The notes under the pieces are model-generated. The model did no database searches. It saw only the letters and a list, made by a program, of their open reading frames with translations, and was not told where the DNA came from. The position numbers and the translations under genes are program-made. From an uncultured Candidatus Saccharibacteria bacterium (lineage in GTDB: Bacteria; Patescibacteriota; Minisyncoccia; Minisyncoccales; PEYH01): a stretch of 64,000 nucleotides of DNA. This document shows positions 1 to 64,000 of this stretch, piece after piece. How positions within the stretch are numbered: position 1 is the first letter of the stretch; each line of letters begins with the position of its first letter. The DNA lies in the NCBI GenBank assembly GCA_964616145.1, contig CAZTRD010000003.1:5892-69891 (forward strand), written 5' to 3'.

Positions 1-264
1 ACTCTACGCGAAAGAATTGCTCAAACTGGTTATTGGAAGATAAAACTTGCTTCCGATGAAGCAACAAAACATATTAAAGTTTATTTTGTAACTCCCGATG
101 AAGACGGAACATTAACAATGAAAATACCCGCCAAGAAGGGGCGGGCAATTGTTGAGATAGATACAGATGGTAGTTATGTTTTAAGCGAAACAGATATTGA
201 AGAAAGTAATAAAGTAAAAATGTTCGATAAATTTATTGATGACTTAAAAAAACTTTTGAAGTAA
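1..264 (+). CDS. C-terminal end of an uncharacterised protein (5' part outside the window)
   Basis: Frame 1 is open from base 1 to TAA at 262-264 (...KMFDKFIDDLKKLLK*). The stop lies 4 nt before the ATG of the OLD-family gene, suggesting co-transcription. No motif recognised in the 87 visible residues. Confidence 0.45.
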   Translation, partial: TLRERIAQTGYWKIKLASDEATKHIKVYFVTPDEDGTLTMKIPAKKGRAIVEIDTDGSYVLSETDIEESNKVKMFDKFIDDLKKLLK

Positions 265-265
265 G

Positions 266-2047
266 TTGATGAAAATTTCTCATGTGAAAATTCATAACTG
301 GCGTTCCATAAAAGATCTCGATATTGATTTTAATGATATAATGATTTTTATAGGACAAAATAATCATGGCAAGTCGAATATTTTATCTGCCTTATTGTTT
401 TTTTTCGGCGAAACAAGTTGCACTGAGTTAGATTTTAACAAGGATAGCGAAGATTTATTCGTAGAAATCGAATTTAGAGATCTTGATGAACACGATAAAT
501 CGCAATTTCAGAAGTATCTAACCATAGAAAATCATATTAAAGTTAGAAAGCAGATTATAAAAGGATGTAATTTTGAATATCATGGATATCGCGAAATACC
601 GCAGGAAGATTATTTGAAGGAAGAAAAAATAAGTGACCTTACGATAAGAGATAAAATAAATTCTACGCCGTTAAGAAATTTAATTCCCGTTACTGGCAGA
701 GTAACAAAAGAGATTGTAAAGGAGGCTCAAGAGAAATATGTACAAGATAACAAATCACACCTTTCTTTTCGATATGACCTAGAAACTACAAACTTTTTAG
801 GGCTAAAGACTGTAGCACAAGGGATTTTTGGAAATGTTTTCTTTATTCCAGCGATTAAAAATGCAACAGAGGAATTTAATGTTAAAGGGAAATCTATCTT
901 TAATCAACTTTTGTCTAATGTTATCAACGAAATGTCCTCGAGTAATCAGCAATATATCAACGCCAAAGAGAAAATAGTAGAATTAACGCAAACTTTAAAT
1001 AAAAATATCTCAAATGGCTCATTAAATGAAAATAGACCAGAACAGATAACTCGACTTGAAAAGATAATTGAGGATGAACTAAAGAAATGGCACACAACAA
1101 TCAATATTGAGATAACGCCACCAGACATAGATGAAGTTTTGAAGGTTGGTACATCGGTATGGGTTAATGATGGTGTACCAACAGATGTGATCAGAAAAGG
1201 ACATGGTTTACAAAGGGCTTTAATTTTTGCCTTACTAAAGGCATGGTCGAATATTTCCAAAGAAATAAAACAAAAAGAAAAACAGTTTGCCGAGGAAAAA
1301 TCAACAAGAGAGGCATCTGAATCAAATTATTTTATATTTGAAGAACCTGAATTATATTTACATCCACAAGCACAAAGGGAATTGTTTTATTCCCTTAAAA
1401 AACTTTCACAGGTCAATAACCAAGTCCTATTATCTACTCATTCAAGCTATTTCATTGACCTTGAAATGTATAAATCCATCTGCAAGGTTTATAAAACCAA
1501 TGTGAACGAAGGAAGTAAAGTCTTACAATGTATGGAGGACTTGTTTACCCTTGATGATGATAAAAATAATTTCAATATGTCATACTGGATAAATCCCGAT
1601 AGAGGAGAATTATTCTTTGCGGAAAAAATCATTTTAGTTGAGGGACCCACCGACAAAACCATTATTCCTTATTTAGCTAAGAAACTATCCATTTTTAAAT
1701 ATGAATATACTTTGATAGATTGCGGTGGAAAAGATAATATTAAAATTTATATTCACCTATTGAATAAATTCAAATTGCCCTATATTGCAGTTTACGATAA
1801 GGACAACCAAACCATAAAAGATCTTAATGCAATAAAACTCGCTAATAAATCATCCAGAGAGATTAAAAATGCAATTAACGATGATTTTGGTAAGTCAATT
1901 ATTTTTGAAAATGACATAGAAGAAGAAATTGGCATTGTTGATGCTTCCAATAAGAACAAACCGTATTTCGCCTTAAAACATGTTTCGAACAATAGTTTTG
2001 TTGTATCCAATAATTTAAAAAATAAAATTGAAGAAATTTTTAAATGA
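266..2047 (+). CDS. OLD-family ATP-dependent endonuclease (ABC/AAA_15-type ATPase + C-terminal Toprim)
   Basis: The N-terminus MKISHVKIHNWRSIKDLDIDF..IFIGQNNHGKSNILSAL combines a RecF/SMC-like start with a Walker A. 'YFIFEEPELYLHPQAQ' is the Walker B/D-loop and 'LLSTHS' the H-loop. The C-terminal 'IILVEGPTDKTIIPYL ... YIAVYDKDN' fits Toprim E...DxD. The true start is probably ATG 269 (TTG 266 in the track). Confidence 0.8.
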   Translation: MMKISHVKIHNWRSIKDLDIDFNDIMIFIGQNNHGKSNILSALLFFFGETSCTELDFNKDSEDLFVEIEFRDLDEHDKSQFQKYLTIENHIKVRKQIIKGCNFEYHGYREIPQEDYLKEEKISDLTIRDKINSTPLRNLIPVTGRVTKEIVKEAQEKYVQDNKSHLSFRYDLETTNFLGLKTVAQGIFGNVFFIPAIKNATEEFNVKGKSIFNQLLSNVINEMSSSNQQYINAKEKIVELTQTLNKNISNGSLNENRPEQITRLEKIIEDELKKWHTTINIEITPPDIDEVLKVGTSVWVNDGVPTDVIRKGHGLQRALIFALLKAWSNISKEIKQKEKQFAEEKSTREASESNYFIFEEPELYLHPQAQRELFYSLKKLSQVNNQVLLSTHSSYFIDLEMYKSICKVYKTNVNEGSKVLQCMEDLFTLDDDKNNFNMSYWINPDRGELFFAEKIILVEGPTDKTIIPYLAKKLSIFKYEYTLIDCGGKDNIKIYIHLLNKFKLPYIAVYDKDNQTIKDLNAIKLANKSSREIKNAINDDFGKSIIFENDIEEEIGIVDASNKNKPYFALKHVSNNSFVVSNNLKNKIEEIFK

Positions 2048-2050
2048 ATT

Positions 2051-2731
2051 ATGAAGATTGAATCAACAACACTTTGGGATTTCCCTAGACAAAATTATGG
2101 AGATAAACCACATGGAAATAATAAATATAATGGCGTAACACCAGCCTTTGTTATTTGGAATTTATTGCAAAGATACACAAAAGAGAATGATCTGGTCGTT
2201 GATCCGATGTGTGGGAGTGGAACAACGATAGACGTCGCGAAAGAATTAAACCGAAAAGTAATCGGCTATGATTTGAACATTGTCCGTCCCGATGTTATTA
2301 AAAATGATTCTCGGAAAATTCCTCTCGGAGATAACTCTGTGGATTTTGTTTTTATTGATTCGCCATATTCTGATAATATTAAGTACTCAGACGACGAAAG
2401 GTGTATCGGTAAAATTTCCTGCGAGAAAACGGAATTTTACGACGAATTAGAAAAAACTGCTTCAGAAATCGTGAGAATTTTGAAACCAGGTAAGGTCGTA
2501 GGTTGGGTTATCGCCGATCAATGGATTAAAAGAAAATTCACAGCAGTTGGATTTTTATTGTGGCAAAGATTAGAAAAATATTTTGAGCCGATGGACATAA
2601 TTTGTTTAACTCGTCATAATCAAACATCGAACACAGAAGTTTGGCATAATAGAGCAAGACAATTTAATTTTTATTTGAGAGGGTTCAAATATTTATTTAT
2701 AATGAGAAAACCTGAAAAAGAAATAGTATAA
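2051..2731 (+). CDS. Small SAM-dependent methyltransferase, N4/N6 DNA-methylase-like (motif I before motif IV)
   Basis: 'LVVDPMCGSGTTIDVAKELNRKVIGYD' is the FxGxG SAM-binding motif I in the context typical of PF01555-type DNA methylases. 'VFIDSPYSD' is a (D/S)PPY-like motif IV about 50 aa downstream. The gene starts 3 nt after the OLD gene stop. At 226 aa there is no obvious target-recognition domain, so an RNA substrate cannot be excluded. Confidence 0.6.
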   Translation: MKIESTTLWDFPRQNYGDKPHGNNKYNGVTPAFVIWNLLQRYTKENDLVVDPMCGSGTTIDVAKELNRKVIGYDLNIVRPDVIKNDSRKIPLGDNSVDFVFIDSPYSDNIKYSDDERCIGKISCEKTEFYDELEKTASEIVRILKPGKVVGWVIADQWIKRKFTAVGFLLWQRLEKYFEPMDIICLTRHNQTSNTEVWHNRARQFNFYLRGFKYLFIMRKPEKEIV

Positions 2732-2748
2732 TTTTTTCAGAAAATGTA

Positions 2749-4134
2749 ATGGAAAATAATCATTCTACAGAAAAAATTATATCAGTCTCAGAATATATAG
2801 ACCTCCTAAACAATGTTTTAATAAATATCTCTGCTAAGATGATTGGTGAGGTCGGAGAGGTCGGCACGGATGCAAAAGGTCATGTATATTTTTCTATGCG
2901 GGATGAAAAGGATAAAAGCGTTATAAGATGCATCATGTGGGCTAGTAAATATACAATGTTTGGTATCAAACTAGAAGAGGGAATGAAGGTTATAATCCAT
3001 GGTCATTCTGATATCTACAAACCGAAGGGTTCTCTTTCGTTTATTGCAGATACAATCGAATTAGCGGGGGAGGGCGAATTAAAACGAAAATACGAAGCAT
3101 TAAAGAAAAAACTTTCAGAAGAAGGTTATTTTGACAAAGAGAGAAAAAAGACTATTCCTGCGTATGTAAAAAATATTGGAATAATTACTTCAAAGCAGGG
3201 CGCTGTTTTAGGTGATTTTTTAAGCAATGTAGGAAAACACGGATTCAATATTAAGTTAATAGATTCAAGAGTAGAAGGAGCAGAAGCTATACCTGATTTA
3301 TTATCTTCAATCAAAATATTCAAAAAAACTAACATTGAAGTTTTAATAATTATGCGAGGAGGCGGTTCTTTTGAAACATTGCAAGCCTTCAATAACGAAC
3401 TCCTGGTAAAGGAAATAGTAAATTTTCCAGTACCAGTTATTGCAGCGATAGGCCATGATAGAGATGTGCCTTTAATATCTATGGCCGCTGATCTGGAATT
3501 ATCAACACCCAGCATGGCTGTTCCAACATTAAATCGACCATGGGAACAAGCAGAATCATTATTAGAAAGAAAGACAACTAATATTTTTAATAGATATATG
3601 AATTTATTGGGCAATACAGAATATTCAATTGAACAATTTCTCAACAATATAATCACCAGTATAAATAATATATCGGAAAAATATAAAGAAATTCAGAATA
3701 AAATTTTTATTTCCTTCCAAATCTTTAAAAATAATTTAAATAATTTTAAACTAAAATTAGATAATTACCTACAAAGATCAATCAAGGAATTCTCCTCTTT
3801 GTTGTCTTCTGTAGATCCAGTAAAAAATATGGCTTTTTGTCTTTCGGTATTTCCAAAAAATCTAGAAATGTTTAAATACAAAATAGATAACTCGTGCAAA
3901 TCTTTAATTAATATATTTTCTGATATATTTTCCAATATTTCTCATAATTTATTAAATTTTGAAAGTATTATAAATAATAATAATCCTGAACGACAACTAA
4001 ACTTAGGCTATAGCATAGTAACCGTTAAAGGGAGAGTAATAAAAAGCATTAAAGATGTTAGCATAAATCAAGAAATAAATGTTAAAATAAAAGACGGCGA
4101 TATTATTTCAACTATTAAAAATATTAATAAATAA
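2749..4134 (+). CDS. xseA: Exodeoxyribonuclease VII large subunit
   Basis: N-terminal OB-fold region (GEVGEVGTDAKGHVYFSMRDEKDKSVIRCIMW). Core motifs 'IGIITSKQGAVLGDF', 'RGGGSFETLQAFNNE' and 'AIGHDRDVPL'. Long helical C-terminus. Followed directly by xseB. Confidence 0.85.
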   Translation: MENNHSTEKIISVSEYIDLLNNVLINISAKMIGEVGEVGTDAKGHVYFSMRDEKDKSVIRCIMWASKYTMFGIKLEEGMKVIIHGHSDIYKPKGSLSFIADTIELAGEGELKRKYEALKKKLSEEGYFDKERKKTIPAYVKNIGIITSKQGAVLGDFLSNVGKHGFNIKLIDSRVEGAEAIPDLLSSIKIFKKTNIEVLIIMRGGGSFETLQAFNNELLVKEIVNFPVPVIAAIGHDRDVPLISMAADLELSTPSMAVPTLNRPWEQAESLLERKTTNIFNRYMNLLGNTEYSIEQFLNNIITSINNISEKYKEIQNKIFISFQIFKNNLNNFKLKLDNYLQRSIKEFSSLLSSVDPVKNMAFCLSVFPKNLEMFKYKIDNSCKSLINIFSDIFSNISHNLLNFESIINNNNPERQLNLGYSIVTVKGRVIKSIKDVSINQEINVKIKDGDIISTIKNINK

Positions 4135-4138
4135 AAAT

Positions 4139-4387
4139 ATGGCAGAAAAACCAAAAGAAGAAAACTTAAATGAAAATTTAAAAAGATTATCAGAAATAGC
4201 TGATTGGTTTGATGATATGGGAGAGATAGATGTAGAAGAAGGACTTAAAAAAGTTAAGGAAGCCTCTATCCTTATAAAATCAAGCAAACAGAGGCTAAAA
4301 GAAATAGAGAATGAATTTGAAGAAATAAAAAAAGATATAAACATCGAAGAAGACAAGGAACCAGAGGATAAAAATATGCCTTTCTAA
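4139..4387 (+). CDS. xseB: Exodeoxyribonuclease VII small subunit
   Basis: 82-aa helical, acidic protein (LNENLKRLSEIADWFDD.GEIDVEEGLKKVKEASILIKSSKQRLKEIENE) with the XseB pattern. Starts 4 nt after xseA. Confidence 0.75.
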   Translation: MAEKPKEENLNENLKRLSEIADWFDDMGEIDVEEGLKKVKEASILIKSSKQRLKEIENEFEEIKKDINIEEDKEPEDKNMPF

Positions 4388-4469
4388 CAAAACCACATTA
4401 AAGAAATGTATTTGTAATAATTACTTTTTCTAGGCATTTTAATATAATAAACATAGACAACTAAATACT

Positions 4470-4582
4470 TAATTATCAAGAGAGACGGTGAGAGATTTGG
4501 CTCTGCGATCCGCCCAGCAACCCTTAAAGTCGACTGCTTTAAGAAGGTGCTAAATCCAAACCCATAAGGGAAAGATAAAAGG
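4470..4582 (+). promoter_or_regulatory. SAM-I (S-box) riboswitch aptamer
   Basis: UUAUCAAGAGAGACGGUGAGAGAUUUGGCUCUGCGAUCCGCCCAGCAACC ... AAGGUGCUAAAUCC ... CCCAUAAGGGAAAGAUAA matches the S-box core (AUCAAGAG, GGC..GAU..CC.GCAACC, GGUGCUAAAUCC). P1 pairs UUAUC 4473-4477 with GAUAA 4574-4578. Confidence 0.8.
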
Positions 4583-4602
4583 TCGATTTTTAATTAAAAC
4601 AG

Positions 4603-4632
4603 AACCTCTTTCCCAAAAAGAGGTTTAAATTT
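4603..4632 (+). terminator. Riboswitch expression platform: terminator / SD-sequestering hairpin
   Basis: AACCUCUUU (4603-4611) pairs with AAAGAGGUU (4617-4625), which contains the SD (AAGAGG) 8 nt before ATG 4634; UAAAUUUU follows. The alternative anti-terminator GGGAAAGA (4568-4575, overlapping P4 and the 3' strand of P1) is perfectly complementary to UCUUUCCC (4607-4614). This is the classic SAM OFF-switch logic. Confidence 0.65.
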
Positions 4633-4633
4633 T

Positions 4634-5059
4634 ATGAACTCAAAAGAATATAAGAATACAGTAAATAAAGATGTTAGATATACCTTTATTCCCAAATGCC
4701 TGAGATTAGAAGGATTATCGGAATATAATAACATGCCATTTAATGTTATGTTCCAAGAATTCATTACTGAAAATGACAATCTTCTTTCGGCAACTGCGAT
4801 ATACGAACCAAGCTTCTCAACATTCAAAACAGAGGGAAATATCTGTTCAATGATGTACAGAAACGCATATGGCAATGATTCATGGCTGAAAATCTCCTAC
4901 GATAACAATGAAAATATTTGGCATGGATCAAAAATAGTTGACGGCAAATGCATAGGAAAAGCATTTGGCGCTAATTGGAAAATGTTTTTTATCCATTTTA
5001 CAACTTTAGGATTATCTAATGGAGAAAAATGCAAACTAGAAAAATTGTTAATAAATTAA
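4634..5059 (+). CDS. Uncharacterised 141-aa soluble protein directly controlled by the SAM-I riboswitch
   Basis: Its ATG lies immediately after the riboswitch SD hairpin. The ORF is uninterrupted, with no family motif recognised and no TM segment. Confidence 0.6.
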   Translation: MNSKEYKNTVNKDVRYTFIPKCLRLEGLSEYNNMPFNVMFQEFITENDNLLSATAIYEPSFSTFKTEGNICSMMYRNAYGNDSWLKISYDNNENIWHGSKIVDGKCIGKAFGANWKMFFIHFTTLGLSNGEKCKLEKLLIN

Positions 5060-5084
5060 ACAAATAATTAAAACAGCAGAATAT

Positions 5085-5260
5085 GTAAAGCGGGGGAATC
5101 CGGATAGAACATGCTAGATTATTGCTGATTTAATATTAGACGAATATCTGAAGCAAGATCTATATTCCAGAGAGCACTAGAGGTATTTGGCAGCCATGAT
5201 TTGATTACTATCGCAGGAGAAGTAACGGGCAGGGGATTTAAGAATTATGATCGGCTATGC
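5085..5260 (+). pseudogene. metK: Decayed N-terminal fragment of S-adenosylmethionine synthetase
   Basis: From 5085 the translation reads VKRGNPDRTC*IIADLILDEYLKQDLYSR, compared with the MetK consensus V(S/T)EGHPDKICDQI(S/A)D.ILDE.LK.DP.(A/S)R. After a frameshift at about 5170 it reads RALEVFGSHDLITIAGEVTG (RVACET...G....AGEITT). After a second shift it reads RIMIGYAKK (..IKEIGY). There are two in-frame stops, two frameshifts and an internal deletion, and the remaining ~1 kb of metK is absent. Confidence 0.65.
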
Positions 5261-5363
5261 TAAAAAAATCCTGAATTACTACCAATGGAAACGGTTTTAA
5301 CTAAAATCATTTAACTTTACTTAGGCAGTTTTTGTGTTAGAATTAGAATAATATATAAAAAAT

Positions 5364-6620
5364 ATGAATAAAAAAATCTTACTGATTAGTTTAATCATTC
5401 TTCTGCTTGCCGGCTTTGCCACAGCTTCATTATTAATGTTTCCTTATCATCCAGACGAACCACCGCTAGCAGATGATACCGGATCAACGCAGAATGGTAT
5501 TGAAGCAGTAGTAAATGCCAATAATCAATTTGCTTTTGATGTATATTCTGAATTAAGCAAATCAGAAACAGGCAATATCTTTTATTCCCCTTATAGCCTA
5601 TCCGCTGCCCTGGCTATGACATATGAGGGAGCTAATGGAGAAACTGCCGCGGAGATAAAATCAGTTTTGCATTATCCTGAAATTGATATCTTAAGGCCTA
5701 ACTTTGCAGCAATTTATAATGATATTAATAAGGAATCAAAGGATAATATATTAAAGACAGGCAATGCATTATGGGTCCAGCAGGATTATCAATTGCTTCC
5801 TGACTTTCTAACCCGGGTAGAAAGTTATTACGGAGGAAAAGCAACCAATCTTGATTTTGTTGAATCCTTAGAACCGTCTAGAAAAACTATTAATGCCTTT
5901 ATTGCCGGACAAACCAATAACAAGATTAAAGAACTAATTCCTCAGGGAATCCTTGATGCCATGACTCGGTTGGTTTTAACCAACGCTGTCTATTTTAAGG
6001 GAACTTGGGAATGGCAATTTGAACAATCCAAAACTTTTACTGACGATTTTAAGGTAAATGACAATACCGTAGTTCAGGCCGAAATGATGCGTATGAAGCC
6101 TGACAAAACGACGTTTAATTATGCTAATACTGATAGCTGGCAGATTCTGGAATTGCCATATAAAGGAGATGAAATTTCAATGCTGATTCTTTTGCCGACC
6201 AGTAATCTTGATAGCGTTGAAACAAAGCTAACAGCAGAAAATCTTAATCAATTAAAATCTGAATTAAAAGAAACTAAATTAGATTCAATCATTCTGCCAA
6301 AATTTGAATTCAATTCCAAGTATTTTATGCAAGAAGCATTAAGCGCTATGGGCATGCCTACTGCTTTTTCTCCATCGGCGGATTTTTCAGGGATGACAGG
6401 CAATAAAGATTTGCTTATCGATTCTGTTATTCACGAAGCCTATATCAAAGTAAATGAAGAGGGAACCGAGGCGGCAGCTGCTACTGCTGTTACAATGAAA
6501 TTAACAGCCATTAGTCCGCAAAATGTTTTTAATGCCGATCATCCATTTATCTTTTTAATCCAGGATAAAGATAATGGCAATATCCTGTTTCTAGGCAGGG
6601 TAGTTGATCCCACTCAATAA
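5364..6620 (+). CDS. Serpin (serine protease inhibitor) with N-terminal signal/anchor helix
   Basis: 'NQFAFDVYSEL ... NIFYSPYSLSAALAMTYEGANGETAAEI' is the serpin N-terminal signature. The inhibitory-type hinge/RCL is 'NEEGTEAAAATAVTMKLTAISP' and the C-terminal signature is 'FNADHPFIFLIQD'. The N-terminal KKILLISLIILLLAGFATASLL is hydrophobic. Confidence 0.9.
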   Translation: MNKKILLISLIILLLAGFATASLLMFPYHPDEPPLADDTGSTQNGIEAVVNANNQFAFDVYSELSKSETGNIFYSPYSLSAALAMTYEGANGETAAEIKSVLHYPEIDILRPNFAAIYNDINKESKDNILKTGNALWVQQDYQLLPDFLTRVESYYGGKATNLDFVESLEPSRKTINAFIAGQTNNKIKELIPQGILDAMTRLVLTNAVYFKGTWEWQFEQSKTFTDDFKVNDNTVVQAEMMRMKPDKTTFNYANTDSWQILELPYKGDEISMLILLPTSNLDSVETKLTAENLNQLKSELKETKLDSIILPKFEFNSKYFMQEALSAMGMPTAFSPSADFSGMTGNKDLLIDSVIHEAYIKVNEEGTEAAAATAVTMKLTAISPQNVFNADHPFIFLIQDKDNGNILFLGRVVDPTQ

Positions 6621-6637
6621 TTTAACATAAAGATAAC

Positions 6638-7768
6638 ATGAATAACATCTCAGATAAAATTATAGAAATGAGCTTTCCCAAATTAATAGTAGTGGCTATA
6701 ATTATTACTGTAATAATAGTGATAATTGCAAAGCTGGCCCAAAAAGCCAAGAGGGCCAAGGCAATAGCCAGCCTGAATGCTTCCTATGCAAAAACTCCGT
6801 ATCTGGCAGAAACTGATTTAGTTAAAGAATTGGGTTATCAGACTAATGCCGGCGATGAATCGCTTTTCCCTTCCGCAAGCCAACCGGCCGAAGAAATTAG
6901 TCTCAAAACTTATCAAGATCCAGAAGAAAAATTAGCTGATTACCGTACATTTGATTTTGATTATACTAATAAAGACAACCCGCTTCTTGAAAAAGAGCTT
7001 TTTTTGCAGTTAGAAAAAATACTCGCGCGTTATGGCCTAACCCGTGTTAAAAAGAATCCGCAGGCAGTCATTAGTATGAATTTTTTCATTGGTAAAAAAG
7101 AGCAATATACTCCTCCAACCACAGTAATAAGCACAGAAACTCAGTATGTTTGGAATACTGGCTTTATTGGCTGGAATATGGGAGGATTTACTTCTGCCAT
7201 ACCGATTACTAAATCAACCACCACTCCAGGATATACCACCATTAGCTATTACACCAATATCCGCATTAATATTTTAAATCATGCTAAATTATCATCAGGC
7301 AAGAAACCAGAAACTCCGCCATTAGTCTGGCTAGGCGAAGCTGACAGCGAAGGACCAAATTCTGATATTCGCTTCATTGCGCTTATAATGTTTGAAGCTC
7401 TGGCCAGCCATTTATCTAATCAGCCATTGGCAGTTTCAAAATTTTTAGTGTGCCGTTTCCGTTATGGAGGATTAGGATTGGGATTTGACCCAAACGATTG
7501 GCGCATAATCCGCTATATCGAACCATCTTCAATTGCAGACGATAATAATCTCAAACCCGGGGATATCCTGATTAAAATTAATGATAATAGTCCCAGCCGA
7601 GCTTTTACGGCTTCTAAAGATCAAAACCCGTATTTCCTGCATGTTCTATCTAATCCCGGCAAATCAGATGTAAAATTATTAATCAAGTCAGGGGCTACCG
7701 GTAAAAAAATATCACTTTCTTTAAAGCCTCGTTTAGAAAATCGCTATGTGAGAGTTGACGATAAATAA
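6638..7768 (+). CDS. Membrane-anchored protein with C-terminal PDZ-like domain
   Basis: N-terminal TM helix (FPKLIVVAIIITVIIVIIAKL). The C-terminal 'GLGLGFDPNDWRIIRYIEPSSIADDNNLKPGDILIKINDN' looks like a PDZ carboxylate-binding loop and core. The middle region is unassigned. Confidence 0.5.
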   Translation: MNNISDKIIEMSFPKLIVVAIIITVIIVIIAKLAQKAKRAKAIASLNASYAKTPYLAETDLVKELGYQTNAGDESLFPSASQPAEEISLKTYQDPEEKLADYRTFDFDYTNKDNPLLEKELFLQLEKILARYGLTRVKKNPQAVISMNFFIGKKEQYTPPTTVISTETQYVWNTGFIGWNMGGFTSAIPITKSTTTPGYTTISYYTNIRINILNHAKLSSGKKPETPPLVWLGEADSEGPNSDIRFIALIMFEALASHLSNQPLAVSKFLVCRFRYGGLGLGFDPNDWRIIRYIEPSSIADDNNLKPGDILIKINDNSPSRAFTASKDQNPYFLHVLSNPGKSDVKLLIKSGATGKKISLSLKPRLENRYVRVDDK

Positions 7769-7880
7769 AAGGCGTAAATAATAAAATTTATTATTTTCCC
7801 TATCTATCCTTTGATTGAAAATCCTAAGAGTTTTTGAAGGAGTAATATAAATTTCGTTAATGAATTAGTAAAATGATTTT

Positions 7881-8000
7881 ATGGAACCCCTAGCTTCAAA
7901 GATAAGGCCAAAAACATTAAAGGACTTTGTAGGCCAGGAGCATTTGGTTGGGGAAGGGAAACCATTAAATATTGCAATAAAACCGCTAAAGAATGTTTAG
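7881..8000 (+). pseudogene. rarA: Displaced 5' fragment of rarA (first 34 codons, then 5 unrelated codons and TAG)
   Basis: 7881-7983 aligns to 10595-10697 (103 nt, 5 mismatches). It translates to MEPLASKIRPKTLKDFVGQEHLVGEGKPLNIAIK, identical to the RarA N-terminus, then diverges (PLKNV*). Confidence 0.85.
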
Positions 8001-8041
8001 TAGAGAAATGTATTTAATAATAATCTTTAACGTTTTAGACT

Positions 8042-8064
8042 AATCGCTTAAAAGCGATTTTTCT
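8042..8064 (+). terminator. Intrinsic terminator after the rarA fragment
   Basis: AATCGCTT-AA-AAGCGATT perfect 8-bp stem followed by TTTTCT. Confidence 0.55.
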
Positions 8065-8069
8065 ATTCA

Positions 8070-8097
8070 TTGACTTATATATAAAAAATGGTAGTCT
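8070..8097 (+). promoter_or_regulatory. Sigma70-type promoter of high-GC cassette A
   Basis: TTGACT (8070-8075), a 16-nt spacer, then TAGTCT (8092-8097) preceded by TGg (extended -10). Confidence 0.5.
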
Positions 8098-8128
8098 TGG
8101 ATTAGATTCCAACGAGTAAGGAGGACTT

Positions 8129-8644
8129 GTGATGGGAGAGAAGAAGGAGCACTTCGACGCTGTAACCTTGGCTTTCGTAGCCATCGCCATCGCCTGTGCC
8201 ATCTTCGGCAGTCTGGCCGCAGGGCTTATCCCTGCCAGAGAAGCGGGATTCGCCCTACTATCGTGGGCTGCTACTGGTCACGTGATCACGCTGATCTGCG
8301 TCATCATCCAACACGAGACCAACGCAGCTGTCGTACTCTTCGTCTTCATGGGCTTCTGGATCTGCGCTGGACTGGGTCTCAGCTTCTTGTCATCGCATGG
8401 ACTGCACAGGCTTCTGATGGTGATCGAGCCCACGCTGCTGGCTATCACCTTCCTGTGGCAGTTCTTGTACCGGAACAAGCGACAGCTGAGGTGCGTTCTC
8501 CTAGGCTTGGCCTGGGTAATCCTATGGCTCTTTGTCTCCAAGTTCATTCCCCAGTTAGGCGTGATGACGCCATACTGGGTGTGGGCTCTGGGCCTCTATC
8601 TGCTTCTATTGGCATTCTGGCGAAGACTGCACCCGGCAGGATAG
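8129..8644 (+). CDS. High-GC cassette A: 171-aa polytopic (about 6 TM) membrane protein, no recognised family
   Basis: GC jumps to ~55 % (hand count). AAGGAGGA lies 7 nt before ATG 8132 (GTG 8129 in the track). Codon third positions are G/C-rich. Six hydrophobic stretches are present (e.g. VTLAFVAIAIACAIFGSLAAGLI, AAVVLFVFMGFWICAGLGLSFL). Confidence 0.7.
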   Translation: MMGEKKEHFDAVTLAFVAIAIACAIFGSLAAGLIPAREAGFALLSWAATGHVITLICVIIQHETNAAVVLFVFMGFWICAGLGLSFLSSHGLHRLLMVIEPTLLAITFLWQFLYRNKRQLRCVLLGLAWVILWLFVSKFIPQLGVMTPYWVWALGLYLLLLAFWRRLHPAG

Positions 8645-8666
8645 AGGCACGATGATGCTCAACAAT

Positions 8667-8706
8667 GCACGGCACTAACCTTCGGGTTGGTGCCGTGTTC
8701 TGATTT
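8667..8706 (+). terminator. Intrinsic terminator of cassette A
   Basis: GCACGGCACUAACC-UUCG-GGUUGGUGCCGUG forms a ~14-bp GC-rich stem with a UUCG loop, followed by a U-rich tract (uucugauuu). Confidence 0.75.
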
Positions 8707-8757
8707 AATATATAATAATTTTGAACTATCTGATTTAATGTTACAATACAATGAATC

Positions 8758-9534
8758 ATGAACCTAATTCAAACCCAAGCTAAAGAAATCTTCACCAAAA
8801 CCAAACTACTTGGTTGCGATTGGGTGATTAATCAATATGTAGGCTGCGATCATGCCTGCCTCTATTGTTATGCCAAATTCATTTCTCGCTGGAAACCTCT
8901 AGATTATGGAAAATGGGGGACATGGGTAGAAGCAAAGATAAACGGAGGGGAATTAGTAAAGAATAGATATGTGAAAGGATTGGCATATATGAGTTCAATT
9001 TCTGATCCATACCAATCTATTGAAAAGGAATTGAAATTAACCAGAAAGATTCTGGAAAATCTTGATAAAAGAATCCATCTTATCATTCAAACCAAATCAG
9101 ATTTGGTTTTAAGAGATATTGATCTATTTAAACAATTTCAAAACATTGAAATTGGTTTTACGATAAACAGCTTTAATGGAATTTCAAAAGAAATTTTTGA
9201 ACCTTTTTCCGTTTCCAATGAAAAAAGAATAGAAGCTTTAAGGATTTTGAAGGAAAACGGATTAAAAACCTTTGTTTTTGTCAGCCCTATTATTCCTGGA
9301 TTGATAGACTTAAAGAAAGTAATTGATAATACCAAACAATTTACTGATTATTATTGGTTTGAATTCATTAACGTAAAAGCTGCGGGAAAGGAATTTATAG
9401 AAGCATTAAAAAAACATTTTCCTGAAAGCTATAATGTTTTAAATGATAAAAATGAATTCTTAAAATTCATTGCAGAATCAAAACAAATTATTTCTTCTCA
9501 AAACATTAATGTTAGGGGAATAGAAATACATTGA
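8758..9534 (+). CDS. Radical SAM protein (COG1533/SplB-like 'DNA repair photolyase' family)
   Basis: CxxxCxxC cluster motif 'GCDHACLYCYAKF' near the N-terminus, in the context INQYVGC...CYA typical of COG1533. About 258 aa TIM-barrel size. Confidence 0.6.
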   Translation: MNLIQTQAKEIFTKTKLLGCDWVINQYVGCDHACLYCYAKFISRWKPLDYGKWGTWVEAKINGGELVKNRYVKGLAYMSSISDPYQSIEKELKLTRKILENLDKRIHLIIQTKSDLVLRDIDLFKQFQNIEIGFTINSFNGISKEIFEPFSVSNEKRIEALRILKENGLKTFVFVSPIIPGLIDLKKVIDNTKQFTDYYWFEFINVKAAGKEFIEALKKHFPESYNVLNDKNEFLKFIAESKQIISSQNINVRGIEIH

Positions 9535-9574
9535 TTTTACAGATATTATTAAGAGTGGTAATATAAAGCATAAT

Positions 9575-10591
9575 ATGAAATTCCCTAGAACAAAGAAAAT
9601 AATATTCGTTAATAACAAAGGTGGAGTAGGAAAAACCACTTTGGCTTTTAATTGCGCGGTTTCTTTCGCAAAACAAGGATATAAGACAGTTCTAGTTGAT
9701 TTAGATCCCCAATGTAATCTGACCAGGCTTGCTATGGGCGAGCACTTCTACGAAAAAACCCTATTCTCAGATTCAGAAAAAACCATATATGACGTCTTGC
9801 GTGGAGTAATAGAGGGGGGATCCGATGTTAATATAGATGTTCAATTTTTACCAGTAAAAGCAAGCAGTAATCTTACATTACTCAAGGGAGATATTAGGCT
9901 TTCCTTATATGAAAGCATATTAATGTCCGCCTATGGACAAGCAGCAGCCGGAGCTCCCATAGGATATTTTCAAACAAGCGCGATAGATCGTTTTTTAAGA
10001 GAAAAGGGGCTAAGCGAACAGATAGATATTTTTGTCATAGACACGTCTCCAAGCTTAGGAATACTTAATGAAATAATCCTATTAGGGGCCGACTATTTTG
10101 TAGTGCCAATGATGCCAGACGCATTTAGCGTCCAAGGAATAGAGAATCTAGGAATAGTCTATGAACGCTGGAAGGCACTATGGCGCAATACCGCTAAGGC
10201 GCTTTCCGGAGATACTGAAACAAAATTCGTTCTTAACGGAGATCCGCTTTTTATAGGATATATTGTAAACTCTTACAATGTATATGGTCATCAGCCCATT
10301 GCTGATCATAGAATCTGGATGGGAAAAATTCCAGAAAAAGTAAAAAAATACCTCTCAGAAAAGCACTGCCGCAACGGGTTAGTAGAACAGAGCTGGAAGC
10401 AACCACTTCAAATTATTCAAGATTACGGTCGCATTCCGGCAAAATGCCAAGAATTAGGCGTAGCTATTTTTGATCTTGATCCGCAGTTAATAGCAGAGCA
10501 TCAGCAAGGTACGAAAGACAACATAGAGAAATCAAAAGAAGAATTTGATAATCTATCCAAAGCTATTATAGAAACACTTTCCGTCTATTAG
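9575..10591 (+). CDS. ParA/MinD-superfamily ATPase with long C-terminal extension
   Basis: Deviant Walker A 'NNKGGVGKTTLAFN', 'VLVDLDPQCNLT' and Walker B 'IFVIDTSPSLG'. 338 aa. The stop lies 3 nt before the rarA start. Confidence 0.75.
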   Translation: MKFPRTKKIIFVNNKGGVGKTTLAFNCAVSFAKQGYKTVLVDLDPQCNLTRLAMGEHFYEKTLFSDSEKTIYDVLRGVIEGGSDVNIDVQFLPVKASSNLTLLKGDIRLSLYESILMSAYGQAAAGAPIGYFQTSAIDRFLREKGLSEQIDIFVIDTSPSLGILNEIILLGADYFVVPMMPDAFSVQGIENLGIVYERWKALWRNTAKALSGDTETKFVLNGDPLFIGYIVNSYNVYGHQPIADHRIWMGKIPEKVKKYLSEKHCRNGLVEQSWKQPLQIIQDYGRIPAKCQELGVAIFDLDPQLIAEHQQGTKDNIEKSKEEFDNLSKAIIETLSVY

Positions 10592-10594
10592 TAA

Positions 10595-10697
10595 ATGGAA
10601 CCATTAGCTTCAAAGATAAGGCCAAAAACATTAAAGGACTTTGTAGGCCAGGAGCATTTGGTTGGAGAAGGAAAACCTTTAAATATTGCAATAAAAC
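10595..10697 (+). repeat. Right copy of the 103-bp rarA-5' direct repeat (left copy 7881-7983)
   Basis: 98 of 103 positions are identical by manual alignment. All five differences fall on third codon positions or a Leu first position and are synonymous (ccc/cca P, cta/tta L, ggg/gga G twice, cca/cct P). Confidence 0.9.
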
Positions 10698-11725
10698 AGA
10701 AACATCTGTTTTCCTTTATCTTCTGGGGCCCTCCCGGATCCGGAAAGACAACTTTGGCTAAGATATATGCTCATAGTTTAAATGCAGACCTATATGAATT
10801 ATCTGCAGTTTCTGCTGGAAAAGCAGATATCAGAAAGATCGTAATGGAAAATACATTACAGCCTAAGGTTTTGTTTTTAGATGAAATACATAGGTTTAAT
10901 AAAGCTCAACAGGATTTCTTACTCCCATATGTAGAAAGAGGGGAATTGGCTCTAATAGGAGCTACTACAGAAAACCCAAGCTTTGAAGTAATTGCTCCAT
11001 TACTATCCCGTTGCAGGGTTTTTGTCTTAAACGAATTGTCGCCGGAAGAAATGGTAACAATTATCAAGCGTACAGGTTTTAAGATGGATAAAAAAGCAGC
11101 GGATTGGTTAGTTGCAATGGCTAATGGCGATGCCAGGCAAGCCATTACAATGCTTGAGAATTGTTCTGAGTTATATAAATCAATAACTGTAGATAATTTA
11201 AAGAATGCTCTTCAATCCAAATTCTTACGATATGATAAAAAAGGAGAGGAACACTATAACACCATCTCTGCTTTCATTAAAAGCATGAGAGCAAGCCAAC
11301 CAGATGCAGCCCTCTACTATTTAGCCAGAATGATTGATTCTGGTGAAGATCCTAAATTCATTGCCAGAAGAATGGTAATCTTTGCCTCTGAAGACATAGG
11401 ATTAGCTCAACCAACTGCGTTGGTTGTAGCTAATGATGTATTCAGAGCAGTAGAGAATATTGGTTTGCCAGAATGCGGAATCAATCTGGCTCATGGAGTA
11501 GCATATCTTTGCAAATGCAAGAAGAATAGAGATGCATATAACGGATACATGGCTGCGATGAAAGATGTCCAAGATTATGGAAATCTTCCTATTCCTTTAA
11601 TGTTAAGGAATCCTGAAACAAAACTAATGAAGGATTTAGATTATGGCAAAGGATATGAAAAATATTCTAAAGAAGACTATTTGCCAGAGAAATTAAAGGG
11701 AAGAAAATATTTAAGAGAGTCTTGA
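10595..11725 (+). CDS. rarA: Replication-associated recombination protein A (AAA+ ATPase RarA/MgsA)
   Basis: 'LRPKTLKDFVGQEHL', Walker A 'GPPGSGKTTLA', Walker B 'VLFLDEIHRFNKAQQD', 'GATTENPSFEV', and a C-terminal MgsA domain with 'HYNTISAFIKSMRASQPDAALYYLARMIDSGEDPKFIARRM'. Confidence 0.9.
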   Translation: MEPLASKIRPKTLKDFVGQEHLVGEGKPLNIAIKQKHLFSFIFWGPPGSGKTTLAKIYAHSLNADLYELSAVSAGKADIRKIVMENTLQPKVLFLDEIHRFNKAQQDFLLPYVERGELALIGATTENPSFEVIAPLLSRCRVFVLNELSPEEMVTIIKRTGFKMDKKAADWLVAMANGDARQAITMLENCSELYKSITVDNLKNALQSKFLRYDKKGEEHYNTISAFIKSMRASQPDAALYYLARMIDSGEDPKFIARRMVIFASEDIGLAQPTALVVANDVFRAVENIGLPECGINLAHGVAYLCKCKKNRDAYNGYMAAMKDVQDYGNLPIPLMLRNPETKLMKDLDYGKGYEKYSKEDYLPEKLKGRKYLRES

Positions 11726-11758
11726 CAGAAGTATTACCGTTGTATATACTATGGATAT

Positions 11759-12034
11759 ATGAAAACAGTAATCAATATTAAAACCGATCCGGAGGTTAAA
11801 ATTAATGCCCAGAAAATTGCCAAAGAACTAGGTATAGCTCTTAGCGATGTTATCAATGCTTCTCTCAGAAACTTTATTAGAACGCGGGAGGTATATCTTT
11901 CTGCTATTCCAAGGATGACTCCAGAATTTGAAATTTTGCTTGGCAGAGTGGAGGACGATATAAAAAGAGGAAAGAATCTTTCTCCGGCATTTTCTTCTAT
12001 GGATGAAATTAATAATTACTTAGATAATTTATGA
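11759..12034 (+). CDS. Type II antitoxin (RelB/DinJ-like)
   Basis: 91-aa protein directly upstream of a RelE/YafQ-type toxin and overlapping it by 4 bp (ATGA). The N-terminal ribbon-helix-helix-like segment is 'VINIKTDPEVKINAQKIAKELGIALSDVINASLRNFI'. Confidence 0.65.
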   Translation: MKTVINIKTDPEVKINAQKIAKELGIALSDVINASLRNFIRTREVYLSAIPRMTPEFEILLGRVEDDIKRGKNLSPAFSSMDEINNYLDNL

Positions 12035-12294
12035 TTTCAATTATATTCCATAGAGATTTTGAGAAGAAATATATAAAACTATCGCAGAAAGATAAACAGA
12101 GAATAAAAGAAAGAATAAGAATTTTCAAGGAAGATATATTTAATCCCATACTTAATAATCATCCTCTAGAGGGTAAATATAAAGGGTATAGGAGTATTAA
12201 TATTACAGGAGATCTAAGGATTATATATAAATTACAAAATATTAATGTTATTATTTTCGTAGCCATCAATAATCATAGCAACCTATATAAATAG
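12031..12294 (+). CDS. Type II toxin, RelE/YafQ family mRNA interferase
   Basis: 'FEKKYIKLSQKDKQRIKERIRIF...NHPLEGKYKGYRSINITGDLRIIYK' matches the RelE/YafQ pattern (HxL.G...g.....i..d.R.iy). Confidence 0.7.
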   Translation: MISIIFHRDFEKKYIKLSQKDKQRIKERIRIFKEDIFNPILNNHPLEGKYKGYRSINITGDLRIIYKLQNINVIIFVAINNHSNLYK

Positions 12295-12299
12295 AATAA

Positions 12300-12683
12300 A
12301 TGAATAAAGGAGTAAGTGCTGTAATACAGAATAATAATCAGATTCTAGTTTTAAAAAGAATAGGGAATGTAGAATTTTCTCCTGGTACTTGGGATTTCCC
12401 AGGAGGGAAGGCTTTAGAAAACGAATCTTTAAAAGACGCTTTATTGAGAGAAGTAAAAGAAGAAACTAATTTAGAGATAGAACCGGAAGAAAATTATTTC
12501 TATATCTTTCCTTATCCTAACGGACAAATCAATATTTATGCCTTTAAAGCCAAGCTAATTGGAGGGAATATAGTATTAGATAAAAAACATACAGATTTTA
12601 AATGGATTTCCAAAGATAATTGGAAAGATTTAGATTATAGCTTAAGTACCAAAGCAATAATTCAAGAATATTTTAAATCTTGA
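12300..12683 (+). CDS. NUDIX hydrolase
   Basis: Nudix box 'GGKALENESLKDALLREVKEETNL' (Gx5Ex7REUxEExGU). Confidence 0.85.
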   Translation: MNKGVSAVIQNNNQILVLKRIGNVEFSPGTWDFPGGKALENESLKDALLREVKEETNLEIEPEENYFYIFPYPNGQINIYAFKAKLIGGNIVLDKKHTDFKWISKDNWKDLDYSLSTKAIIQEYFKS

Positions 12684-12736
12684 CTCTTGAAGAATAAAAA
12701 GAGAAAATAGAGTCATATAATTAATATATTTAACAT

Positions 12737-12976
12737 ATGGCAGGTTTAGTTATTCTCGGTTTAGTACTTATCGTTCTGGGTTGGGCCCTACAAGCATTCT
12801 TTACGTATAAAGGAGAAAGAGAAATACATATGCTTTTCCTTATCTGCTACGTATTAGGAGCATTTATTCTAGCTCTTGATGGATATCTTGAGAGTTCATG
12901 GCTTCCAGCAGTGCTTAATACCTTAGCTGTAATAGGTGTGGCATTGGTGATAAAAAAGATAGGGGTTAAAAAATAG
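12737..12976 (+). CDS. Small membrane protein (79 aa, 3 hydrophobic helices)
   Basis: MAGLVILGLVLIVLGWALQAFF, MLFLICYVLGAFILAL and LPAVLNTLAVIGVALVI. No family recognised. Confidence 0.5.
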   Translation: MAGLVILGLVLIVLGWALQAFFTYKGEREIHMLFLICYVLGAFILALDGYLESSWLPAVLNTLAVIGVALVIKKIGVKK

Positions 12977-12989
12977 ACAGGATAGGTTT

Positions 12990-13030
12990 AAAAACAGAAC
13001 GGGAGGGGATCGTAGTCCTCTCCCGTTTAC
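12990..13030. terminator. GC-rich hairpin between convergent genes (bidirectional terminator)
   Basis: AACGGGAGGGGA-ucguag-UCCUCUCCCGUU forms a ~12-bp stem with one G-U pair. A T-run follows on the minus strand (ctgtttttaaa) and a weaker one on the plus strand (tttacgttt). Confidence 0.65.
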
Positions 13031-13998
13031 GTTTCCTCGCTGTACGACACTTCCCAGTCCGATGTTCCAGACGGGAAGACCTCTGCGACGATGTAGTCCT
13101 TCTGGGCATCCAGACCGGTAGTGATGAGGAGCTCAATCCCGCCAAGTCTGCCAGAAGGGTCTCCCAGCGTTTCTGCCTGAGCGGCGACCTGGCACTCGAC
13201 AGGATCTGTCGCAATTTCAAGACCAAGAAGTTGTCTGAGATCGTAATAGAACCAATCCCTGACTGATCCATCGATCTTCTTGAGAGCTATTGCCAGCAGG
13301 TACAAAGGCCACTTTTCAGCAACCTCTTGCACCGCTTGCACTCCTTTCAGATCGGGGAATTTCTTTTTGCTCTCGAAATTGAATGTCCCTATGTAGCTAT
13401 AGAGCGCCACCCAGACGAATCTGGAAAAACCCTGAAGCTGATATTGCAGTTTCTTGTTCCCGTTAATCTCAGCCCAGAAGATATCGCGCACCAATAGAGC
13501 ATCTTCCCTTGAGAAGGTGAATCTCACGCCCCTAGGGACAGGAATTTCCACCTGTCTAGATCTAAGGGTTTTGATTCTTCTCCCGGGCAGATAGACTCTA
13601 TTGATTCGAATATTGTGGGTTGGAGATTTCCACGTCATTACCGTTACCCTGGTTATCCTTTGGATCAGCGTGAAAAGTTGCGGAGCAACTAGGAGGTATT
13701 GCTCTTCTGACAGAACTGCTTGTTTCTCGCGTCGAGGTATATATGATTCTCTCGGCAGTTTATCTCTGCCGTCGGACTTGTGATACGGCCTCGTGCGCCA
13801 GAGACCAATTTCCATCAGAACAGCTTGCTCGCTAGTACCGTCATGAACACCGACTACCGCTATCACATCCAATCTGGCTCGAGGATTCTCCGTGACCCTA
13901 AAAGAGGCATTGCCAGGATCTATGATGATCAGATACCTGGCATTTCTTTCAATGGTCTCCACGTCCCGTCTTGCTCTCTCTGGATCGAACCCTGACAT
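13027..13998 (-). CDS. High-GC cassette B: 324-aa soluble protein, no recognised family
   Basis: About 57 % GC (hand count). AGGAGGGAGG lies 7 nt upstream of the ATG at 13998 (MSGFDPERARR...). The longer track ORF (to 14091) adds 31 codons made of the AT-rich promoter region. An open frame of over 320 codons in GC-rich DNA is very unlikely by chance. Confidence 0.7.
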   Translation of the reverse strand: MSGFDPERARRDVETIERNARYLIIIDPGNASFRVTENPRARLDVIAVVGVHDGTSEQAVLMEIGLWRTRPYHKSDGRDKLPRESYIPRREKQAVLSEEQYLLVAPQLFTLIQRITRVTVMTWKSPTHNIRINRVYLPGRRIKTLRSRQVEIPVPRGVRFTFSREDALLVRDIFWAEINGNKKLQYQLQGFSRFVWVALYSYIGTFNFESKKKFPDLKGVQAVQEVAEKWPLYLLAIALKKIDGSVRDWFYYDLRQLLGLEIATDPVECQVAAQAETLGDPSGRLGGIELLITTGLDAQKDYIVAEVFPSGTSDWEVSYSEET

Positions 13999-14062
13999 TG
14001 ACTTTCCTCCCTCCTTTCGCATTTCAGCGAGTTTTTTGTACAAGGTGCAGAAATGATATTTC

Positions 14063-14091
14063 ACCTTAAAGGGTATATAAAAAAATGTCAA
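14063..14091 (-). promoter_or_regulatory. Sigma70-type promoter of cassette B
   Basis: On the minus strand: TTGACA (14091-14086), a 17-nt spacer, then TAAGGT (14068-14063). Confidence 0.45.
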
Positions 14092-14129
14092 ACATTGCTT
14101 TTTGGTTCTTTACTGCTAATATTTAATCA

Positions 14130-14501
14130 ATGGAAAGAATTGAATTTGAACAATTAGTAGAAAAAGGGGTTCTTTTAATTCCTAGAAAATTCAGACATTT
14201 GATGAAAAATGTCAGCATTGTAATTGATGATTATCCAACTCAAGAACAATTAAGAAAATCTCACATTAGATCCGGTTCCACGCTATTAGGCCTGTATGAA
14301 GGAATCCCTCAGACCCATAGAGATACTGGTTATGCTAATGTATTGCCAGACAAAATTACTATTTTCCAAAAAGCAATAGAAAGTATGGCTCATGATCCGA
14401 TATCGATAGAAAAACTGGTAGCAGATACCGTATGGCATGAAATAGCTCATCATTTTGGATTAAATGAACAAGAAATCAGGAATGCTCAAAGAAATGTTTA
14501 A
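14130..14501 (+). CDS. Zincin-like metallopeptidase family protein (DUF1025/Zincin_1-like)
   Basis: C-terminal 'TVWHEIAHHFGLNEQEI' contains the HExxH motif, in a ~120-aa protein with 'LLGLYEGIPQTHR', typical of this family. Confidence 0.7.
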   Translation: MERIEFEQLVEKGVLLIPRKFRHLMKNVSIVIDDYPTQEQLRKSHIRSGSTLLGLYEGIPQTHRDTGYANVLPDKITIFQKAIESMAHDPISIEKLVADTVWHEIAHHFGLNEQEIRNAQRNV

Positions 14502-15639
14502 ATTTGAAATAGAAAAAACTTCCAAAAAGAGCAAGGCAAGAGTTGGAACAATTACAACTCCTCATGGAAGGATAAAAACCCCTGCCTTTATCCCGGTAGC
14601 TACCTTTGGAGTAATTAAAGGAGGTTTGGATTTCAAGGATTTTGAGAAAACCAAGGCTCAATGCCAGATTACCAATACTTTTCACTTCATTGATCTTGAT
14701 AGGACTAAAGAAGTCAAGAATTTTGGCGGATTGCATAAATTCTTTAATTGCAACAAGCCAATTTTTACTGACTCAGGAGGATTTCAAGTATTTTCTTTGG
14801 GAAAGGGTGCAGAATTTGGTTTGGGAAAAATCGGTTCCATTTTTCCTGAAAAAAGAAATAAAGAGAAAACTTCTGCAAATCTTGTAAAAAGAATAGGGGA
14901 TAAGGGAGTATTCTTTAAATCACCGAAAGATGGAAGAGAAATATGGCTTACTCCGGAATCTTCCGCTTTAGCCCAAAAAGAATTAGGAGCTGACTTCATA
15001 TATCTTTTTGATGTTTGCGGATCTCCCTTAGATGGCAAGCAAACCACAAAAAGGGAGATGGAATTAAGCCATGAATGGTTTAAAAGGTTTTTAAATACAA
15101 AAATATCCTTAAATCAAAGGGTTTTTGGAATTATTCAAGGAGGGATTTATAGGGACCTGAGGATTAAATCAACAGAATTTGTAAACAATCTTGACGTATT
15201 CGGAATAGCTATTGGCGGAGCTTTAGGAAAGAAAAAAGAAGATATGTATAAGACAATATCTTGGGTAAATGAAAGGATTGACTGGCAGAAACCTCATCAT
15301 TTATTAGGAATAGGGGATTTGGATGTAATGGAGAAGATAATCAAATTAGGAATTGATCTTTTTGATTGCGCCCTGCCAACAAGGATTGCCAGACATGGAG
15401 TAGCTTTAACATCCAAAGGCCCTATAGATTTAAAGAAGTCCGTCTTAAAGGATAGATTCAAACCATTGGATAAAGATTGCAAATGTTTTGCCTGCCAAAA
15501 CTATACTCAGGCCCAGATTAATTTCCTTTTCAAATCAAAGGAACAATTAGCCGGACGGCTATTAACTATTCATAATCTGTATTTCATTGAATCTCTTTTA
15601 GAGAAAATCAGAGAAAAGATAGAGGATAACAAGTTTTAA
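14494..15639 (+). CDS. tgt: Queuine tRNA-ribosyltransferase (tRNA-guanine transglycosylase)
   Basis: 'MFKFEIEKTSKKSKARVGTITTPHGRIKTPAFIPVAT' is the Tgt N-terminus. 'FTDSGGFQVFSL' and 'GIAIGG' are present, and the zinc site is 'CKCFACQNYTQAQINFL...H'. The track ORF starts at 14464; in-frame ATGs at 14482 and 14494 fit the family N-terminus better and shorten the overlap with the upstream gene. Confidence 0.85.
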   Translation: MFKFEIEKTSKKSKARVGTITTPHGRIKTPAFIPVATFGVIKGGLDFKDFEKTKAQCQITNTFHFIDLDRTKEVKNFGGLHKFFNCNKPIFTDSGGFQVFSLGKGAEFGLGKIGSIFPEKRNKEKTSANLVKRIGDKGVFFKSPKDGREIWLTPESSALAQKELGADFIYLFDVCGSPLDGKQTTKREMELSHEWFKRFLNTKISLNQRVFGIIQGGIYRDLRIKSTEFVNNLDVFGIAIGGALGKKKEDMYKTISWVNERIDWQKPHHLLGIGDLDVMEKIIKLGIDLFDCALPTRIARHGVALTSKGPIDLKKSVLKDRFKPLDKDCKCFACQNYTQAQINFLFKSKEQLAGRLLTIHNLYFIESLLEKIREKIEDNKF

Positions 15640-16562
15640 AATTTTAAGAAAGAGGAGTGAGGAGTTTGAATCTTTCTAAAATAGTAAAACTGTTTTTTCA
15701 AATCAGCTCCTGGGGGCCCGTTTTGTATTCTATCTAAAAACTTCTGCAGATTTTTGTACTTTCCCTGTCCTATGATTTCAATAAAGTCATTTTCAATATT
15801 TTTTGCTTTTCCTTTGATATCAAATCTCTTTGCCCATAATCTTGCATAATTCCTGAATCCGATTCCTTGGACTGTCCCTTGGGCTTTAAAATATATTTCA
15901 AGATCATCTTCCTGAAATGTTTTTAAATCTATCGCCTCATTGATAGTGAATCTGTCTACTTTAATCCTGGTCAAAGAATTAAGAAGACCTCCTGTATTCA
16001 ATAGATTCCCTAAATCATTGGCTAAGCTGCGGATATAGTAACCGGAACTGACCAAAAGCTCTAATTTTACAATTGCATAATCTTTCTTGATTGAATAATC
16101 AAGAATTTTGTATTCAAAAAGTTCTACTTCTTTTGGTTGCAATTCAAATTCTTTTCCTTCCCTGGCTAATTTGTAAGCCGGGATACCAGATATTTTAACC
16201 GCAGAATATTTTGGAGGAGTTTGTTTTCTTTTTCCCAGAAAAGAATTTAAAGATTTTTCAATTTCTTTTTTTGCAGGAAATTCTTTTACATTTAATTTCT
16301 CTACATTACCTGTAATATCATATGTATCTGATCTGCTTCCTAAAAGAATTTCAGCAATGTATTGCTTTTTGCTGTTTTTCAATATCGTATTTAAAACGCT
16401 GGTAGCGTTCTTGCCAATGGCAACGATTAAAACTCCCTTTGCAAAAGGATCTAAGGTTCCCCCATGCCCTATGGTTTTTTCATTAAGCCTTCTCTTGAGA
16501 AAATTGACTACATCAAAGGAAGTCCAAGTCTCCGGTTTATTAATAACAGCTATTCCTCTCAT
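15636..16562 (-). CDS. truB: tRNA pseudouridine-55 synthase fused to a C-terminal acylphosphatase-like domain
   Basis: The N-terminal 'GIAVINKPETWTSFDVVNFLKR...IGHGGTLDPFAKGVLIVAIG' carries the TruB motifs, including the catalytic Asp. The C-terminal ~90 aa 'YFKAQGTVQGIGFRNYARLWAKRFDIKGKAKNIENDFIEIIGQG' matches both acylphosphatase signatures (V.G.VQGVGFR ; G.v.N..dG.Ve). Confidence 0.8.
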   Translation of the reverse strand: MRGIAVINKPETWTSFDVVNFLKRRLNEKTIGHGGTLDPFAKGVLIVAIGKNATSVLNTILKNSKKQYIAEILLGSRSDTYDITGNVEKLNVKEFPAKKEIEKSLNSFLGKRKQTPPKYSAVKISGIPAYKLAREGKEFELQPKEVELFEYKILDYSIKKDYAIVKLELLVSSGYYIRSLANDLGNLLNTGGLLNSLTRIKVDRFTINEAIDLKTFQEDDLEIYFKAQGTVQGIGFRNYARLWAKRFDIKGKAKNIENDFIEIIGQGKYKNLQKFLDRIQNGPPGADLKKQFYYFRKIQTPHSSFLKF

Positions 16563-16605
16563 ATTTCTGCATTTTTGCAGATTATTTTAAATATGGCAAT
16601 AATGA

Positions 16606-16634
16606 TTGACTAAAATTGTTTAATTGATTAAGAT
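16606..16634 (+). promoter_or_regulatory. Sigma70-type promoter of cassette C
   Basis: TTGACT (16606-16611), a 17-nt spacer, then TAAGAT (16629-16634). Confidence 0.55.
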
Positions 16635-16666
16635 TTACAAGAACACTCGTCCGCAAAGGAGATACC

Positions 16667-16945
16667 TTGAGCAAACAGAAGCGCACCGGCAGGAAAGATG
16701 CCCCTACTGTCCTGGAGATTCTGCTAAGGCATTCAAGCATTACTGATGCCTCAGCAAAGACGCTCTTCGACGGATCGGGCATAGGAGACGATCGCAGTGA
16801 CTTTGCTGCTATCGCCGGGGAGATCAACTACTACTTCGCGCCCAGGCCATCGATTGATCCAAGCTGGATGAAAACATTGGCGACGACCCCGGGGATCAGG
16901 TTCAATGTCTTGATCGATAGGGTCGAACATGACCGAACAAGGTAG
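16667..16945 (+). CDS. High-GC cassette C: 92-aa protein, no recognised family
   Basis: AAGGAG lies 5 nt before the TTG start at 16667. About 55 % GC (hand count). The ORF spans the whole GC-rich block and is followed by a strong terminator. No TM segment. Confidence 0.55.
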   Translation: MSKQKRTGRKDAPTVLEILLRHSSITDASAKTLFDGSGIGDDRSDFAAIAGEINYYFAPRPSIDPSWMKTLATTPGIRFNVLIDRVEHDRTR

Positions 16946-16961
16946 TCATACAACGGGCACC

Positions 16962-17000
16962 GACGCCTGAGGCCAAAAACCTCGGGCGTCTTCCTTTTTT
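16962..17000 (+). terminator. Intrinsic terminator of cassette C
   Basis: GACGCCUGAGG-ccaaaaa-CCUCGGGCGUC forms an 11-bp stem with one G-U pair, followed by UUCCUUUUUU. Confidence 0.8.
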
Positions 17001-17027
17001 CATACAATCAAGTAATATTTAAAGAGT

Positions 17028-19955
17028 ATGGTAAAGAAAAATGAATCAATATATCTTGAAGGGTTAAATCCAGAACAGATAGAAGCTGCTACTTTTGGCA
17101 ACGGACCTCTTCTAATTGTTGCCGGAGCTGGAACAGGGAAAACCACAGCCATTACTAAAAGAATTGCCTACCTGATAGAAAAGGGGCTGGCTAAATCAGA
17201 AGAAATCCTAGCTGTAACATTTACAGACAAGGCAGCACAGGAAATGGAAGAAAGGGTGGATAAAACTCTGCCTTTTGGATATCTGGATCTATGGATTTCC
17301 ACATTTCATTCTTTTGCCCAAAGAATTCTAGAACAGCATGGATTAGATATTGGTTTGCCTAATAATTTTAAGATACTAGATGATACAGCTGCTTGGCTGC
17401 TGATAAGGAAAAATCTTAATCTTTTTGATTTGGACTATTACAAACCAATGGGCAATCCCACTAAATTCATTTCAGCAATGCTTGATCATTTTTCCAGATG
17501 CAAGGATCAAGGAATATATCCTGATGAATATGTTTTGTATGCTGATAAGTTTAAGGGTGATGAAGATGAAAAAAACAGATTAAAAGAAATCTCTAGCGCA
17601 TACAAAACATATCAGAACCTATTACTTCAAAACAACTATCTTGATTTTGGAGATCTAATAATGTATTGCTTGAAACTCTTTAAAGACAGACCAAAGATAT
17701 TAAAAGAATATCAGGATAAATTCAAATATATTCTTGTGGATGAATTCCAGGATACTAATTGGGCTCAATATGAATTGATTAAAATGATAGCCCATCCAAG
17801 AAATAACATTACTGTCTGCGCAGATGATGACCAGGCAATATATCGCTGGAGGGGGGCATCTTTTAACAATGTTTTGCAATTCAGCAAGGATTTTGAAAAA
17901 GCAAAACAGATAGTTTTAATTAAAAACTACCGCTCAGGACAAAACATATTGGATCTGTCATATGGATTCATTCAATTAAACAATCCCAATCGTTTGGAAT
18001 TCCAGTTAAGCCAGGAAAAAGAAATCGCCAGTCAGGCAAAAAAGAAAGGATTAAAGATTAATGAATTCAAAGCAGTAAGTAAAAAACTTACTGCAGAGAT
18101 TGAACCCTTGGCAATGATTGAAAATCTGCATTTTAAAACATTGGAAGAAGAGAATAGGGGAGTGGCTGATAAGATAGAGGACTTAATGAGAGAAAAGAAG
18201 GCTCAATCATTGTCTGATTTTGCAATCCTTACAAGATCCAATGATGCGGCCCAGCCATTCATTAAAGAATTGGAAAGAAGGGGAATAGCTCATCAATTCT
18301 TGGCATCAAGAGGACTATATGCCCAGCCTATAATCATGGATGTGATAGCATATTTTAAATTATTGGATGATTATCATGAAAGCCCGGCTGTATTCAGGAT
18401 ATTAACTTCTCCGATATTAAACATTCCATATCAGGAGCTAGCTAAAATATCATATGTTGCCAGAATTAAAACCTGGTCATTGTATGAAGTATTGTTAAAT
18501 ATCAATTCCGTCTATGATATTTCTTTGGACTCCAAAGAAAAAATCAGAAAGTTTATCCAGCTGGTAGAAAGCCATACAAAGATTGCCAAAGAAAAAACCA
18601 TAACTTCTCTTTTAATACATTTTCTTAATGAATCTTTGTATCTTAAATATCTGGTTAAGAATAACAAGCAAAGAGAAATCTCTTTGTTAAATCAATTCTT
18701 AAAAAAGATTAAGCAATTTGAAGAAAGCGAAGCAGATCCAAGCTTAAAGAATTTCGTTAACCTATTAAATCTGGAAATTGAGGCAGGGGAATTGGGGAAT
18801 CTGGAAACTAATCTGGAAGAAGGGCCTGATACCGTGAAGATAATGACAATACATGGAGCAAAAGGATTGGAATTTCCTTTTGTTTTTGTTGTAAATCTAG
18901 TAGACAGAAGATTTCCAACAGATCAAAGAAAAGATCCGATAGAACTTCCAGAAGAATTAATCAAAGACATTCTTCCTTCCGGAGATATTCATCTCCAGGA
19001 AGAAAGAAGATTATTTTATGTTGCCATGACCAGAGCTAAAAAGGGACTGTTTTTCTGCTGGGCAGATGACTATGGCGGCCAAAGAAAGAAAAAACCATCT
19101 CTTTTCCTATATGAATTAGGTTTGGTTAAGGAAGAAACTATTCCGTCTCAGCAAATATTGTTTGAACAGCCAAAAGAATTAGTAAAACCGGATAAAGAAG
19201 TAAGGTTGCCTTCATACTTTTCATATACCCAGATAGCCGCATTTGAAAGATGCCCGTTGCAGTATAAGTATGCGCATATTTTAAATATTCCAAGAGCCGG
19301 AAGTGCAGTTTTCAGCTTTGGAAAAACAATGCATGCAACTTTCCAGCATTTCATTGAAGAAGTGAATAAAGCTGGAATAGATAAAATGACTTTAAAGCGT
19401 TTGCTGGAAATATATGAGGAACAATGGATTGATGAATGGTATGAATCCAAAGAACAAAAAGAAAGGAGATTTGAATCCGGAAAGAAATCCTTGGAAGAAT
19501 TCTTCAAGGATTTCAAGGAGAAAAAACCCAAGTCCTTTATCTATCAGGGACAGCCTGCTTTGGAATTATCTTTTGTATTAAAGATTAATAACTATCCTGT
19601 TAAAGGACAGATAGACAGGATTGATGATACAAAAGAGGGAATTGAGATAATTGATTACAAAACAGGCCAGTTAAAGGATAAATTGGATAAAGATGATAAG
19701 CAGCAATTATTGATCTATCAACTAGCTAGTCAGGACGTGTTGAAGATAAATCCTGCCAGATTAACATATTACTATGTTGATCATGCAAAGAAGATGTCTT
19801 TTGTTCCCACCAAACAAGAATTAGAAGAATTCAAAGAAAATATTTCTAAAAAGATAGAAGAAATACAACATAGCGATTTTGCTCCCAATCCCAGCGAATT
19901 TAATTGCAAATTCTGCGATTTTAAAGATATTTGCGAATTTAAAAAATTAAATTAA
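17028..19955 (+). CDS. UvrD/PcrA-family helicase with C-terminal PD-(D/E)XK (Cas4/AddB-like, Cys-cluster) nuclease domain
   Basis: Helicase motifs 'AGAGTGKTTAITKR', 'ILVDEFQDTN', 'NYRSGQNIL', 'MTIHGAKGLEFPFVFV' and 'EERRLFYVAMTRAK'. The C-terminal region has 'FERCPLQYKY', 'GQIDRID...IEIIDYKTG' (D...D/ExK) and 'CKFCDFKDIC' (Cys cluster). Confidence 0.85.
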   Translation: MVKKNESIYLEGLNPEQIEAATFGNGPLLIVAGAGTGKTTAITKRIAYLIEKGLAKSEEILAVTFTDKAAQEMEERVDKTLPFGYLDLWISTFHSFAQRILEQHGLDIGLPNNFKILDDTAAWLLIRKNLNLFDLDYYKPMGNPTKFISAMLDHFSRCKDQGIYPDEYVLYADKFKGDEDEKNRLKEISSAYKTYQNLLLQNNYLDFGDLIMYCLKLFKDRPKILKEYQDKFKYILVDEFQDTNWAQYELIKMIAHPRNNITVCADDDQAIYRWRGASFNNVLQFSKDFEKAKQIVLIKNYRSGQNILDLSYGFIQLNNPNRLEFQLSQEKEIASQAKKKGLKINEFKAVSKKLTAEIEPLAMIENLHFKTLEEENRGVADKIEDLMREKKAQSLSDFAILTRSNDAAQPFIKELERRGIAHQFLASRGLYAQPIIMDVIAYFKLLDDYHESPAVFRILTSPILNIPYQELAKISYVARIKTWSLYEVLLNINSVYDISLDSKEKIRKFIQLVESHTKIAKEKTITSLLIHFLNESLYLKYLVKNNKQREISLLNQFLKKIKQFEESEADPSLKNFVNLLNLEIEAGELGNLETNLEEGPDTVKIMTIHGAKGLEFPFVFVVNLVDRRFPTDQRKDPIELPEELIKDILPSGDIHLQEERRLFYVAMTRAKKGLFFCWADDYGGQRKKKPSLFLYELGLVKEETIPSQQILFEQPKELVKPDKEVRLPSYFSYTQIAAFERCPLQYKYAHILNIPRAGSAVFSFGKTMHATFQHFIEEVNKAGIDKMTLKRLLEIYEEQWIDEWYESKEQKERRFESGKKSLEEFFKDFKEKKPKSFIYQGQPALELSFVLKINNYPVKGQIDRIDDTKEGIEIIDYKTGQLKDKLDKDDKQQLLIYQLASQDVLKINPARLTYYYVDHAKKMSFVPTKQELEEFKENISKKIEEIQHSDFAPNPSEFNCKFCDFKDICEFKKLN

Positions 19956-19959
19956 ACAT

Positions 19960-20337
19960 ATGAACTATGATAAATTGTTCGGCTACTTGCTATTGCTATT
20001 AGGAATCGTAATCATTTTACTTTCTTTATTCTATTCCTTTAAAATATTTACAGGAAAAACATCAGCTCCTGATATTTTCAAAAAAGAGATTGCCATATCG
20101 CAGGATAAAACAATAGATCAGAAGAATCTAACTCAGGAAAATATGCAGGACTACGTTTCCCAAACAGTGAAGAATAGCATAGAAACGGTTCTTCCTGAGA
20201 ATTTCACAACAAGAGTGATAAATCTGGCTTGCTGGGGCGTATTTGCCGGTATAGCGATAATGGCCGGAGGAAAGATAGGGAATTTAGGGATAAATTTAAT
20301 CACTAAAAGCAGAAAATCAGAATTAAAAGAAGGTTGA
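19960..20337 (+). CDS. Small membrane protein (125 aa)
   Basis: N-terminal TM (LFGYLLLLLGIVIILLSLFYSF) and C-terminal TM (LACWGVFAGIAIMAGG). No family recognised. Confidence 0.5.
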   Translation: MNYDKLFGYLLLLLGIVIILLSLFYSFKIFTGKTSAPDIFKKEIAISQDKTIDQKNLTQENMQDYVSQTVKNSIETVLPENFTTRVINLACWGVFAGIAIMAGGKIGNLGINLITKSRKSELKEG

Positions 20338-20361
20338 TTTTTAATGAAAATCTTGTAGAAT
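20334..20361 (+). promoter_or_regulatory. Sigma70-type promoter of cassette D (overlaps the stop of the upstream gene)
   Basis: TTGATT (20334-20339), a 16-nt spacer, then TAGAAT (20356-20361). Confidence 0.5.
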
Positions 20362-20425
20362 AGTAATCAGCTCTTCAAGAAGGAGGTGAGGTGCCATTAC
20401 CGCAGTAATTGCGATCCTGAAGGGC

Positions 20426-20914
20426 ATGTGGGCAGTTTTACTCGGTGGCGCGCTAGGAGTTGGCGCATGGAGATTCAACGGTGTGCCGTTCGAACAGGCT
20501 TGGATGACGCTGGTAATTTACAGCGTCGTTGTCATCCTGCTGGTTTTCTTTTTCGTTAACATGGCCGAGAAGCTGTGGGAACGAATCAGAGAGACTGATC
20601 TGGGGCAGTCAATCGAACGGACAAGGATGGCATCCCAGATACAATCTGTCATAGGGCTGTTGAGAAACCACAACAACGGCACTAGCCAGATGAAGCACAA
20701 CGTCAAGAAAAAGTTGCTCAAGACAGCTCCCTGGCTAGTAGTACTCTTGTACTACTTGCCGATCCCAGTAGTCGGAGATGCTGTAGTTATTCTAGCCAAA
20801 GCATTAGTAGACACGAAAGTGTTGAAAATGCGATGGGTACTCCCGGTACTCTTCGGGGGAGTTATCTTCAAGAGTTGGATCACCTGCGTGATCTGGTACC
20901 AAAAACCTCTATGA
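20426..20914 (+). CDS. High-GC cassette D: 162-aa 4-TM membrane protein, no recognised family
   Basis: About 52 % GC (hand count) with a G/C3-rich frame. Hydrophobic helices include AWMTLVIYSVVVILLVFFFV, PWLVVLLYYLPIPVVGDAVVILA and WVLPVLFGGVIFKSWITCVIW. The start is uncertain. The AGGAGG at 20381-20386 is 40 nt from ATG 20426. The frame is open back to 20390, and an in-frame ATT at 20396 would have ideal SD spacing. Confidence 0.6.
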   Translation: MWAVLLGGALGVGAWRFNGVPFEQAWMTLVIYSVVVILLVFFFVNMAEKLWERIRETDLGQSIERTRMASQIQSVIGLLRNHNNGTSQMKHNVKKKLLKTAPWLVVLLYYLPIPVVGDAVVILAKALVDTKVLKMRWVLPVLFGGVIFKSWITCVIWYQKPL

Positions 20915-20953
20915 GAAACGGCAAGGCCAAAAGTCATGCCGTTCTCTATTTTT
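20913..20953 (+). terminator. Intrinsic terminator of cassette D
   Basis: GAG(A)AACGGCA ... UGCCGUUCUC stem (7 bp + 3 bp with one bulge) followed by UAUUUUUAU. Confidence 0.65.
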
Positions 20954-20960
20954 ATCAACA

Positions 20961-20990
20961 TTGACAATAACTCATCTTTAATGATATAAT
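20961..20990 (+). promoter_or_regulatory. Consensus sigma70 promoter of cassette E
   Basis: TTGACA (20961-20966), an 18-nt spacer, then TGaTATAAT (extended -10; TATAAT at 20985-20990). A 10-bp stem-loop (CAGCACAUCG-uaag-CGAU(c)GUGCUG, 20996-21020) sits at the predicted 5' end of the transcript. Confidence 0.65.
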
Positions 20991-21033
20991 ATAGGCAGCA
21001 CATCGTAAGCGATCGTGCTGAAAGGAAGGTTAT

Positions 21034-21258
21034 ATGAACGAGGTTCAGTTAGAAGATGTTAGATGCGACATTCGTGTCATCACGGATGTAGGCATCTGCG
21101 TCTTCGAAAGAACCTCCTCTGGGTCGTTGGGTCGCCTAAAGATGAAAGACGATCCGTCAACCGATGAGGGGGAAGTAAGGAAACTGGGCCTCCTAGCGCT
21201 TGCCGAACAGAGGGAATGTACTTTTGTCGGCTACGCGCTCAAGGAGGGCGATCGCTAG
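21034..21258 (+). CDS. High-GC cassette E: 74-aa acidic soluble protein, no recognised family
   Basis: AAGGAAGG lies 5 nt before the ATG. About 55 % GC (hand count). A strong terminator follows immediately. Confidence 0.55.
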   Translation: MNEVQLEDVRCDIRVITDVGICVFERTSSGSLGRLKMKDDPSTDEGEVRKLGLLALAEQRECTFVGYALKEGDR

Positions 21259-21307
21259 CCGCCACGAGTCAAACAGACACACGACTCGTGGCGAGCTTTC
21301 TTTTTTA
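21259..21307 (+). terminator. Intrinsic terminator of cassette E
   Basis: CGCCACGAGUC-(12-nt loop)-GACUCGUGGCG forms an 11-bp stem (21260-21293), followed by AGCUUUCUUUUUU. Confidence 0.8.
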
Positions 21308-21350
21308 ATCTCATTCATGTTAAGATAGAAGAATTAATTATTCATACAAC

Positions 21351-21644
21351 ATGGATTATCTATACACTATCATCGGAGGGTTAGGCGGTGGAACGGTAAG
21401 GGGATTAATCGGATATGTAAAACATCAATTTGCATACAAGCAAGTTGATTTTAAGTTACCATACTTTTTTGTAATGATTTTTCTTTCCGGAGTAATCGGA
21501 ACGCTATGCGCTGCCGCCATAGACAAATCAGACATTGCCGGTATAATTAGTAGCCCGGCCATATCATTCATTGTCGGATATGCCGGAGGCGATTTTTTAG
21601 ATAACATATACAAGATATTAATCAGAAAAAAAGATGCAGTATAA
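21351..21644 (+). CDS. Small membrane protein (97 aa, 3 helices)
   Basis: Gly-rich N-terminal helix (LYTIIGGLGGGTVRGLIGYV), then YFFVMIFLSGVIGTLCAAAI and ISSPAISFIVGYAGG. Overlaps the next gene by 11 nt. No family recognised. Confidence 0.5.
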   Translation: MDYLYTIIGGLGGGTVRGLIGYVKHQFAYKQVDFKLPYFFVMIFLSGVIGTLCAAAIDKSDIAGIISSPAISFIVGYAGGDFLDNIYKILIRKKDAV

Positions 21645-22416
21645 TAATATTGATTGGTTTAAAAGCAAGCATGGACATGAAGTTGGAGGTTTCTGGGTTC
21701 CGAGAGTTACGGCAATTACAGAAATAATCAACAAACCGGCATTGCTTAAATACTATGCCCAGCAGGAGAGCTTTGAAGCAGCCCAGGTGTTGCTTAAAAA
21801 TTCCGCTAATTGGGGAACAAAAACTCATGCAGCAATAGAGCAATTGTTAAAAGGAGAAGAAATTGAACCTAATACACAAATAGCTCCGTCTATACAGGCA
21901 TTCAATGATTGGTTTTCCCAATACAATGTATCGATAACATCTCCGGAAGAAGATATTGAAAGAATGATTTTTGATCCCGATAACTATTACGCCGGAAGAA
22001 TGGACGCGTTAATAGAGATTAACGGAGAATTAGGAATTTTGGATATCAAAACCGGAACAGGAATCTGGGAAGAATACTATCTGCAGACAGCTGCCTACTT
22101 AAATGCATATAATAAGACGGCTCCGTCTCAAAGAATTGCAGACAAAAGATGGATACTGAGGGTGGAACAATATCAGGAGTGCGTTTTTTGCGGAGCTAAA
22201 AAAAGGGGGAAGAGCGGAACCGATGTGATTAAGGGAGGAAATACGTATTGCACTCATCAATTCGGTCCAGAAAAAGGTATTTTTGAATTCAAGGATTTGC
22301 CGGATAATGAGCATGATATCGAAGCATTCCTTAATGCTCAGAAATTATGGGAATGGTATAATCAAGACAATCTTAAAAAGATCAAAAATTATCCAAAGAA
22401 ATTAAAAAATGACTGA
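21634..22416 (+). CDS. PD-(D/E)XK (RecB/Cas4-like) nuclease with inserted Cys-rich segment
   Basis: 'YYAGRMDALIEINGELGILDIKTGTGIWEEYYLQTAAYLNAY' gives D ... (D)IK ... QxxxY, the RecB-family nuclease core. An inserted 'CVFCGAKKRGKSGTDVIKGGNTYCTHQF' is zinc-ribbon-like. Confidence 0.65.
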   Translation: MQYNNIDWFKSKHGHEVGGFWVPRVTAITEIINKPALLKYYAQQESFEAAQVLLKNSANWGTKTHAAIEQLLKGEEIEPNTQIAPSIQAFNDWFSQYNVSITSPEEDIERMIFDPDNYYAGRMDALIEINGELGILDIKTGTGIWEEYYLQTAAYLNAYNKTAPSQRIADKRWILRVEQYQECVFCGAKKRGKSGTDVIKGGNTYCTHQFGPEKGIFEFKDLPDNEHDIEAFLNAQKLWEWYNQDNLKKIKNYPKKLKND

Positions 22417-22963
22417 GCAGGAAGCTAAAAAACTATTATCAGAAAAGGTAAAAAACAAAAATCTTGTTAAGCATTGTTTGGCTGTCGGAGTAATCATGGA
22501 GGGATTGGCAGAGAAATTAAACCAAGATGCAGCAAATTGGAAAATAGCGGGGATTCTTCATGACATTGACTATGAAACAACCAAAGATGATCCTCAAAAG
22601 CATTCTTTGGAAGGAGCGGCAATCCTGGAAGCTATGGGGCTTTCAAAAGAAATCACCGAGGCGGTAAAAACCCATAATGAAATGCATGGGATAGCTCCTG
22701 ATTCGTTGATGGCTAAGGCCCTGTATGCCTGCGATCCTTTGAGCGGATTGATCGTGGCAGCCACTTTGGTTTTGCCAACAAAAAAAATCTCTGATTTGAC
22801 TGCAGATAATATTGTAAACAGATTCTATGAAAAATCTTTTGCCAGGGGGGCAAATAGAGATATCATTGCCAAATGCCAGGACTATTTAAATCTTTCTCTG
22901 AAAGATTTTTCAAGCATTGGCTTGGAAGCAATGCAAAAAAATTCTCAAGAGCTTGAACTATGA
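22409..22963 (+). CDS. HD-domain phosphohydrolase
   Basis: 'HCLAVGVIMEGLAEKL ... AGILHDIDYE' gives the H...HD motif. 184 aa. Overlaps both neighbouring genes (8 nt and 4 nt). Confidence 0.7.
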   Translation: MTEQEAKKLLSEKVKNKNLVKHCLAVGVIMEGLAEKLNQDAANWKIAGILHDIDYETTKDDPQKHSLEGAAILEAMGLSKEITEAVKTHNEMHGIAPDSLMAKALYACDPLSGLIVAATLVLPTKKISDLTADNIVNRFYEKSFARGANRDIIAKCQDYLNLSLKDFSSIGLEAMQKNSQELEL

Positions 22964-24213
22964 AATTCGCTGCTGATTTTCATATCCATTCTAAATATTC
23001 AAGAGCCACATCTTCAAGATCAAATCTTGAAGGTTTCGGGCAAAAAGCTATAGAGAAGGGGATTATGGTGATCGGAACAGGAGACTTTACCCATCCTTTG
23101 TGGCTTAAAGAAATGAAGGAGAAATTGGAACCGGCAGAACCGGGACTTTTTACTTTAAAGGACTCTTTAATCCAAACAAGATTCATTCTGACTTCTGAAA
23201 TCAGCTGCATCTATACCAAGAACAATGGTGTGAGAAAAATCCACATTGTTGTTTTGGCTCCAAGTTTTGAAAGCGTGGAAAAAATTAATACTCAATTGGG
23301 ATGGATCGGAAATTTAAAATCAGACGGCAGGCCCATTCTTGGCCTGGACGTAAAAGAATTGGCAAAGATCGTATTGAATGCCGATTCTGATAATGTTGTC
23401 ATGCCTGCTCATGCCTGGACCCCTTGGTTTGGAATATTCGGATCCAAGTCCGGTTTTGATTCTTTGGAAGAGTGTTTTGAAGACTTAACTCCGCAAATAT
23501 TCTGCATTGAAACAGGATTGTCTTCTGATCCTTTGATGAATTGGCAGATATCAAAACTGGACAGAATCACTTTGATTAGCAATTCTGATGCCCATTCTCC
23601 TGAAAAATTAGGAAGAGAAGTAAATGTCTTTGATACGGATTTATCGTATAAGGGGATTATCGATGCTATAAAAACAAAGGATAAATCAAAATTTCTTTAC
23701 ACCATTGAGTTCTATCCCGAAGAAGGAAGATATCACTATGACGGGCACAGATTATGTAATATTTCTTTGACTCCAGAAGAATCAAAAAAATATAATAATA
23801 TTTGCCCTGTTTGCGGAAAACCAATGACTCTTGGCGTTTTAAACAGAGTAAATCAATTGGCTGACAGAAAATATGGTTTTAAACCCGAAAATGCTATACC
23901 ATACAAAAGTTTAATTCCTTTAGAAGAAGTGATAGCTGATGCTTTGGGACAGAATGTTGGGACAAAACTGGTTGTAAACGATTACAATCAATTGATTTCA
24001 ACATTCAAAACAGAATTTAATATCTTAGAGAATGTAACGGAGAAAGATTTGATGGATAGTACTAAAGAAGCGATAGCCAAAGGAATAATCAAAGCAAGGT
24101 CCGGACAGGTTCAGATAGAGCCGGGCTATGATGGGGTTTTTGGAAAGGTAAAGATATTTTCTAATCAGGAGATTAAGAGAAATATTCCCAGCCAGGAAAC
24201 TCTTTTTTCCTGA
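22960..24213 (+). CDS. Endonuclease Q-like protein (PHP domain + zinc finger)
   Basis: N-terminal 'ADFHIHSKYSRATS ... GIMVIGTGDFTHPLW' matches the EndoQ/PHP start. 'PAHAWTPWFG' and 'SNSDAHSPEKLGRE' are present. The zinc finger is 'CNISLTPEES...CPVCGKPMTLGVLNRV'. Confidence 0.7.
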   Translation: MKFAADFHIHSKYSRATSSRSNLEGFGQKAIEKGIMVIGTGDFTHPLWLKEMKEKLEPAEPGLFTLKDSLIQTRFILTSEISCIYTKNNGVRKIHIVVLAPSFESVEKINTQLGWIGNLKSDGRPILGLDVKELAKIVLNADSDNVVMPAHAWTPWFGIFGSKSGFDSLEECFEDLTPQIFCIETGLSSDPLMNWQISKLDRITLISNSDAHSPEKLGREVNVFDTDLSYKGIIDAIKTKDKSKFLYTIEFYPEEGRYHYDGHRLCNISLTPEESKKYNNICPVCGKPMTLGVLNRVNQLADRKYGFKPENAIPYKSLIPLEEVIADALGQNVGTKLVVNDYNQLISTFKTEFNILENVTEKDLMDSTKEAIAKGIIKARSGQVQIEPGYDGVFGKVKIFSNQEIKRNIPSQETLFS

Positions 24214-24254
24214 TTGACTTAAATGAGTTTTAAACATATATTAAAGTAATCAAT

Positions 24255-25526
24255 ATGGCTAAAAAGCGATTAAAACCTAAAAGAAAAACTGTTAAGAAAA
24301 CTCTTAAGGTTAAAGCAAAACCAGTTGCTCCAGTAATTGAGCAATTAAAAAATCCCAAGGTCAAAGTTATCGGCATAGGGGGAGGGGGTTGTTCTATTGT
24401 CAGTGAAATTGCCAAGATTTTTGCAACAAAGAGATTGCCATCTCATGGCGCTCCTGAATTCATTGTAGCCAATGTTGATTACAAGGCCTTAAAAGTTGTC
24501 CCTCATCAAACCAAAAAATTCTACTTTGGCCAGGATATTACTTACGGATTAGGATGCGGAATGAATCCTGACTTAGGAGAACAAGCCGCCAATCAGGTTA
24601 AAGAAAAAATCAAGAAAGAATTAAGCAAGGCAGACCTTTGCATATTCATTTCTTCTCTTGGGGGAGGAACAGGATCCGGAGCCACTCCGGTTTTTGTGGA
24701 AGCAGCTGCTTCTTTAAATCTGATCAATATTGGAATATTGACCCTTCCTTTTAAATTTGAGGGGGGAAGAAGAATGGGAATAGCTAAAGATGCCGTCAAG
24801 AAGATTAAAACTGGATTGAATGCTTTTTCTGTAATTCCTAATCAAAAGATTTTTGAGATAATTGATGCCAAAACATCTTTAAAGGACGCCTTATCCTCAA
24901 TGAACAGAATTTTAGCTCAGAATCTGGAGGGGCTGATTGATTTGGTATATTCAACCGGAACAATTAATCTTGATTTTGCTGATTTAAGAAGCGTTTTAAA
25001 AGAGAAAGACAGATCTGCTTTTCTTGGAAGCGCAACAGCTAGCGGGAATAACAGGGCAAAAAGAGCGGTTGACCAATTAACCAAGAATCGTTTGCTGGAC
25101 TACAAATTTGAAACAGCTCAGAAATTTCTCTTTAATATCGCTGGCTCAAAGACTATGAAAATGAGGGAGGTTGAAGAGGTCTGCAAAAACATTTTCCAAT
25201 TCAATCCCAAAGCCCAGATAATATTTGGGATAACTCAAAAGCCGGAAATGAAAAACAAGATCAGGGTAACCTTGTTGGCCGTGGAAGGAGAAACGCCAAA
25301 AGAAGAAAAACCTCAGGAAGTAAAAGAGGTTAAGAAAACAAAAGGAAAGAAGGGAAAAGGCAAGAAAGATGAAGCGAAGAAAGCAATTCCGAAAACAACA
25401 TCAAAGATTAGGATAAGGAGAAATGCTTTGGATCTGCATCAAATGGCAAAAGACAGCGAAGATGAGCTTTTGGAAGAAGAAAAGAAATGGGATATTCCGG
25501 CATTTTTAAGAAAATCAAAAGCATAA
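24255..25526 (+). CDS. ftsZ: Cell division protein FtsZ (basic N-terminal extension, Lys-rich linker)
   Basis: 'VIGIGGGGCSIV' and the tubulin signature 'GGGTGSGATPV', plus 'NLDFADLRSVL'. The C-terminal peptide 'WDIPAFLRK' resembles the conserved FtsZ C-terminal tail. Confidence 0.9.
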   Translation: MAKKRLKPKRKTVKKTLKVKAKPVAPVIEQLKNPKVKVIGIGGGGCSIVSEIAKIFATKRLPSHGAPEFIVANVDYKALKVVPHQTKKFYFGQDITYGLGCGMNPDLGEQAANQVKEKIKKELSKADLCIFISSLGGGTGSGATPVFVEAAASLNLINIGILTLPFKFEGGRRMGIAKDAVKKIKTGLNAFSVIPNQKIFEIIDAKTSLKDALSSMNRILAQNLEGLIDLVYSTGTINLDFADLRSVLKEKDRSAFLGSATASGNNRAKRAVDQLTKNRLLDYKFETAQKFLFNIAGSKTMKMREVEEVCKNIFQFNPKAQIIFGITQKPEMKNKIRVTLLAVEGETPKEEKPQEVKEVKKTKGKKGKGKKDEAKKAIPKTTSKIRIRRNALDLHQMAKDSEDELLEEEKKWDIPAFLRKSKA

Positions 25527-25529
25527 AAA

Positions 25530-26393
25530 ATGAATGAGATTACAAGGGCGATAGTTCCAATTTCTACTTTTAATTCTAAATTCCTGCCGCTTTCGCGGAT
25601 TTTTCCTAAAGCGGCTTGTCCTGTTGCAGACAAACCGATAATTCATTATCTGGTTGAAGAAATTAGAAATTCAGGGATAAATGAAATTGTTTTTGTTTTG
25701 GATTCTTCTAAAAATACGATATTAAGATACTTTGATAGTCCGAAGGATTTTGAAGCAGTTTTAAAGAAAAATAACAGAGAAGATGTTTTAAAAGATTTGG
25801 AAGAACTTTCCAAATTAACAAAGAATTTAAAGATTGTGACGATTAATCAAGCAAGGCCTGTGAGTAGTGCTCATGCAATACTTTTAGCAGCTGAGAAAAC
25901 TTCTTTTGCTTCAGCAGCAATTCTTTTTGCCGATTATCTGATAGATGCAGAGGAGCCCTGCACCAGTCAATTGATCAAGATATTTAAAACCTCCCAAAGA
26001 CCGATCTTGGGACTAGCCAGAGTTGGGAAGGATAGAGAATACAATACGGTTGATGTTGAGATAATCGCCAAAAGAGTTTCTAAAATCAAGCAGATTCATT
26101 TAGCCAATTCAAAACATTCTTCTGAATTGGGAATAATCGGAAGATATATTTTTACCAAAGAATTTTTTGAATATTTAAAACAGGAAAAAAATCATTTGAA
26201 GGAAAATCTTGCTATTTTTGATGCTTTTAACAAGATGATGGCTGATGGAAAGAGCATCTATGGTTATGAATTTGAAGGAACAATGCTAGAATGTAATAAT
26301 AAGATAAACTGGATGAAAGCCAATGCCTATTACTCTTTGAAAGATTCTAGGCACGGTTCTGAAATTAAATCTTTTATCAAAAAAATCATATGA
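25530..26393 (+). CDS. Sugar-nucleotidyltransferase (GalU/UTP-glucose-1-phosphate uridylyltransferase-like), divergent
   Basis: 'AIVPISTFNSKFLPLSRIFPKAACPVADKPIIHYLVEEIRNSGINEIVFV' aligns with the GalU N-terminus (A.IPAAGLGTRFLPATKA.PKEMLP.VDKP.IQY.VEEA). The Gly-rich loop GxGTR is replaced by STFNSK. Confidence 0.55.
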   Translation: MNEITRAIVPISTFNSKFLPLSRIFPKAACPVADKPIIHYLVEEIRNSGINEIVFVLDSSKNTILRYFDSPKDFEAVLKKNNREDVLKDLEELSKLTKNLKIVTINQARPVSSAHAILLAAEKTSFASAAILFADYLIDAEEPCTSQLIKIFKTSQRPILGLARVGKDREYNTVDVEIIAKRVSKIKQIHLANSKHSSELGIIGRYIFTKEFFEYLKQEKNHLKENLAIFDAFNKMMADGKSIYGYEFEGTMLECNNKINWMKANAYYSLKDSRHGSEIKSFIKKII

Positions 26394-27334
26394 CAATTCA
26401 CGGATTCTACGACACCATCATTATCGGAGGAGGACCGGCGGGAATAACTGCCGCTCTTTACGCTGCCAGGCAGAAAATGAATGCTTTAATCGTTACCAAG
26501 GCATTCGGAGGACAGATTACAAGAAAAGTTACTCCGGTAGAAAACTGGCCGGGCATAGTTCAGATAACAGGAACTGAATTGATTCATAATTTTCAGAAAC
26601 ATTTAAGAAGACATAAGATTGATATTGAGAGAGACGAAGTTTCAAAAATTAAAAAAGTTAAAAACTATTTTTGCATTACGACAAAAAGTAAAAATCATTT
26701 TAAAACATACTCGGTAATTGTAGCTACTGGAGCAGACCCAAGGCAATTGGAGGTTGAGGGAGAACAGCATTTTGTCGGCAAAGGGGTCAGCTATTGTCCT
26801 TTATGCGATGGTCCTTTGTTTTATAATAAAGATGTGGCTGTAATTGGAGGAGGGAATTCTGCTTTGGAAGCAGTAATACTATTATCTAAATATACAAAAT
26901 CTGTGACCATTCTTGAATCCCAGGATAAATTGGCGGCTTTTAGGGATCTGCAGGACAGGGCAATGGCTACAAAAAAGGTAAAGGTATTGACTAATATAAA
27001 AGTATTAAAGATTGAAGGGAACAAAACAGTAGAAAAAATAATCTTTGAGGATAAGCTGACAAAGAAGAAAAAGGAATTGGCAATAGATGGAATATTTATC
27101 GAGATAGGGAATCAACCGGCAACATCCTTTTTAAAGGATTTGGTTGATTTCAGTAAAAAAGATGAGATAAAGATAAATCCGAGAAATTGCGAAACTAGAA
27201 CTGAAGGATTGTTTGCCTGCGGAGATGTAACAGATGTATTTCCAAAACAGATAGTTGTTGCTGCCGGGGAGGGAACAAAAGCAGCAGTCAATGCATATAA
27301 TTATGTACAAACAGTAAAAAATGCTGGGGCTTAA
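26390..27334 (+). CDS. trxB: Thioredoxin-disulfide reductase
   Basis: FAD motif 'IIGGGPAGITAALYAAR', redox-active 'CPLCDG', NADPH motif 'VIGGGNSALEAV' and C-terminal 'GLFACGDV'. Confidence 0.9.
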   Translation: MTIHGFYDTIIIGGGPAGITAALYAARQKMNALIVTKAFGGQITRKVTPVENWPGIVQITGTELIHNFQKHLRRHKIDIERDEVSKIKKVKNYFCITTKSKNHFKTYSVIVATGADPRQLEVEGEQHFVGKGVSYCPLCDGPLFYNKDVAVIGGGNSALEAVILLSKYTKSVTILESQDKLAAFRDLQDRAMATKKVKVLTNIKVLKIEGNKTVEKIIFEDKLTKKKKELAIDGIFIEIGNQPATSFLKDLVDFSKKDEIKINPRNCETRTEGLFACGDVTDVFPKQIVVAAGEGTKAAVNAYNYVQTVKNAGA

Positions 27335-28583
27335 TCCTAAAATTAAATCAGTTGTTGCCAGAGAAATACTGGATTCAAGAGGGAATCCTACTATTGAAGT
27401 GAAAATGGAAGCAGGGGATTTTTCTGCTAAAGCCAGCGTTCCTTCTGGCGCATCGGTAGGAGAAAAAGAGGCAAAAGAATTAAGAGATGGAGATCCAACC
27501 AGATTTTCTGGTTTAGGAGTATTAAATGCGGTTAATAGTATAAATGAAAAAGTATATAAGTCATTGATCGGGTGTGATCCTAAAGATCAGAAAAAAATAG
27601 ATGAGATTTTAATTAATCTTGATGGAACAAAAGATAAATCAAAATTAGGAGTCAATACTATTGCAGCCATTTCCATGGCTGCTGCAAGATTGGGAGCCAA
27701 TACAAAGAATTTTCCTCTATGGAGGCATATAGCTCAGATTGCCCAATCAAGCAATATTAATTCTCCCAAGCTTCCAAAACCGGCTTTTAATATTGTAAAC
27801 GGAGGAGCTCATGCTGGAAGCGAACTTCCTATCCAGGAATTCATGGTGGTTCCATATTTTGATTCCATTGAAAGCAATATCAGAGCCGGAGCAGAAATTT
27901 ATCATCATTTAAAAAATATCATCAAGGAAGAATTTGGAAAAACAGCGACAAATATTGGAGATGAGGGGGGATTTGCTCCTCCTACATCATCTCCATACGT
28001 GATTCTTGAATTGATAATGAAAGCAATTAATAGATTGCCAAACAGAAGCTCGGAGATTAAATTGATTCTTGATTGCGCCGCTTCCCAATTTCAGAAAGGC
28101 GGACAGTATATTATGTCCAATCAAATCTATTCCAATAATGGCTTATTGGAATTCTACAAAAACCTCATCTTTAAATATCCGATTATAGCCCTGGAGGATC
28201 CCTTTGATGAAAATGATTGGAAAGGATTCCAAATGATTCAGGAGGAATTCGGAAAAAAGATAACGGTAATCGGTGATGATCTTTTGACTACCAATGTTTC
28301 AAGGATAATAGAGGCAAAAGAAAAAGCCGCCTGCAATGGAGCAATAATAAAAATAAATCAGGTAGGGACTGTAAGCGAAGCAATTGAGGCCGTAAGTACA
28401 GCTAAATCATTTGGCTGGCAGATAATGGTATCTCATAGATCAGGAGAAACTTGTGATGATTTTATCTCTGATTTCTCCGTAGGAATCAGCTCTAATTTCA
28501 TTAAAGCCGGAGCTCCGGCCAGAGGAGAAAGAGTAGCTAAGTATAATAGACTGCTTGAGATAGAAAAAGAATTACAGATATAA
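27321..28583 (+). CDS. eno: Enolase
   Basis: 'ILDSRGNPTIEV', 'SVPSGASVGEKEA' and the signature 'IKINQVGTVSEA...SHRSGET'. Confidence 0.95.
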   Translation: MLGLNPKIKSVVAREILDSRGNPTIEVKMEAGDFSAKASVPSGASVGEKEAKELRDGDPTRFSGLGVLNAVNSINEKVYKSLIGCDPKDQKKIDEILINLDGTKDKSKLGVNTIAAISMAAARLGANTKNFPLWRHIAQIAQSSNINSPKLPKPAFNIVNGGAHAGSELPIQEFMVVPYFDSIESNIRAGAEIYHHLKNIIKEEFGKTATNIGDEGGFAPPTSSPYVILELIMKAINRLPNRSSEIKLILDCAASQFQKGGQYIMSNQIYSNNGLLEFYKNLIFKYPIIALEDPFDENDWKGFQMIQEEFGKKITVIGDDLLTTNVSRIIEAKEKAACNGAIIKINQVGTVSEAIEAVSTAKSFGWQIMVSHRSGETCDDFISDFSVGISSNFIKAGAPARGERVAKYNRLLEIEKELQI

Positions 28584-28587
28584 TCAT

Positions 28588-29784
28588 ATGAAAAAAATAA
28601 TATTCATTGTAATTGATGGAATGGCCGATAATCCAGTAAAATTATTTGGCGGAAAAACTACTTTGGAAGCGGCTAGAACTCCAAATCTTGATCTTATGGC
28701 AAAGAACGGGCTTTGCGGATCTTTGGAGCCATTCATGTTTGATGAGCAGGAAGCGCCGACTTCCGAAGATACCCATATTGCTCTTTTTGGTTTTGATCCG
28801 AAAAGATACAGCCAGGGCAGGGGAATATTTGAGGCCCTGGGAGCCGGAATTCCTTTAAAATCAAGGGATGTGGCTTTAAGGATTAATTTTGCTACGGTTG
28901 ATAGCAATTTAACCGTTAAAGACAGAAGGGCCGGGAGGATAGAAAATACGCAAACCCTAATCAATGATTTAAACAGGATAAAGATAAAGGGAGTGAAAAT
29001 ATTTGTAAAAAAGGCCTGGGGACATAGGGCAGTATTAAGATTAAGGTCTGATAAGGATATCTCTCCTGAAGTTACGAGCAATGACCCAAGAGAAATTTCA
29101 AAGCAGCCCTTGAAGTTTAAGGCAAAGAATAAGACGAGGTCCGCTATTTTTACAGCTCAAGTTCTAAATGAATTTATTTTAAAATCCCACGAAATATTAA
29201 AAAATAATTTTATCAATCAGGAAAGGAAGAAATTAGGGCTTCCTCCTGCTAATTTCTTGCTTTTGCGAGGAGCTGGAAGATTTAAAAAACTTCCTTCCTT
29301 TAAAAAGGTTTGGGGATTGAAGGCCTGTTGTATAGCTGGAGGAAATTTATATAAGGGAATAGCTAAATTCCTTGGGATGGAATTGATAAAAGTAAAAGGA
29401 GCTAATGGGGGAATAGATACCAATCTTAAGGAAAAGATTCTTACTGCTAAAAAATGCTTGAAGAAAAATGATTTTATCTTCTTGCATATAAAAGCGGCTG
29501 ATTGCTTGGCAGAAGACGGAAATTGCGCAGGGAAGAAATCATTTATTGAGAAAATAGACAGGCATTTAAAACCATTGCTTGATCTGAAGAATTCATATAT
29601 AATAATAACTTGCGATCATAAAACAGCTTGCGAGAAAAAGATGCATGCTAAAGGAAATGTTCCTTTCTTGATATATGGAGACGGAAATAACGGGATAGAA
29701 AGCTTTTCTGAAGACAGCTGCAAGAAATTAGTCATGCCAGCCAGGTCTTTTATCAAATTCATTCTTGATTTGCAAAAAAAATAA
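28588..29784 (+). CDS. apgM: Cofactor-independent phosphoglycerate mutase, archaeal type
   Basis: 'IFIVIDGMADNP...GKTTLEAARTPNLD' and a C-terminal 'ITCDHKT' metal-binding motif. About 400 aa, adjacent to eno. Confidence 0.8.
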   Translation: MKKIIFIVIDGMADNPVKLFGGKTTLEAARTPNLDLMAKNGLCGSLEPFMFDEQEAPTSEDTHIALFGFDPKRYSQGRGIFEALGAGIPLKSRDVALRINFATVDSNLTVKDRRAGRIENTQTLINDLNRIKIKGVKIFVKKAWGHRAVLRLRSDKDISPEVTSNDPREISKQPLKFKAKNKTRSAIFTAQVLNEFILKSHEILKNNFINQERKKLGLPPANFLLLRGAGRFKKLPSFKKVWGLKACCIAGGNLYKGIAKFLGMELIKVKGANGGIDTNLKEKILTAKKCLKKNDFIFLHIKAADCLAEDGNCAGKKSFIEKIDRHLKPLLDLKNSYIIITCDHKTACEKKMHAKGNVPFLIYGDGNNGIESFSEDSCKKLVMPARSFIKFILDLQKK

Positions 29785-29874
29785 TATCTGCTAATATTAA
29801 AAATAAAAAGACAGGGGAAGAGAGTAGATAATTAAAATTAATCATCTATCATCAACACTCTGTTCTAAAAACAT

Positions 29875-30855
29875 ATGGAAAAACAAAAAGGTATAACCTT
29901 TGCAGTGATAGCCCTAGAAGCCCTAGCAATTATTGTCTTAGGCGCTCTATTACTCCAATCAGGAGGAAGCATAGTAGGAATGTCTGCTGATAAAGCAGGG
30001 AAGTTGGCAGTTGATTACATCAACGAAAACTTCGGAAACGGAGAAAAACCAGCTTCTTTTATATCTGCTTCTTCGGAGAGTGGCGTGTATAAGATAGTGT
30101 TAAACTACAGCGGAACAGAATACACTTCCTACGTTACCAAGAATGGAAAACTTTTCTTTACAGAGGGTATCAATATGAAGCCAGCAGAAGCTAAGGAATT
30201 TACAAAAACAGACAAGCCGACCATAGATTTATTTACCATGGCCTTCTGTCCATTCGGCAATGAGGCAGAAGCTACTATAATGCCTGTTGTTGATTTATTA
30301 GGAGATAAAATAAATGCTAATCTCCATTATATTTTCTATGGAAATTATGGAAATCCAGAACAATCTTCAGAATATTGCTATGATGAAGAGAGAGTATATT
30401 GTTCAATGCATGGAATTCAGGAGTTGAATCAGGATATCAGAGAATTATGCGTTGCTAAATATGAACCAAGCAAATTATGGGACTTTATCGCAGATATCAA
30501 TGCTGATACAGATTCTACTAATGTAGATAGTAAATGGGAGGGGATTGCGACAAAGCTTGGAATTGATACGGCTAAGATCAAGGATTGCTACAAAAACGAA
30601 GCTGAAACATTCTTAAAATCAGAAATGGAATTGACTGGCAAAGAATATCCAGTTCAGGATCCAGCCCAAAACAAAGGAGAAGGGGAATCAAAGATAGCCG
30701 GTTCGCCAACATTTGTAATCAATGGAATGATTTACAGCGGAGCGAGAACTCCAGAGGATGTGAAACAGGCTATTTGTTCTGCTTTCAAAACAGCGCCGGC
30801 AGAATGCAGCCAGGAATTAAACGCTACATCAACTGCTGCTGATGGATCCTGCTAA
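29875..30855 (+). CDS. Membrane-anchored DsbA/thioredoxin-fold protein (CPFG instead of CxxC)
   Basis: N-terminal TM helix. 'DLFTMAFCPFGNEAE' occupies the position of the CxxC motif. The C-terminal 'AGSPTFVINGMIYSGARTPEDV' is the DsbA-family cis-Pro region. Confidence 0.55.
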   Translation: MEKQKGITFAVIALEALAIIVLGALLLQSGGSIVGMSADKAGKLAVDYINENFGNGEKPASFISASSESGVYKIVLNYSGTEYTSYVTKNGKLFFTEGINMKPAEAKEFTKTDKPTIDLFTMAFCPFGNEAEATIMPVVDLLGDKINANLHYIFYGNYGNPEQSSEYCYDEERVYCSMHGIQELNQDIRELCVAKYEPSKLWDFIADINADTDSTNVDSKWEGIATKLGIDTAKIKDCYKNEAETFLKSEMELTGKEYPVQDPAQNKGEGESKIAGSPTFVINGMIYSGARTPEDVKQAICSAFKTAPAECSQELNATSTAADGSC

Positions 30856-30860
30856 TCGAT

Positions 30861-31100
30861 ATGGCTAAAATAAAGGTATATTCAACCCAGATGTGTCCCT
30901 ATTGCGTAATGGCAAAAACATATCTTAAGGATAAAGGATTTGAATACGAGGATTTGGATGTTTCTTCAAACCCAGAAGCCTTAAAGGAATTGCAAGCTAA
31001 AACCAATGCCTTAAGCGTACCGGTACTGGATATAGATGGGGAGATAATAATGGGATTTGATAGAGATAGAATAAATACATTGCTTGGAATTAAGGAATAA
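30861..31100 (+). CDS. Glutaredoxin-like protein (NrdH/YruB type)
   Basis: 'KVYSTQMCPYCVMAKTYL' carries the CPYC active site. 'SVPVLDIDGEIIMGFD' follows. 79 aa. Confidence 0.85.
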   Translation: MAKIKVYSTQMCPYCVMAKTYLKDKGFEYEDLDVSSNPEALKELQAKTNALSVPVLDIDGEIIMGFDRDRINTLLGIKE

Positions 31101-31110
31101 ATAGAATACA

Positions 31111-31145
31111 AACCCATCGCTGAAAGGCGATGGGTTTTGTTTTAT
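31111..31145 (+). terminator. Intrinsic terminator
   Basis: AACCCAUCGC-ugaaag-GCGAUGGGUU perfect 10-bp stem followed by UUGUUUUAU. Confidence 0.8.
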
Positions 31146-31170
31146 CTTCAAATGCTATATAATTATATAT

Positions 31171-31788
31171 ATGCTTAATCTTGAAAAAACCTTAGAGTTG
31201 TTGAAAAAGTACGATATCCCTTTTGCCCAAACAAGAAAGGTAAAAAATCTTTCTGAAGTTCTTTTGTTTGTTAAGGAATATGATTATCCTGTTGTTTTAA
31301 AAATATTCTCAGAAAAAATATTGCATAAAACAGACAAAGGAGGCGTGTTTACCAATCTTAAAACCGAGGAAGAGGTTAAAAAAGCATTTCTGGGTCTTCA
31401 AAAGAAATTCCCAGGGATAGATATTTTGGTACAAAAACATATTCCTGGAACATATTTGATTGCTGGAGCAAAAAATGATCAAACTTTTGGTCCAACCATA
31501 TTATTCGGTTTGGGAGGTATTTTTGTAGAGATATTGAAATCAACAACAATCAGATTGGCTCCTGTTGATATGGCTGAGATTAAAAAAATGATAAAGGAAA
31601 ATTCAGGTTTTCCGATAATTTCCGGAGCTAGGGGACAAAAACCCATTAATTTTAAAAAATTAGAAAAAGTATTATTTAATCTTTCAAAAATGATTTGTTC
31701 TGAAACAAATATTAAAGAAATTGATATCAATCCGTTGGTTGCCAATGAAAAAGAAATAATAGCGGTGGATGTGAAAATAATAACATGA
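31171..31788 (+). CDS. ADP-forming acetyl-CoA synthetase, ATP-grasp (beta) subunit
   Basis: The ATP-grasp_5-like sequence 'YPVVLKIFSEKILHKTDKGGV' and 'GPTILFGLGGIFVEILKSTTIRLAP' is typical of the Acd beta domain. Overlaps the alpha subunit gene by 4 nt. Confidence 0.75.
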   Translation: MLNLEKTLELLKKYDIPFAQTRKVKNLSEVLLFVKEYDYPVVLKIFSEKILHKTDKGGVFTNLKTEEEVKKAFLGLQKKFPGIDILVQKHIPGTYLIAGAKNDQTFGPTILFGLGGIFVEILKSTTIRLAPVDMAEIKKMIKENSGFPIISGARGQKPINFKKLEKVLFNLSKMICSETNIKEIDINPLVANEKEIIAVDVKIIT

Positions 31789-33125
31789 ATTTAGATAAAG
31801 TATTCAATCCAAAAAGCGTAGCGATAATAGGGGCAAGTCAAAAAGCTTTTACCGTAGGTTTTGGCTTAAGCTACAATCTTTTTGAAGGAAAGAAATACAG
31901 AAAAATATATTTTGTTAATCCTTTCCAAAAACAGATATTTAAGAATAAAACATACGCCTCCGTAAAAGACATCAAAGAAAAGATAGATATGGCTGTCATT
32001 GCCGTACCGGCTGCTATTGTGGGAAAAGTATCTGTCGAATGCGTTGAGAAGAAGGTAGGAAGTGTAGTAATTATCAGCGCTGGATTTTCTGAAATTGGCA
32101 AAGAAGGGAAAATATTAGAGGAAAGGATTAAAAACATATTTGAAGCAGCCAATATTCCTTTGATCGGACCCAATTGTTTGGGGATAATAAGACCATCAAT
32201 ACAGTTTAATGCTACTTTTGCCCCTTCAACTCCAAAAAAAGGGGACATAGCATTCATTTCTCAATCGGGAGCATTGATAGATTCTGTAATCAGCCAAACT
32301 TTAAAAGAAAATTTTGGATTTTCATTGATTGTTTCATATGGAAACGAGGCAGGGGTAACTTTGCCTGAATTCTTGGAGTGGGCGGGGAGAGATAAGGAAA
32401 CAAAAGTAATTGTTTTGTATATTGAAGGATTAAAAGACGGAAGAAAATTCTTTGAGACCGCTAAAAAGGTATCAAAGAAAAAACCCATAATAGTTTTAAA
32501 AGGAGGGAAAAGCAAAAAGACATTAAAAACAGTTGCTTCGCATACTGGAGCATTAGCCGGAAACAATCAGATATATTCTGCAATGTTTAAACAGGCAGGG
32601 ATCGGGCAGGTAGATTCATTGGAGGAGCTATTTGATGCTGCCAAAGTATTATCCTGGCAGCCAAAATGCAAAAATGGCATAGCTGTTATTACAAACGGCG
32701 GGGGAGCGGGCATATTAACGGCTGACTATTGCGATAAGTTCAATATTAATCTTCCCTCGTTATCTTCTTTTACTAAAAAGATGATAGAAAAAAGCGGGAA
32801 AATGCATCCTGCCTGGTCTAAAGATAATCCGATAGATATAGTAGGAGATGCATTGAGCGACAGATATGCAATAGTTATTGATGCGGCTTTGAAACAGAAA
32901 AATATCAATGGATTGATTGTCATACAAAGTGCTCAGATAATGACTGAATCAAAGAAGAACGCTCAGGCGATCATACAAGCAAAGAAAAAATATCCGTCAA
33001 AACCAATTATTGCCGTGTTCATGGAAGATAACAAAGAAGTTTCTCAATTATTAGAGAAAAATAATATACCTAATTATTCAGATCCTCTAAGAGCAGTAAG
33101 AAGTTTTAAAGAATTAATTAATTAA
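31785..33125 (+). CDS. ADP-forming acetyl-CoA synthetase, CoA-binding/ligase (alpha) subunit
   Basis: 'FNPKSVAIIGAS' is the CoA-binding start. 'GPNCLGII', 'IAFISQSGAL' and 'ASHTGALAG' (phosphohistidine loop) are present. Confidence 0.85.
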   Translation: MNLDKVFNPKSVAIIGASQKAFTVGFGLSYNLFEGKKYRKIYFVNPFQKQIFKNKTYASVKDIKEKIDMAVIAVPAAIVGKVSVECVEKKVGSVVIISAGFSEIGKEGKILEERIKNIFEAANIPLIGPNCLGIIRPSIQFNATFAPSTPKKGDIAFISQSGALIDSVISQTLKENFGFSLIVSYGNEAGVTLPEFLEWAGRDKETKVIVLYIEGLKDGRKFFETAKKVSKKKPIIVLKGGKSKKTLKTVASHTGALAGNNQIYSAMFKQAGIGQVDSLEELFDAAKVLSWQPKCKNGIAVITNGGGAGILTADYCDKFNINLPSLSSFTKKMIEKSGKMHPAWSKDNPIDIVGDALSDRYAIVIDAALKQKNINGLIVIQSAQIMTESKKNAQAIIQAKKKYPSKPIIAVFMEDNKEVSQLLEKNNIPNYSDPLRAVRSFKELIN

Positions 33126-33128
33126 GAT

Positions 33129-35510
33129 ATGAAAAAACAAAAATTTGTATATTGGTTTAAAGAGTTAGATCATAATGATGTGCCGCTAGTCGGAGGAAAA
33201 AACGCTTCTTTGGGAGAAATGTATCAAATATTGACTAAAAAAGGAATTAGAATTCCTAATGGTTTTGCCGTAACCGCTGATGCGTATTTTTACTTTTTAA
33301 AGAAAGCTAAAATATTTCAGGAGATTTCTCATATCATTAAAAAAGAATTTAACCCCAAAAGCATAGATAGCTTGCAAACTACGGGTAAGAGGGTAAGGAA
33401 CTTGATATTGAATGCTTCCATGCCAAAGGAATTGGAAGATGAGATAGCAAAAGCATACCAAAAACTATCTAAATCATATGGATTAAAAGATGTTGATGTG
33501 GCAGTAAGATCCTCTGCTACCGCAGAGGACTTGCCAACAGCTTCTTTTGCCGGACAACAGGAAACATATCTAAATATTTCCGGGGAGAAAGATCTCCTAT
33601 TATCTGTTAAAAAATGCATGGCTTCTCTTTTTACAGACAGAGCCATAGCTTACAGAGAAGAAAAGGGATTTAATCATTTAAAGATTGGGTTATCAGTCGG
33701 GGTGCAAAAAATGGTGAGGTCTGATTTGGCTTCTTCCGGGGTAATATTTACTCTGGATACGGAAACAGGATTTCCAAATGTAGTATTGATTAATTCCATC
33801 TGGGGGGTAGGAGAATTGATTGTTCAGGGAAAAATCACTCCTGATGAATTCTTTGTTTTTAAACCGGCGTTAAAACAGGGATATAAATCAATTATTGTAA
33901 AAAACTTAGGGAGAAAAACCAAGAAATTAATTTTCAGGCCGAAGGGAGGATTAAAACAGGTAAATGTTGTTAAAAGCAAACAGTTAATTTTCTCTTTAAA
34001 TGACGATGAGATAATTACTTTAGCAAAATGGGCTTGTCTGATAGAAGATCACTATTCTAAAGTATCCAAAAAATGGATGCCTCAAGATATTGAATGGGCA
34101 AAAGACGGACAAACCGGCCAATTATTCATTGTTCAATCCAGGCCAGAAACAGTTCACAGATCTGTCGGGAAAACCGTTTACAGAGAATATGAATTAAATA
34201 CTAAAAAAGAGCCGATTCTTAAAGGAATAGCGATAGGGGATAAGATTGGACAGGGAAAGGTAAGATTAGTTCCTGATATTTCTAAAATGAACCAGTTTAA
34301 ACCAGGAGAAATATTGGTAACCAAGATGACTGATCCTGATTGGGTTCCAATCATGAAAATTGCCTCTGCTATTATCACTGACGAGGGCGGAAAAACAGCT
34401 CATGCCGCAATTGTAAGCAGAGAATTAGGAATTCCCTGCATTGTCGGCACCAAGAATGCGACTGAAGTGTTAAAGAACGGACAGTATGTAACCATTGATT
34501 GCAGCCAAGGTCAGGGAGCAAAAATATATGACGGAAAGATTAATTACAAAGTGCATGAGTATAATCTGAAAAAGATTCCAAAGACAAAGGTGAAAGTCAC
34601 TGTAAACATCGGATCTCCGGAAATAGCTTTTAAGACCTCCTTCTTGCCAGTCAAAGGAGTTGGATTGGCCAGAGAGGAGTTCATCATCGCTCAGAAGATA
34701 AAGGTTCATCCTTTGGCTTTGTATCATTTCAATCATTTAAAGGATAGGACATTAAAAAACAAGATTGAAAAGATTACTGTTGAGCATAAGGATAAAAAGG
34801 AATATTTTGTCAAAGAATTAAGTGAAGGAATAGCTCAAATTGCCTCTGCTTTTTATCCACAACAGGTGATTGTGAGATTTTCTGATTTTAAAACCAATGA
34901 ATATGCTCAGCTGATCGGAGGAAAGTTATTTGAACCGGAGGAAGGCAATCCGATGATTGGCTGGCGAGGAGCATCAAGATACTATGATTCAACTTTTGCT
35001 CCGGCATTCCTGATGGAATGTCGGGCCATCAGAAGAGCCAGGGAGGTATTTGGATTAAAGAATATAGCTGTGATGGTCCCTTTCTGCAGGACAGTGGAAG
35101 AAGGAAAGAAAGTCATTGATTTGATTATCAAGTCAGGAATCAAAAGAAAAGACGTTAAGATATATGTAATGTGTGAAATTCCTTCAAATGTGATCCTTGC
35201 TGAGGAATTCTTAAAGATATTTGATGGAATGAGCATCGGTTCAAATGATTTGACCCAATTGGTCGTAGGAGTTGATAGGGATAATGCTGAAATTGCTTCA
35301 ATTGCCGATGAAAGAAACGAAGCAGTGAAGAAACTCATCTCTCAAGTAATCCAGGTTTGCAAAAAGAAAAAGAAATATTCCGGAATATGCGGAGAAGCGC
35401 CATCTACATATGTAGAATTTGCCAAGTTCTTGAGCAAAGAAGGGATTGAAAGCGTATCTTTGACTCCCGATGCCGTCATTAAAACAATTATGAACTTAGG
35501 CAAAAAATGA
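33129..35510 (+). CDS. ppsA: Phosphoenolpyruvate synthase (pyruvate, water dikinase)
   Basis: 'VGGKNASLGEM', 'VAVRSSATAEDLPTASFAGQQETYLN', the phosphohistidine 'GGKTAHAAIVSRELGIPCIVG' and the C-terminal PEP-utilising 'SIGSNDLTQL'. Confidence 0.95.
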   Translation: MKKQKFVYWFKELDHNDVPLVGGKNASLGEMYQILTKKGIRIPNGFAVTADAYFYFLKKAKIFQEISHIIKKEFNPKSIDSLQTTGKRVRNLILNASMPKELEDEIAKAYQKLSKSYGLKDVDVAVRSSATAEDLPTASFAGQQETYLNISGEKDLLLSVKKCMASLFTDRAIAYREEKGFNHLKIGLSVGVQKMVRSDLASSGVIFTLDTETGFPNVVLINSIWGVGELIVQGKITPDEFFVFKPALKQGYKSIIVKNLGRKTKKLIFRPKGGLKQVNVVKSKQLIFSLNDDEIITLAKWACLIEDHYSKVSKKWMPQDIEWAKDGQTGQLFIVQSRPETVHRSVGKTVYREYELNTKKEPILKGIAIGDKIGQGKVRLVPDISKMNQFKPGEILVTKMTDPDWVPIMKIASAIITDEGGKTAHAAIVSRELGIPCIVGTKNATEVLKNGQYVTIDCSQGQGAKIYDGKINYKVHEYNLKKIPKTKVKVTVNIGSPEIAFKTSFLPVKGVGLAREEFIIAQKIKVHPLALYHFNHLKDRTLKNKIEKITVEHKDKKEYFVKELSEGIAQIASAFYPQQVIVRFSDFKTNEYAQLIGGKLFEPEEGNPMIGWRGASRYYDSTFAPAFLMECRAIRRAREVFGLKNIAVMVPFCRTVEEGKKVIDLIIKSGIKRKDVKIYVMCEIPSNVILAEEFLKIFDGMSIGSNDLTQLVVGVDRDNAEIASIADERNEAVKKLISQVIQVCKKKKKYSGICGEAPSTYVEFAKFLSKEGIESVSLTPDAVIKTIMNLGKK

Positions 35511-35992
35511 CAGAAAATACTGATTTTGTAAATTTCGGAACATATCTTAACTACGAGGCAGATATTTTAAAACAGGAATTGGAAAAGAATAATATTGCTG
35601 TTAAGACATTGTATCCAGGCACTCCTCTTGGCAAAGAAAGTGCTGGGGATACTGGCTGGACTTCTTACACTTTACTTATCCGCGAATGTGATATAGAAAA
35701 AGCTAATGGGATAAAAGAGGGGATCGGAATAGAGGTTGCCAAGACAATTCCTTTTGTTCCTACTTCAAGATCAATAGGAAAACCTAGCGCTACGAAATTT
35801 CTCACGGCAGCGGGAATAATATTTTTCTTGGCTGCGATGGCTACCGGGATATTTGCTGGAAAATATATTTTAAGCGTTACTTTCTTATTAACATCCATAG
35901 CCATGTTTACTATTAATAACCTCTTGATCGTTATCCCTAAAAAAGAAAAATATGAACAACACAAACAGGAAGATAATAATAACAGGGGATAG
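35507..35992 (+). CDS. Uncharacterised protein with two C-terminal TM helices
   Basis: Soluble N-terminal ~95 aa, then FLTAAGIIFFLAAMATGIFAG and LSVTFLLTSIAMFTINNLLIVI. No family recognised. Confidence 0.45.
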   Translation: MTENTDFVNFGTYLNYEADILKQELEKNNIAVKTLYPGTPLGKESAGDTGWTSYTLLIRECDIEKANGIKEGIGIEVAKTIPFVPTSRSIGKPSATKFLTAAGIIFFLAAMATGIFAGKYILSVTFLLTSIAMFTINNLLIVIPKKEKYEQHKQEDNNNRG

Positions 35993-36944
35993 GCCCACGG
36001 GAAAACTGCATCTGGGACACTATGTGGGATCTCTGAAAAAAAGAGTTGAACTGCAAGATAAATATGATTGCTATTTCTTTTTAGCTGATTATCAGGTTTT
36101 AGGAGATCAGATGGGAAAACTGGGAATGATCAAAGAAAATATCAGAGAAATAGTATTGGACTATCTTTCTGTTGGAATTGATCCTAAAAAATCAACTATA
36201 TTCATTCAATCTCAGATTCCAGAAATAGCTGAGCTGAATCTTTTGTTTTCAATGTTGGTAACCTTATCCAGAGTAAAAAGGAATCCTACTGTTAAAGATG
36301 AAATGAAGGCCTCTGAGATTAAGAGGGCCAGTGTTGGATTTGTAAGCTACCCAATATCTCAAGCAGCAGATATCCTTAGTGTTATGGCTAACTATGTTCC
36401 CGTAGGTAAAGACCAATTACCCCATATTGAGCTTACAAGAGAAATTGCTTCCAGTTTCAATAGGAAATTTGGAAATGTTTTTCCCATACCGGAAGCGATA
36501 TTGAGTTCAACTCCGATGTTAGTTGGATTAGATGGCCAGAAAATGAGTAAATCGAGGAATAATGCGATATTTCTTTCTGATTCCGCAAAAACAGTTGAAG
36601 AAAAAGTAATGAAAGCCATTACTGATACTAAAAAAGTAAGATTGGGGGATAAAGGACATCCTAAAGTTTGCAATATATATAAATACTATGAGGCATTCTT
36701 TCCAGAGAAGGCTAAGGAGATAAAAGGACTATGCGAGAGCGGAAAAATTGGCTGCGTTGAATGCAAAAAACAGATGGCAAAAATGTTAAATGAATTTTTA
36801 GACCCTATCAGAGACAAAAGAGAAAAATTCTCAAAACAAAATGGTTTGATTGAAAGCATCCTGGAAGAAGGAAGAAAGAAAACTCAGGAAAAAACCTCTA
36901 AAACCTTATCCCTTGTGAAAAAAGCAATGGGAATGGATTATTAA
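35952..36944 (+). CDS. trpS: Tryptophan--tRNA ligase
   Basis: 'TGDRPTGKLHLGHYVG' (HIGH region), 'KMSKS' and 'GKDQLPHIELTREIA'. Confidence 0.9.
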   Translation: MNNTNRKIIITGDRPTGKLHLGHYVGSLKKRVELQDKYDCYFFLADYQVLGDQMGKLGMIKENIREIVLDYLSVGIDPKKSTIFIQSQIPEIAELNLLFSMLVTLSRVKRNPTVKDEMKASEIKRASVGFVSYPISQAADILSVMANYVPVGKDQLPHIELTREIASSFNRKFGNVFPIPEAILSSTPMLVGLDGQKMSKSRNNAIFLSDSAKTVEEKVMKAITDTKKVRLGDKGHPKVCNIYKYYEAFFPEKAKEIKGLCESGKIGCVECKKQMAKMLNEFLDPIRDKREKFSKQNGLIESILEEGRKKTQEKTSKTLSLVKKAMGMDY

Positions 36945-36951
36945 AATCTTA

Positions 36952-37611
36952 CTATTTTAGTTTGGGTCTATATTTTTTCCACCAGATCCAGGAAAAAATA
37001 GCGGCTAACACACAAGTAATTAAGAAAACGATTACGAAAGTAATTGTTTTGATCTTAATCCCGTTACCAAGATAAGCTAGAGCCAAAGCTCCTCCTGTTT
37101 GCCCAAATACATTCGCCATGATAAATGGCAATAATTTAATCTTGGAAGTACCAGCTATATAAGACATCTCATCGTCTGGGAATAATGGGACGTAATAAAT
37201 CAAAAACAGTAAAAATGATCCACCTTTTTCCCAAAACTTATCGTATTTAGCAAGATTTTCTGGTTTAACTAATTTTTCTACAATAGGTCTTCCAATTGTT
37301 CTGGATATTAAGAATGCAATAAAGTGCCCTATCACTCTACCAATATAGTTTAATAGAAAACCATACCAAGTGCCAAAAATAAATCCTCCTGCCAAACCAA
37401 CGGCATAATGACTTACTGGAGTTAATACCACTTGGATAATCTGTAATAAAACAAAAACTATTGGAGCCCAAATACCAAAACCAATAATGTAATTTCTAAT
37501 AACATCCTTGCTGGAGAATAAAGACGATGGAAACAAATACCCCCATAGCAAAAAAACTATTATTGGTAATAAAGTTATTATAGAAAAAAGTATTTTTTGT
37601 TTTTGAGACAT
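36952..37611 (-). CDS. TVP38/TMEM64 (DedA-related) family membrane protein
   Basis: Six predicted TM helices. The 'YYVPLFPDDEMSYIAGTSKI' segment resembles the SNARE-associated/DedA core. Confidence 0.6.
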   Translation of the reverse strand: MSQKQKILFSIITLLPIIVFLLWGYLFPSSLFSSKDVIRNYIIGFGIWAPIVFVLLQIIQVVLTPVSHYAVGLAGGFIFGTWYGFLLNYIGRVIGHFIAFLISRTIGRPIVEKLVKPENLAKYDKFWEKGGSFLLFLIYYVPLFPDDEMSYIAGTSKIKLLPFIMANVFGQTGGALALAYLGNGIKIKTITFVIVFLITCVLAAIFSWIWWKKYRPKLK

Positions 37612-39998
37612 TATGCTTGAATCTTTTTTACAGCCATTATTTTTTCTATCAATGGCAGATATTTTTGTAGCCTATCTCTTTCTTTTGTTTCTATTGTAAT
37701 GCTTTCTATTTCTGCCTTAACAGAAATCTTTTGCTCTGATTTGTATTTTCTGATTTGTTCTATTGCTTGAATTGCATTTTCAAAATCTTTTCCTTCTTTT
37801 GGAAAACTGAATAGTTCTTTGTTTTCCGGAAGAATCAAAAGATGAATGCTTTCTATTTGTTCTTTATTTTTAAAGAATTCTTGGTATATTTCTTCTGTGA
37901 TAAATGGAATGATAGGGGAGTAGAGCTTCAAAAGATTTAATAATAGGTAGTATAGGGCATATTGGACGCCCTTGTCTTTGTTTTCATATACTCTAGCTTT
38001 GATGATTTCTAAATAATTATCGCAAAAATCTGACCAAAAGAATTTATCTAATGAATCCTTGGCTTTAGAATATTCGTATTCGTCCATTTCCTTGTAATAT
38101 TCCTTTGTCATCAAAGAAAATTTGTTTAAAATCCATTTATCTTCATCTTGAAGTAGTTTTGTATCCGCACTTTCCATTGAATAGTTTCCTAAATGCAGGG
38201 TGCAGAATTTAAAAGCATTCCATAGTTTTGTAACCAATCTCTTTCCGTTTTTTATCTCTTCCTCATTGAATTTCAAATCATCTCCTAATGAGGCCTGGCT
38301 GGCCCAACAGCGCAAAGCATCAGCCCCATATTGATTTATTACTGTTTCCGGCTCAATTACATTTCCCTTTGATTTAGACATTTTTTCTCCTTTGGGATCC
38401 AAAAGAAAACCAGAAACAATTATCTCTTTAAAAGGAATGCTTTTAAAATGCAGATATGAGCGGACCATGGTATAGAAAAGCCAGAAGTTGATAATATCAT
38501 GGGCTTGAGGACGCATAGACATGGGAAAGGCCTTCTTCGCTGTTTTTCTATCAAATCTGGATAATACTATCTGCGGAGTTAAAGAACTTGTCATCCAAGT
38601 ATCTAAAATGTCTGTCTCGGGAATAAATTCATCTGACCCGCAGGAACATTTTGTTTTTGGTTTAGCTGATAGGGGATCAATCGGTAATTGATCTTTATCC
38701 GCCACAATGATTTTTTTGCAATTCTTGCAATACCAAGCAGGTATTGGAATGCCAAAATATCTTTGTCTTGAAAAGCACCAATCCCAGGAAAGACCATTAA
38801 TCCAGTTATCCAATCTGGATTTCATGAATTTAGGCCTCCAGATCATTTTGCTGGATTGTTTTAAGAATTGATTTCTTAAATCAAGATATTTAACAAACCA
38901 TTGATTGGTCGGAAGTATTTCAATCTCTGTCTGGCATCTTTCGTGAACATTTACAGTATGTAATATTTTCTTTTGAGATTTTAAGAGATTCAATTCCCTT
39001 AATCTTTCTGTAATCTTTGCCCTAGCTTCTTTGATTGACAGACCAGAAAATTCTTTGGCTAATTCATTTAATTTTCTGTCTTTTGTGATGGAAATTTTTA
39101 ATGGAAGATTGTGCTTGAAATACCATTCCATATCTGTTTTGTCTCCAAAAGTACAGGACATTACAATTCCTGTTCCTTTGTTAATATCTACCTTATCATC
39201 AAACAGGATAGGGACTTCTTGATTAAAGATCGGAACAATGGCTGTTTTTCCTATTAAATATCTTTTAGATTCATCTGATGGATGAACAAAAATGGCAACA
39301 CAGCTGGGCAATAGCTCTGGCCTTGTGGTTGAGATTAAAATCTTTTCTCCTGAAGTCAAGCTGAATTCAATATCATTAAAGAATGTTTCTATCTCTTTAT
39401 CTTCCAGCTCTGCCTGGGCAATGGCTGTCTGACATTCTGGACACCAGAGCATCGGCATTTCCTTCTTATATATCCTCCCTTTATTATACAGATCCAAAAA
39501 ATATTCCTGGCTTAATTTCTGAACTTCCGGGCTGATGGTTGAGTAGGCATTATCAAAATCACAGGATAATCCTATTCTTTTCCATCCAGCTACAAAATCA
39601 GGCAATATGTCTTTTATCGTTTTCTGGCATAATTCAATAAATTTTTCTCTGCCTAATTGGAATAATGTAACATTGTTTATTTTTTCTACTAATTTTTCCG
39701 TCGGCAGTCCGTTATTATCCACTCCAAACGGGTACAAAACAGAAAACTCCTTCATCCTTTTGTATCTTGCCGTAATATCGGTATGAGTATATGAAAAAGC
39801 ATGGCCTAAATGCATTTTGCCGCTCATAGTTGGCGGGGGAGTATCAATAGAAAAAATCTTTTTACTTTTTGGATTAAAGGCAAAGATTTTCTCTTTTTCC
39901 CAGAATTCCTGCCATTTGGGTTCAGAAATCTTAAAATCGTAATCTTTATTCATTTTTTTGAATTTATCCATTATATATGGAAAATCTGATTTTCTCAA
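37611..39998 (-). CDS. valS: Valine--tRNA ligase (archaeal-type)
   Basis: 'IDTPPPTMSGKMHLGHAFSYTHTDITARYKRMKEFSVLYPFGVDNNGLPTE' (HIGH region, archaeal ValRS pattern), an editing domain, 'KMSKSKGNVI' and a C-terminal anticodon-binding/coiled region. Confidence 0.8.
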   Translation of the reverse strand: MRKSDFPYIMDKFKKMNKDYDFKISEPKWQEFWEKEKIFAFNPKSKKIFSIDTPPPTMSGKMHLGHAFSYTHTDITARYKRMKEFSVLYPFGVDNNGLPTEKLVEKINNVTLFQLGREKFIELCQKTIKDILPDFVAGWKRIGLSCDFDNAYSTISPEVQKLSQEYFLDLYNKGRIYKKEMPMLWCPECQTAIAQAELEDKEIETFFNDIEFSLTSGEKILISTTRPELLPSCVAIFVHPSDESKRYLIGKTAIVPIFNQEVPILFDDKVDINKGTGIVMSCTFGDKTDMEWYFKHNLPLKISITKDRKLNELAKEFSGLSIKEARAKITERLRELNLLKSQKKILHTVNVHERCQTEIEILPTNQWFVKYLDLRNQFLKQSSKMIWRPKFMKSRLDNWINGLSWDWCFSRQRYFGIPIPAWYCKNCKKIIVADKDQLPIDPLSAKPKTKCSCGSDEFIPETDILDTWMTSSLTPQIVLSRFDRKTAKKAFPMSMRPQAHDIINFWLFYTMVRSYLHFKSIPFKEIIVSGFLLDPKGEKMSKSKGNVIEPETVINQYGADALRCWASQASLGDDLKFNEEEIKNGKRLVTKLWNAFKFCTLHLGNYSMESADTKLLQDEDKWILNKFSLMTKEYYKEMDEYEYSKAKDSLDKFFWSDFCDNYLEIIKARVYENKDKGVQYALYYLLLNLLKLYSPIIPFITEEIYQEFFKNKEQIESIHLLILPENKELFSFPKEGKDFENAIQAIEQIRKYKSEQKISVKAEIESITIETKERDRLQKYLPLIEKIMAVKKIQA

Positions 39999-40077
39999 GA
40001 AAACTTATCATTAGAACATAAATTCTCTTTATTGCAACCCTTTACCTATTGCTTAAAAGAATATAATATGGAGGAAT

Positions 40078-40434
40078 ATGAAAAAAATAGTTTTAATTGA
40101 AGATGAAAAATATCTTGTAGATATTTATCTTAAAAAATTGGAAAATGAAGAATTAAAACTTTTTGCTTTTACCTTGGCCGAAGAAGCGGAAAAAACGATA
40201 GAAAAAGAAAGGCCAGATTTGATCATTCTAGATATTTTACTTCCAAAGGAAGACGGATTAACTTTTCTTGAGAGATTGAGAAACAAAGGGGACAATACTC
40301 CCGTTATCATCCTTTCTAATTTTGAGGATAAATCATATCGTCTGAAGGCAAAAGAGTTAAATGCTAAGGAATACTATTTAAAGACCGATTACACTCCTTC
40401 GCAAGTAGCAGAATTAATCCAACAATATATATGA
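40078..40434 (+). CDS. Stand-alone response-regulator receiver domain (CheY-like)
   Basis: 'KIVLIEDE', 'DLIILDILLPKEDG' (phospho-acceptor Asp), 'PVIILSN' and 'EYYLK'. 118 aa with no output domain and no kinase in the window. Confidence 0.8.
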   Translation: MKKIVLIEDEKYLVDIYLKKLENEELKLFAFTLAEEAEKTIEKERPDLIILDILLPKEDGLTFLERLRNKGDNTPVIILSNFEDKSYRLKAKELNAKEYYLKTDYTPSQVAELIQQYI

Positions 40435-41837
40435 AAAGAACATTGATAGCGGAAGCCAGTAAAAAAGTAGGAGAGAGCATTAAAGTATGCGGATGGATAA
40501 AAACATATAGGTCTCATGGAAAAATCATTTTTATTGATTTAAGAGATATTTCCGGAATATTACAGGTAGTGATTCTTCCTGAGTTGCCTTCAGATGTTTT
40601 AAAGATAGCAAAAGACATGAGAACCGAATGGGTTGTAGAAATTATCGGAAAAATTAACAAAAGGCCTGGGGGGACGCAGAATCAAAACCTTACTACGGGA
40701 GATATAGAGATGACTGCGGAAAGCATAACTGTATTATCTGAAGCAAAAACATTGCCTTTTGATATAAATACGGATGGATATGAAGTGAATGAAGAATCAA
40801 GAATGAAATACAGATATGTTGACTTAAGAAGAGAAAGATTAAAAAGGAATTTAATTTTTAAACAAGAATTTTTGCATTTTGTAAGAACATTCTTAAAGGA
40901 CAGGGGATTTATTGAAATAGACACTCCGTCTTTGACAAAATCTACTCCTGAAGGAGCAAGAGATTTTCTAGTTCCATCCCGTCTACAACCTGAAAAATTC
41001 TATGCTCTTCCTCAAAGTCCTCAGCAATACAAACAGCTTTTAATGGTTGCGGGCATTGAGAAATATTTCCAGATTGCTAAATGCTTTAGAGATGAAGATC
41101 CCAGAGCTGACAGACAAGCAGAATTTACTCAAATGGATTTAGAAATGAGTTTTGTAGAAGAAAAAGACGTAAGGGATTTAATCGAAGAACTATTGATTAA
41201 AACAGTTCAAACGGTTGCTCCGGATAAGAAGATACAGGAAATTCCATTCCCTGTGATTACATATAAAGAGGCGATGGAAAAATATGGAATAGACAGGCCT
41301 GATTTAAGAAAGGATAAAAAAGATAAAGATCTATTAGCTTTCTGCTGGGTGATAGATTTTCCATTCTTTGAAAAGGATAAGGAAGGGGGGTGGACATTCA
41401 CTCATAATCCATTCTCTGCTCCCAAGCCGGAATTTATTGATGATTTATTGAAAAAGAAAAATGTTGAAAAGATACTGACTACTCAATATGATATTGTCGT
41501 GAATGGCTGGGAGATAGGAGGGGGAAGCATTAGGAGCCATACTCCGGAAATTCTAGAATCGGTATTTGAGGTTATGGGATTCAAAAAAGATAGGATTAAG
41601 AATAATTTCGGCCACATGATGGAAGCTTTTAGCTATGGAACCCCTCCTCATGGAGGGATTGCCTGGGGAGTAGATAGAATATTATCTATTCTTTTAAATG
41701 AAGATAGTATAAGGGAAGTGATAGCGTTCCCGAAGACAGGGGATTCAAGGGATTTGATGATGGATGCTCCGTCTGTTGTAGATCCAAAACAATTGGAAGA
41801 ATTGCATATTAAAACAGTAGCGCCCAAGAAGAAATAA
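40431..41837 (+). CDS. aspS: Aspartate--tRNA ligase (bacterial-type core, no GAD insertion)
   Basis: OB fold 'VCGWIKTYRSHGKIIFIDLRDISG', motif 2 'FRDEDPRADRQAEFTQMDLEMSF' and motif 3 'GTPPHGGIAWGVDR'. Only 468 aa. Confidence 0.9.
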   Translation: MKRTLIAEASKKVGESIKVCGWIKTYRSHGKIIFIDLRDISGILQVVILPELPSDVLKIAKDMRTEWVVEIIGKINKRPGGTQNQNLTTGDIEMTAESITVLSEAKTLPFDINTDGYEVNEESRMKYRYVDLRRERLKRNLIFKQEFLHFVRTFLKDRGFIEIDTPSLTKSTPEGARDFLVPSRLQPEKFYALPQSPQQYKQLLMVAGIEKYFQIAKCFRDEDPRADRQAEFTQMDLEMSFVEEKDVRDLIEELLIKTVQTVAPDKKIQEIPFPVITYKEAMEKYGIDRPDLRKDKKDKDLLAFCWVIDFPFFEKDKEGGWTFTHNPFSAPKPEFIDDLLKKKNVEKILTTQYDIVVNGWEIGGGSIRSHTPEILESVFEVMGFKKDRIKNNFGHMMEAFSYGTPPHGGIAWGVDRILSILLNEDSIREVIAFPKTGDSRDLMMDAPSVVDPKQLEELHIKTVAPKKK

Positions 41838-41841
41838 GAAG

Positions 41842-42771
41842 ATGTTTTTACCTAAAACTTTTTTAAAGATTTTTTTGTTGGTTATTCTTTACTTAGCTGT
41901 TTTTCTATTCATTCTTTTTTTTCCAAAAATATTTCATGGAGAATATATAACAGGAAATTCCTGTAATCTGCCACTAAGCGAATCTTTTAAAAAATATGAT
42001 GATTCGTTTTTGAAATTAAACGCTCAATCAGCAATCTCAATAGAATATGAAAATGGGATATATCATATTCTCTATGAAAAAAATCCAGACCAAAAATTGC
42101 CTATTGCCAGTTTAACAAAATTGCTAACCGGATTAGTTGCAATTAATGAATACAGTTTAGAGCAGAGGATTGTATTCTCCCAAGAATCAATAGATATTCC
42201 AGAGAATACTGGACTATACATGGCTGATCAGGTTTTTGAAGTAAGTGATCTATTAAATTCAATGCTGATTGAATCCAGCAATGATGCTGCCTGGGAGATT
42301 TCAAGAATTGAAGGGAATGATAACTTTGTTTACTTAACGAATGAAAAGGCAAAAGAATTAAAAATGAATGATTCTTTGTTTTTTGATCCGGTAGGACTGG
42401 ACCCTGATTACTATGGAAAGGATATTAATTTTTCCACTGCCAGAGATTTAACGAAATTAATAGCTGGAATATTAAAAGAGCAAAAATTAATGAAAATATT
42501 GGGAACAAGAGAAGCTGATATATATCAAAGCAATGGCATATTCCATCATACGGCATTTTCTACGAATAAAATGCTTTTTGATTACAACACTTCTGTAATT
42601 GCAGGGAAAACTGGAAGTACTCCTTTGGCAAAAGAGTGCCTATTAATCATTGCCAAACATCCAAAATATCCAAATGCATACATTATCAATGTAATCTTAG
42701 GATCTGAGAAAAGATATGAAGATATGGACAATTTGATTAATTGGATAAACAATAACTATATACGACTATGA
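41842..42771 (+). CDS. D-alanyl-D-alanine carboxypeptidase (S11 PBP5-like)
   Basis: SxxK 'IASLTKLL', SxN 'SSNDAA' and KTG 'GKTGST'. N-terminal TM anchor. Confidence 0.85.
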   Translation: MFLPKTFLKIFLLVILYLAVFLFILFFPKIFHGEYITGNSCNLPLSESFKKYDDSFLKLNAQSAISIEYENGIYHILYEKNPDQKLPIASLTKLLTGLVAINEYSLEQRIVFSQESIDIPENTGLYMADQVFEVSDLLNSMLIESSNDAAWEISRIEGNDNFVYLTNEKAKELKMNDSLFFDPVGLDPDYYGKDINFSTARDLTKLIAGILKEQKLMKILGTREADIYQSNGIFHHTAFSTNKMLFDYNTSVIAGKTGSTPLAKECLLIIAKHPKYPNAYIINVILGSEKRYEDMDNLINWINNNYIRL

Positions 42772-43853
42772 ATAGAATCCCGACATACCTATATGATCCG
42801 GAATTAATATCTAATGTGTTAAAAATATTTGGTTTGGGAGCCATATCTTTTGTTGCCGCATTTTTTGCAGCTCCTGCCTTAACTAATTTTTTGTATCGCC
42901 ACAAGCTTTGGAAAAAAACAGCTAGGGACACTTCAATTGACGGGAAAACGTTAGAAGTATTTACTAAATTCCATAAAGAAAGGGAAACAAGCGTACCAAG
43001 ATTCGGAGGATTGTTGGTTTGGGCAGTACCTTTAGGAATTGCCGCAATATTTGTCATTCTATCCAGGACTCATTGGCCAGTATTTGAGAAGTTGGATTTC
43101 TTTTCTAGGTCTCAAACTTGGTTGCCATTTTTTGCATTAATAATGGGCTCTTTTATTGGTTTATTAGATGATTTCTTGCAAACAAAAGGAAAGGGAAAAT
43201 ATATCGGCGGGGGATTAAGTTTAAAAACAAGATTACTGGTAATGGCTTCCATAGGGCTCATTGCCGGGGTATGGTTCTTTTTTAAGCTTGATTGGAGAAC
43301 TTTGCATATACCAGGATATAGAGATGTATGGATAGGGCTATGGTATATACCTTTGTTTGTGATAACAATGCTGGCTACATATTCGGGGGGAGTAATAGAT
43401 GGATTAGATGGGCTCGCTGGAGGAAGTTTTGCAACAATATTTGCGGCTTTTGGAGCGATAACATTTTTTAAGGGCCAAGTGGATCTATCTGCTTTTTGCG
43501 CTGTTGTGGCTGGCGCTATTTTAGCATTTTTATGGTTTAACATACCTCCTGCCAGATTCTATATGGGAGAAACAGGAGTAATGGGACTATGCGCTGCTTT
43601 AACTGTAGTAGTTTTTCTTTCTGACTCCGTATTATTGCTTCCCATTATTGGAATCCTCTTGCTGTTAGAAGCAGCTTCTGTAATTCTGCAGCTTTTATCA
43701 AAGAAGTTTTTAAAGAGAAAGATATTTTTGGCATCTCCTCTGCATCATCATTTTGAAGCCAAGGGTTGGCCCCAATACAAGATAACGATGAGATTTTGGG
43801 TAATAGGGATAATTGCAGCAATGGTTGGGATAGCCATCAGCTTATTCGGATAA
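42768..43853 (+). CDS. mraY: Phospho-N-acetylmuramoyl-pentapeptide transferase
   Basis: Polytopic membrane protein with 'GLLDDFLQ', 'NLVDGLDGLAGG'-like 'GGVIDGLDGLAGG' and 'PLHHHFE'. Confidence 0.9.
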   Translation: MNRIPTYLYDPELISNVLKIFGLGAISFVAAFFAAPALTNFLYRHKLWKKTARDTSIDGKTLEVFTKFHKERETSVPRFGGLLVWAVPLGIAAIFVILSRTHWPVFEKLDFFSRSQTWLPFFALIMGSFIGLLDDFLQTKGKGKYIGGGLSLKTRLLVMASIGLIAGVWFFFKLDWRTLHIPGYRDVWIGLWYIPLFVITMLATYSGGVIDGLDGLAGGSFATIFAAFGAITFFKGQVDLSAFCAVVAGAILAFLWFNIPPARFYMGETGVMGLCAALTVVVFLSDSVLLLPIIGILLLLEAASVILQLLSKKFLKRKIFLASPLHHHFEAKGWPQYKITMRFWVIGIIAAMVGIAISLFG

Positions 43854-43854
43854 T

Positions 43855-45084
43855 ATGGATAAAGTCAAAAATTTAAGAAAAAAATATCCTAAGTTTGTTT
43901 ATTCAAACTATTCCTATCGTTTTTTAAAGAATAATTTAGAAATCGTTTTTGATTTTCAAACAAAACCGGATTTAAAATTCAAAACAAAAATTGTAATCAA
44001 GAATGTGAAAGAAAAGAGGGGATTGGATAATTTAATTTTCCATTTAGGGCTGATAGAAATGTTCAATTACTGGAAAGCTACCTGCTCTCCGGAAATTATG
44101 ATACAGGCAGGATATTTAAATGCTGATGGAGTTAAATTCTTAAAGAGGATAATATTTAACGGAATGGGCCAGTATTTCTATGAAAACAAAATTAATTATC
44201 TTTCTAAAGATTTTTTAAAGATTACGATTAATTCTAGGAATAAATTAGGGATTAATAATCAAAAGAATAATGTAAAGAAGATATTAGTTCCTATCGGAGG
44301 GGGGAAGGATACTCCAACAACCATAGAACTATTGAGAGATGATGAAAATACATTAAATGGATTCATTTTAAATCCTAGAAAATCTCAATCAGAGATAGCC
44401 AAAATCGGGAAATTAAAAGAAGCAATTATTGTTGAAAGGAAAATTGATCCAAAACTGTTGGAATTGAATAAAAAGATAGGCTTAAACGGCCATGTCCCGT
44501 TTTCCGCCTTTTTATCCTGCCTAAGCTTGATAATCGCAACCCTTACTAATGCAAGCAGAGTGGCTTTTTCCTGGGAAAAAAGCTCAAATGAGCCAAATGT
44601 AAAATATCTTGGCAAATGGATAAATCATCAATGGTCAAAAAGCATGGAATTTGAGAAACTATTCAATTCATATGCCAGAAAATATCTGACAAAGAATGTA
44701 GAAATATTCTCTCCAACCAGAAATTTTACTGAATTGCAAATTGCCGAAATATTTACTAAGCTAGGAAGATATCATAAGGCATTTTTGAGCTGCAATAATG
44801 CTTACAAAATTGATTCAAAGAATAATGAATGGTGCGGAAAGTGTCCTAAATGTTTATCCGTCTATCTATATCTCTATCCTTTTTTAGGAAAAGAGAAATT
44901 GAAGAATATTTTTAAGAAAAACTTGTTTGAAGATAAAAAATTAATTCCTTTAATGAAACAGTTGATAGGGAAAGAGAGGTTTAAGCCGTTTGAATGCGTT
45001 GGAACGATTAAAGAAAATAGAAAAGTATTTGAAATCATTAAAAAACAAAATAAAGATAAAAATAACATTTTATTAAAAATATGA
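43855..45084 (+). CDS. Uncharacterised protein with PP-loop-like motif and C-terminal Cys motif (possible MurL-type epimerase; inference only)
   Basis: 'KKILVPIGGGKDTPTTIELL' resembles the SGGxDS PP-loop. 'WCGKCPKC' lies near the C-terminus. Starts 1 nt after mraY and overlaps the next gene by 4 nt. Confidence 0.45.
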   Translation: MDKVKNLRKKYPKFVYSNYSYRFLKNNLEIVFDFQTKPDLKFKTKIVIKNVKEKRGLDNLIFHLGLIEMFNYWKATCSPEIMIQAGYLNADGVKFLKRIIFNGMGQYFYENKINYLSKDFLKITINSRNKLGINNQKNNVKKILVPIGGGKDTPTTIELLRDDENTLNGFILNPRKSQSEIAKIGKLKEAIIVERKIDPKLLELNKKIGLNGHVPFSAFLSCLSLIIATLTNASRVAFSWEKSSNEPNVKYLGKWINHQWSKSMEFEKLFNSYARKYLTKNVEIFSPTRNFTELQIAEIFTKLGRYHKAFLSCNNAYKIDSKNNEWCGKCPKCLSVYLYLYPFLGKEKLKNIFKKNLFEDKKLIPLMKQLIGKERFKPFECVGTIKENRKVFEIIKKQNKDKNNILLKI

Positions 45085-47078
45085 CAGAACAAATACCAAA
45101 ACCAGTTGAATATAATCGGTTCAGTTCTTTAAGAGGAATTATTAAGGCCGGAGCGTTTTTAACTTTGTTGGCTCCGCTTTTAGTATGCAATAAATTCTTT
45201 TTCCCTTTTGTCGGACCCAAAAGCATATATTTTATGGCTGTGGTTGAGATAATATTTTTTGCTTGGATAATTTTGGCAATATTTGATAAATCATACAGGC
45301 CAAAGATTAATGCTTTAACAATATCAATCCTTGTATTTCTATTGATAATCACTTTAAGTGGGGTTTTGGGAGTAAATCCATCAAATTCTTTCTGGTCAAA
45401 GCATGAAAGAATCACCGGGCTTTTAATGATGTATCATTTGTTTGCGTATTTTCTGGTTTTAAAATCAACATTCAAAGATAGGAAGGAATGGATGTGGTTG
45501 TTATATGCTTCAATAGGAGTCGGGGTATTAGTATCAATATTAAGTTTTAGGCCCGAATTAATCAAGTTAAGTAGTGCTAGCGCTAGGGGCGGAGCTACTT
45601 TGGGAAATAGTAGTTTTTTAGGAAGTTATCTTCTATTTAATTTTTTCTTTGCTTTCTTTGCCTTGATCAAGTCAAAGAAGTTTTGGAAATTACTGTGGCT
45701 TGGCTGCATGATATTATTTTTCTTGTCTATCCTGTTGAATGGAGCTAGGGCAGCTACTCTTGTGTCTATTCTAGGATTGATTCTAATTGGATTGTTCTGG
45801 ATTTCTTTTGTAGCAAAACAGAAATGGATCAGGTGGGCGGGTAGGGGAGTAATAGTCATTTTAATCTGTCTTGGTTGCATTGTTATGTTTTTGGTAACTC
45901 AAAAAGATAGCTTTGTCCAGAAACTCATGATTGAACATACTATGGGAAGCAGATTAATCACACTTCGCTCATCCTGGGGAGCATTTAAAGCTAAACCATT
46001 GTTAGGATGGGGTTGGGAAAATTTTGATTCTATCTGGACGAAATATTACGATCCATCATCGCCAACAACAATGGGAGGAGGGGAATATTGGTATGATAAA
46101 GCGCACAATGTAGTTGCAGAAACTGCTGCAACTTCTGGTATTTTAGGTCTATTGTCATATTTAGGCATTTTTGTAACAGTTTTTATTATTTTGATAAAAA
46201 GGTTTTTCAAGAAAAAAGATTTCTGGCTGCCAGCTATTTTTAGTTCTTTGCTCATGGCTTACTTTTTGCAGAATCTGACTGTATTTGATATGATCTCCAG
46301 TTATATTGTCTTATTCCTGTCTTTGGCTTTTATAGATTCTCTGTATAAAGAAGAAAAAGAATATCCCAACATTGATTTATCAACATTAAATATTGGATTA
46401 AGTTTAATTGCTTTAGCATGCTTAATTGCTTCTTTGATATTCTTTGTGATAAATCCCTTGAAATCTTCCGCCTATATCTCTAAGGTAGGCATAGCAGAAA
46501 ATTCAACAGAGAGATTGGGATATTACAAGGCCTCAATATTAACTTCCCTACTAGGAAGATTCCAGAATAGGGCTTTTCTGGCAAGAGAAACCTTGGTTCT
46601 TTCTAGATCTTCTGCGCTTGAGCAAATTAATCCGGAAAATTTCTCCCAAGAAGTTAATTTCATCACTCAGGAATTGGAAAAAACGGTAAAGGAAAGCAAA
46701 TATGATTTAAGGTCCAGAATGGATTTATCTCAGATATATGCGGCTAGGGCGGTTTTCTTCAAAGAATCGTTTGAAAAAGCTCAAAAACTTGTTGATGAAA
46801 CTTTGACATTGTGTCCAAATAATCAGCAGGCTCTATGGAATGCCGCTCAAATGGCTGCCTATCAAAAGGAATATGATAAGACGATGGAATATGCTCAAAA
46901 AGCCATTGATGTAGCTCCAAATCTAGCTGAATCATATTATACATATGTAAAATTGGCATTTTTGACTGGACAGAATGAGCTAGCATACAAAATGGCAGAG
47001 GAAAGCAAAAAAACTATTAATACTGTTGAATTTGAGAAGAAAATGCAGACAATTTTAGATGAATATTCCAAGAAATAA
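45081..47078 (+). CDS. O-antigen ligase/Wzy_C-like polytopic membrane protein with C-terminal TPR-like repeats
   Basis: At least 10 TM helices with a central 'LNGARAATLVSILGLILIGL' segment and a large loop 'GWGWENFDSIW...YDKAHNVVAETAATSGILG', typical of Wzy_C/O-antigen ligase-like proteins. The C-terminal ~200 aa are helical repeats (ALWNAAQMAAYQKEYDKTMEYAQKAIDVAPNLAESYY). Confidence 0.6.
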   Translation: MTEQIPKPVEYNRFSSLRGIIKAGAFLTLLAPLLVCNKFFFPFVGPKSIYFMAVVEIIFFAWIILAIFDKSYRPKINALTISILVFLLIITLSGVLGVNPSNSFWSKHERITGLLMMYHLFAYFLVLKSTFKDRKEWMWLLYASIGVGVLVSILSFRPELIKLSSASARGGATLGNSSFLGSYLLFNFFFAFFALIKSKKFWKLLWLGCMILFFLSILLNGARAATLVSILGLILIGLFWISFVAKQKWIRWAGRGVIVILICLGCIVMFLVTQKDSFVQKLMIEHTMGSRLITLRSSWGAFKAKPLLGWGWENFDSIWTKYYDPSSPTTMGGGEYWYDKAHNVVAETAATSGILGLLSYLGIFVTVFIILIKRFFKKKDFWLPAIFSSLLMAYFLQNLTVFDMISSYIVLFLSLAFIDSLYKEEKEYPNIDLSTLNIGLSLIALACLIASLIFFVINPLKSSAYISKVGIAENSTERLGYYKASILTSLLGRFQNRAFLARETLVLSRSSALEQINPENFSQEVNFITQELEKTVKESKYDLRSRMDLSQIYAARAVFFKESFEKAQKLVDETLTLCPNNQQALWNAAQMAAYQKEYDKTMEYAQKAIDVAPNLAESYYTYVKLAFLTGQNELAYKMAEESKKTINTVEFEKKMQTILDEYSKK

Positions 47079-47155
47079 GTTATCCACAGAACTAAAGATA
47101 AAACATTTTGACTAGTAATGATATAATATAATTTAGAGAACTAATATCATAATAT

Positions 47156-48067
47156 ATGAAACAATCTGCAATAATAGCCGTATTGTTTTGGTCAATTATG
47201 GGGGTTATAATTTGTATTTCCATTTTATCAACATCTAGTGTTATTGCCGATACTGACACTGCCAATACATTAACGGAAATAGGAAATGCGACTCCAACTG
47301 TTGTTATTAATAGCGTAACTGGTCCAATAACGCTACTTGAAAATGGACATACGGCAATTGCTTGGGCAACAAGTACAGTAACTGATAATAATGGATGTGA
47401 CGAAGTAGATTTTGCAACATCTGTCGTCGCTGTTTTTTACGACAGCGCTGCAGTAGCAACAAGTTGCTCTTCCAATGGAAGAAATTGTTATCCAAGTGCA
47501 AGTACAACGTGTGCTGTAAGCGCGGGTGATACTTGCGATGGCGTAGGAGATACCAGCGTCGAATGGTCTTGCTATGTTAATCCATGGCATTACGCTAACG
47601 ATGCTGCTACTTGGAAATGGTATATAGCGGCATCTGATGCTGCTAATACGGGATCTAGTACGAGCGATACAGTTACTGTAAATCCTTTGCTTGCTCTTGA
47701 TGTAACAGAGGGTACAATAGATTATGGAACTTTGGCTCTAAATACATTATCTGCGCAAAGCACAACAACTGTTGTCAATACTGGTAATGATACAGCAATG
47801 GATGTGGGTATCAAAGAAAGTGCTGCTTTCACTTGCACTTTAGGAAACATAACCTCTACCTATCAGCATTATTCTCAATCAGGTGGATTCTCATATGGAG
47901 ATGGAACTGTATTATGGTCAACCAGCACGCAATCATTGAATGCAGACATAGCTCAGGGTGAAAATGGAAGCGAAACTCCTTCTGAAGCTGTTTACTGGTT
48001 GTTGACTACTCCTGCTGATGGCGTATCTGGATCTTGCAGTGGTACAAACTATTTTGAAGCTCAATAA
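47156..48067 (+). CDS. Secreted Thr/Ser/Ala-rich, Cys-containing surface protein
   Basis: Signal peptide (AIIAVLFWSIMGVIICISILSTSSVIA/DT). Composition is beta-rich. The C-terminal 'EAVYWLLTTPADG' is reminiscent of the WxL-domain end motif (weak). Confidence 0.55.
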   Translation: MKQSAIIAVLFWSIMGVIICISILSTSSVIADTDTANTLTEIGNATPTVVINSVTGPITLLENGHTAIAWATSTVTDNNGCDEVDFATSVVAVFYDSAAVATSCSSNGRNCYPSASTTCAVSAGDTCDGVGDTSVEWSCYVNPWHYANDAATWKWYIAASDAANTGSSTSDTVTVNPLLALDVTEGTIDYGTLALNTLSAQSTTTVVNTGNDTAMDVGIKESAAFTCTLGNITSTYQHYSQSGGFSYGDGTVLWSTSTQSLNADIAQGENGSETPSEAVYWLLTTPADGVSGSCSGTNYFEAQ

Positions 48068-48100
48068 ATCCTGTTTGTGTAAATAGATTTAATATTTAGT

Positions 48101-49081
48101 ATGAAATCTTTGTTTGATCGTTTTGCAAAATATATTATTTTTCTGTCTGTAATTTTTTTTGTATTTCCTTTAATCACTAGGGCCGGTTTTGGTTTGTCTC
48201 CGGGGAATATAAATATCAATAATGCTTTAAGGGGATCATCTTTTGAAAAAGTTTTTGTAATTTCAAGATCTGACCCTGTGGGGAATTTAATAGTAACAGT
48301 AGAACCGCTCGGAGATACTGCCGAATGGTTTCAATTTGACAGGGGAAACAAATTTACATATCCGGAAGGAGAAAAACAATTTCCGATAAAATCTGTTGTA
48401 ACTATTCCGGGAGGAACTCCCAATGGTACATATACCGGAAAGATACGATTCTCTGGATCCATGGATACCACGGGCAATACCGAGGGAGCAAGCGTCGGGA
48501 TTACTATGGGAGCATTAGCTGATATCAGCGTCACTGTTACGGATAAAGAGATTAAGGGATTCAGATTAATTGGCTTACAAGCTGAAAAAGCGGTTGAGGG
48601 AGAACCTTTGGTTCTGTCTCTCACTTTGGAAAATACCGGTAATGTGGATATCCAGCCCAGCTATATCATTGCAGAGCTTTTTGACAAATTCTATAAACTA
48701 CAATTAGCTACATTCAGGGTTTCTAAATTCAATGGATCAGTCAAGGTAGCAAGCTCTGGAAAAGTTTTAGCTACGGTACCATGGACAATTCCGGACGCAG
48801 GAAATTATTGGGCTGAGGTTTCTATCTTCGGCGATCAAAATCAATTAGTAGCAAAAGAGAAGTTACCGTTTGATGCAGTTGCTGGGACGGGATTATTGGC
48901 ATTTGTTGATAAAAACTCTGCAATATATTTCATAATGGGAGGGGTAATAATCTTTTTAATAATCATAATTGTTATTTTTGCCATACTTTTGATCAATACA
49001 AGAAATAAACAAACAAAAGAATTAGCAGAGATGACCAAACATTTAATGAAGTTGGTGAAAAACAAAAATGGAAGAAAATAG
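48101..49081 (+). CDS. Surface protein with N-terminal signal peptide, CARDB/DUF11-like beta domains and C-terminal TM anchor
   Basis: Signal 'IIFLSVIFFVFPLITRA'. 'PLVLSLTLENTGNVDIQPSYI' is a CARDB-like strand pattern. The C-terminal 'IYFIMGGVIIFLIIIIVIFAILLINTRNKQ' is a TM anchor with a basic tail. Confidence 0.55.
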   Translation: MKSLFDRFAKYIIFLSVIFFVFPLITRAGFGLSPGNININNALRGSSFEKVFVISRSDPVGNLIVTVEPLGDTAEWFQFDRGNKFTYPEGEKQFPIKSVVTIPGGTPNGTYTGKIRFSGSMDTTGNTEGASVGITMGALADISVTVTDKEIKGFRLIGLQAEKAVEGEPLVLSLTLENTGNVDIQPSYIIAELFDKFYKLQLATFRVSKFNGSVKVASSGKVLATVPWTIPDAGNYWAEVSIFGDQNQLVAKEKLPFDAVAGTGLLAFVDKNSAIYFIMGGVIIFLIIIIVIFAILLINTRNKQTKELAEMTKHLMKLVKNKNGRK

Positions 49082-50950
49082 TAAAAAAAAAATTGTTTAA
49101 TTCTTTTATTTTTATTCTTTTTTATAGGAATATCTTTTGTTAAAGCGGATAGCGATACGACAAATACCTCAGCACAGGTTATAGATATAACAGGACCAGT
49201 AATTAGTAATATAAGTTCAACTATATTAAGCAATAGTTCTGTTTCTGTTACCTGGACTACTAATGAACTAAGCACTTCTGTTGTTGATTATGGAAAGACC
49301 ACGGCTTTGGGGTCAACCGAGAGCGATCTTTTATTAGTAACCTCTCATTCTGTTACATTAAACGATCTATCTAGCGGCACAACTTACTATTACAGAGTAA
49401 GCAGCGCTGATTTGTCTGGAAACAGTACTACGGATAACAATGGCGGCAATTTCTACGCCTTTACAACTCCGTCTAATAATTTTATTCCTCCACCGAGCAG
49501 TGGAGTATCTACTCCTAAAATTTTAGAAATAGACGAGAGCAAAATACTTTTAAATAATAATTCTGAATTTACTAAAGGCCTGATGATAGAGATTATTTTA
49601 AATCTAACAAATGTAAGCAAATTCAAGATAGGGAACAGTAATAATTTAAATAGCGAAACTTGGCAAGAATTTGTACCGAAAACTTCTAAAAAGATCTCTG
49701 AGGAGGATGGAAAGAAATCAATATATTTTCAATTCCAAAACGATGAGGGATTAGCTAGCAATGTGATAGAGAAAACTATTGTCTTAGATACAAGCCCTCC
49801 ATCCGCTCCTACTAATCTAAATGTGAAATATGTAGAAAATTATGTAGAAACCAGTTTTCAGAAGCCAAGCGATGGAGATATTGCCGGATACAGATTATTT
49901 AAAAGCACTTCTGGTTTTGTTTACAATCCGTTAGGTAATGAGCAGATAATTTTAGATGGCAAAGCCGAAAGCACAATAGATAGAGATATAAGATCCGGGA
50001 GAAAATATTATTATTCCGTATTCTCCTATGACTATGTCAGAAATTATTCATCTCCAGCCGTAGCAGAGATTATCATTCCTCCATATGCATCGGAAGGAGA
50101 AGAAATAATATCTACTGATAAAGGCATAAAAACTTTTGAGTTGGAACCGCAAAAACAAAATCTGAAAATAGAAATAGGGGATAAGCTGGAAGATCTTTCT
50201 ATTTCTCAGAAAAGTTTTCATTATCTAGAAAATTCTCCAATCAATATTACTATTCCAGAAAATAGTTTTCTAAGAGATTCTGACGCTTTGGTATTAAAAG
50301 TAGGGGCAGAATTGTTGTATGGCCTGCAAAGGATAGAACATGTCTGGACTGCCAAAATCGATGTTCCCGGGAAACAAACAAGCTATCTTTTAACGCTGGA
50401 GGTGATTAGAAAAGATGGCACTAAGGAAATAATAGAATTGGGGCAAGTATTAGTAGATCCTTTTGGATATGTATACCAGGATGTAATAGAGCCGCATTTA
50501 AATTTATTCAAGGATGGGTTTTGGTCCTGGGAAAAAGCTCACAAACAAAACAGATTAGAGAAGGTAAAAGTATTTCTGTATCAATACAATGATTCATTAA
50601 AAGATTGGCAGCTCTTTGAGGCTAGCAGATATGGACAGAAAAACCCTCAGATTACGACCAAAGAAGGGGCTTACGGATTCCTTGTTCCCGAAGGGTCATA
50701 TTATCTTGAAGCCATTAAGATTGGTTTTGGGGAAAAAACAACAGAGTCATTTGAGATACGGGATCAAATAGTAAATAAAGATATTGAATTATCATCTATC
50801 ACCATTCATTGGTGGCAGGTAGATGAGAATAGGGAAGTTATTCTATTAATTATTCTTCCTATTGTTGCAATAATTGCTATAATAATTATAAAGGCAATAA
50901 AAAAACGCAGAAAAGTTAAAATTGTCTATGATGGTTTCTCAATTAAATAG
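49068..50950 (+). CDS. Large FN3-domain surface protein with C-terminal TM anchor; start separated from the body by a frameshift in the A10 tract
   Basis: The frame of 49307-50950 is open back to 49085. It reads KKNCLILLFLFFFIGISFVKA/DSDTT (signal-peptide h- and c-regions) but has no start codon. ATG 49068 (GGTGA 9 nt upstream) reads MEENSKKKIV* in another frame. One extra A, or two fewer, in the A10 tract joins them. FN3-like 'VSVTWTTNELSTSVVDYGKTTALG...TTYYYRVSSADLSGN'. C-terminal anchor 'VILLIILPIVAIIAIIIIKAIKKRRK'. Confidence 0.6.
49083..49092 (+). repeat. A10 homopolymer at the 5' end of the FN3 surface-protein gene
   Basis: Ten consecutive A residues lie between ATG 49068 (MEENSKKK...) and the long downstream frame that opens at 49085. 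Confidence 0.9.
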
Positions 50951-52250
50951 AAAATCTATTGCCTGGTTTATCGCTGGAATAATATTTCTGGTTTTTGCGT
51001 TTGCTGGTTTTTCAAAAGCGCAGACAACTCCCGGTTTGCAGATTTTGTTATCAGGAAAATTGATTGATGCGGAAGGAACAACAGAGCAGACAGGAAAATT
51101 CAATATAAGTTTTGCCCTGTATGAAACCGCATCTTCTACTGATAACATATGGAGTGAAGTTTTCAGCGGAGATAACAAAGTAATAGTTGAAAATGGTATT
51201 TTTCAGGTAAGTTTAGGATTGCAGAATCCTTTTAATGTTGATTTTGAAAACAACACATATCTTTTAGGGGTAAGCATTGGGGGAACAAGCGATGTTCCTC
51301 AATGGGATCAAGAAATGACCCCTCGTATTCAAGTAACTACTTTAAAAAATCTTTTATTCTCTGGAAAAATAATAATGACAGAGGAAGAATTGGTAAATGC
51401 TTTGATTGAAGAATTTAAGAATAATACATCAAGCACAGATAAATTGACTCAAACAGCTTTCATTAATTTCTTAAAACAAAAACTTGCTCAGGCCGGAACA
51501 AGCGCTGTTATCATTTCTCCCAATACTATCAGCCTACTATTAGAACAAGTGTTAAAAATACAAGAAGATTATGAACAAAGCCTAGAAAAACAAACTTTCT
51601 GGCAATCATTGTTAAATTTCTTTACAAAGATATTTGACGCTATTGCTGAAAAATTAGGAAAAATATCTGATAAGATAACTGAGATATTTTACAGATTAGA
51701 TACCATAGATCGGGGAATTTCAAAGATTATTAATATTCTTGAAAACCAGAACCCCCAGTCAGCAAGTCTTGCTCCAACAATTTTGCCAACCGTTGATCAA
51801 CAATCAAGCATTAATTATGATGCAAATTTCTTAGTCAAAGATCTCGGGAAAATCATACTTAGAACTGGAGAAACAACTATTAGAGTATTTTCTCAATACA
51901 TTACAGAAAATACTAAAATATTTGTATTACCAATAGAAGAAATACAAGATATTTGGTGGATATCTGACAGAAAAATAGGTGAGTATTTTGAAATATCTAT
52001 TACTCAATCTCAGGGCCAAGATTTGGATTTTGAATATTGGATAATAGTTCCTAAAAACGAACTACCTCAGGAGATAATAATCATTCCTGAAACGCCAACC
52101 CCGGAAATAATTCCTACAGAATCTGCGGTTGAGCCCCCAGTAGTAGAAGAAACACCACAAGAAATACCAATAGAAAGCGTTGAAAACCCGCCAGTAGAAG
52201 AACTTCCCGAATCAATTCCAGAAATTGAGGAAGCAGCAAACCCGCTCTAG
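50922..52250 (+). CDS. Secreted protein with C-terminal Pro/Glu-rich repeats
   Basis: Signal peptide 'IAWFIAGIIFLVFAFAGFSKA/QT'. The C-terminal 'PETPTPEIIPTESAVEPPVVEETPQEIPIESVENPPVEELPESIPEIEE' is low-complexity. No family recognised. Confidence 0.55.
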   Translation: MSMMVSQLNRKSIAWFIAGIIFLVFAFAGFSKAQTTPGLQILLSGKLIDAEGTTEQTGKFNISFALYETASSTDNIWSEVFSGDNKVIVENGIFQVSLGLQNPFNVDFENNTYLLGVSIGGTSDVPQWDQEMTPRIQVTTLKNLLFSGKIIMTEEELVNALIEEFKNNTSSTDKLTQTAFINFLKQKLAQAGTSAVIISPNTISLLLEQVLKIQEDYEQSLEKQTFWQSLLNFFTKIFDAIAEKLGKISDKITEIFYRLDTIDRGISKIINILENQNPQSASLAPTILPTVDQQSSINYDANFLVKDLGKIILRTGETTIRVFSQYITENTKIFVLPIEEIQDIWWISDRKIGEYFEISITQSQGQDLDFEYWIIVPKNELPQEIIIIPETPTPEIIPTESAVEPPVVEETPQEIPIESVENPPVEELPESIPEIEEAANPL

Positions 52251-52262
52251 CGGGTTTTTTGA
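52238..52262 (+). terminator. Intrinsic terminator ending the surface-protein cluster
   Basis: AAACCCGC-ucua-GCGGGUUU stem followed by UUUUUG. The stop codon lies in the loop. Confidence 0.8.
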
Positions 52263-52289
52263 TTCTGTTTTTTATGTTAATCTAAAAGC

Positions 52290-53660
52290 ATGGATTTTAA
52301 ATTCCTGGAAAACAAAGAGGTTTTAATATTGGGCCTTGGCAGAGAAGGGGAGGCGACTTTTAAATTATTAAGAAAAGTATTTCCAGATAAGATATTTTTT
52401 ATCGCTGATCAAACAGAATTTAAAAAATTACCAATTAGATTAAGGAGGCTATCAGAAGCAGATGGTAATGTAATTTTATCCTTGGGTAAAAATTATTTAG
52501 AGATAGTAAAAAATGTCCAAGTTATTTTCAAAACTCCCGGGATTCCGGAAAAAATATTAGCTCCTTATCTAAATGATAAAATTAATGTCCTATCAGAGAT
52601 AGAAATATTTTTACAGGAGAAAAAACAAAATTGCATAGGAATTACGGGAACAAAGGGAAAGAGCACTACTTCTTCTTTGATTCATCATATTTTAAAAAAT
52701 AGCGGCATTAAATCAAAACTAATTGGAAATATCGGGAAACCCGTCTTTACGTATCTAGAAACAAAAGGCAGGGGGAAATTCGTAATAGAGCTTTCTTCTC
52801 ATCAATTAAATAGAGTAGAAACAAGTCCGCATATCGCCGTATTCTTAAATATATTCAGAGAACATTTGGATTATTACAATAATTTCAATGAATATTTTGA
52901 AGCAAAACAAAACATATTCAAATGGCAGGCGAAAAATGATTATTATATTTACAATAGCGATTTTAAACAATTAAAAGAACTCGCGAAAAAAAGCAATGGT
53001 CATTTAATTTCTTTTGGATTTGAGGGAAAACCAAAAGTTCATTTAAAAGATAACTGGATTTATTATTCAAATCAAAAAATATTAAATAGGGAAGATATAT
53101 CTCTCAAGGGCAATCATAATGTTTTAAATACCATGGCGGCGATCGCCGTTGCCAAGATATTGAAGATTCCTAACAAGAAAATAGAAAAAGCAGTTAAAAC
53201 ATTTAAACCGCTAAAACATAGGATGGAACTATTCGCTACCTATAACGGAGTGAATTTCTACAATGATTCTATCGCCACTATTCCAGAGGCCACGATACAA
53301 ATGATAAATTCAATACCTAATATAAATACCCTTATCCTGGGGGGCCTTGATAGGGGACAGGATTTTCAATCTCTGGCCTTGAAAATAATCCAGAAAAAGA
53401 TCAGGAATGTGATACTTTTACCGGAAAATGACAAAAAGATAGCTGAAGCTATTGCCAAAACGAAGGGTAGAAAACCAAAAATATATTTTGCTAGGAATAT
53501 GAAAGAGGTAGCTAAAATATCTTTTGCCAATACCAAAGAAGGTGCTTGCGTTTTATCTCCGGCTTCTGCCAGCTATAATCTGTTTAAGAATTTTGAGGAT
53601 CGGGGAAATAGATTTAAAAAGAGTATTAAGAATTTGATAAAAAATGAGCAAAACAGTTAA
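52290..53660 (+). CDS. murD: UDP-N-acetylmuramoylalanine--(D/L)-glutamate ligase
   Basis: N-terminal Rossmann 'VLILGLGREG', the Mur ligase P-loop 'GITGTKGKSTT', and 'LELSSHQL' and 'NVLNTMAAIAVA' segments. Confidence 0.85.
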   Translation: MDFKFLENKEVLILGLGREGEATFKLLRKVFPDKIFFIADQTEFKKLPIRLRRLSEADGNVILSLGKNYLEIVKNVQVIFKTPGIPEKILAPYLNDKINVLSEIEIFLQEKKQNCIGITGTKGKSTTSSLIHHILKNSGIKSKLIGNIGKPVFTYLETKGRGKFVIELSSHQLNRVETSPHIAVFLNIFREHLDYYNNFNEYFEAKQNIFKWQAKNDYYIYNSDFKQLKELAKKSNGHLISFGFEGKPKVHLKDNWIYYSNQKILNREDISLKGNHNVLNTMAAIAVAKILKIPNKKIEKAVKTFKPLKHRMELFATYNGVNFYNDSIATIPEATIQMINSIPNINTLILGGLDRGQDFQSLALKIIQKKIRNVILLPENDKKIAEAIAKTKGRKPKIYFARNMKEVAKISFANTKEGACVLSPASASYNLFKNFEDRGNRFKKSIKNLIKNEQNS

Positions 53661-54744
53661 AAAAGAAAATCCTGATTTTATTCTGATTATTTCTTCCTTT
53701 CTTTTGATAATGCTTGGATTTATAGCTTTGGCTAGCGCATCAGGACCTATATCTATTGAGCTTACGGGAAATAGCTTTTATTTCCTAAAGCATCAATTAA
53801 TTTATGGCCTTATTCTCGGCCTGATAGCGATGTTTATTTTTTATAAATTGAAACCTGATTTTTTCAGAAAATATTCTTTTATCTTTTTTGCTGCTACTGT
53901 ATTACTAGCTTTGGCTGTTTTTCTTCCAAAGATAGGATCTATAGTTTCTGGTGGGAGAAGATGGATAGAAATATTTGGAGTCAGTTTTCAACCATCGGAA
54001 TTTTTAAAACTTGGCTTCATTTTATACTTGTCTGCCTGGGTTCATAAATTTAAAGATTCAAAAGAAAAATTCAAAACTGTATTGATCCCGTTTCTTATTA
54101 TTTTATTATTAGTTTCAACAATTCTAATTCTTCAAAAGGACTTGGGAACTCTAATTATAATCTTTACTATTAGTGTTTTCATATATTTCACTGCCGATAC
54201 TCCATTTTCTCATACCGCCATTATTATTGTTTTAGCTCTTCTTGCATTTGTTTACCTTATCTTTTTTGAACAATACAGAGTCAATAGAATGATGGTTTTC
54301 TTGAATCCTGAGCTGGATCCCCAAGGAGCAGGGTATCATATAAAACAAGCGATAATATCTGTGGGATCTGGCGGATTATTCGGCAGAGGTTTAGGATTGG
54401 GAGAACAACGCTTCGGATTTATCCCAGAACCGACAACTGATTCTATCTTTGCAATTTTTGGAGAGGAAGCTGGATTCGTAGGAACATTTTCTATTGTTTT
54501 ATTGTTTATTGTCTTCGCCTGGAGAAATATTAAGATTGCCAAGGAGCAGAATAATGAATTCTATAGATCTGTAATAATTGGAATAACGACATGGTTCGTA
54601 ATTCAAGCTATAGTTAATATGGGCTCAATGATAGGGATATTGCCGTTAACTGGAATCCCTTTAACCTTTCTAAGCTATGGGGGGTCAGCTCTCTTAAGCG
54701 AATTAGCAGCTTTAGGAATATTATTAAACATATCCAAGAAATAA
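53644..54744 (+). CDS. ftsW: SEDS-family peptidoglycan polymerase FtsW/RodA
   Basis: Ten TM helices with 'FQPSEFLKL', 'QKDLGT', 'TDSIFAIFGEEAGFVG' and 'LPLTGIPLTFLSYGGSA'. Confidence 0.9.
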   Translation: MSKTVKKENPDFILIISSFLLIMLGFIALASASGPISIELTGNSFYFLKHQLIYGLILGLIAMFIFYKLKPDFFRKYSFIFFAATVLLALAVFLPKIGSIVSGGRRWIEIFGVSFQPSEFLKLGFILYLSAWVHKFKDSKEKFKTVLIPFLIILLLVSTILILQKDLGTLIIIFTISVFIYFTADTPFSHTAIIIVLALLAFVYLIFFEQYRVNRMMVFLNPELDPQGAGYHIKQAIISVGSGGLFGRGLGLGEQRFGFIPEPTTDSIFAIFGEEAGFVGTFSIVLLFIVFAWRNIKIAKEQNNEFYRSVIIGITTWFVIQAIVNMGSMIGILPLTGIPLTFLSYGGSALLSELAALGILLNISKK

Positions 54745-54748
54745 ACAT

Positions 54749-55879
54749 ATGAAAATTGTATTTACTGGAGGAGGAACTGGCGGGCATATTTTTCCGATAA
54801 TAGCCATTGCCAGGGAGTTAAAAACAATTTGTTTCAACAAAAAAGAAAGATTAGAAATGTTTTTTGTTGGCCCCGGGGACAATAATTTAATAAAAACTTT
54901 TTCTAAAGAGAATATTTTTGTAAAAATTATCCCTGCTGGAAAATTAAGAAGATATTTTTCATTAGAAAACATTTCTGATATATTGTTTAAAATTCCTGCT
55001 GGAATTTTTAAAGCAACGATGTTTTTAATAAAAGCCAGGCCGGATATTGTTTTCAGCAAGGGGGGGTTCGGATCATTGCCAGTGGTCTATGCCGCAAAGA
55101 TATTAAGCATACCGGTGATAGTTCATGAATCGGATGCAGCCGTAGGGTTAGCCAACAGAAAAGCATTCAAATCAGCCAAGATTATCATCACCGGCTTTCC
55201 TTTATCTGATAATTTAATTCCCAAAGAGAAGGCGATATTCTTAGGAAATCCTTTAAGAAAAGAATTGCTGAACGGCAGCAAAGAAGAGGGGATTAAGATA
55301 TTTAATATTACCCAAGAGAAGCCAATTCTTTTGATTTTTGGAGGATCCCAGGGAGCGGTGAGAATAAACAACGCTGTGTTGGAAGCATTGAATAAAATCT
55401 TGGATTTATTTGAGATAATCCATCAATGCGGAGAAACCAATTATCAAGAAATGAAAAATCAAACAAATATAATATTTCAGCAAAATCCGGAAAAGGAGAA
55501 ATATTATCATTTGTATGGATTCTTAAATGAGGAACAAATGAAGCATGCTTTTAAAATATCAAATTTGATTATCACCAGAGCTGGCGCTGGAATCATTTTT
55601 GAGGTCTTGGCCTGCGGAATTCCAAGCATTTTGATTCCATTGAAAGAATCTGCTCAAGATCATCAGCAAAAAAATGCATACTTTGTCCAAGAAAGGGGAG
55701 CGGGGATAGTAATAGAAGAACAGAATCTAATGCCCAACTATTTGATTGAGAGATTGAAAGGATTTTTCTCTTCCCCTGATCTTTCAAAGCAGATGTCCAA
55801 GAAAGCATTGGAGATATCAATGCCAAATTCCGCCTATCGAATAGCAGACCTTATCATTGACTTTGTAAAGAAAAACTGA
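54749..55879 (+). CDS. murG: UDP-N-acetylglucosamine--N-acetylmuramyl-(pentapeptide) pyrophosphoryl-undecaprenol GlcNAc transferase
   Basis: 'FTGGGTGGHIFP', 'IFGGSQGA' and 'RAGAGIIFEVLACGIPSILIP...DHQQKNA'. Confidence 0.9.
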   Translation: MKIVFTGGGTGGHIFPIIAIARELKTICFNKKERLEMFFVGPGDNNLIKTFSKENIFVKIIPAGKLRRYFSLENISDILFKIPAGIFKATMFLIKARPDIVFSKGGFGSLPVVYAAKILSIPVIVHESDAAVGLANRKAFKSAKIIITGFPLSDNLIPKEKAIFLGNPLRKELLNGSKEEGIKIFNITQEKPILLIFGGSQGAVRINNAVLEALNKILDLFEIIHQCGETNYQEMKNQTNIIFQQNPEKEKYYHLYGFLNEEQMKHAFKISNLIITRAGAGIIFEVLACGIPSILIPLKESAQDHQQKNAYFVQERGAGIVIEEQNLMPNYLIERLKGFFSSPDLSKQMSKKALEISMPNSAYRIADLIIDFVKKN

Positions 55880-55892
55880 TTTAATATATTAT

Positions 55893-57479
55893 ATGGAGGA
55901 TTTAGATTTAAAATTTGAAAGTCCTAGAGTAAGAATAGCGCCGTCTCCAACGGGAACTTTGCATATTGGAACAGTAAGATCCGCATTATTTAATTATCTT
56001 TTCAGCCAGAAATATGGCGGCAAATTTATCCTGCGAATAGAGGATACGGATACAGCCAGATCAGAGGAGAAATGGGTAAAAGATATCGTTGATGGATTAA
56101 AATGGCTGGGGATTAGTTGGGATGAAGGTCCGAATCCAGAAAACTCTCAAGAGGATATCGGGGAATTTGGTCCATATCGTCAGATCAAAAGAAAGAAGAT
56201 ATATGCAAAATATATTCAAAAACTTTTAGATGAAGGCAAGGCATATTATTGTTTTTGCACAGTTGAAGAATTAGAAGCGCAAAAACAATATTTGATGAGC
56301 ATAGGAAAGCCACCGATATATAGTGGTAAATGCAGGGATTTAACCAAAGCTCAGGTAGAAGAAAATTTAAAGAATAAAAAACCATATGTGATTCGTTTAA
56401 AAACTCCCAAAGAGAAAATTGTTTTCGAAGACTTAGTTCATGGAAAAGTAGAAACAGATTCAGAATTATTGGGAGATATTGTGATAGCTAAAGGATTAGA
56501 TAACCCATTATACAATCTAGCTGCAGTAATAGATGATTTTGAAATGCAAATCACTCATGTTATCAGAGGAGAGGATCACATTTCCAATACTCCAAAGCAA
56601 ATCCTCTTATATCAAGCATTGAATCTTAAAATTCCTCAGTTTGCCCATATTCCATTGATTCTAGGATCGGATAGAAGCAAGTTAAGCAAACGCCATGGAG
56701 CAGTTTCCGTGAATCAATATAGGGAGGAAGGATATCTTCCGGAAGCTATAATAAATTTTATTGCTTTTTTGGGCTGGAATCCCGGGGATAATAGGGAAAT
56801 ATATTCTATCAATCAATTGATCAAGGATTTTTCATTAAAGAATTGCCATAAATCGGCTGCGGTCTTTAATCCTCAGAAACTATTGTGGCTTAATGGTTTT
56901 TACATCCGCCAAAAAAATCTTACAAAATTAACAGAATTATGTATTCCATATTTAATTAAGGCGGGATTGATTAAAGAAATAAAGGATACGGAAAAATTAC
57001 CTCCGGTTTTTGGACAAGAGCCAACAGGACAAAAATATTTGATTTTAGAAACAAAAGAAATGACTGACAGCATAGCAATAGAGAAAATGATTTTATTGTA
57101 TCAAGAAAGATTAAAGATTTTATCTGAAATCGCTGATTTAACAGATTTCTTCTTTAAAAAAGATTTAGATTATAATCCTAAACTATTAAAATGGAAAGAT
57201 GCAGATAATGATATGATATTGAAGGCCTTGAATCTTTTGGAAGAAAAACTTTCTTCTGTTGAAGAATCTGATTGGAGAAAACAAACACTTTTAGATTTAA
57301 TTGGTCCGGAAGCAGAAATATTTAAAGATGGTAATAGGGGTTATCTGCTATGGCCCCTAAGAGCTGCTTTGTCTGGAAAAGATGCATCTGCTGGACCATT
57401 TGAGATAGCTGAAGCGCTTGGAAAGGATAAAACAATGGAAAGAATCGTAAAAGCCAAAGAACTAGTTGCCAAGGGTTAG
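55893..57479 (+). CDS. gltX: Glutamate--tRNA ligase
   Basis: 'RIAPSPTGTLHIGTVRSALFNYL' (HIGH), 'ILRIEDTD' and 'KLSKRHG' (KMSKS). Confidence 0.9.
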   Translation: MEDLDLKFESPRVRIAPSPTGTLHIGTVRSALFNYLFSQKYGGKFILRIEDTDTARSEEKWVKDIVDGLKWLGISWDEGPNPENSQEDIGEFGPYRQIKRKKIYAKYIQKLLDEGKAYYCFCTVEELEAQKQYLMSIGKPPIYSGKCRDLTKAQVEENLKNKKPYVIRLKTPKEKIVFEDLVHGKVETDSELLGDIVIAKGLDNPLYNLAAVIDDFEMQITHVIRGEDHISNTPKQILLYQALNLKIPQFAHIPLILGSDRSKLSKRHGAVSVNQYREEGYLPEAIINFIAFLGWNPGDNREIYSINQLIKDFSLKNCHKSAAVFNPQKLLWLNGFYIRQKNLTKLTELCIPYLIKAGLIKEIKDTEKLPPVFGQEPTGQKYLILETKEMTDSIAIEKMILLYQERLKILSEIADLTDFFFKKDLDYNPKLLKWKDADNDMILKALNLLEEKLSSVEESDWRKQTLLDLIGPEAEIFKDGNRGYLLWPLRAALSGKDASAGPFEIAEALGKDKTMERIVKAKELVAKG

Positions 57480-57502
57480 ATAATTTTTGTATAATATATA
57501 AT

Positions 57503-57787
57503 ATGGCAAGAATAAATAAAAAAATATTGGGATTCTCTATATTGCTTTGTATCCTAGGGTTAACCTTGATGCCGGTTTTGGTAAGTGCTAATATTACGTC
57601 ATCGACCTCATCGTTATACGACCTGGATTCGATAGACATCAACAAAGTAGGGGAGAGCTCTAAAAACTTCTTGCAAAAGATGTTTGATAAGATAGAAAAT
57701 TGGTGGAATTCTCAGGGATCAAGTTGGGTAAAAAATATTTATTACAAAATTGTTGCGTTCTTGAATAAGACCGTAGTTATAAAATAG
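57503..57787 (+). CDS. Small secreted protein (94 aa)
   Basis: Signal peptide 'ILGFSILLCILGLTLMPVLVSA/NI'. No family recognised. Confidence 0.45.
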   Translation: MARINKKILGFSILLCILGLTLMPVLVSANITSSTSSLYDLDSIDINKVGESSKNFLQKMFDKIENWWNSQGSSWVKNIYYKIVAFLNKTVVIK

Positions 57788-57874
57788 GCAGGAGAATGCG
57801 TCGCAGAAGTCATCAAATTTAGCGTTTAAAGGCCTTTGTGAGCGATTTTAGACCGAAACACGGGGAAAAGGTCA

Positions 57875-57903
57875 TTGACAGGGGTTTTGCCCCTATATAT
57901 AAT
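57875..57903 (+). promoter_or_regulatory. Consensus sigma70 promoter upstream of the recombinase pair
   Basis: TTGACA (57875-57880), a 17-nt spacer (containing GGGGTTTTGCCCC), then TATAAT (57898-57903). The TTG 'start' of the track ORF is the -35 hexamer. Confidence 0.6.
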
Positions 57904-57946
57904 GAATATTGTTACTGAGTATAATAACTCTTACACTCATAAATAC

Positions 57947-59320
57947 ATGCTGAAAAGCCATCTTCCTATAGCAAAACACATACCGTCATTTTTAAATTAT
58001 TGCGATGATAAGGGTCTTTCAGAAAAAACTAATATTAATTATGAATCTTTTTTGAAAAGATTTTTAAAATGGTTGGAAAAAGAAAATAAAAATAATCTAC
58101 TTCCCCATGAACTTACTGTCACCGATATTAATTCTTATAAAACATATTTATCCTCCTTTTCGGGCAAAAACGGCCAAACGCTTAAAACAATTACACAAAA
58201 CTACTATTTAATCGCTTTAAGGGCTCTTATGAGCTATTTTACGGTGAAAGACATAGAATCAATCCCTTTTAGCAAGATACATCTTTTAGAAAATAAAAAA
58301 ATCAGAAAAGATATAAATTTGCTTGACCAAAATCAAATCAGACAACTTTTAACATCTCCTAGCACGCTAAATTCTATTGGCTTACGCGATAGAGCTATCT
58401 TGGGAATATTAATTTATGGCGGTCCGAAGGTTGATCAATTGAAAAATCTTAATAAAAACCAGATCGAGCAGGACGAATTTATTCCGAAAGAGGTTCTCCA
58501 GATGGTTAAAGCATATTTAAGAACCAGAGATGACGACTGTGAGGCTTTATTTATTAATTATCGTCATGGAAAACATATTCATGAGAGATTGACATCTCGT
58601 TCTATACAAAGAATTATTAATTATCATGGAAAAAAAGTTAAACTACCCTTTCCTATTACTCCGGAGGCGTTAAGGTGGTCCCGCGCTTATGCTCTTTTGA
58701 ATAAAAGAGTTGAGATTGAAAAAGCGTATTCTCACAGAATATTTACGATTAAAGATTATAGTAGCACAAAAATTACATCAAATTTTATTGACAATCCCAA
58801 AGCAATAAAAATCCCCTCCCCTACTTGGTATATTGTTGAAAATATCATTGAAAAAGAAATATCCTGGCTAAGGAGCACTCTTTCTTTCTTGCCTGAAGGA
58901 TATAAATTAAATCCTTCTTTCTTAAGATGCGATGATTGTATTTTAAGAAAAATAGCAATTTTAATTGCAAGCGGAACAGTTAAGGCAACTCAATTTGAAG
59001 GCAAAAATAATGAAGATATGTGGAACGGTCTTATAAAGGAACCCGGTCTTAAAAGGTTAAGTAGCCATGGACAGGAATGGCATAAAAAAATGATGGATGT
59101 AGTTCATGGATATTTTAATTCGAAAAATTATAAGGTAGTCTCGGAACCGGCTCTAAATTATGGGCGCGCAGATTTAGAGGTTTATTCAAATCATGAAAAA
59201 ACTATTGTTGAGGTCGGGACCGTTTCGTTGTATAAACTTTGGTACAATCTTTCAACAATGAAAAATGTTAATTTCTTAATTATCCCCTCTGAAAACGTAA
59301 TTATAGAATTTAATACATGA
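57947..59320 (+). CDS. Tyrosine-recombinase-like protein with degenerate catalytic residues and an extra C-terminal (possibly nuclease-fold) domain
   Basis: The N-terminal SAM-like core-binding domain is 'FLNYCDDKGLSEKTNINYESFLKRFLKW'. 'GLRDRAILGILIYGGPKVDQLKNL' has Lys where the family has the catalytic Arg (GLRxSE). 'ITPEALRWSRAY' replaces HxLRH. 'IEKAYSHR' retains a Tyr. The extra ~170 aa end in 'YKVVSEPALNYGRADLEVYSNHEKTIVEVGT'. Start taken at ATG 57947, downstream of the promoter. Confidence 0.6.
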   Translation: MLKSHLPIAKHIPSFLNYCDDKGLSEKTNINYESFLKRFLKWLEKENKNNLLPHELTVTDINSYKTYLSSFSGKNGQTLKTITQNYYLIALRALMSYFTVKDIESIPFSKIHLLENKKIRKDINLLDQNQIRQLLTSPSTLNSIGLRDRAILGILIYGGPKVDQLKNLNKNQIEQDEFIPKEVLQMVKAYLRTRDDDCEALFINYRHGKHIHERLTSRSIQRIINYHGKKVKLPFPITPEALRWSRAYALLNKRVEIEKAYSHRIFTIKDYSSTKITSNFIDNPKAIKIPSPTWYIVENIIEKEISWLRSTLSFLPEGYKLNPSFLRCDDCILRKIAILIASGTVKATQFEGKNNEDMWNGLIKEPGLKRLSSHGQEWHKKMMDVVHGYFNSKNYKVVSEPALNYGRADLEVYSNHEKTIVEVGTVSLYKLWYNLSTMKNVNFLIIPSENVIIEFNT

Positions 59321-59324
59321 TCAA

Positions 59325-60266
59325 ATGGAAAAAAACCCACTTCCTAAATTGGATGATTTTCTTCTAAATTTACAGGTGAACAATCTTTCTCAAGAAACGG
59401 TCTATAATTATGAAAGAGATTTAGAAGTATTCCAAAATTTCCTGCAAGAAATAAATATTGATTTTGATAATGTTAATAAAATGACTATTCTTAATTACAA
59501 GGCCTATTTGGTATCACGAGACCGAAAAACTCCTAAAAAACATCTGGGAGAGAAAAAACTTAATGAATATTCTATTAATAGAATGCTATCCTCCTTGCGA
59601 TCTTATTTCAAATATCTTGTAGATATGGATTACGACTCCCCTATTTCTCCCGAATCTATAAAACTTATAAAAACAACTCGTAAACATCCCCAGGTGGCGG
59701 AATTCAATGAAATCGTAAAATTAATAGAATCCCCTAGCCATATGGAGAAAAATAAACAAATAGCAGCAAGGAATCGCGCTATGTTAGAAATGCTCTTCTC
59801 TACCGGCATGAGAATCTCAGAATTAGTCGGATTAAAAACTACTCAAATCGACAATTCTGGACGTATTTTTATTTTGGGGAAGGGGAAAAAAGAAAGATTT
59901 GTCTATTTGACAGCTCGGGCACAAGAATATCTGAAACAATATTTGGATATAAAAGGTCCAGCTTCTTCACCATTTCTTTTTGTCCCCTATCGTGGAAGAA
60001 ATGTAGGAAAAAAGGATAAAAAAATATCAGCAAATTATTTGCAAGAAAAAATAAAAAAATATAGAGAATTATTAGGCATCAATATTCCTATATCTGCCCA
60101 TTCATTACGTCATGGATTTGCGACTTATTTGGCTGAGAATGGCGCAAATCCTGCGGCAATACAAATATTATTAGGTCACGAATCATTAGATACTACAACT
60201 AGATATGTACATGCTTCGGATCGTTACGCAGAAAAAACACATCGGCAATTTCATCCCCTTAAATAA
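59325..60266 (+). CDS. Site-specific tyrosine recombinase, XerC/XerD family
   Basis: 'RNRAMLEMLFSTGMRISELVGLK' (Arg I), 'GKGKKERFVYL' (Lys), 'HSLRHGFATYL' (His-x-x-Arg) and 'LLGHESLDTTTRYVH' (His, Tyr). Confidence 0.9.
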   Translation: MEKNPLPKLDDFLLNLQVNNLSQETVYNYERDLEVFQNFLQEINIDFDNVNKMTILNYKAYLVSRDRKTPKKHLGEKKLNEYSINRMLSSLRSYFKYLVDMDYDSPISPESIKLIKTTRKHPQVAEFNEIVKLIESPSHMEKNKQIAARNRAMLEMLFSTGMRISELVGLKTTQIDNSGRIFILGKGKKERFVYLTARAQEYLKQYLDIKGPASSPFLFVPYRGRNVGKKDKKISANYLQEKIKKYRELLGINIPISAHSLRHGFATYLAENGANPAAIQILLGHESLDTTTRYVHASDRYAEKTHRQFHPLK

Positions 60267-60323
60267 AAATATTGTCTTTTATATGTCATTACAGGTATTC
60301 TCTGGCAAAAGTGGAAAACATAC

Positions 60324-60352
60324 TTGACAAGTATTTTGGCTTTTGATATGAT
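60324..60352 (+). promoter_or_regulatory. Consensus sigma70 promoter with no ORF downstream
   Basis: TTGACA (60324-60329), a 17-nt spacer, then TGaTATGAT (extended -10; 60347-60352). Confidence 0.55.
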
Positions 60353-60358
60353 GAACTT

Positions 60359-60442
60359 GTCGTTCTTGAGGATTTGCGCAAGCAAGTCTTCGAGGCGACA
60401 TAGAAACTCGCCTTAGCTTTTAGCTCGGGTGAGTTTCTTTTT
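60359..60442 (+). ncRNA. Candidate ~84-nt small RNA (promoter-to-terminator unit, no family recognised)
   Basis: The predicted TSS at ~60359 is followed by a 5' hairpin (GUCG 60359-60362 / CGAC 60396-60399, with inner CUUG/CAAG). A strong + strand-specific terminator follows: GAAACUCGCC...GGGUGAGUUUC (60403-60437) plus UUUUU. No ORF of meaningful length is present, and the next gene is on the opposite strand. Confidence 0.4.
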
Positions 60443-60448
60443 GGGAAA

Positions 60449-61255
60449 CTATATTCCTTCCCAAAGAGTTTTAAGGGAAGAATCTGATATATAGGATAAA
60501 AGATCAGCTGCTGGAATTTTTACTTCATCAGCTCCAGCAATCATTGATCCCATTTGATCATTAGAAAATTGGATTAACATTTCTTCTTTGTTGAATCCGA
60601 AATTAGAAAAGTTCTCTTTTTGGGCACTTGTTGTATTTTTAATCCAATTTACGATTTCTTTATCGCTGGAAGAATATACGTTGGTCAACTGTTGAGAAGT
60701 TGTAGCGGCAAGAAAAGACAAGTAGTCGCTTTCCTGGTTAAAAATAGTATCAAGAGTTAATTCTTTTGAATTAGCTATATCATAATTTAGAACTTTGCTT
60801 TCTATAACTAGATCAGTAGCTCCGGATAAATACTTGCTGTATGTTATTCGTATGCTGAATAATGATTCTGAAAAGAATATGGCCTCGTATTCTCCCTCCA
60901 AGGAACTTTGCATAGTTTCAGTTGTTTCTTTAGGAAGATCTGCTTTAAAATCATTTATCAAATCATCTAGGGATTGCGTAATAAAAAGATTGGCAACCTC
61001 TTGTTTTTGAGAATCCTTTAAATCCACAATAACTGGCTTTTCAAGATAGATAGAATACTGATCTTGATTATCTTCAATGATTTCTTCTCCAATAGTAGCA
61101 AGCTTTTCTTCAACTATCACTGTTTCCTGCTGACTGTTTTTTGTATCAGTTTCTTTATCGCTATTCCTCCCGTATCTTGGGAAGATAAAAGTTGAGGATA
61201 CCATTATTATCAATATCCCGGCTATGTATAATAGGATTCTGTTTCTTGGAGTCAT
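60449..61255 (-). CDS. Membrane-anchored protein (possibly DUF3298/DUF4163-like)
   Basis: N-terminal TM 'ILLYIAGILIIMVSSTFIF'. The remainder is soluble; 'FSIRITYSKYLSGATDLVIESKVLNYDIANSKELTLDTIF' weakly recalls DUF3298. Confidence 0.4.
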   Translation of the reverse strand: MTPRNRILLYIAGILIIMVSSTFIFPRYGRNSDKETDTKNSQQETVIVEEKLATIGEEIIEDNQDQYSIYLEKPVIVDLKDSQKQEVANLFITQSLDDLINDFKADLPKETTETMQSSLEGEYEAIFFSESLFSIRITYSKYLSGATDLVIESKVLNYDIANSKELTLDTIFNQESDYLSFLAATTSQQLTNVYSSSDKEIVNWIKNTTSAQKENFSNFGFNKEEMLIQFSNDQMGSMIAGADEVKIPAADLLSYISDSSLKTLWEGI

Positions 61256-61268
61256 TTTTTAATATTAA

Positions 61269-61775
61269 TTAAGGTTGTAATATATCCTCTGTTCTGCCAT
61301 CAATTGAAACAATCACTTCTTCAACTGCCGGAAATTGTTTTAAGGTTGTTACTATTTGCGACATAATCATTGCTACCATGCAAGAACCTCCTATCCCCTC
61401 TTCCAATTTCTCGTTGAAATCAATTTTGAGAGTTCCGTCTTCAATGGATATCTTTTGAATCTCCACTCCTTTATTTATTCCAGTTATATATCCTTGAGAC
61501 TTTTCTTCGTCGGTTGGTCCCTTTAATAATTCTTCTACAGTGGCTTTGGCTATTTGAGGGATTGTTTTGATTTCTCTTCTCACTGGATACACTAATTTAC
61601 AATCCATTGTTTGAGGATTCATAATCGTATTACCAAAGAACACGCGAACCTCTGTTTTTTCCTCTTGCTCGTTCTTAATTATGGCTTTTTGAGTAAAGAT
61701 ACCAATAATTATTATTCCCACCAAGAGAACTGCAAAACTAAGAGGAACAATGAATTTTTTCATGTTATAGTCCAA
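61269..61775 (-). CDS. GerMN-domain protein (membrane-anchored)
   Basis: N-terminal TM, then 'VRVFFGN...CKLVYPVRREIKTIPQIAKATVEELLKGPTDEEKSQGYITGINKGVEIQKISIEDGTLKIDF', the pattern of GerM/Gmad2-type domains. Confidence 0.6.
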   Translation of the reverse strand: MDYNMKKFIVPLSFAVLLVGIIIIGIFTQKAIIKNEQEEKTEVRVFFGNTIMNPQTMDCKLVYPVRREIKTIPQIAKATVEELLKGPTDEEKSQGYITGINKGVEIQKISIEDGTLKIDFNEKLEEGIGGSCMVAMIMSQIVTTLKQFPAVEEVIVSIDGRTEDILQP

Positions 61776-63180
61776 GTCCTAGGATGTAAATTATAAAATA
61801 AGATAGTACGACAAAAAGGATTGAGAATAGAGGGATAAACAAGATTTTCCTCCAATCAGACATTCTAAATCCTCCTACCCTGTATCCCCTCTTTTGCAAA
61901 GCATAAAACAGTTCTTTATCCTCAAGCTTTATCGCTTTGGTCCTGACAAAGATAGTAGCGATAATCAATCCTAGTAAAGTTAAACAATTAGATAATCCTA
62001 ACACTAGGAATTTCCAGAAACCATTCTTTCTTCTTGCTTCTCTGAAACAAATTAGACCTGCAATCAAACCAACCAGAGCTGAAAGGATAATGAATATGAT
62101 GACAAATAGGATGACGGGATGGAAATATATGAATGAAGCGTAATCTACGCCAGCCGGAGCCCCTTTATTAATCCATAAATCCTCTGAAAGCAACTTTGAC
62201 GGTGAATTGATAGTTATCTTTGTATATTTTACAAAATCAGCAGAATCTTGATTGCTGTAAAATATTTGAGGATTCTTACGGCTATAGTGATCAATGAAAT
62301 AATCTACTGTTGCATATGGTTCTATATCCTTGAATATTTCTGGACTGACAAATCCTTTTACCAAGACAGTGGTCGGGATAACTTTGCTTTCATATACACT
62401 GGTTGGCATTAAAGGATAATATGCTTGATCTGTGGGGAATGCCACAAAAACTCCTTTATTTCTTTTTTTGTAATAATTGTATGAATAATCATATTCGTAG
62501 ATATCCGTAGTACTGGTAGCATTGGCAATACTATTTTCCGTTAACCAGGAGACGACAAAAGTAAAATCTTTCCCGATATAGTTGCTTAAGACCGGTATAG
62601 ATCCTTCGACTACATTCAGATTTTTACTCTTTAAATAATTATATAATCCAAAGCTTGTTTGGGCTGTAAGGATTTCTGTAGTAATTCCCTCTTTTTCCAG
62701 ATGCTCATATACTACAACATCTTGTTTTATCGTATCCCCTGCTGTCGCTGCTCCTAGTTCAGGAAGTGCGCTTGTTGGCGCAGAACTATAATAATGCCGT
62801 TGAGGAAAAAATAATGGATAACCTTGGGTAATACCCAATGCAAATCTTATATCTCTAAGATTACTTTCTGCTGCCGAGGAAACATCTTGGCCATACCAAT
62901 CAGGGAATGTATCAACCACATCTATAACAACTTTTTCCGGTTTAGCAGGAACAGGAAAAAGCCACACTCCGCTTCCAGTATCTTCTTTCAAACCAACACT
63001 GATAATCATTTTCTGCACTCCTTTTTCAAAATTGATATATGCAAGCTGGCTCTCCTCATCTCTAAACCTCCAATGATCGTAATCCGGCCAGATTACCATT
63101 CCGTCTGCTAATACAAACAAAGGAGCTATAAAGGAAAATATTGAGAGAAATATTAAAGTTTTTAAAAATGTTTTTTTCAT
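61765..63180 (-). CDS. Uncharacterised exported protein with three or four C-terminal TM helices
   Basis: Signal peptide 'LKTLIFLSIFSFIAPLFVLA', a ~330-aa extracytoplasmic part, and a C-terminal polytopic region (VILFVIIFIILSALVGLIAGLICF, LVLGLSNCLTLLGLIIATIFV, ILFIPLFSILFVVLSYFIIYILG). Confidence 0.5.
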   Translation of the reverse strand: MKKTFLKTLIFLSIFSFIAPLFVLADGMVIWPDYDHWRFRDEESQLAYINFEKGVQKMIISVGLKEDTGSGVWLFPVPAKPEKVVIDVVDTFPDWYGQDVSSAAESNLRDIRFALGITQGYPLFFPQRHYYSSAPTSALPELGAATAGDTIKQDVVVYEHLEKEGITTEILTAQTSFGLYNYLKSKNLNVVEGSIPVLSNYIGKDFTFVVSWLTENSIANATSTTDIYEYDYSYNYYKKRNKGVFVAFPTDQAYYPLMPTSVYESKVIPTTVLVKGFVSPEIFKDIEPYATVDYFIDHYSRKNPQIFYSNQDSADFVKYTKITINSPSKLLSEDLWINKGAPAGVDYASFIYFHPVILFVIIFIILSALVGLIAGLICFREARRKNGFWKFLVLGLSNCLTLLGLIIATIFVRTKAIKLEDKELFYALQKRGYRVGGFRMSDWRKILFIPLFSILFVVLSYFIIYILGLGL

Positions 63181-63185
63181 ATTTT

Positions 63186-63659
63186 TTAATTTATTTTTAA
63201 TAATTCAACTTCAAAAATTAAAACGGAATTTGCCGGAATGGACCCTATAGGCGTACTTCCGTATCCATATTCCGGCTGTATTGTTAGTTTCCTTTTCTCT
63301 CCCACCTTCATTCCCAAAACTCCCATATCCCAACCCTTGATTACTTTTCCGGCTCCTAAAACAAATGAAAACGGTGTTCCTCTATCCACGCTAGAATCAA
63401 ATTTTATTCCATTTTCCAGAGTACCGGTATAATGTACTGTAGCCGTATCCCCATTTTTTATCTCCTGCCCACTCCCCTCTTTTAATATTTGAATGTCTAA
63501 TGGTTTTTTTGTTTCGTCTGTCATATCATTTGATATGTTTATTTGTATATTTTGCCAGCCATCGGGATTAGTTTCTTTATTATATGTAAAAATGAATATG
63601 ATTATCCCTATTACAAAACCAATAGAGATAAGTAAAAGAATATACCAGTTCCTTTTCAT
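63186..63659 (-). CDS. FKBP-type peptidyl-prolyl cis-trans isomerase (membrane-anchored)
   Basis: '[65 protein letters not shown]' is the FKBP core. N-terminal TM helix. Confidence 0.9.
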
Positions 63660-63876
63660 ATTGTTTTGTTAATAATAGCTCATTCTAGCAGAAAACCATC
63701 TATTGTTTAAGGGGCTTGGATATATTGGAATTCCAGGGGCCTTTTTTCTGTTTTGTTCAGAATAATCCAGATGCAAGAGAAGACAAACATAGCTATTAGA
63801 AATATCAAAAACCCCAAGTATATTTTCTCTCTATACTGTTTGACTATTTTTTTGATTTCTGCTAATATTTTCATAT

Positions 63877-64000
63877 ATGTCAAAGACAAAAGCTTCAGGA
63901 ACAACTAGTTTGGGGAGAGATTCCCGCCCCAAGTACCTTGGCATTAAAGCCAGCGGAGGACAACCTGTTAAAGCAGGTATGATTATTGTCAAACAAAGAG
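63877..64000 (+). CDS. rpmA: 50S ribosomal protein L27 (5' part; runs off the window)
   Basis: ATG 63877 gives [41 protein letters not shown], matching the L27 pattern (GST.NGRDS..KRLGVK..GG..V.AG.IIVRQRG). Confidence 0.85.

Follow-up and report, generated by a model that had tools for sequence, protein, structure and literature searches.

Genes D and E, two small adjoining ORFs in a Candidatus Paceibacterota chromosome, are on balance best read as separate, strain-variable accessory genes that sit in fixed, insulated slots and would be exchanged by recombination, a reading to which a modest preference is given. Comparison of related loci showed that the ORF of a slot is occupied by a hyper-divergent allele (D) or by unalignable sequence (E, and likewise the neighbouring cassette C), even where the backbones are 96-98% identical. 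Judged from their patterns of substitution, D and E are real coding genes that co-diverged with the backbone. Members of the CPR (Patescibacteria) have tiny, streamlined genomes and are thought to be host-dependent; how they generate diversity at the strain level is poorly known. The locus would represent a compact route to such diversity, with fixed, insulated regulatory slots whose coding content is swapped between near-identical genomes.

All positions refer to the window, i.e., the whole stretch of 64,000 nucleotides that was analysed. The D and E units lie back to back at 20334-21307, and every sequence feature listed for them in the initial annotation was found in place. Its description of two adjoining units, each with its own predicted promoter and terminator, was borne out when the features were located and the relatives compared, and the composition of both looks foreign. 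The features are listed in Table 1. D and E are two of five GC-rich single-ORF islands (A-E) in a hyperplastic stretch of a chromosome of about 35% GC. The GC content is 0.45-0.56 over 20300-21300, compared with a window mean of 0.353, and D and E both have a GC3 of 0.60 (z about 7 relative to the backbone, for which 54 ORFs gave 0.30 ± 0.04 with a maximum of 0.44). Across all cassette alleles GC3 is 0.53-0.71; C3 and G3 are both raised, and amino-acid usage is shifted from Lys to Arg and poor in Asn. GATC is mildly enriched in the islands (29 versus 18.9 ± 3.9), and CGATCG is found at both ends of the E ORF, an enrichment that is not significant.

The chromosomal neighbours include a uvrD-like gene, truB, tgt, ftsZ and enolase. 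Elsewhere in the region an OLD-like nuclease, a methylase and a YafQ/ParE-type toxin-antitoxin (TA) pair are encoded. The stop codon of the left anchor, p125, overlaps the -35 hexamer of the D promoter. In the related loci p125 is 77-82% identical (L008, L013 and L067) or 41% identical (L066) and always lies directly upstream of a D-like gene. The right anchor, p97, is 87-89% identical in close relatives, and its adjacency to p260 is retained in distant ones.

Table 1. Coordinates of the features of the D and E slots, their anchors and the other cassettes
Feature	Coordinates	Strand	Remarks
p125, backbone gene	19960..20337	+	Small membrane protein without known family; left anchor of D slot
Predicted D promoter	20334..20361	+	TTGATT-16-TAGAAT; 9/12 consensus score
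D Shine-Dalgarno (SD)	20381..20386	+	AGGAGG; GGAGGTG conserved in relatives
Mini-ORF, 5 codons	20391..20408	+	Out of frame; GTG 20391 ... TAA 20406-20408
Gene D	20396..20914	+	Basic predicted membrane protein, 4 TM; family alignment across relatives
Predicted intrinsic terminator of D	20913..20955	+	Hairpin 20913-20946, then T-run
Predicted E promoter	20961..20990	+	TTGACA, 18-nt spacer, TGnTATAAT; upstream TG
E-transcript 5' leader stem-loop	20996..21020	+	10 bp with one bulge
E Shine-Dalgarno	21021..21029	+	AAAGGAAGG
Gene E	21034..21258	+	74 aa, acidic, soluble; predicted four beta strands, then one helix
Predicted intrinsic terminator of E	21257..21307	+	Hairpin 21257-21297, then T-run
p97, backbone gene	21351..21644	+	Small membrane protein; right anchor; weak holin-like matches
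Cassette A	8070..8700	+	Promoter, AAGGAGG, 170-aa 6-TM ORF (8132-8644), terminator 8667-8698
Cassette B	12990..14095	-	323-aa ORF 13998..13027, SD GGAGGGAGG, terminator ~12995-13025
Cassette C	16606..16995	+	92-aa ORF (16667-16945), terminator 16962-16990

Taken as a class, promoter-like sites show no enrichment here (62 versus 54.8 expected), so the support for the promoters comes from their conservation in relatives and not from the scan. The D promoter is kept in L008, L013 and L067 and is recognisable in L066. The E promoter is the sole 12/12 consensus match in 18 kb. Six loci, the distant L066/L069 among them, share its extended -10 element and the bases transcribed first, TATAATATAGGTAGC, with single-base exceptions in the window and L008 (one position each). 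The gap between the D terminator and the -35 hexamer of E is indeed short, as described initially, and measures 5 nt (CAACA) after the T-run rather than about 8 nt. The D terminator hairpin (-16.7 kcal/mol, z -4.8) has a stem that is conserved in relatives; that of E (-24.7 kcal/mol, z -7.6) is kept in L008, L013 and L067, even with the ORF replaced. The leader stem-loop of E (-12.9 kcal/mol, z -2.7) is weaker in L008 and absent from the E' allele, whose leader is replaced.

The slots differ in content from relative to relative. L008 carries D and E. L013, a locus annotated as Candidatus Paceibacterota with a UvrD 91% identical to that of the window, carries D and a non-alignable ORF, E'. L067 carries D'' and the same E' as L013, L066/L069 carry a D of 27-30% identity and a third ORF, E'', and L068 has a D-like gene without an E slot. 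Between L013 and L067 the backbones are 95.6-98.1% identical, and the ORFs of slots C and D are unalignable as DNA; homology breaks at L013 position 6020 and L067 position 4624, the base before the start codon, and at the 3' arm of the terminator. The D'' protein of L067 is only about 24% identical to D of the window, and likewise to the L066 allele. A D relative that is 29% identical to D of the window by phmmer (27-30% by other alignments) occupies the slot in a lineage with a UvrD C-terminus only 55% identical. The replacement of E by E' is bounded by the initial transcribed GGTAGCACAT and GATCGCTAA, and both the promoter and the terminator are retained. In slot C, each of three close relatives has an ORF unrelated to the other two, again between conserved flanks. 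On one side, homology breaks precisely at the start codon or the first bases of the transcript, and on the other side in the terminator or within the last two codons. The junction of D terminator and E promoter is conserved in six loci, and the sigma-70-type promoters and intrinsic terminators of the slots are conserved between species as much as the coding backbone.

No homology among the E-slot proteins was detected by hhalign; shuffles of global alignments gave z 2.8-3.0 in three of 15 pairs, a marginal value and a hint only. The D family comprises only two other clusters among the 5.8 billion and 1.84 billion proteins of two collections, with no D-like gene outside this slot in either; where the upstream flank is on the contig, all D-like genes directly follow UvrD-p125. 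In other assemblies some contigs end at cassette junctions (window 20912 | 21013; 16978), as co-existing variants would produce, and others end inside ORFs.

The remaining three cassettes are of the same kind. Cassette A has a GC3 of 0.71, and a hairpin at 8042-8059 precedes its -35 hexamer at 8070, the same layout as at the D/E junction. An exact-match look-up returned it from the same context alone. Cassette A and two genes lie between copies of a duplicated rarA 5' fragment, an arrangement that resembles an integration scar. Cassette B has a GC3 of 0.53, and its sole relative is 29% identical. Cassette C has a GC3 of 0.63 and is not on record by exact-match look-up; L013 and L067 carry unrelated GC-rich ORFs at its position. 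No repeat family links the five promoter and terminator regions (window 7900-21500), which have generic hexamers alone in common.

The start of D had been described as odd, and either a non-canonical start codon or leader-peptide coupling was proposed. Read from the in-frame ATT at 20396 the protein has 172 aa, and from ATG 20426 it has 162 aa; an in-frame stop, TGA, lies upstream at 20387-20389. The ATT start is supported, with TTG (L008, L013) or GTG (L066) at the equivalent position and a distance to the SD that is identical in the window, L008, L013 and L066. The ten extra codons differ between L008 and L013 by three synonymous changes and no replacements, and comparison supports their evolution as coding sequence. 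The next codon, which is ATG 20426 in the window, changes from ATG to TTG between L008 and L013; since it is TTG (Leu) in L013, the downstream ATG is not the start of the D family. Leader-peptide coupling found no support, as L008 and L013 read GGTACT in place of the GTG of the mini-ORF, which is probably fortuitous. The conserved placement of weak start codons (ATT in the window and, in one allele, possibly ACG) behind a strong SD points to a membrane protein whose synthesis is deliberately throttled.

The predicted D protein has a pI of 10.1 and four hydrophobic segments, corresponding to transmembrane helices at residues 4-22, 36-54, 114-132 and 148-166. Its dN/dS is 0.17-0.26, and the 4-TM hydropathy pattern and motifs are kept in alleles 24-30% identical to D of the window. 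The E protein has a pI of 4.7 and a dN/dS of 0.13 versus L008. The structure model of D is unreliable (pLDDT 58.6); the AF2 model of E, with a pLDDT of 72, is usable, and a Foldseek search with it gave no PDB match below E = 0.37, the top one (AcrF10, probability 0.2) not being meaningful. With all five cassette proteins and two of the alternative alleles as queries, Pfam, PHROGs, PADLOC and NCBIfam yielded no match above noise. Single-sequence and profile searches of PDB sequences gave no match, nor did IMG/VR, INPHARED and PLSDB for D, E or B. Rfam returned an 18-bit chance match to the SurA sRNA alone. A search of the literature on hypervariable GC-rich islets in CPR found nothing specific.

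It is unlikely that D and E are recently acquired, unameliorated foreign genes or morons from a phage, a plasmid or the host of the symbiont, with a GC content of about 50-55%. The base composition and amino-acid usage of the cassettes do fit a mid-GC genome, D and E are orphans, each with its own promoter and terminator, and the OLD-like nuclease, methylase and TA pair nearby, as well as the rarA 5' duplicate around cassette A, would suit such an origin. However, the synonymous divergence of D and E from L008 and L013 (dS 0.82-0.93) equals that of the backbone (0.52-1.49 for flanking genes), so D and E are older than the split of these species. The D relative with 29% identity occupies the same slot in the lineage with the 55% identical UvrD C-terminus, and GC3 remains 0.53-0.63 across the alleles even at saturated divergence. 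Relatives were found neither in IMG/VR, INPHARED and PLSDB nor outside the slot in the two protein collections, and the ORFs examined include no phage or integrase genes.

The high GC content might stem from GC-biased gene conversion at a recombination hot spot or from an unsampled, GC-richer gene pool. Even D alleles that are only 24-30% identical to D of the window keep a composition like that of a 50-55% GC genome. Polarised substitutions in D are few in number (14 W>S versus 19 S>W), and the GC boundaries are sharp at the ORF edges, unlike the prediction of a simple conversion-tract model of GC-biased gene conversion. Mid-GC persistence through deep divergence in an AT-rich genome offers a clean natural test of GC-biased gene conversion against hidden pools.

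The initial annotation likened D and E to a functional pair, a membrane toxin or holin with a soluble immunity protein or antiholin; such a pair, or a toxin-antitoxin pair, is quite improbable. D and E do adjoin on the same strand with about 5-8 nt between the units, D encodes a membrane protein and E a small acidic one, both occur together in L008, p97 with its weak holin-like matches lies downstream, and a YafQ/ParE-type TA pair is encoded in the region. Yet the strong predicted terminator and separate consensus promoter between them argue against a shared operon. When co-occurrence was checked in related genomes, L008 was the one relative with both genes; E is replaced or missing beside D in L013, L067, L066/L069 and L068. 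The partners are thus not strictly co-varying (D+E, D+E', D''+E', D-like+E'' and D-like without an E slot), and E-slot proteins are not consistently acidic (pI 4.7, 9.65 and 10.4). Neither D nor E matches a toxin, antitoxin, holin or defence family in Pfam, PHROGs, PADLOC or NCBIfam, no lysin gene is present among the neighbours, and the holin matches are sub-threshold (E about 0.01-0.03) and concern p97, a separate backbone gene. Since D and E assort independently, the toxin/immunity and holin/antiholin readings are unsupported.

In AT-rich genomes, islands of high GC content are frequently RNA genes; moreover, the cassettes are overlapped by several long ORFs, antisense or out of frame, and have strong hairpins at both ends. 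That the stretches are structured RNAs, or ORFs arising by chance from the few stops in GC-rich DNA, is nevertheless very improbable: changes fall mainly at third positions (dN/dS 0.13-0.26), the 4-TM pattern and motifs of D are kept through deep divergence, and Rfam gave no match beyond the chance one. An assembly or binning artefact, i.e., chimeric contigs in which a CPR genome is fused with foreign fragments, might be suspected from the abrupt composition changes and the contigs that break at junctions, but is practically excluded by a stretch that is 100% identical, junctions included, in at least three assembly sources (ENA ERZ27248937 and ERZ27248920, JGI 3300028299 and Logan SRR8437217) and by the same architecture, naturally diverged, in at least five other related genomes.

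The preferred reading, variable genes in fixed insulated slots, would work as follows. The ORFs would be exchanged between co-existing relatives by homologous recombination, as their mosaic identity suggests, with the conserved terminator-promoter junctions and the flanking housekeeping genes as homology arms. Such an exchange would keep each incoming ORF correctly expressed and the neighbouring genes shielded. D would be a polytopic inner-membrane protein whose translation begins at a weak ATT codon preceded by a strong SD, and E a small cytosolic protein with four beta strands and a single helix. Their function is the weakest step of the argument. The two probably act independently, most likely in conflict or recognition (phage, host cell or competitor), a role that could favour rare alleles. 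Such a role would explain hyper-divergence within a species together with purifying selection inside allele lineages.

A wider and distinctly speculative proposition is that Paceibacterota, and perhaps other CPR, maintain insulated single-gene slots whose ORF is continually replaced from a pool of mid-GC orphans. Promoter and terminator would then be under purifying selection, and the pool would have a GC3 of about 0.6 in a genome of 0.3. The mid-GC equilibrium might be kept by an unseen, GC-richer mobile pool or virus landing at terminator-promoter junctions, or else by an intense locus-specific process, e.g., GC-biased conversion or targeted diversification. The cassettes are easily recognised by an ORF that is a GC3 outlier, a strong terminator and a promoter of consensus type, so comparable slots could be mined across the CPR, and these could reveal genes that mediate interactions with phages, hosts or competitors.

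Several known systems were compared with the D and E slots. Type II toxin-antitoxin, polymorphic toxin-immunity and holin-antiholin pairs are alike in consisting of two small adjacent same-strand genes, one for a membrane and one for a soluble protein; D and E differ in being separate units, with no strict co-occurrence, family match or lysin. Integron cassettes consist of a promoterless ORF and an attC site (R''/R' cores RYYYAAC...GTTRRRY), with an IntI integrase nearby. The slots have their own promoters, and by eye their hairpins lack attC core motifs; no integrase was found among the scanned ORFs, a subset of those of the window.

Phage morons are single genes that lie between conserved genes and bring along a promoter and a factor-independent terminator (Juhala et al. 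2000, Hendrix and colleagues). D and E share with them the autonomous predicted transcription unit, a composition unlike that of the neighbours and the position between conserved genes. They differ in that no phage or prophage context is present, the flanking ORFs having no significant phage-family matches, and in that D and E are old residents, co-diverged with the backbone, with no relatives in phage collections (PHROGs, IMG/VR, INPHARED). Replacement flexible genomic islands or islets, a concept of Rodriguez-Valera and Lopez-Perez, are usually tied to surface or phage-interaction functions. Like the slots, they have a fixed position between conserved genes and hold divergent or non-homologous versions in conspecific strains, and they are exchanged by homologous recombination in the flanks, as proposed here. 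In contrast, the slots hold single small ORFs (70-230 aa) with breakpoints inside their own promoter and terminator, and the products are orphans, whereas the islands are multi-gene clusters for glycosylation or O-antigen.

By analogy, the slots would follow the logic of replacement islets and of PeSL terminator-promoter cassettes. PeSL (promoter-early stem-loop) cassettes are regulatory elements of T4-type phages, in whose hyperplastic regions they lie (Arbiol et al. 2010, PMC2839356; Comeau et al. 2014, PMC4122927). In them, a sigma-70 consensus promoter and an adjacent stem-loop able to terminate upstream transcription lie directly before an ORFan (PMC2839356). The motif is conserved over about 100 bp and present in tens of copies per genome, close relatives differ by insertions and replacements that map to the elements, and encapsidated mini-circles can form. 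Similarly, terminator stem-loop, strong sigma-70 promoter and SD flank small ORFans at the D/E junction, and the same layout is seen before cassette A and in the unit of a further locus, L018. ORF replacements between very close relatives (L013/L067; window/L013) are bounded by these elements, and an incoming ORF would inherit signals for expression and insulation. The differences are that the slots lie in a cellular CPR chromosome with housekeeping neighbours and not in a T4-type phage, that their junctions are locus-specific and not a repeated motif of about 100 bp, and that their ORFs have a strikingly distinct base composition, a trait that the sections on PeSL in PMC2839356 do not mention. 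As the regulatory junctions are not repeated in the genome, intragenomic shuffling of the PeSL type is unsupported, and exchange at the same locus between genomes alone is indicated. Slot swapping has been described from hyperplastic regions of T4-type phages and is not known from a cellular chromosome. If the wider proposition held, the slots would correspond, in a cellular genome, to the PeSL shuffling of phages and would act as a gene nursery.

The locus of D (a gene for a basic membrane protein with four transmembrane segments) and E (a gene for a 74-aa acidic protein), which lie back to back at window 20334-21307, is best understood as two of the several slots of a CPR chromosome in which GC-rich orphan genes sit insulated and are swapped by recombination, a slot being a fixed promoter-terminator site that holds an exchangeable ORF. 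The mean GC content of the window is 35%, and five stretches (A-E) reach 48-57%; no further island of at least 350 bp comparable to these is present in the other 43 kb of the window. Each island contains one ORF, preceded by a sigma-70-like promoter and a strong Shine-Dalgarno (SD) sequence; a strong hairpin and a T-run come after it. The promoters, SD, terminators, leader stem-loop and protein properties of D and E were checked and had been described accurately in the initial annotation. The D protein has four hydrophobic segments and a pI of 10.1, the E protein a pI of 4.7. The E promoter is the sole 12/12 match in 18 kb. A summary of the features is shown in the table.

Features of the GC-rich cassettes, of D and E, and of corresponding units in relatives (window coordinates unless stated)
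Feature	Position	Strand	Description
Island and cassette A	~8070-8700		6-TM orphan, 170 aa; promoter/SD/terminator build as D and E
Island and cassette B	~12990-14095	minus	orphan, 323 aa; same build
Island and cassette C	~16606-16995		orphan, 92 aa; same build
Island D	20334-20955		GC-rich stretch
D promoter	20334-20361		TTGATT-16-TAGAAT; -35 overlaps stop codon of upstream gene
D Shine-Dalgarno	20381-20386		AGGAGG
D terminator	20913-20946		-16.7 kcal/mol, z -4.8
Island E	20961-21307		GC-rich stretch
E promoter			TTGACA-18-TGnTATAAT; 5 bases past T-run of D terminator
E leader stem-loop	20996-21020		-12.9 kcal/mol, z -2.7
E ORF	21034-21258
E terminator	21257-21297		-24.7 kcal/mol, z -7.6
Slot C ORF, window	16667-16945
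Slot C ORF, L013	L013 2156-2548
Slot C ORF, L067	L067 842-1186
L018-group unit	L018 3020-3910 (also L071-L076)		perfect TTGACA-17-TATAAT, AGGAGG, overlapping 161-aa + 92-aa orphan operon, terminator

Judged by divergence between the window and its two closest other species, L008 (GCA_964619515.1) and L013 (STA_67), D and E are genes. D has a dN/dS of 0.17-0.26 and E one of 0.13; these values, with nothing found in Rfam, rule out structured RNAs. The dS of 0.82-0.93 falls in the range of the flanking genes (0.52-1.49), so D and E predate the split from these species and are not recent arrivals. Sequence and profile searches of Pfam, PHROGs, PADLOC, NCBIfam and PDB with both proteins were negative, and IMG/VR, INPHARED and PLSDB contained no relative. 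Among 5.8 billion clustered proteins one other cluster was found for D (70% identical) and one for E (78% identical); when 1.84 billion representatives were scanned in full with HMMER, one more relative of D emerged, 29% identical. With a pLDDT of 58.6, the AF2 model of D cannot be relied on; that of E has four beta strands and a helix (pLDDT 72), with no significant neighbour in a PDB structure search. Homology thus places D and E in no known family and gives no toxin/immunity or holin match. The sole relative of cassette B is 29% identical and lies on a 1.3-kb contig that also resembles a stand-alone unit.

The slots are conserved, their contents are not. L008 has the gene order of the window, its D being 70% and its E 78% identical. 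In L013, D is 69% identical to window D. The E promoter is kept there through GGTAGCACAT, as are the last two codons, stop and terminator of E (GATCGCTAA-GCCGCCACGAGTC...), and the sequence enclosed by them is E', a 72-aa ORF unalignable with E. The backbones of L067 and L013 are 95.6-98.1% identical, and the two genomes share the same E'; the D ORF of L067 is 24% identical to window D and to the L066 allele, and its DNA is unalignable with L013 D, homology breaking off on the base that precedes the start codon and resuming in the 3' arm of the terminator. L066 and L069, of a more distant lineage (79% identity in p260, a backbone gene downstream of E), contain a D allele 27-30% identical to window D; beyond it the extended -10 and the first bases of the transcript recur (TATAATATAGGTAGC), ahead of a different ORF, E''. 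In L068 a D-like gene is followed by 118 bp and the backbone gene p97, with no E slot. A different unit occupies the D/E place in the L018 group of more distant Paceibacterota (UvrD 61% identical), from which p97 is absent. Among three close relatives, slot C, between truB and a uvrD-like gene, has a different GC-rich ORF in each, none related to another; at this site the more distant L014, L030 and L073 carry a gene for an acyl carrier protein, with normal GC. All D-like genes with an upstream flank on the contig lie directly 3' of uvrD-p125.

D and E had initially been read as a toxin/immunity or holin/antiholin-like pair. Across these genomes, L008 being the sole relative with both, they assort independently, and the proteins of the E slot comprise one acidic allele class and two basic ones; a cognate pair is therefore not supported. 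The promoters and terminators are about as conserved between species (~83%) as the protein-coding backbone, and are therefore under constraint. Weak global-alignment signals between E-slot ORFs (z about 3) hint that these may be hyper-diverged alleles instead of unrelated sequences; E, its L008 counterpart and E' all end in Asp-Arg-stop (GAT CGC stop). Some contigs of independent assemblies end at the D-terminator/E-promoter junction (window 20912/21013) and the C terminator (16978), and twice inside E at 21161, in the same strain, which suggests assembly-graph branching from co-existing variants.

GC3 is 0.53-0.71 in the five island ORFs versus 0.30 +/- 0.04 (maximum 0.44) in 54 backbone ORFs. 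In slots C, D and E it is 0.53-0.63 in every allele, with C3 and G3 both raised, Lys and Asn reduced and Arg, Ala and Trp increased, a profile typical of a genome with a GC content near 50-55%; the L018-type operon is far less deviant (0.33-0.42). This composition is kept even in D alleles just 24-30% identical to window D, and therefore represents an equilibrium and not an unameliorated recent transfer. Two sources of the high GC are candidates. GC-biased gene conversion (PMC4450053) at a recombination hot spot is opposed by the sharp GC edges at ORF boundaries, and an unsampled mid-GC gene pool by the empty database searches; polarised substitution counts in D are too small to choose between them. 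GATC is slightly over-represented in the islands (29 versus 18.9 +/- 3.9 in shuffles), and CGATCG occurs at both ends of the E ORF (21010 and 21249).

The start of D had been proposed to be either a non-canonical ATT at 20396 or coupled to a leader peptide. The former is supported, as relatives have TTG (L008, L013) or GTG (L066) exactly there. Over the ten codons from this position to ATG 20426, L008 and L013 differ by three synonymous changes and no replacement, and the position of the ATG is a Leu codon in L013. Leader-peptide coupling is unlikely because the GTG of the mini-ORF is missing in relatives. The L067 allele, D'', has ACG aligned with the TTG/GTG start of the family and no canonical start at SD distance. 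This is a second possible non-canonical start, so that the combination of a strong SD with weak initiation may be a recurrent trait of the D family. D'' (L067 4610-5302) is about 225 aa long and has an additional hydrophobic segment at its N-terminus.

The region is 100% identical in contigs from at least three assembly sources. Relatives, found via the adjacent UvrD-PD-(D/E)XK helicase, bear the annotation Candidatus Paceibacterota (CPR/Patescibacteria), and the housekeeping neighbours include truB, tgt, the uvrD-like gene, an HD protein, ftsZ and enolase. The left 21 kb of the window also carries accessory or defence-type genes (266-2731, 5364-6620, 11759-12294), namely an OLD-like ATPase (AAA_15)-TOPRIM nuclease adjoining an N6/N4 DNA methylase, a serpin, and a toxin of the YafQ/ParE type whose 91-aa partner lies upstream. 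A SAM (S-box) riboswitch (4470-4581, 55 bits) precedes a 141-aa ORF (4634-5059) that matches no Pfam family. A direct repeat of ~104 nt (7883-7986 and 10595-10698; 84-nt core 96% identical) has a first copy, immediately upstream of cassette A, that duplicates the 5' end of a RarA/MgsA-like gene in truncated form. Between the copies lie 2.7 kb with cassette A, a radical-SAM gene and a ParA/CbiA-like gene, a segment that resembles a Campbell-type or duplicative insertion. Sub-threshold LydA/holin-like matches are seen for the small membrane protein p97; its gene always lies directly upstream of, and overlaps, a 260-aa PD-(D/E)XK nuclease gene (window 21351-22416; L078-L081), even in relatives at 42-51% identity, for no obvious reason.

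The mosaic pattern is the observed part of the mechanism; from it, ORFs would be exchanged between related genomes by homologous recombination, with the conserved terminator-promoter junctions and neighbouring genes providing the homology. Within-species allelic hyper-divergence with purifying selection in each allele lineage is a product of negative frequency-dependent selection. The favoured, tentative reading is accordingly that the slot genes mediate interactions with phages, host cells or competitors. The interest of the locus lies mainly in the CPR-chromosome setting of an otherwise known genome plasticity and in its unexplained composition.

Composite stem-loop and sigma-70 promoter elements (PeSL) flank ORFans in hyperplastic regions of T4-type phages, and recombination at these elements swaps ORFs and supplies expression and insulation (PMC2839356; PMC4122927). 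The functional logic of the PeSL cassettes matches that of the D/E slots. The D/E slots differ from PeSL in two respects: a repeat search of window 7900-21500 shows that their elements do not recur as a motif, and they reside on a bacterial chromosome. The D/E pattern resembles single-gene replacement islets too.

Follow-up and report, generated by a model that had tools for sequence, protein, structure and literature searches.

WaaL ligases and the O-oligosaccharyltransferases of the PglL/PilO/WsaB type (PF04932; solved structures 7tpg and 9rmk) share a polytopic Wzy_C core. A histidine motif is characteristic of ligases and oligosaccharyltransferases, and not of Wzy polymerases. The combination of a polytopic lipid-linked-sugar transferase with a non-cytoplasmic TPR domain occurs in the eukaryotic TMTC O-mannosyltransferases, in which the TPR domain presumably binds the protein to be modified. 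Poly(A) runs can be sites of recoding, either when the ribosome shifts by -1 on A_AAA_AAA/G (dnaX type) or when transcription slips on runs of at least nine adenines, as in Thermus dnaX, IS elements and the Buchnera poly(A) rescue. Cell-surface clusters of the WxL/WxLIP (Csc) type have been described in Firmicutes (Siezen 2006, PMC1534035; Hassan 2023, PMC10599100; PDB 9i1y, 9i25). Their WxLIP proteins, 320-380 aa in length, begin with a signal peptide, continue with two Ig-like domains and end in a TM helix; they carry an NQIDKxxxYFDLK motif (PMC10599100). Finally, the MurD2/MurL pathway of Xanthomonas is an alternative route to D-Glu; a review places MurL only in Xanthomonadales, a few Alphaproteobacteria and rare actinomycetes, CPR bacteria not being among them (PMC8788868).

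Layout of the dcw locus and its two separable units

We analysed a stretch of 64,000 nucleotides (the window) in which mraY (42768-43853, + strand; PF00953, 5.8e-20; TIGR00445, 4.9e-44, below the TIGR00445 cut-off) and murD (52290-53660, + strand; TIGR01087, 1.3e-104, with 350.8 bits where the cut-off is 212; also placed by synteny) are 8.4 kb apart. Downstream of murD come ftsW and then murG. The gap contains, in order and all on the + strand, a murL homologue, a gene for a Wzy_C protein with a TPR domain (Wzy_C-TPR), four genes (p4-p7) whose products are exported or anchored, and finally a terminator. The original prediction had described the split of mraY and murD, the Wzy_C gene and its four neighbours, and the genes, their coordinates and the domain calls were all confirmed; it had missed murL after mraY and the frameshift that p6 requires.

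The murL homologue (43855-45084, + strand), a member of the UDP-MurNAc-L-Ala-L-Glu epimerase family, matches NF041275 over residues 14-406 of 409 (2.5e-72). Its 243.8 bits lie under the 700-bit equivalog cut-off, though the alignment is full-length, and the orthologues of three relatives (L001-L003) are recorded with both PF26299 (MurL_N) and PF26298 (MurL_epimerase_C). The locus resembles that of Xanthomonas in having a full-length MurL homologue, whose orthologues have both MurL domains, next to mur genes; it differs in the score below the NCBIfam cut-off and in the 7.2-kb insert that separates murL from murD. Since this peptidoglycan-related gene takes up 1.2 kb at the start of the gap, the foreign part is 45081-52262, and the proposed insertion into the dcw cluster is borne out for this segment. 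All five insert genes have strongly conserved homologues and are therefore genuine genes rather than chance ORFs.

The window and three relatives (L001+L009, L002/L012 and L003), whose Wzy_C-TPR proteins are 84, 54 and 45% identical to that of the window, share the gene order mraY-murL-WzyC_TPR-p4-p5-p6-p7-murD-ftsW-murG without any change; contig L011 agrees as far as it reaches, through p6. Beyond this clade the two parts of the insert occur separately. Homologues of Wzy_C-TPR at 38-40% identity (L004-L006) are encoded by the terminal gene of glycan-biosynthesis clusters, which include Bac_transf, DegT, Polysacc_synt_2 and glycosyltransferases, and in L005 also a Polysacc_synt (Wzx-type) flippase; p4-p7 are absent from all three of these distant loci. 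On the other hand, p4-p5-p6-p7 are found in unrelated neighbourhoods in L007, L008, L010, L017 and L024. In the available sequence of at least six other lineages (these five, and L021/L022 with the core pair p4-p5), no Wzy_C or dcw gene lies near the cassette. Within the 64-kb window we found no glycan-synthesis genes. The original prediction had named free variation of the neighbouring genes among relatives as evidence against it, and the linkage proved to be conserved within one clade and not beyond. The locus consists of two separable units, and so the earlier interpretation holds only in part. The explanation that we prefer, and consider moderately likely, is that a Wzy_C-TPR unit and an autonomous p4-p5-p6-p7 display cassette, with p6 made by slippage, were joined in the dcw cluster.

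The start of p6 and the end of the cassette

The main frame of p6 (49085-50950, + strand) opens with a signal peptide (KKNCLILLFLFFFIGISFVKA/DSDT), goes on with two FN3-type domains and a CarboxypepD_reg-like domain, and has at its C-terminus a TM anchor with a basic tail (Pur_ac_phosph_N, 3.5e-7; fn3, 4.3e-6; second fn3, 2.7e-5; CarboxypepD_reg, 0.024). This frame contains no in-frame start codon. A TTG at 49307, listed as the p6 start, was rejected because the true 5' end lies upstream, by way of a frameshift. The initiation codon is carried by a short ATG ORF (49068-49100, + strand; MEENSKKKIV and stop) overlapping the p5 stop, and a -1 shift, or one additional A in the mRNA, on a slippery A10 run (49083-49092, + strand) joins this ATG to the frame of the signal peptide. 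An A9 or A10 run needing the same -1 shift is present in seven lineages, whose p5 proteins are 45-87% identical to that of the window. The slippery homopolymer stands at a conserved position, and both frames are kept across diverged genomes.

Alternatively, the out-of-frame start would not be programmed at all, and would correspond to the OFF state of a phase-variable gene, produced by slipped-strand mispairing at the poly(A) tract, or to gene decay. A9-A10 tracts mutate readily, the -1 shift is scattered over the p5 subgroups with intact relatives inside the same subgroups, and p6 of L009 also has an in-frame TAG, all of which fits such a scenario. However, of the eight lineages that have an A9/A10 run, seven share the -1 state and not one shows the +1 state, the approximately 620 codons beyond the shift are open and conserved at 33-78% identity, and the junction at the p6 start is identical in two independent assemblies (L002 and L012). 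We regard phase variation or decay as possible but rather unlikely.

According to the preferred, programmed reading, p6 would be made only if the ribosome or the RNA polymerase slips by one base on the A9-A10 run just after the ATG, and the amount of p6 would as a result be sub-stoichiometric or variable. The site shares with known poly(A) recoding the A9-A10 run, the need for -1 (or one added A), a stop 1-6 codons further on in the 0 frame, and the conservation across diverged genomes. It differs in its position only 5-15 codons past the initiation codon, in the Lys-rich n-region of a signal peptide, and in the nature of the gene, which encodes a surface protein; moreover, no stimulatory element was identified at p6. 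A literature search found nothing tying slippage to CPR bacteria.

The last gene, p7 (50922-52250, + strand), encodes a signal peptide, a beta domain, a helical region, a second beta domain and a Pro/Glu-rich tail (45.7% Pro+Glu in the last 70 residues), and matched no Pfam family. It is always the final gene of the cassette, following p6 in L002, L003, L007, L008, L009, L010 and L017 and identified by its position in L024. An intrinsic terminator (52238-52263, + strand) closes the cassette 27 nt upstream of murD, as had been predicted; it is formed by the hairpin AAACCCGC-TCTA-GCGGGTTT (52238-52257; 8-bp stem with 5 GC pairs) and the T-rich stretch TTTGATT. Equivalent hairpins follow p7 in L002, L003, L009 and L010.

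The Wzy_C-TPR protein and its probable acceptor

Wzy_C-TPR (665 aa; 45081-47078, + strand) consists of a Wzy_C membrane domain of the WaaL/PglL ligase type with about 13 TM helices, including an extra C-terminal one, followed by the TPR domain. The match to PF04932 (residues 210-361; 8.6e-16) reaches 58.5 bits, above the gathering score of 31.7. For the TPR domain, single TPR Pfam matches are weak, while consensus-TPR PDB chains align with residues 552-654 at E-values down to 2.3e-19. The count of 13 TM helices was obtained by a hydropathy scan and manual parsing, the helices being counted by hand; the K/R-rich cytoplasmic loops (positive-inside) agree with this topology. As in WaaL, PglL, PilO and WsaB, there is a conserved Arg in GARAA, and a large extracytoplasmic loop holds the ligase/oligosaccharyltransferase-type motif H-N-x9-G-x2-G (HNVVAETAATSGILG at residue 342). 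The pattern H[NSQ]x9Gxx[GTY] was found in 118 of 120 homologues; together with the PF04932 score, this agrees with the class originally predicted, a Wzy_C-like protein from a family that includes PglL/PilO-type enzymes. R223 and H342 are invariant in the alignment and line up with the Arg and His of 7tpg and 9rmk.

Profile matches to the solved WaaL (7tpg, 9.7e-9) and to the solved oligosaccharyltransferase (9rmk, 5.5e-7) are about equal and both similarities are low, so that scores do not separate the subclass; likewise, the Wzy_C profile itself does not discriminate between ligase, O-oligosaccharyltransferase and polymerase roles. Relatives of Wzy_C-TPR adjoin undecaprenyl-phosphate glycan pathways with a flippase, as do the known enzymes, from which it differs by the additional TM helix and the C-terminal TPR domain of about 200 aa. 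Unlike for WaaL, a lipid A-core acceptor is not expected in a CPR cell. The likeness to the TMTC enzymes is an analogy only; the catalytic folds differ (GT-C PMT-like versus Wzy_C). The Wzy_C-TPR family is large, and every named member is from Patescibacteria.

The catalytic Arg and His are predicted to lie on outward-facing loops, and the 13th helix of the hand-counted topology would put the TPR domain outside the cell. Most likely, Wzy_C-TPR moves an undecaprenyl-pyrophosphate-linked glycan to an extracytoplasmic acceptor. This acceptor is probably a protein, because the organism is presumably monoderm and without lipid A. A protein acceptor would make Wzy_C-TPR a general O-oligosaccharyltransferase rather than one reserved for its neighbours; such an enzyme could conceivably modify p4-p7 as well.

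A less likely reading, to which we give limited credence, makes Wzy_C-TPR a polymerase or ligase of a cell-wall glycopolymer, owing its place after murL to a role in peptidoglycan synthesis, and p4-p7 an unrelated passenger that landed before murD. Within the dcw cluster the gene begins 4 nt before murL ends, and this overlapping adjacency, seen in four lineages, could indicate a functional link. In addition, the Wzx-type glycan clusters that finish with the distant homologues offer no second candidate for a polymerase, and the cassette has its own terminator and occurs elsewhere as a unit. These arguments are opposed by the histidine motif, which is typical of ligases and oligosaccharyltransferases rather than Wzy polymerases and was assessed here through the motif pattern and the PDB matches, and by the family's presence in the dcw cluster only in this clade.

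The model of the original prediction, in which Wzy_C-TPR is a PglL/PilO-type O-oligosaccharyltransferase dedicated to the four adjacent Ser/Thr-rich surface proteins in one glycoprotein adhesion module, now appears improbable. It agrees with the operon-like arrangement of genes adjacent in four lineages, with the motif and the match to a solved oligosaccharyltransferase, and with the tie of the distant homologues to a bacillosamine-like sugar pathway that has a flippase and no second Wzy_C gene. The composition of p4 (26.7% Ser+Thr), the Pro/Glu/Thr tail of p7 and the probably extracytoplasmic TPR domain would suit it too. Nevertheless, the occurrence of the cassette away from dcw genes and Wzy_C in at least six lineages, and of Wzy_C-TPR without the cassette in all three distant loci, leaves a dedicated enzyme-substrate pairing without support; the equal similarity to WaaL and the lack of glycan-synthesis genes in the window also speak against it.

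The p4/p5 pair and a proposed WxL-like surface display

p4 (47156-48067, + strand) is a secreted, Ser/Thr-rich protein with a signal peptide, two beta domains, 9 Cys and 11.2% Ala. It matched no Pfam family and no PDB sequence, and lacks any anchor in its own sequence. TDNNGC and TNTGN motifs and four near-invariant Cys are conserved in its family. p5 (326 aa; 48101-49081, + strand) is built from two Ig-like beta-sandwich domains between a signal peptide and a C-terminal TM helix with a basic tail, and belongs to a family of 2989 clusters at E<=1e-3, with CARDB matches in 10 of 66 members; its AF2 model has a pLDDT of 83.7. In 14 of 15 lineages p4 and p5 lie side by side. Large adhesin-like proteins of L003, L007, L021 and L022 also carry the p4 module at their C-terminus, and a protein of about 1200 aa in L008 has it internally; the proteins ending in it measure 448-1453 aa.

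Membership in the WxL/WxLIP families fails at the sequence level. PF06030 (PGBD) does not match p5 and is not among the Pfam families recorded in 20 close relatives and 66 distant ones, and the NQIDKxxxYFDLK motif is absent from the p5 sequence. PF11797 (HBD) does not match p5 itself, and its matches in relatives, less common than those of CARDB, are rare and weak (1 of 20 close relatives, P0139, at 1.1e-5; 3 of 66 at 4.8e-4 or weaker). As for p4, WxL models matched none of 16 family members at E<=1, no WxL chain is among its top 50 Foldseek matches, and it has a single conserved W-x-L (W281) as opposed to the dual Trp-x-Leu motifs of WxL domains.

In contrast, p5 matches the WxLIP dock in architecture and size (326 versus 320-380 aa), and Foldseek retrieved tandem-Ig proteins, including WxLIP 9i1y (2.3e-8) and 9i25 (6.3e-8), alongside numerous unspecific tandem-Ig matches whose TM scores are 0.2-0.3. 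The weak PF11797 matches in a few relatives, P0139 among them, are a further shared trait. The cassette also follows the grammar of WxL clusters, with a small secreted partner, large multidomain proteins sharing the same terminal module, one dock gene and tight clustering, by analogy and not by homology. Of the faint WxL/DUF916 resemblance predicted for the first two proteins, the architecture and gene-cluster grammar stand while sequence membership does not. Further differences from Csc clusters are the two domains and conserved cysteines of p4, the additional conserved genes p6 and p7, for which no Csc counterpart was identified here, and the host, which belongs to Patescibacteria and not Firmicutes.

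An alternative that seems quite improbable is that the cassette builds a donor-strand-complemented fibre, in which p4 would be the pilin-like subunit and p5, tethered to the membrane, a PapD-like chaperone or platform. In its favour, the fold closest to p4 is that of a chaperone-usher pilin, CfaB, as a self-complemented dimer (1.1e-5, TMq 0.35), p5 matches the chaperones FimC, Caf1M and DraB at its highest target-normalised TM scores (0.40-0.46), and residues 25-42 of p4, its mature N-terminus, are modelled as disordered yet carry a conserved strand-like [ST][ST]A[ST][IV][ST]N..P motif. Against it, all these matches are generic Ig-like folds at rmsd 9-16 A, the cassette encodes no usher or sortase, and confidence in the p4 model is only moderate (pLDDT 72.2; the four other models 54-62).

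Returning to WxL-like display, the core of the cassette would act as a WxL/WxLIP-type pair. p5 would be a membrane-anchored tandem-Ig dock, on which the two-domain p4 module, either free or at the end of large adhesin-like cargo, would sit non-covalently, and this hold may come about by beta-strand insertion. The FN3-containing, TM-anchored p6 and the extended, Pro/Glu-tailed p7 would be further envelope components. Taken as one account, held with a confidence slightly better than even, the host would be an ultrasmall, Paceibacteria-like CPR (Patescibacteria) bacterium in which two envelope units have been placed side by side, in a clade-specific manner, inside the dcw operon.

Gene content of the insert between mraY and murD

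The window is poor in GC (about 33%), and homologue searches with its proteins gave nearest matches in Candidatus Pacebacteria/Paceibacterota and other Patescibacteria. Between mraY (42768–43853) and murD (52290–53660), the latter followed by ftsW, murG and gltX, it carries the gene of a 665-aa Wzy_C protein with a TPR domain (Wzy_C-TPR, 45081–47078), four genes for exported or anchored surface proteins, namely p4 (303 aa, 47156–48067), p5 (326 aa, 48101–49081), p6 (listed at 49307–50950) and p7 (442 aa, 50922–52250), and a terminator hairpin (52238–52257). All are located on the plus strand, at the coordinates of the original prediction, which described the five genes and the terminator correctly. 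The prediction had left unidentified the 409-aa ORF directly 3′ of mraY (43855–45084, plus strand), which is a full-length homologue of the UDP-MurNAc-L-Ala-L-Glu epimerase MurL (NF041275, 2.5e-72 over residues 14–406, under the equivalog cut-off). PF26299 and PF26298 are present in its orthologues, and the gene is kept between mraY and the insert in the related loci L001–L003. Since the murL homologue functionally belongs with murD, the foreign segment is 45081–52262 (7.2 kb). The MurD2/MurL alternative route to D-Glu has been described only in Xanthomonadales, a few Alphaproteobacteria and rare actinomycetes (PMC8788868). Judging from homology, the presence of a murL homologue in this dcw cell-wall gene cluster points to the same route outside its few known taxa, and the murD at 52290 may accordingly be of the L-Glu-adding MurD2 type.

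Just downstream of the dcw/gltX block lie two neighbouring tyrosine-recombinase (Phage_integrase) genes (57875–60266), one of them unusually long (481 aa). The Rfam scan of the window returned a SAM riboswitch only (RF00162, 55 bits, 4470–4581), upstream of a 141-aa ORF (4634–5059) without Pfam family, and the tRNA search found none. Two GC-rich islands, at 8200–8600 (0.56–0.57) and 13000–14000 (0.45–0.60) against a background of about 0.33, have no Rfam or Pfam match. A hydrophobic 171-aa ORF (8129–8644; RNA fold z-score −2.7) overlaps the first, and a 354-aa ORF on the minus strand (13027–14091) the second; either island could hold a gene acquired by horizontal transfer or a structured RNA of unknown type.

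Wzy_C-TPR and the surface-protein cassette in relatives

Wzy_C-TPR matches PF04932 far over threshold. A PDB search with a profile built from the membrane portions of eight homologues gave two matches in all, WaaL of Cupriavidus (7tpg, 9.7e-9) and an entry described as “oligosaccharyltransferase” (9rmk, 5.5e-7), and the invariant Arg (GARAA) and His (AHN) align in both. H[NSQ]x9Gxx[GTY], which we take from the WaaL/PilO/PglL literature to be the ligase/OTase motif, recurs in 118 of the top 120 homologues. Hydropathy scanning and manual parsing yield 13 transmembrane helices, with all predicted cytoplasmic loops rich in K/R; we infer that the 13th helix would place the TPR domain (about 467–665) outside the cell, where the catalytic loop also lies. 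The family is large (524 matches among the candidates scored): the matches listed all have about 640–775 aa with Wzy_C and TPR, and the source names given are all Patescibacteria or Parcubacteria. No paper on it was found in our literature search. We propose that the enzyme would attach an Und-PP-linked glycan to an acceptor outside the cytoplasm, probably a protein, and that the outward TPR domain would aid the binding of acceptor or partner.

The order mraY-murL-WzyC_TPR-p4-p5-p6-p7-murD-ftsW-murG is kept whole in L001+L009 (two contigs of one MAG, 84–87% identical to the window), in L002/L012 (54–64%) and in L003 (45–57%), which has an extra 1452-aa DUF2341/LamG protein upstream of Wzy_C; in L011 it is conserved up to the contig end, inside p6. 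Wzy_C-TPR homologues of 38–40% identity are found in L004, L005 and L006, where no p4–p7 genes lie near them. There they close typical Und-P glycan clusters with a small Bac_transf phosphoglycosyltransferase, a DegT aminotransferase, a PglF-like Polysacc_synt_2 dehydratase, GT2/GT4 glycosyltransferases and methyltransferases, to which L005 adds a Polysacc_synt flippase. The p4-p5-p6-p7 cassette, in the same order, occurs in L007/L013, L008/L018, L010, L017 and L024, where up to 10 kb on either side contained neither dcw genes nor Wzy_C. Its neighbours outside dcw include type IV pilins with PilM, SdpI/DUF333/BacA, CofD/NUDIX/Sua5/MFS, or PAS-GGDEF-HD, and its own intrinsic terminator closes it in the window, L002, L003, L009 and L010.

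The original prediction saw in Wzy_C-TPR a possible O-oligosaccharyltransferase for the neighbouring surface proteins, and had itself named a lack of conserved linkage among relatives as the observation that would speak against this. The comparison reveals no such linkage beyond this clade, each unit being present without the other, and a dedicated enzyme–substrate module is therefore unsupported despite the order shared by the loci within dcw. The glycan-synthesis cluster that we sought in the window as support for local glycosylation was not found, the ORFs at 21.6–33 kb being housekeeping (ftsZ, enolase and phosphoglycerate mutase among them) and other ORFs unrelated. A wall-glycan polymerase accompanied by an unrelated passenger cassette would fit both the position among mur genes and the separate occurrence of the cassette; the PDB matches and the motif speak for a ligase or oligosaccharyltransferase. 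It is possible that Wzy_C-TPR is a general O-oligosaccharyltransferase that modifies p4–p7 among others. Under our preferred reading it would be a general envelope enzyme of these bacteria that, in this clade, happens to be transcriptionally fused to murL, while the p4–p7 cassette would be a self-contained surface module. Splitting the two averts a misleading “dedicated glycosylation module” annotation and directs interest to Wzy_C-TPR, a candidate for a general glycan ligase throughout Patescibacteria. The co-occurrence statistics cover about 15 lineages, because scans with the p5 profile gave few loci (2 in the GTDB genome collection, 10 in metagenomes).

A poly(A) run at the start of p6

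Two FN3-type domains and a weak CarboxypepD_reg-like one were identified in p6, which ends in a transmembrane anchor; p7 combines a signal peptide with beta and helical regions and closes with a tail rich in Pro and Glu. The frame of p6 opens directly after the p5 stop and encodes a perfect signal peptide (KKNCLILLFLFFFIGISFVKA followed by DSDT), with no ATG, GTG or TTG before 49307, deep in the first FN3 domain. An ATG at 49068 opens a mini-ORF (49068–49100) that reads MEENSKKK, enters an A10 run (49083–49092) and stops at 49098–49100; a −1 shift within this run links the ATG to the p6 signal peptide. The same configuration, each time with a short ORF that begins at an ATG and ends in KKK, a run of A9 or A10, a stop in the 0 frame 1–6 codons on and a −1 requirement, is found in seven lineages: the window, L009/L011 (1122–1151 and 8968–8997, respectively), L002/L012 (9242–9286 in L002), L003 (13567–13617), L010 (1965–2027), L016 (just after p5, about 1860–1900) and L024 (2211–2255). 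The rest of p6 is open and conserved. Four lineages have an intact p6 (L007/L013, with A9 in frame, L008/L018, L014 and L017), and this patchy pattern suggests that the shift either arose several times at the Lys-rich n-region or is old and has been repaired repeatedly.

A sequencing error at the A-run was rejected because seven lineages share the shift, as do two independent assemblies (L002 and L012) whose p6 junctions are identical. Alternative in-frame starts were likewise rejected, none being canonical upstream of the signal peptide's hydrophobic core. This leaves as likely causes a programmed −1 ribosomal frameshift on A_AAA_AAA/G, transcriptional slippage adding one A, or a phase-variable state. 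Phase variation would suit a homopolymer of this kind, and the recurrence of the −1 requirement in seven lineages would make that state a strongly biased one. In the mechanism that we favour, slippage efficiency would limit the level of p6, and p6 and p7 would be accessory envelope proteins. Gene callers mis-start p6 in every record examined, so that the shift, if programmed, would affect gene calling; our literature search found no earlier report of poly(A)-run recoding or slippage in Patescibacteria.

In L009, p6 carries an in-frame TAG (2750–2752) where the window has Tyr (GLY*LEA vs GSYYLEA), which removes the last 81 residues including the transmembrane anchor. Variation within the population, decay of the gene or a faulty assembly could each account for it.

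The p4–p5 pair and its probable role in surface display

Scans of Pfam and NCBIfam gave no family for p4 or p7. Conserved in the p4 alignment are the motifs TDNNGC and TNTGN and a Y-W-x-L near the C-terminus, along with four cysteines that are nearly invariant. Our structural basis consists of AF2 monomer models of p4 and p5. In the p4 model (pLDDT 72) a disordered mature N-terminus precedes two beta domains; a fold search with this model ranked the self-complemented CfaB pilin first (1.1e-5) and otherwise gave generic Ig folds. The confident p5 model (pLDDT 83.7) comprises a signal peptide, two beta-sandwiches and a long transmembrane helix. Its fold matches are generic tandem-Ig proteins, among them PapD-like chaperones and the newly solved Enterococcus faecium WxLIP, the dock of the Firmicute WxL display clusters (9i1y, 2.3e-8; 9i25, with bound WxL, 6.3e-8). 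Against PDB sequences the p4 profile had no matches and the p5 profile insignificant ones only, with no WxLIP. As both models mostly matched generic Ig-like proteins, we do not take the WxLIP and pilin/chaperone matches as proof of homology. Profile–profile comparison found no relationship between p4 and p5 (probability 2.4%).

The p5 family is very large: an exhaustive profile search gave 2989 clusters (at 50% identity) at E ≤ 1e-3 and 530 at ≤ 1e-30. The named members sampled are all Patescibacteria “hypothetical proteins”, and Pfam coverage is poor (CARDB 10/66, WxLIP_HBD 3/66). The p4 and p5 genes adjoin in 14 of the 15 lineages examined, including the distant variants L019, L021 and L022. 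Furthermore, large secreted proteins with a complete two-domain p4-type module are encoded next to the pair in L003 (5177–9535, with DUF2341 and Laminin_G_3 domains), L007 (4916–8962), L008 (3146–6742), L021 (6646–7962) and L022 (6552–7907). In all but L008 the module forms the C-terminal end of a 448–1453 aa protein, after adhesin-like N-terminal regions; in L008 it is internal to a protein of ~1200 aa. The window has no such large paralogue. Near a distant p5-like gene, L023 carries a small Peptidase_S24 gene (signal-peptidase-like, weak match) and an LTD-domain protein (11004–11450), a neighbourhood reminiscent of SipW/TasA-type operons.

A faint WxL/DUF916-type resemblance had been predicted for the first two proteins. 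It holds for gene grammar, which the p4–p5 pair shares with this Gram-positive surface-display system, and for architecture, but sequence membership fails: p5 has neither a PF06030 match nor the NQIDK motif, PF11797 appears in rare relatives only, and p4 matches no WxL model and has no WxL fold among its top 50 fold matches. In WxLIP a hairpin was predicted to insert into WxL (PMC10599100), and the complex is now in the PDB (9i25). By analogy the p4–p5 pair probably works like WxL/WxLIP. Membrane-anchored p5 would hold p4-type modules non-covalently, either free or as adhesin tails. A donor-strand fibre, the rival reading for this pair, would suit the CfaB and PapD-like matches, which lie among generic Ig folds; the p4 modules at the ends of adhesin-like proteins fit display by p5.

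To our knowledge, little has been learned about how Patescibacteria (CPR) construct their envelope or attach to hosts, and our literature search found no description of the p4–p7 cassette. The p4 partner module has no Pfam model and no annotation, and is paired with a family of about 3000 clusters; the pair, with its known Gram-positive display grammar, thus offers a tangible starting point for testing how CPR surfaces are organised. A joint reading, which we consider improbable as a whole, would make p4–p7 a Patescibacteria-wide surface organelle, in which a tandem-Ig platform of p5 assembles or displays p4-module proteins by beta-strand complementation, host-binding adhesins plug in, and poly(A) recoding of p6 sets the subunit ratio or an on/off state; in this clade the organelle would be expressed together with septal wall synthesis, and Wzy_C-TPR would glycosylate it. 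If true, it would make p4–p7 a candidate attachment apparatus for the episymbiotic lifestyle.

Follow-up and report, generated by a model that had tools for sequence, protein, structure and literature searches.

How can a gene for an envelope protein be kept when its start codon and the body of its reading frame stand in different frames? This question is raised by a locus found within 64,000 nucleotides of contiguous DNA (the whole stretch analysed, hereafter the window) from a tiny uncultured Paceibacterota/CPR bacterium. As stated in the initial annotation, ATG 49068 (49068-49070) is followed by GAA GAA AAT AGT AAA AAA AAA ATT GTT TAA and reads MEENSKKKIV before its stop (49098-49100), and a run of exactly 10 A residues (49083-49092) separates this ATG from the long body frame. 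It was also correctly recognized that the body frame has no canonical start of its own near the 5' end, the first ATG/GTG/TTG being TTG 49307. Two stops bound the long frame on the 5' side, namely TAG 49079-81, with which the upstream gene ends, and TAA 49082-84. The long frame lies in -1 with respect to the ATG, and a -1 shift, equivalent to one extra A, is needed to enter it. The elements of the site are:

49068..49100, + strand: zero-frame leader ORF (ATG and four codons, then AAA AAA AAA and ATT GTT TAA)
49083..49092, + strand: proposed slippage site, a run of 10 A's (the same in L028 and L029; A9 or A10 in five other lineages)
49085..50950, + strand: body reading frame, open from 49085 to the stop at 50948-50950, with 621 sense codons plus stop (translation, dN/dS)

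The earlier proposal that either 11 or eight A's would join leader and body holds, and the sequence given for the junction needs correction: 11 A's produce MEENSKKK-NCLILLF (three lysines, not four), and eight produce MEENSKK-NCLILLF. The run corresponds to codons 6-9 of the gene, i.e. to the n-region of a signal peptide, and the predicted slipped product comprises 627 aa (MEENSKKKNCLILLFLFFFIGISFVKA/DSDTT..., where the slash marks cleavage). Cleavage is predicted after Ala, between 49147 and 49148, and the motif A/[DNE]-x-T-T is aligned in every family member. ATG 49068 is likely the true start of the envelope-protein gene, with the signal peptide encoded in the -1 frame. The body encodes the following parts:

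49094..49147, + strand: hydrophobic core and c-region of the signal peptide, CLILLFLFFFIGISFVKA (predicted Sec-type; read from the translation)
49205..49408, + strand: first FN3 domain, also matched by Pur_ac_phosph_N (Pfam), cut in half by the annotated TTG 49307 start
50837..50890, + strand: transmembrane anchor at the C-terminus, VILLIILPIVAIIAIIII; the basic tail KAIKKRRK comes next (translation)

An example of the peptides encoded between 49148 and 49306 is DSDTTNTSAQVIDITGPVISNISSTILSNSSVSVTWTTNELSTSVVDYGK, whereas the junction of leader and body would be lost on cleavage of the signal peptide. The FN3 domain claimed previously was found by Pfam (fn3, 27.3 bits with a cut-off of 25, residues 41-109), and the same residues matched Pur_ac_phosph_N (31.1 bits, cut-off of 30); both assignments (PF00041 and PF16656) exceed the gathering threshold. 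The C-terminal hydrophobic anchor is likewise present and precedes KKRRK. An AlphaFold2 model built from a 5-sequence alignment was poor (pLDDT 61, pTM 0.30) and displayed only all-beta modules and a C-terminal helix, the latter at residues 507-536 of P0001, the public gene call that starts at TTG 49307. Pfam and NCBIfam searches with the target protein returned FN3 only, and a PDB sequence search gave no match.

The FN3 gene is a part of a conserved four-gene cluster encoding exported proteins, which in the window and in its closer relatives is placed directly upstream of murD-ftsW-murG. The adjacent genes are:

48101..49081, + strand: upstream gene of this cluster; its 326-aa product has a signal peptide at the N-terminus and a membrane anchor at the C-terminus (ORF list, translation)
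50928..52250, + strand: downstream gene, also of the cluster, for a 440-aa protein with a signal peptide; it and the FN3 gene overlap at the 3' end of the latter

The 303-aa and 440-aa neighbours matched nothing in Pfam or NCBIfam, and a terminator-like hairpin (52238-52257) follows the downstream gene. The upstream neighbour is kept in all related loci. Its stop codon (TAG 49079-81) lies inside the leader ORF and the leader ATG thus overlaps the 3' end of that gene, which suggests translational coupling. A weak Shine-Dalgarno-like GGTGA (49054-49058) is present upstream of the leader ATG.

Comparison with related genomes revealed the same frame break in five other deep lineages, recovered in different projects and with different assemblers. 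Together with the window, these constitute every orthologous lineage with a readable 5' end; a further lineage of 61% identity (L002/P0003) was left out, as its contig begins within the gene and the 5' end is missing. The six lineages are phylogenetically related, share 37-79% protein identity, and all possess an ATG leader, an uninterrupted A9 or A10 and an out-of-frame body. The run comprises 10 A's in the window, L035 and L036, and 9 A's in the lineages L001/L004/L020/L032, L003/L021 and L034, i.e. nowhere fewer than 9 (among these assemblies, L032 is the same contig as L033, while L003 and L021 possibly come from one sample). The A10 of the window strain is identical in three independent assemblies, including two further ones (L028 and L029; both MEGAHIT, from ERZ27248937 and ERZ27248895). 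The leaders of the frameshifted orthologues are 4-12 codons long, and the A run always begins on a codon boundary of the leader frame. One additional A would restore the frame in five lineages, and L036 requires either one A less or two more. In all six, leader and body are joined into a canonical signal peptide once the run gains or loses one or two bases in this way, and the fused N-termini match those of in-frame relatives, which begin with M-x(2-5)-K-x-K and a hydrophobic core at the equivalent place. Three such relatives, among the more distant of the family, were read as DNA. Their A runs are short, interrupted or missing (L030 with A6, L037 without a run, and L038 with AAAACAAAAA), and all three were found to be in frame, with ordinary signal peptides; L038 clusters with the frameshifted loci in the tree. 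The N-termini of seven more family representatives are intact.

The body frame is under purifying selection and the gene is functional, with dN/dS of 0.09-0.19 between lineages (dS 1.4-2.5) and of 0.10-0.13 among close strains. The stretch of approximately 75 codons from the run to the first canonical start is likewise conserved and includes half of the FN3 domain. A pseudogene was considered and rejected on the basis of the between-lineage dN/dS and of the intact 620-codon frames in all lineages. The single exception is L004, from a MAG with 2.9x coverage, which carries a nonsense codon.

The run itself is an exception in the window. No other homopolymer in these 64 kb exceeds 8 bases, and long A runs are depleted there: according to an analytic first-order model, 9.4 runs of at least 9 A's are expected (1 was seen) and 23 of at least 8 A's (3 were seen). 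The remaining A8/T8 runs of the window all lie within intact ORFs. A similar avoidance is visible in codon usage, as the genes of the window contain 16 other Lys-Lys-Lys triplets and none of them is encoded by AAA-AAA-AAA (about 6.0 expected; P = 5e-4), and neither is any of the 12 in related loci (about 5.2 expected), giving 0/28 versus about 11 expected when combined. At the slippage site, all-AAA triplets are found in 6/6 lineages (Fisher P = 1.3e-5, with the lineages treated as independent). Thus, in a background in which long A runs and AAA-AAA-AAA are avoided, the A10 is a single exception, located exactly at the frame break. Moreover, a back-mutation adding one A should be frequent and yet an in-frame allele was seen in no lineage, which suggests that the out-of-frame state is kept by selection.

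Of the four options listed (none of them chosen) in the initial annotation, i.e. phase variation, transcriptional slippage, translational slippage and assembly error, it is slippage at the RNA level, touched on there only briefly, that the evidence points to. Judging from the sequences, the A10 is probably a retained recoding site and not a defect, if the transcriptional and ribosomal routes are taken together. Transcriptional slippage would be the main route with a chance a little below even, and ribosomal slippage is an improbable main route. We infer from the patterns described above both the occurrence of slippage and its place (RNA polymerase or ribosome) and purpose. In the proposed mechanism, translation would be initiated at ATG 49068, probably coupled to the termination of the upstream gene, and an unslipped mRNA would yield only the 10-residue peptide MEENSKKKIV. 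RNA polymerase would slip backwards on the 10-base run, which is as long as the roughly 9-bp RNA:DNA hybrid, and would add an extra A to a fraction of the transcripts. In these, AAA AAA AAA AAT TGT... would be read through to give the 627-aa precursor (MEENSKKKNCLILLF...VKA/DS...). This precursor would carry an ordinary Sec signal peptide, have an all-beta ectodomain that contains FN3, and be anchored in the membrane at its C-terminus. An identical protein would result if the ribosome slipped by -1 on A AAA AAA, and such slips may contribute. The net effect would be a throttle, i.e. a low and possibly condition-dependent output in comparison with the operon neighbours.

Several published observations bear on this mechanism. 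Within A/T runs, insertions prevail and become exponentially more frequent as the run lengthens (PMC5574713), and 9 A's or T's in a row lead to slippage in bacteria (PMC5009743). A run that is never shorter than 9 fits the hybrid-length rule for polymerase slippage. The A11 run of tssM1 gives rise to mRNAs with 10-15 A's (PMC4256274), and a comparable spread of mRNA lengths would explain L036, which requires one A less or two more. The opposite shift in this lineage may nevertheless be held against slippage, since such a mixture is exactly what phase variation would predict.

DNA-level phase variation is the main rival, though an unlikely one. According to this explanation, slipped-strand mispairing at replication switches the tract between A10 (OFF) and A11 (ON), so that the protein is made by only a minority of cells and the prevailing OFF length appears in consensus assemblies. 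The setting is appropriate, as the homopolymer is placed in the 5' coding region of a surface-protein gene of an AT-rich, small-genome bacterium; a close precedent exists in the vaa adhesin gene of Mycoplasma hominis (PMC524362), and both states one base short of ON (five lineages) and a state one base beyond it (L036) occur, as evolutionary changes in length would bring about. Against it, no ON allele was seen in about 10 independent assemblies from 6 lineages (consensus only), the tract is A9 in all four strains of the species-level lineage B, which are dS 0.05-0.13 apart, and A10 in all three assemblies of the window strain, which come from different samples. Purifying selection on the body is also strong, as opposed to the diversifying pattern usual in contingency genes. 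The classic phase variation suggested earlier is therefore not supported by the visible data, with no in-frame allele and with uniform lengths in close strains. An ON subpopulation of low frequency may be compatible with the consensus data, and consensus sequences fit RNA-level slippage and a DNA-level switch with a predominant OFF length alike.

A purely translational event, in which the mRNA stays unchanged and the ribosome either performs a -1 programmed frameshift on A AAA AAA or slides on poly(A), is improbable. The slippery heptamer is present in the ATG frame of all six lineages, the zero-frame AAA AAA AAA forms a perfect X XXY YYZ, a -1 shift is what five lineages need, and the product would be identical to that of a transcript with one extra A. 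Moreover, ribosomes are known to slip on iterated AAA codons; in the same study, an E. coli cell-free system showed weak sliding on A9 and A10 (PMC4363877). The usual stimulators of such events were not detected. When the 80 nt that follow the run were folded for four lineages, z values ranged from -0.44 to +0.49 and there was no shared helix, so no stem-loop or pseudoknot is predicted downstream in any lineage folded; wider-context folds in two lineages had energies no better than those of shuffled sequences, and Rfam at gathering thresholds gave no match at the site. As for an upstream Shine-Dalgarno-like element, the GGTGA of the window (49054-58) is not conserved in L001 or L003. Furthermore, L036 requires +1 and not -1, and the run always comprises 9 or more A's, although the heptamer needs only 7.

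The remaining explanations concern initiation, data quality and termination. Non-canonical initiation in the body frame, e.g. at ATT 49100 or another near-cognate codon, would make the ATG leader irrelevant. In the window, L001 and L003, an ATT (Ile) does stand near the beginning of the hydrophobic core, and the A-rich stretch upstream could aid ribosome binding. Initiation at AUU or another near-cognate codon was nevertheless rejected and is very improbable: no near-cognate codon is common to all six lineages, and in L035 a basic n-region (KKKNYQRFVR) follows the run directly in the body frame, so translation must enter at or before the run. In addition, a start at ATT 49100 would leave the signal peptide without a charged n-region, and the homologous ATG is the start codon in the in-frame relatives.

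A homopolymer error of sequencing or assembly, with a true tract of A11 and an ordinary gene, had been considered equally plausible before. Homopolymers are classic sites of indel errors, and one relative, L004, derives from a MAG with 2.9x coverage and has a suspicious nonsense codon. The contig names are those of MEGAHIT or SPAdes, which implies short reads, and short-read consensus errors at an A10 are judged to be rare. An error is now very unlikely, considering that three assemblies of the window strain carry the identical A10 and that the break recurs in five other lineages. The same arrangement was found in NCBI MAGs, JGI metagenomes, and ENA and Logan assemblies made with different assemblers, the required shift runs both ways (one more A in five lineages; one less or two more in the other), and all A8/T8 runs of the window are in intact ORFs.

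Finally, stop-codon read-through fusing the upstream protein to the body was rejected and can practically be dismissed: in three lineages (the window, L001 and L003) the upstream ORF does share its frame with the body, and a T together with the first two A's of the run makes up the upstream stop TAA, but there are two tandem stops (TAG TAA) in the window, the upstream gene ends earlier in L034, L035 and L036, with an ATGA overlap with the leader ATG, and what follows the run is no linker but a cleavable signal peptide.

The frame break has consequences for annotation. The public gene calls of the frameshifted orthologues are wrong in all six cases examined, as each starts at an internal TTG or GTG. 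Most of them lose the whole signal peptide, and P0001, P0002 and P0004 also lose half of the first FN3 domain; predictions of localisation and function for this envelope protein are thereby misled. The mechanism is of a known kind and apparently undescribed in CPR bacteria; our literature search found no description of a conserved recoding site for Patescibacteria/CPR, and this would be the first one. More speculative, and rather doubtful as it stands, is the proposal that selection actively maintains the out-of-frame run as a non-genetic switch of expression in a CPR bacterium with an epibiotic life. If this were true, the proportion of transcripts or ribosomes that slip would depend on growth state, nucleotide pools or the supply of lysyl-tRNA, a conserved envelope protein encoded beside cell-wall and division genes would be made only in a tuned fraction of molecules or cells, and a whole Paceibacterota clade, with genomes that otherwise purge such runs, would have retained the device over a very long time. 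With the cluster located beside murD-ftsW-murG, dosage control may bear on the cell-surface biology of organisms dependent on attachment to a host. The locus would also show that selection can uphold a frameshift combined with slippage in free-living or epibiotic reduced genomes, beyond its tolerance in bottlenecked endosymbionts.

The site may be compared with several known systems. With the -1 frameshifting of E. coli dnaX and IS elements it shares the lysine-codon heptamer (A AAA AAA/G) and the -1 direction in five lineages; unlike those, it has no downstream hairpin and no conserved Shine-Dalgarno-like element, one lineage needs +1, and the run is always of 9 or more. The vaa gene of M. 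hominis, which encodes a surface protein in a small AT-rich genome, has a poly-A tract at its 5' end as well, and there too lengths off by one are OFF (8 A's are ON, 7 or 9 A's OFF; PMC524362). However, ON alleles (A8) of vaa are readily observed and isolates vary, whereas here no ON allele was seen and close strains share the OFF length. A further comparison is with the programmed transcriptional slippage of mxiE and spa13 of Shigella flexneri and of tssM of Citrobacter rodentium and Yersinia, in which an A or T run joins two overlapping ORFs and the long functional product needs non-templated bases, without RNA structure or a Shine-Dalgarno stimulator; for tssM, slippage was shown by mass spectrometry of cDNA (PMC4256274; PMC5009743). 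In tssM and spa13 both products are sizeable (and for tssM both are needed), while the unslipped product here is a 10-residue peptide without an evident role. The host also differs, being a CPR bacterium, as does the target, a Sec-exported envelope protein.

In the insect endosymbionts Buchnera and Blochmannia, whose genomes are likewise AT-rich and reduced, frameshifts at poly(A) tracts are rescued by transcriptional slippage. There, the frame is disrupted by an indel of one base within a run of at least 9 A's, the disruption is shared between populations and species, and the gene shows no decay. The mRNA pool is mixed, and the full-length product is made from the transcripts reported to be full-length, about 30% (PMC3017870; PMC5009743). 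Blochmannia genomes contain 114-153 coding tracts of at least 9 A's, and the frameshifts are viewed as damage tolerated under drift (PMC3017870). Here, unlike in Blochmannia, long A runs are otherwise purged and one site is kept, down to 37% identity. The purging, the single deeply conserved site and its position in the n-region argue for selection rather than tolerance.

The target gene encodes an FN3 envelope protein and lies in the following cluster, preceded by genes of 303 and 326 aa and followed by one of 440 aa; these neighbours probably encode exported proteins and are probably co-transcribed with it:

47156-52250, + strand: four genes for exported/membrane-anchored proteins of unknown function (303, 326, 627 and 440 aa)

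A terminator-like hairpin (52238-52257) closes the cluster, which is flanked by a Wzy_C-type gene on one side and by murD-ftsW-murG on the other (MurD, FtsW, MurG and GltX are encoded just 3' of the target region). Relatives down to about 30% identity share this four-gene order; the more distant of them differ in the flanking genes. Signal peptides were assigned by inspection and homology, and the structure model of the target protein is of low confidence. The window is bacterial (G+C about 35%) and its closest relatives carry the labels Candidatus Pacebacteria or Paceibacterota (within CPR). Two other features were recorded in the window, and no tRNA genes were detected within its 64 kb (1-64000):

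4470-4581, + strand: SAM riboswitch matched over its full length (Rfam RF00162, 55 bits); a 141-aa ORF with no Pfam match lies downstream of it at 4634-5059
8129-8655, + strand: after a 360-nt gap, two ORFs of 171 and 130 aa that overlap for most of their length in different frames; each begins with GTG and has no Pfam match

As the initial annotation had it, the ATG at 49068 opens a short leader ORF (GAA GAA AAT AGT AAA AAA AAA ATT GTT TAA, i.e. MEENSKKKIV, stop at 49098-49100) that runs through ten A residues (49083-49092). The long frame encoding the body of the protein is -1 relative to this ATG, is closed at its 5' side by TAG 49079-81 (which ends the upstream 326-aa gene) and TAA 49082-84, and stays open for 621 sense codons (49085-50950). 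It was described as having no start codon of its own; its first ATG, GTG or TTG is TTG 49307, used as the start by the public gene call P0001. An eleventh A would indeed fuse the leader into NCLILLF, with three lysines (MEENSKKK-NCLILLF) and not the four of the MEENSKKKK proposed earlier.

The first protein search gave only a handful of full-length orthologues, with gene calls likewise N-terminally short, and 1.84 billion representative proteins searched with a profile then yielded more distant members, whose gene calls are without proper signal peptides. Leaders, runs and frames were read from the DNA and then confirmed by script. This comparison with related genomes, which had been recommended at the outset, revealed the out-of-frame A9/A10 arrangement in all six lineages:

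Leader peptide (each ended by a stop codon), A run and correction needed to join leader and body
Window, L028 and L029 (three assemblies of one strain: window; ERZ27248937; ERZ27248895): MEENSKKKIV, A10, +1 A
L001, L004, L020, L032 (GCA_028717625.1; JAQTNP01; Ga0265297; GCA_041653375.1): MERKSKKKF / MGTKSKKKF, A9, +1 A
L003, L021 (SRR9617926; Ga0315289; 57% identity): MEKNLSQNLKKKLS, A9, +1 A
L034 (44% identity to the window): MNSGREIKLKRCKKKV, A9, +1 A
L035 (38% identity to the window): MKAILKKKRIIRDL, A10, +1 A
L036 (37% identity to the window): MDFSKKKIFISSS, A10, -1 A or +2 A

The four strains of the second row show 79% identity to the window and differ from one another by dS of 0.05-0.13. 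L032 and L033 are one contig, L003 and L021 are possibly one sample, and a 61%-identity lineage (L002), whose 5' end is absent, stood outside the tract comparison. In 6/6 lineages, which are mutually related and not fully independent, the run starts at a codon boundary of the ATG frame and unslipped ribosomes would stop 1-6 codons past it.

The fused N-termini (e.g. MEENSKKKNCLILLFLFFFIGISFVKA/DS and MERKSKKKILILAFLIFFTGISFVSA/ND) are all built like those of in-frame relatives, with Met and a few residues followed by a lysine cluster, a hydrophobic core and A/[D/N/E]-x-T-T. Ordinary in-frame signal peptides are found in L030 (MRNDKKVNYNFWFLL..., run only A6), L037 (MTTSKQKLLLL..., no run) and L038 (MNVGIKTKITII...), and seven further representatives have intact N-termini. 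L038 has an interrupted run, AAAACAAAAA (K-T-K, 2501-2530), and overlaps the upstream gene at an ATGA; a distance tree groups it with the frameshifted loci, and its lineage may have escaped the slippery run or never acquired it. In every member examined, an uninterrupted run of at least 9 goes with an out-of-frame gene and its absence with an in-frame one. L037 (1055-1123) shows no frameshift but an ordinary start-site miscall: the gene caller picked a late TTG, although starting at the in-frame ATGs at 1055 and 1064 yields a complete signal peptide.

The body is under strong constraint, with dN/dS of 0.10-0.13 among close strains and 0.09-0.19 pairwise between lineages (dS 1.4-2.5, synonymous sites saturated). 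Because of this low dN/dS, and because the codons from the run to the first canonical start are conserved (they contain half of an FN3 domain), we infer that translation must begin at or before the run. The public gene calls of frameshifted orthologues (P0001, P0002, P0004, P0076, P0080 and P0081) all start within the gene, at a TTG or GTG; most lack the whole signal peptide (P0080 retains some of the hydrophobic core), and half of the first FN3 domain is also missing from P0001, P0002 and P0004. These short calls are systematic mis-annotations. The lone blemish in the body is a TAC-to-TAG nonsense change at about 2750 in L004 (body codon 537), within the invariant YYLEAIKIGFG motif; L004 is a MAG of 2.9x coverage, and the change stems either from faulty sequencing or from recent inactivation in that strain.

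The A10 tract is the sole homopolymer longer than 8 in 64 kb. Under first-order composition, 9.4 runs of at least nine A's would be expected in the window against 1 observed, and 23 of at least eight against 3; the remaining A8/T8 runs each lie within an intact ORF. AAA makes up 72% of Lys codons, yet AAA-AAA-AAA encodes 0/16 other Lys-Lys-Lys triplets in the window's genes (6.0 expected, P = 5e-4) and 0/12 in neighbouring genes of related loci (5.2 expected), i.e. 0/28 pooled against about 11. This depletion indicates that slippery A runs in genes are selected against in these genomes, which suggests that slippage is a real cost in these organisms. The lone exception coincides exactly with the frame break.

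With error, non-canonical initiation and read-through unlikely or excluded, what remains is slippage by RNA polymerase, the ribosome or DNA replication, and slippage at the RNA level probably explains the retained break. For its transcriptional form, the chances appear a little short of even. In A/T runs of at least 9, nascent RNA can shift back by one base and re-pair with no mismatch. Such runs gain the repeated base more often than they lose it, with insertions climbing exponentially as the run lengthens (PMC5574713), runs of 9 yield mRNAs with several extra bases (PMC5009743), and the A11 run of C. rodentium tssM1 yields mRNAs with 10-15 A's (PMC4256274). Transcriptional slippage fits a run that is never below 9 in any lineage and a predominant need for +1 A, and accommodates L036, where -1 or +2 both serve. 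The ribosome may contribute alongside the polymerase, A AAA AAA being a perfect -1 heptamer; a mainly ribosomal route nevertheless seems improbable, as L036 would need +1 and E. coli extracts showed only weak sliding on A9 and A10 (PMC4363877). Also against this route, the site has no downstream RNA structure (z-scores -0.44 to +0.49), conserved upstream stimulatory element or Rfam match.

Phase variation at DNA replication, as in M. hominis vaa (PMC524362), had been offered initially and is doubtful. One-short and one-long states do both occur among lineages, but the in-frame allele is absent from about 10 independent assemblies (consensus sequences, in which minority ON cells would not show), A9 is common to four strains of one lineage and A10 to three samples of the window strain, and selection on the gene is strongly purifying, not diversifying. 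All other explanations together have only a slight chance. Initiation at a non-canonical codon within the body frame is improbable: no near-cognate codon is conserved, and in L035 a basic n-region is encoded directly 3' of the run. The homopolymer assembly error also considered initially is very unlikely: the tract is identical in three assemblies of the window strain, the arrangement recurs in other lineages across NCBI, JGI, ENA and Logan assemblies (MEGAHIT or SPAdes), errors in both directions would be needed, and every other homopolymer is intact. Read-through fusion with the upstream gene is excluded, because the window has tandem stops and the upstream gene ends differently in L034-L036.

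Under RNA-level slippage, most initiations at ATG 49068 would give only a 10-residue peptide and a minority the 627-aa precursor; we infer that the site would thereby reduce output of the target protein relative to its co-transcribed exported neighbours. Since +1 A back-mutation should be common and A runs are purged elsewhere, yet the out-of-frame state persists in six lineages, this state would seem to be favoured, not just tolerated.

Literature searches turned up no account of slippage by RNA polymerase or of frameshifts at homopolymers in Patescibacteria. The closest analogues are in Buchnera and Blochmannia, where conserved poly(A) frameshifts are rescued by transcriptional slippage, although such tracts abound in those genomes and the frameshifts there are regarded as damage that is tolerated (PMC3017870). 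The programmed slippage sites in Shigella mxiE and spa13 and in Citrobacter/Yersinia tssM are the next closest. The present site differs from these systems in its location in a signal-peptide n-region, its tiny unslipped peptide, its CPR host and its conservation down to 37% protein identity.
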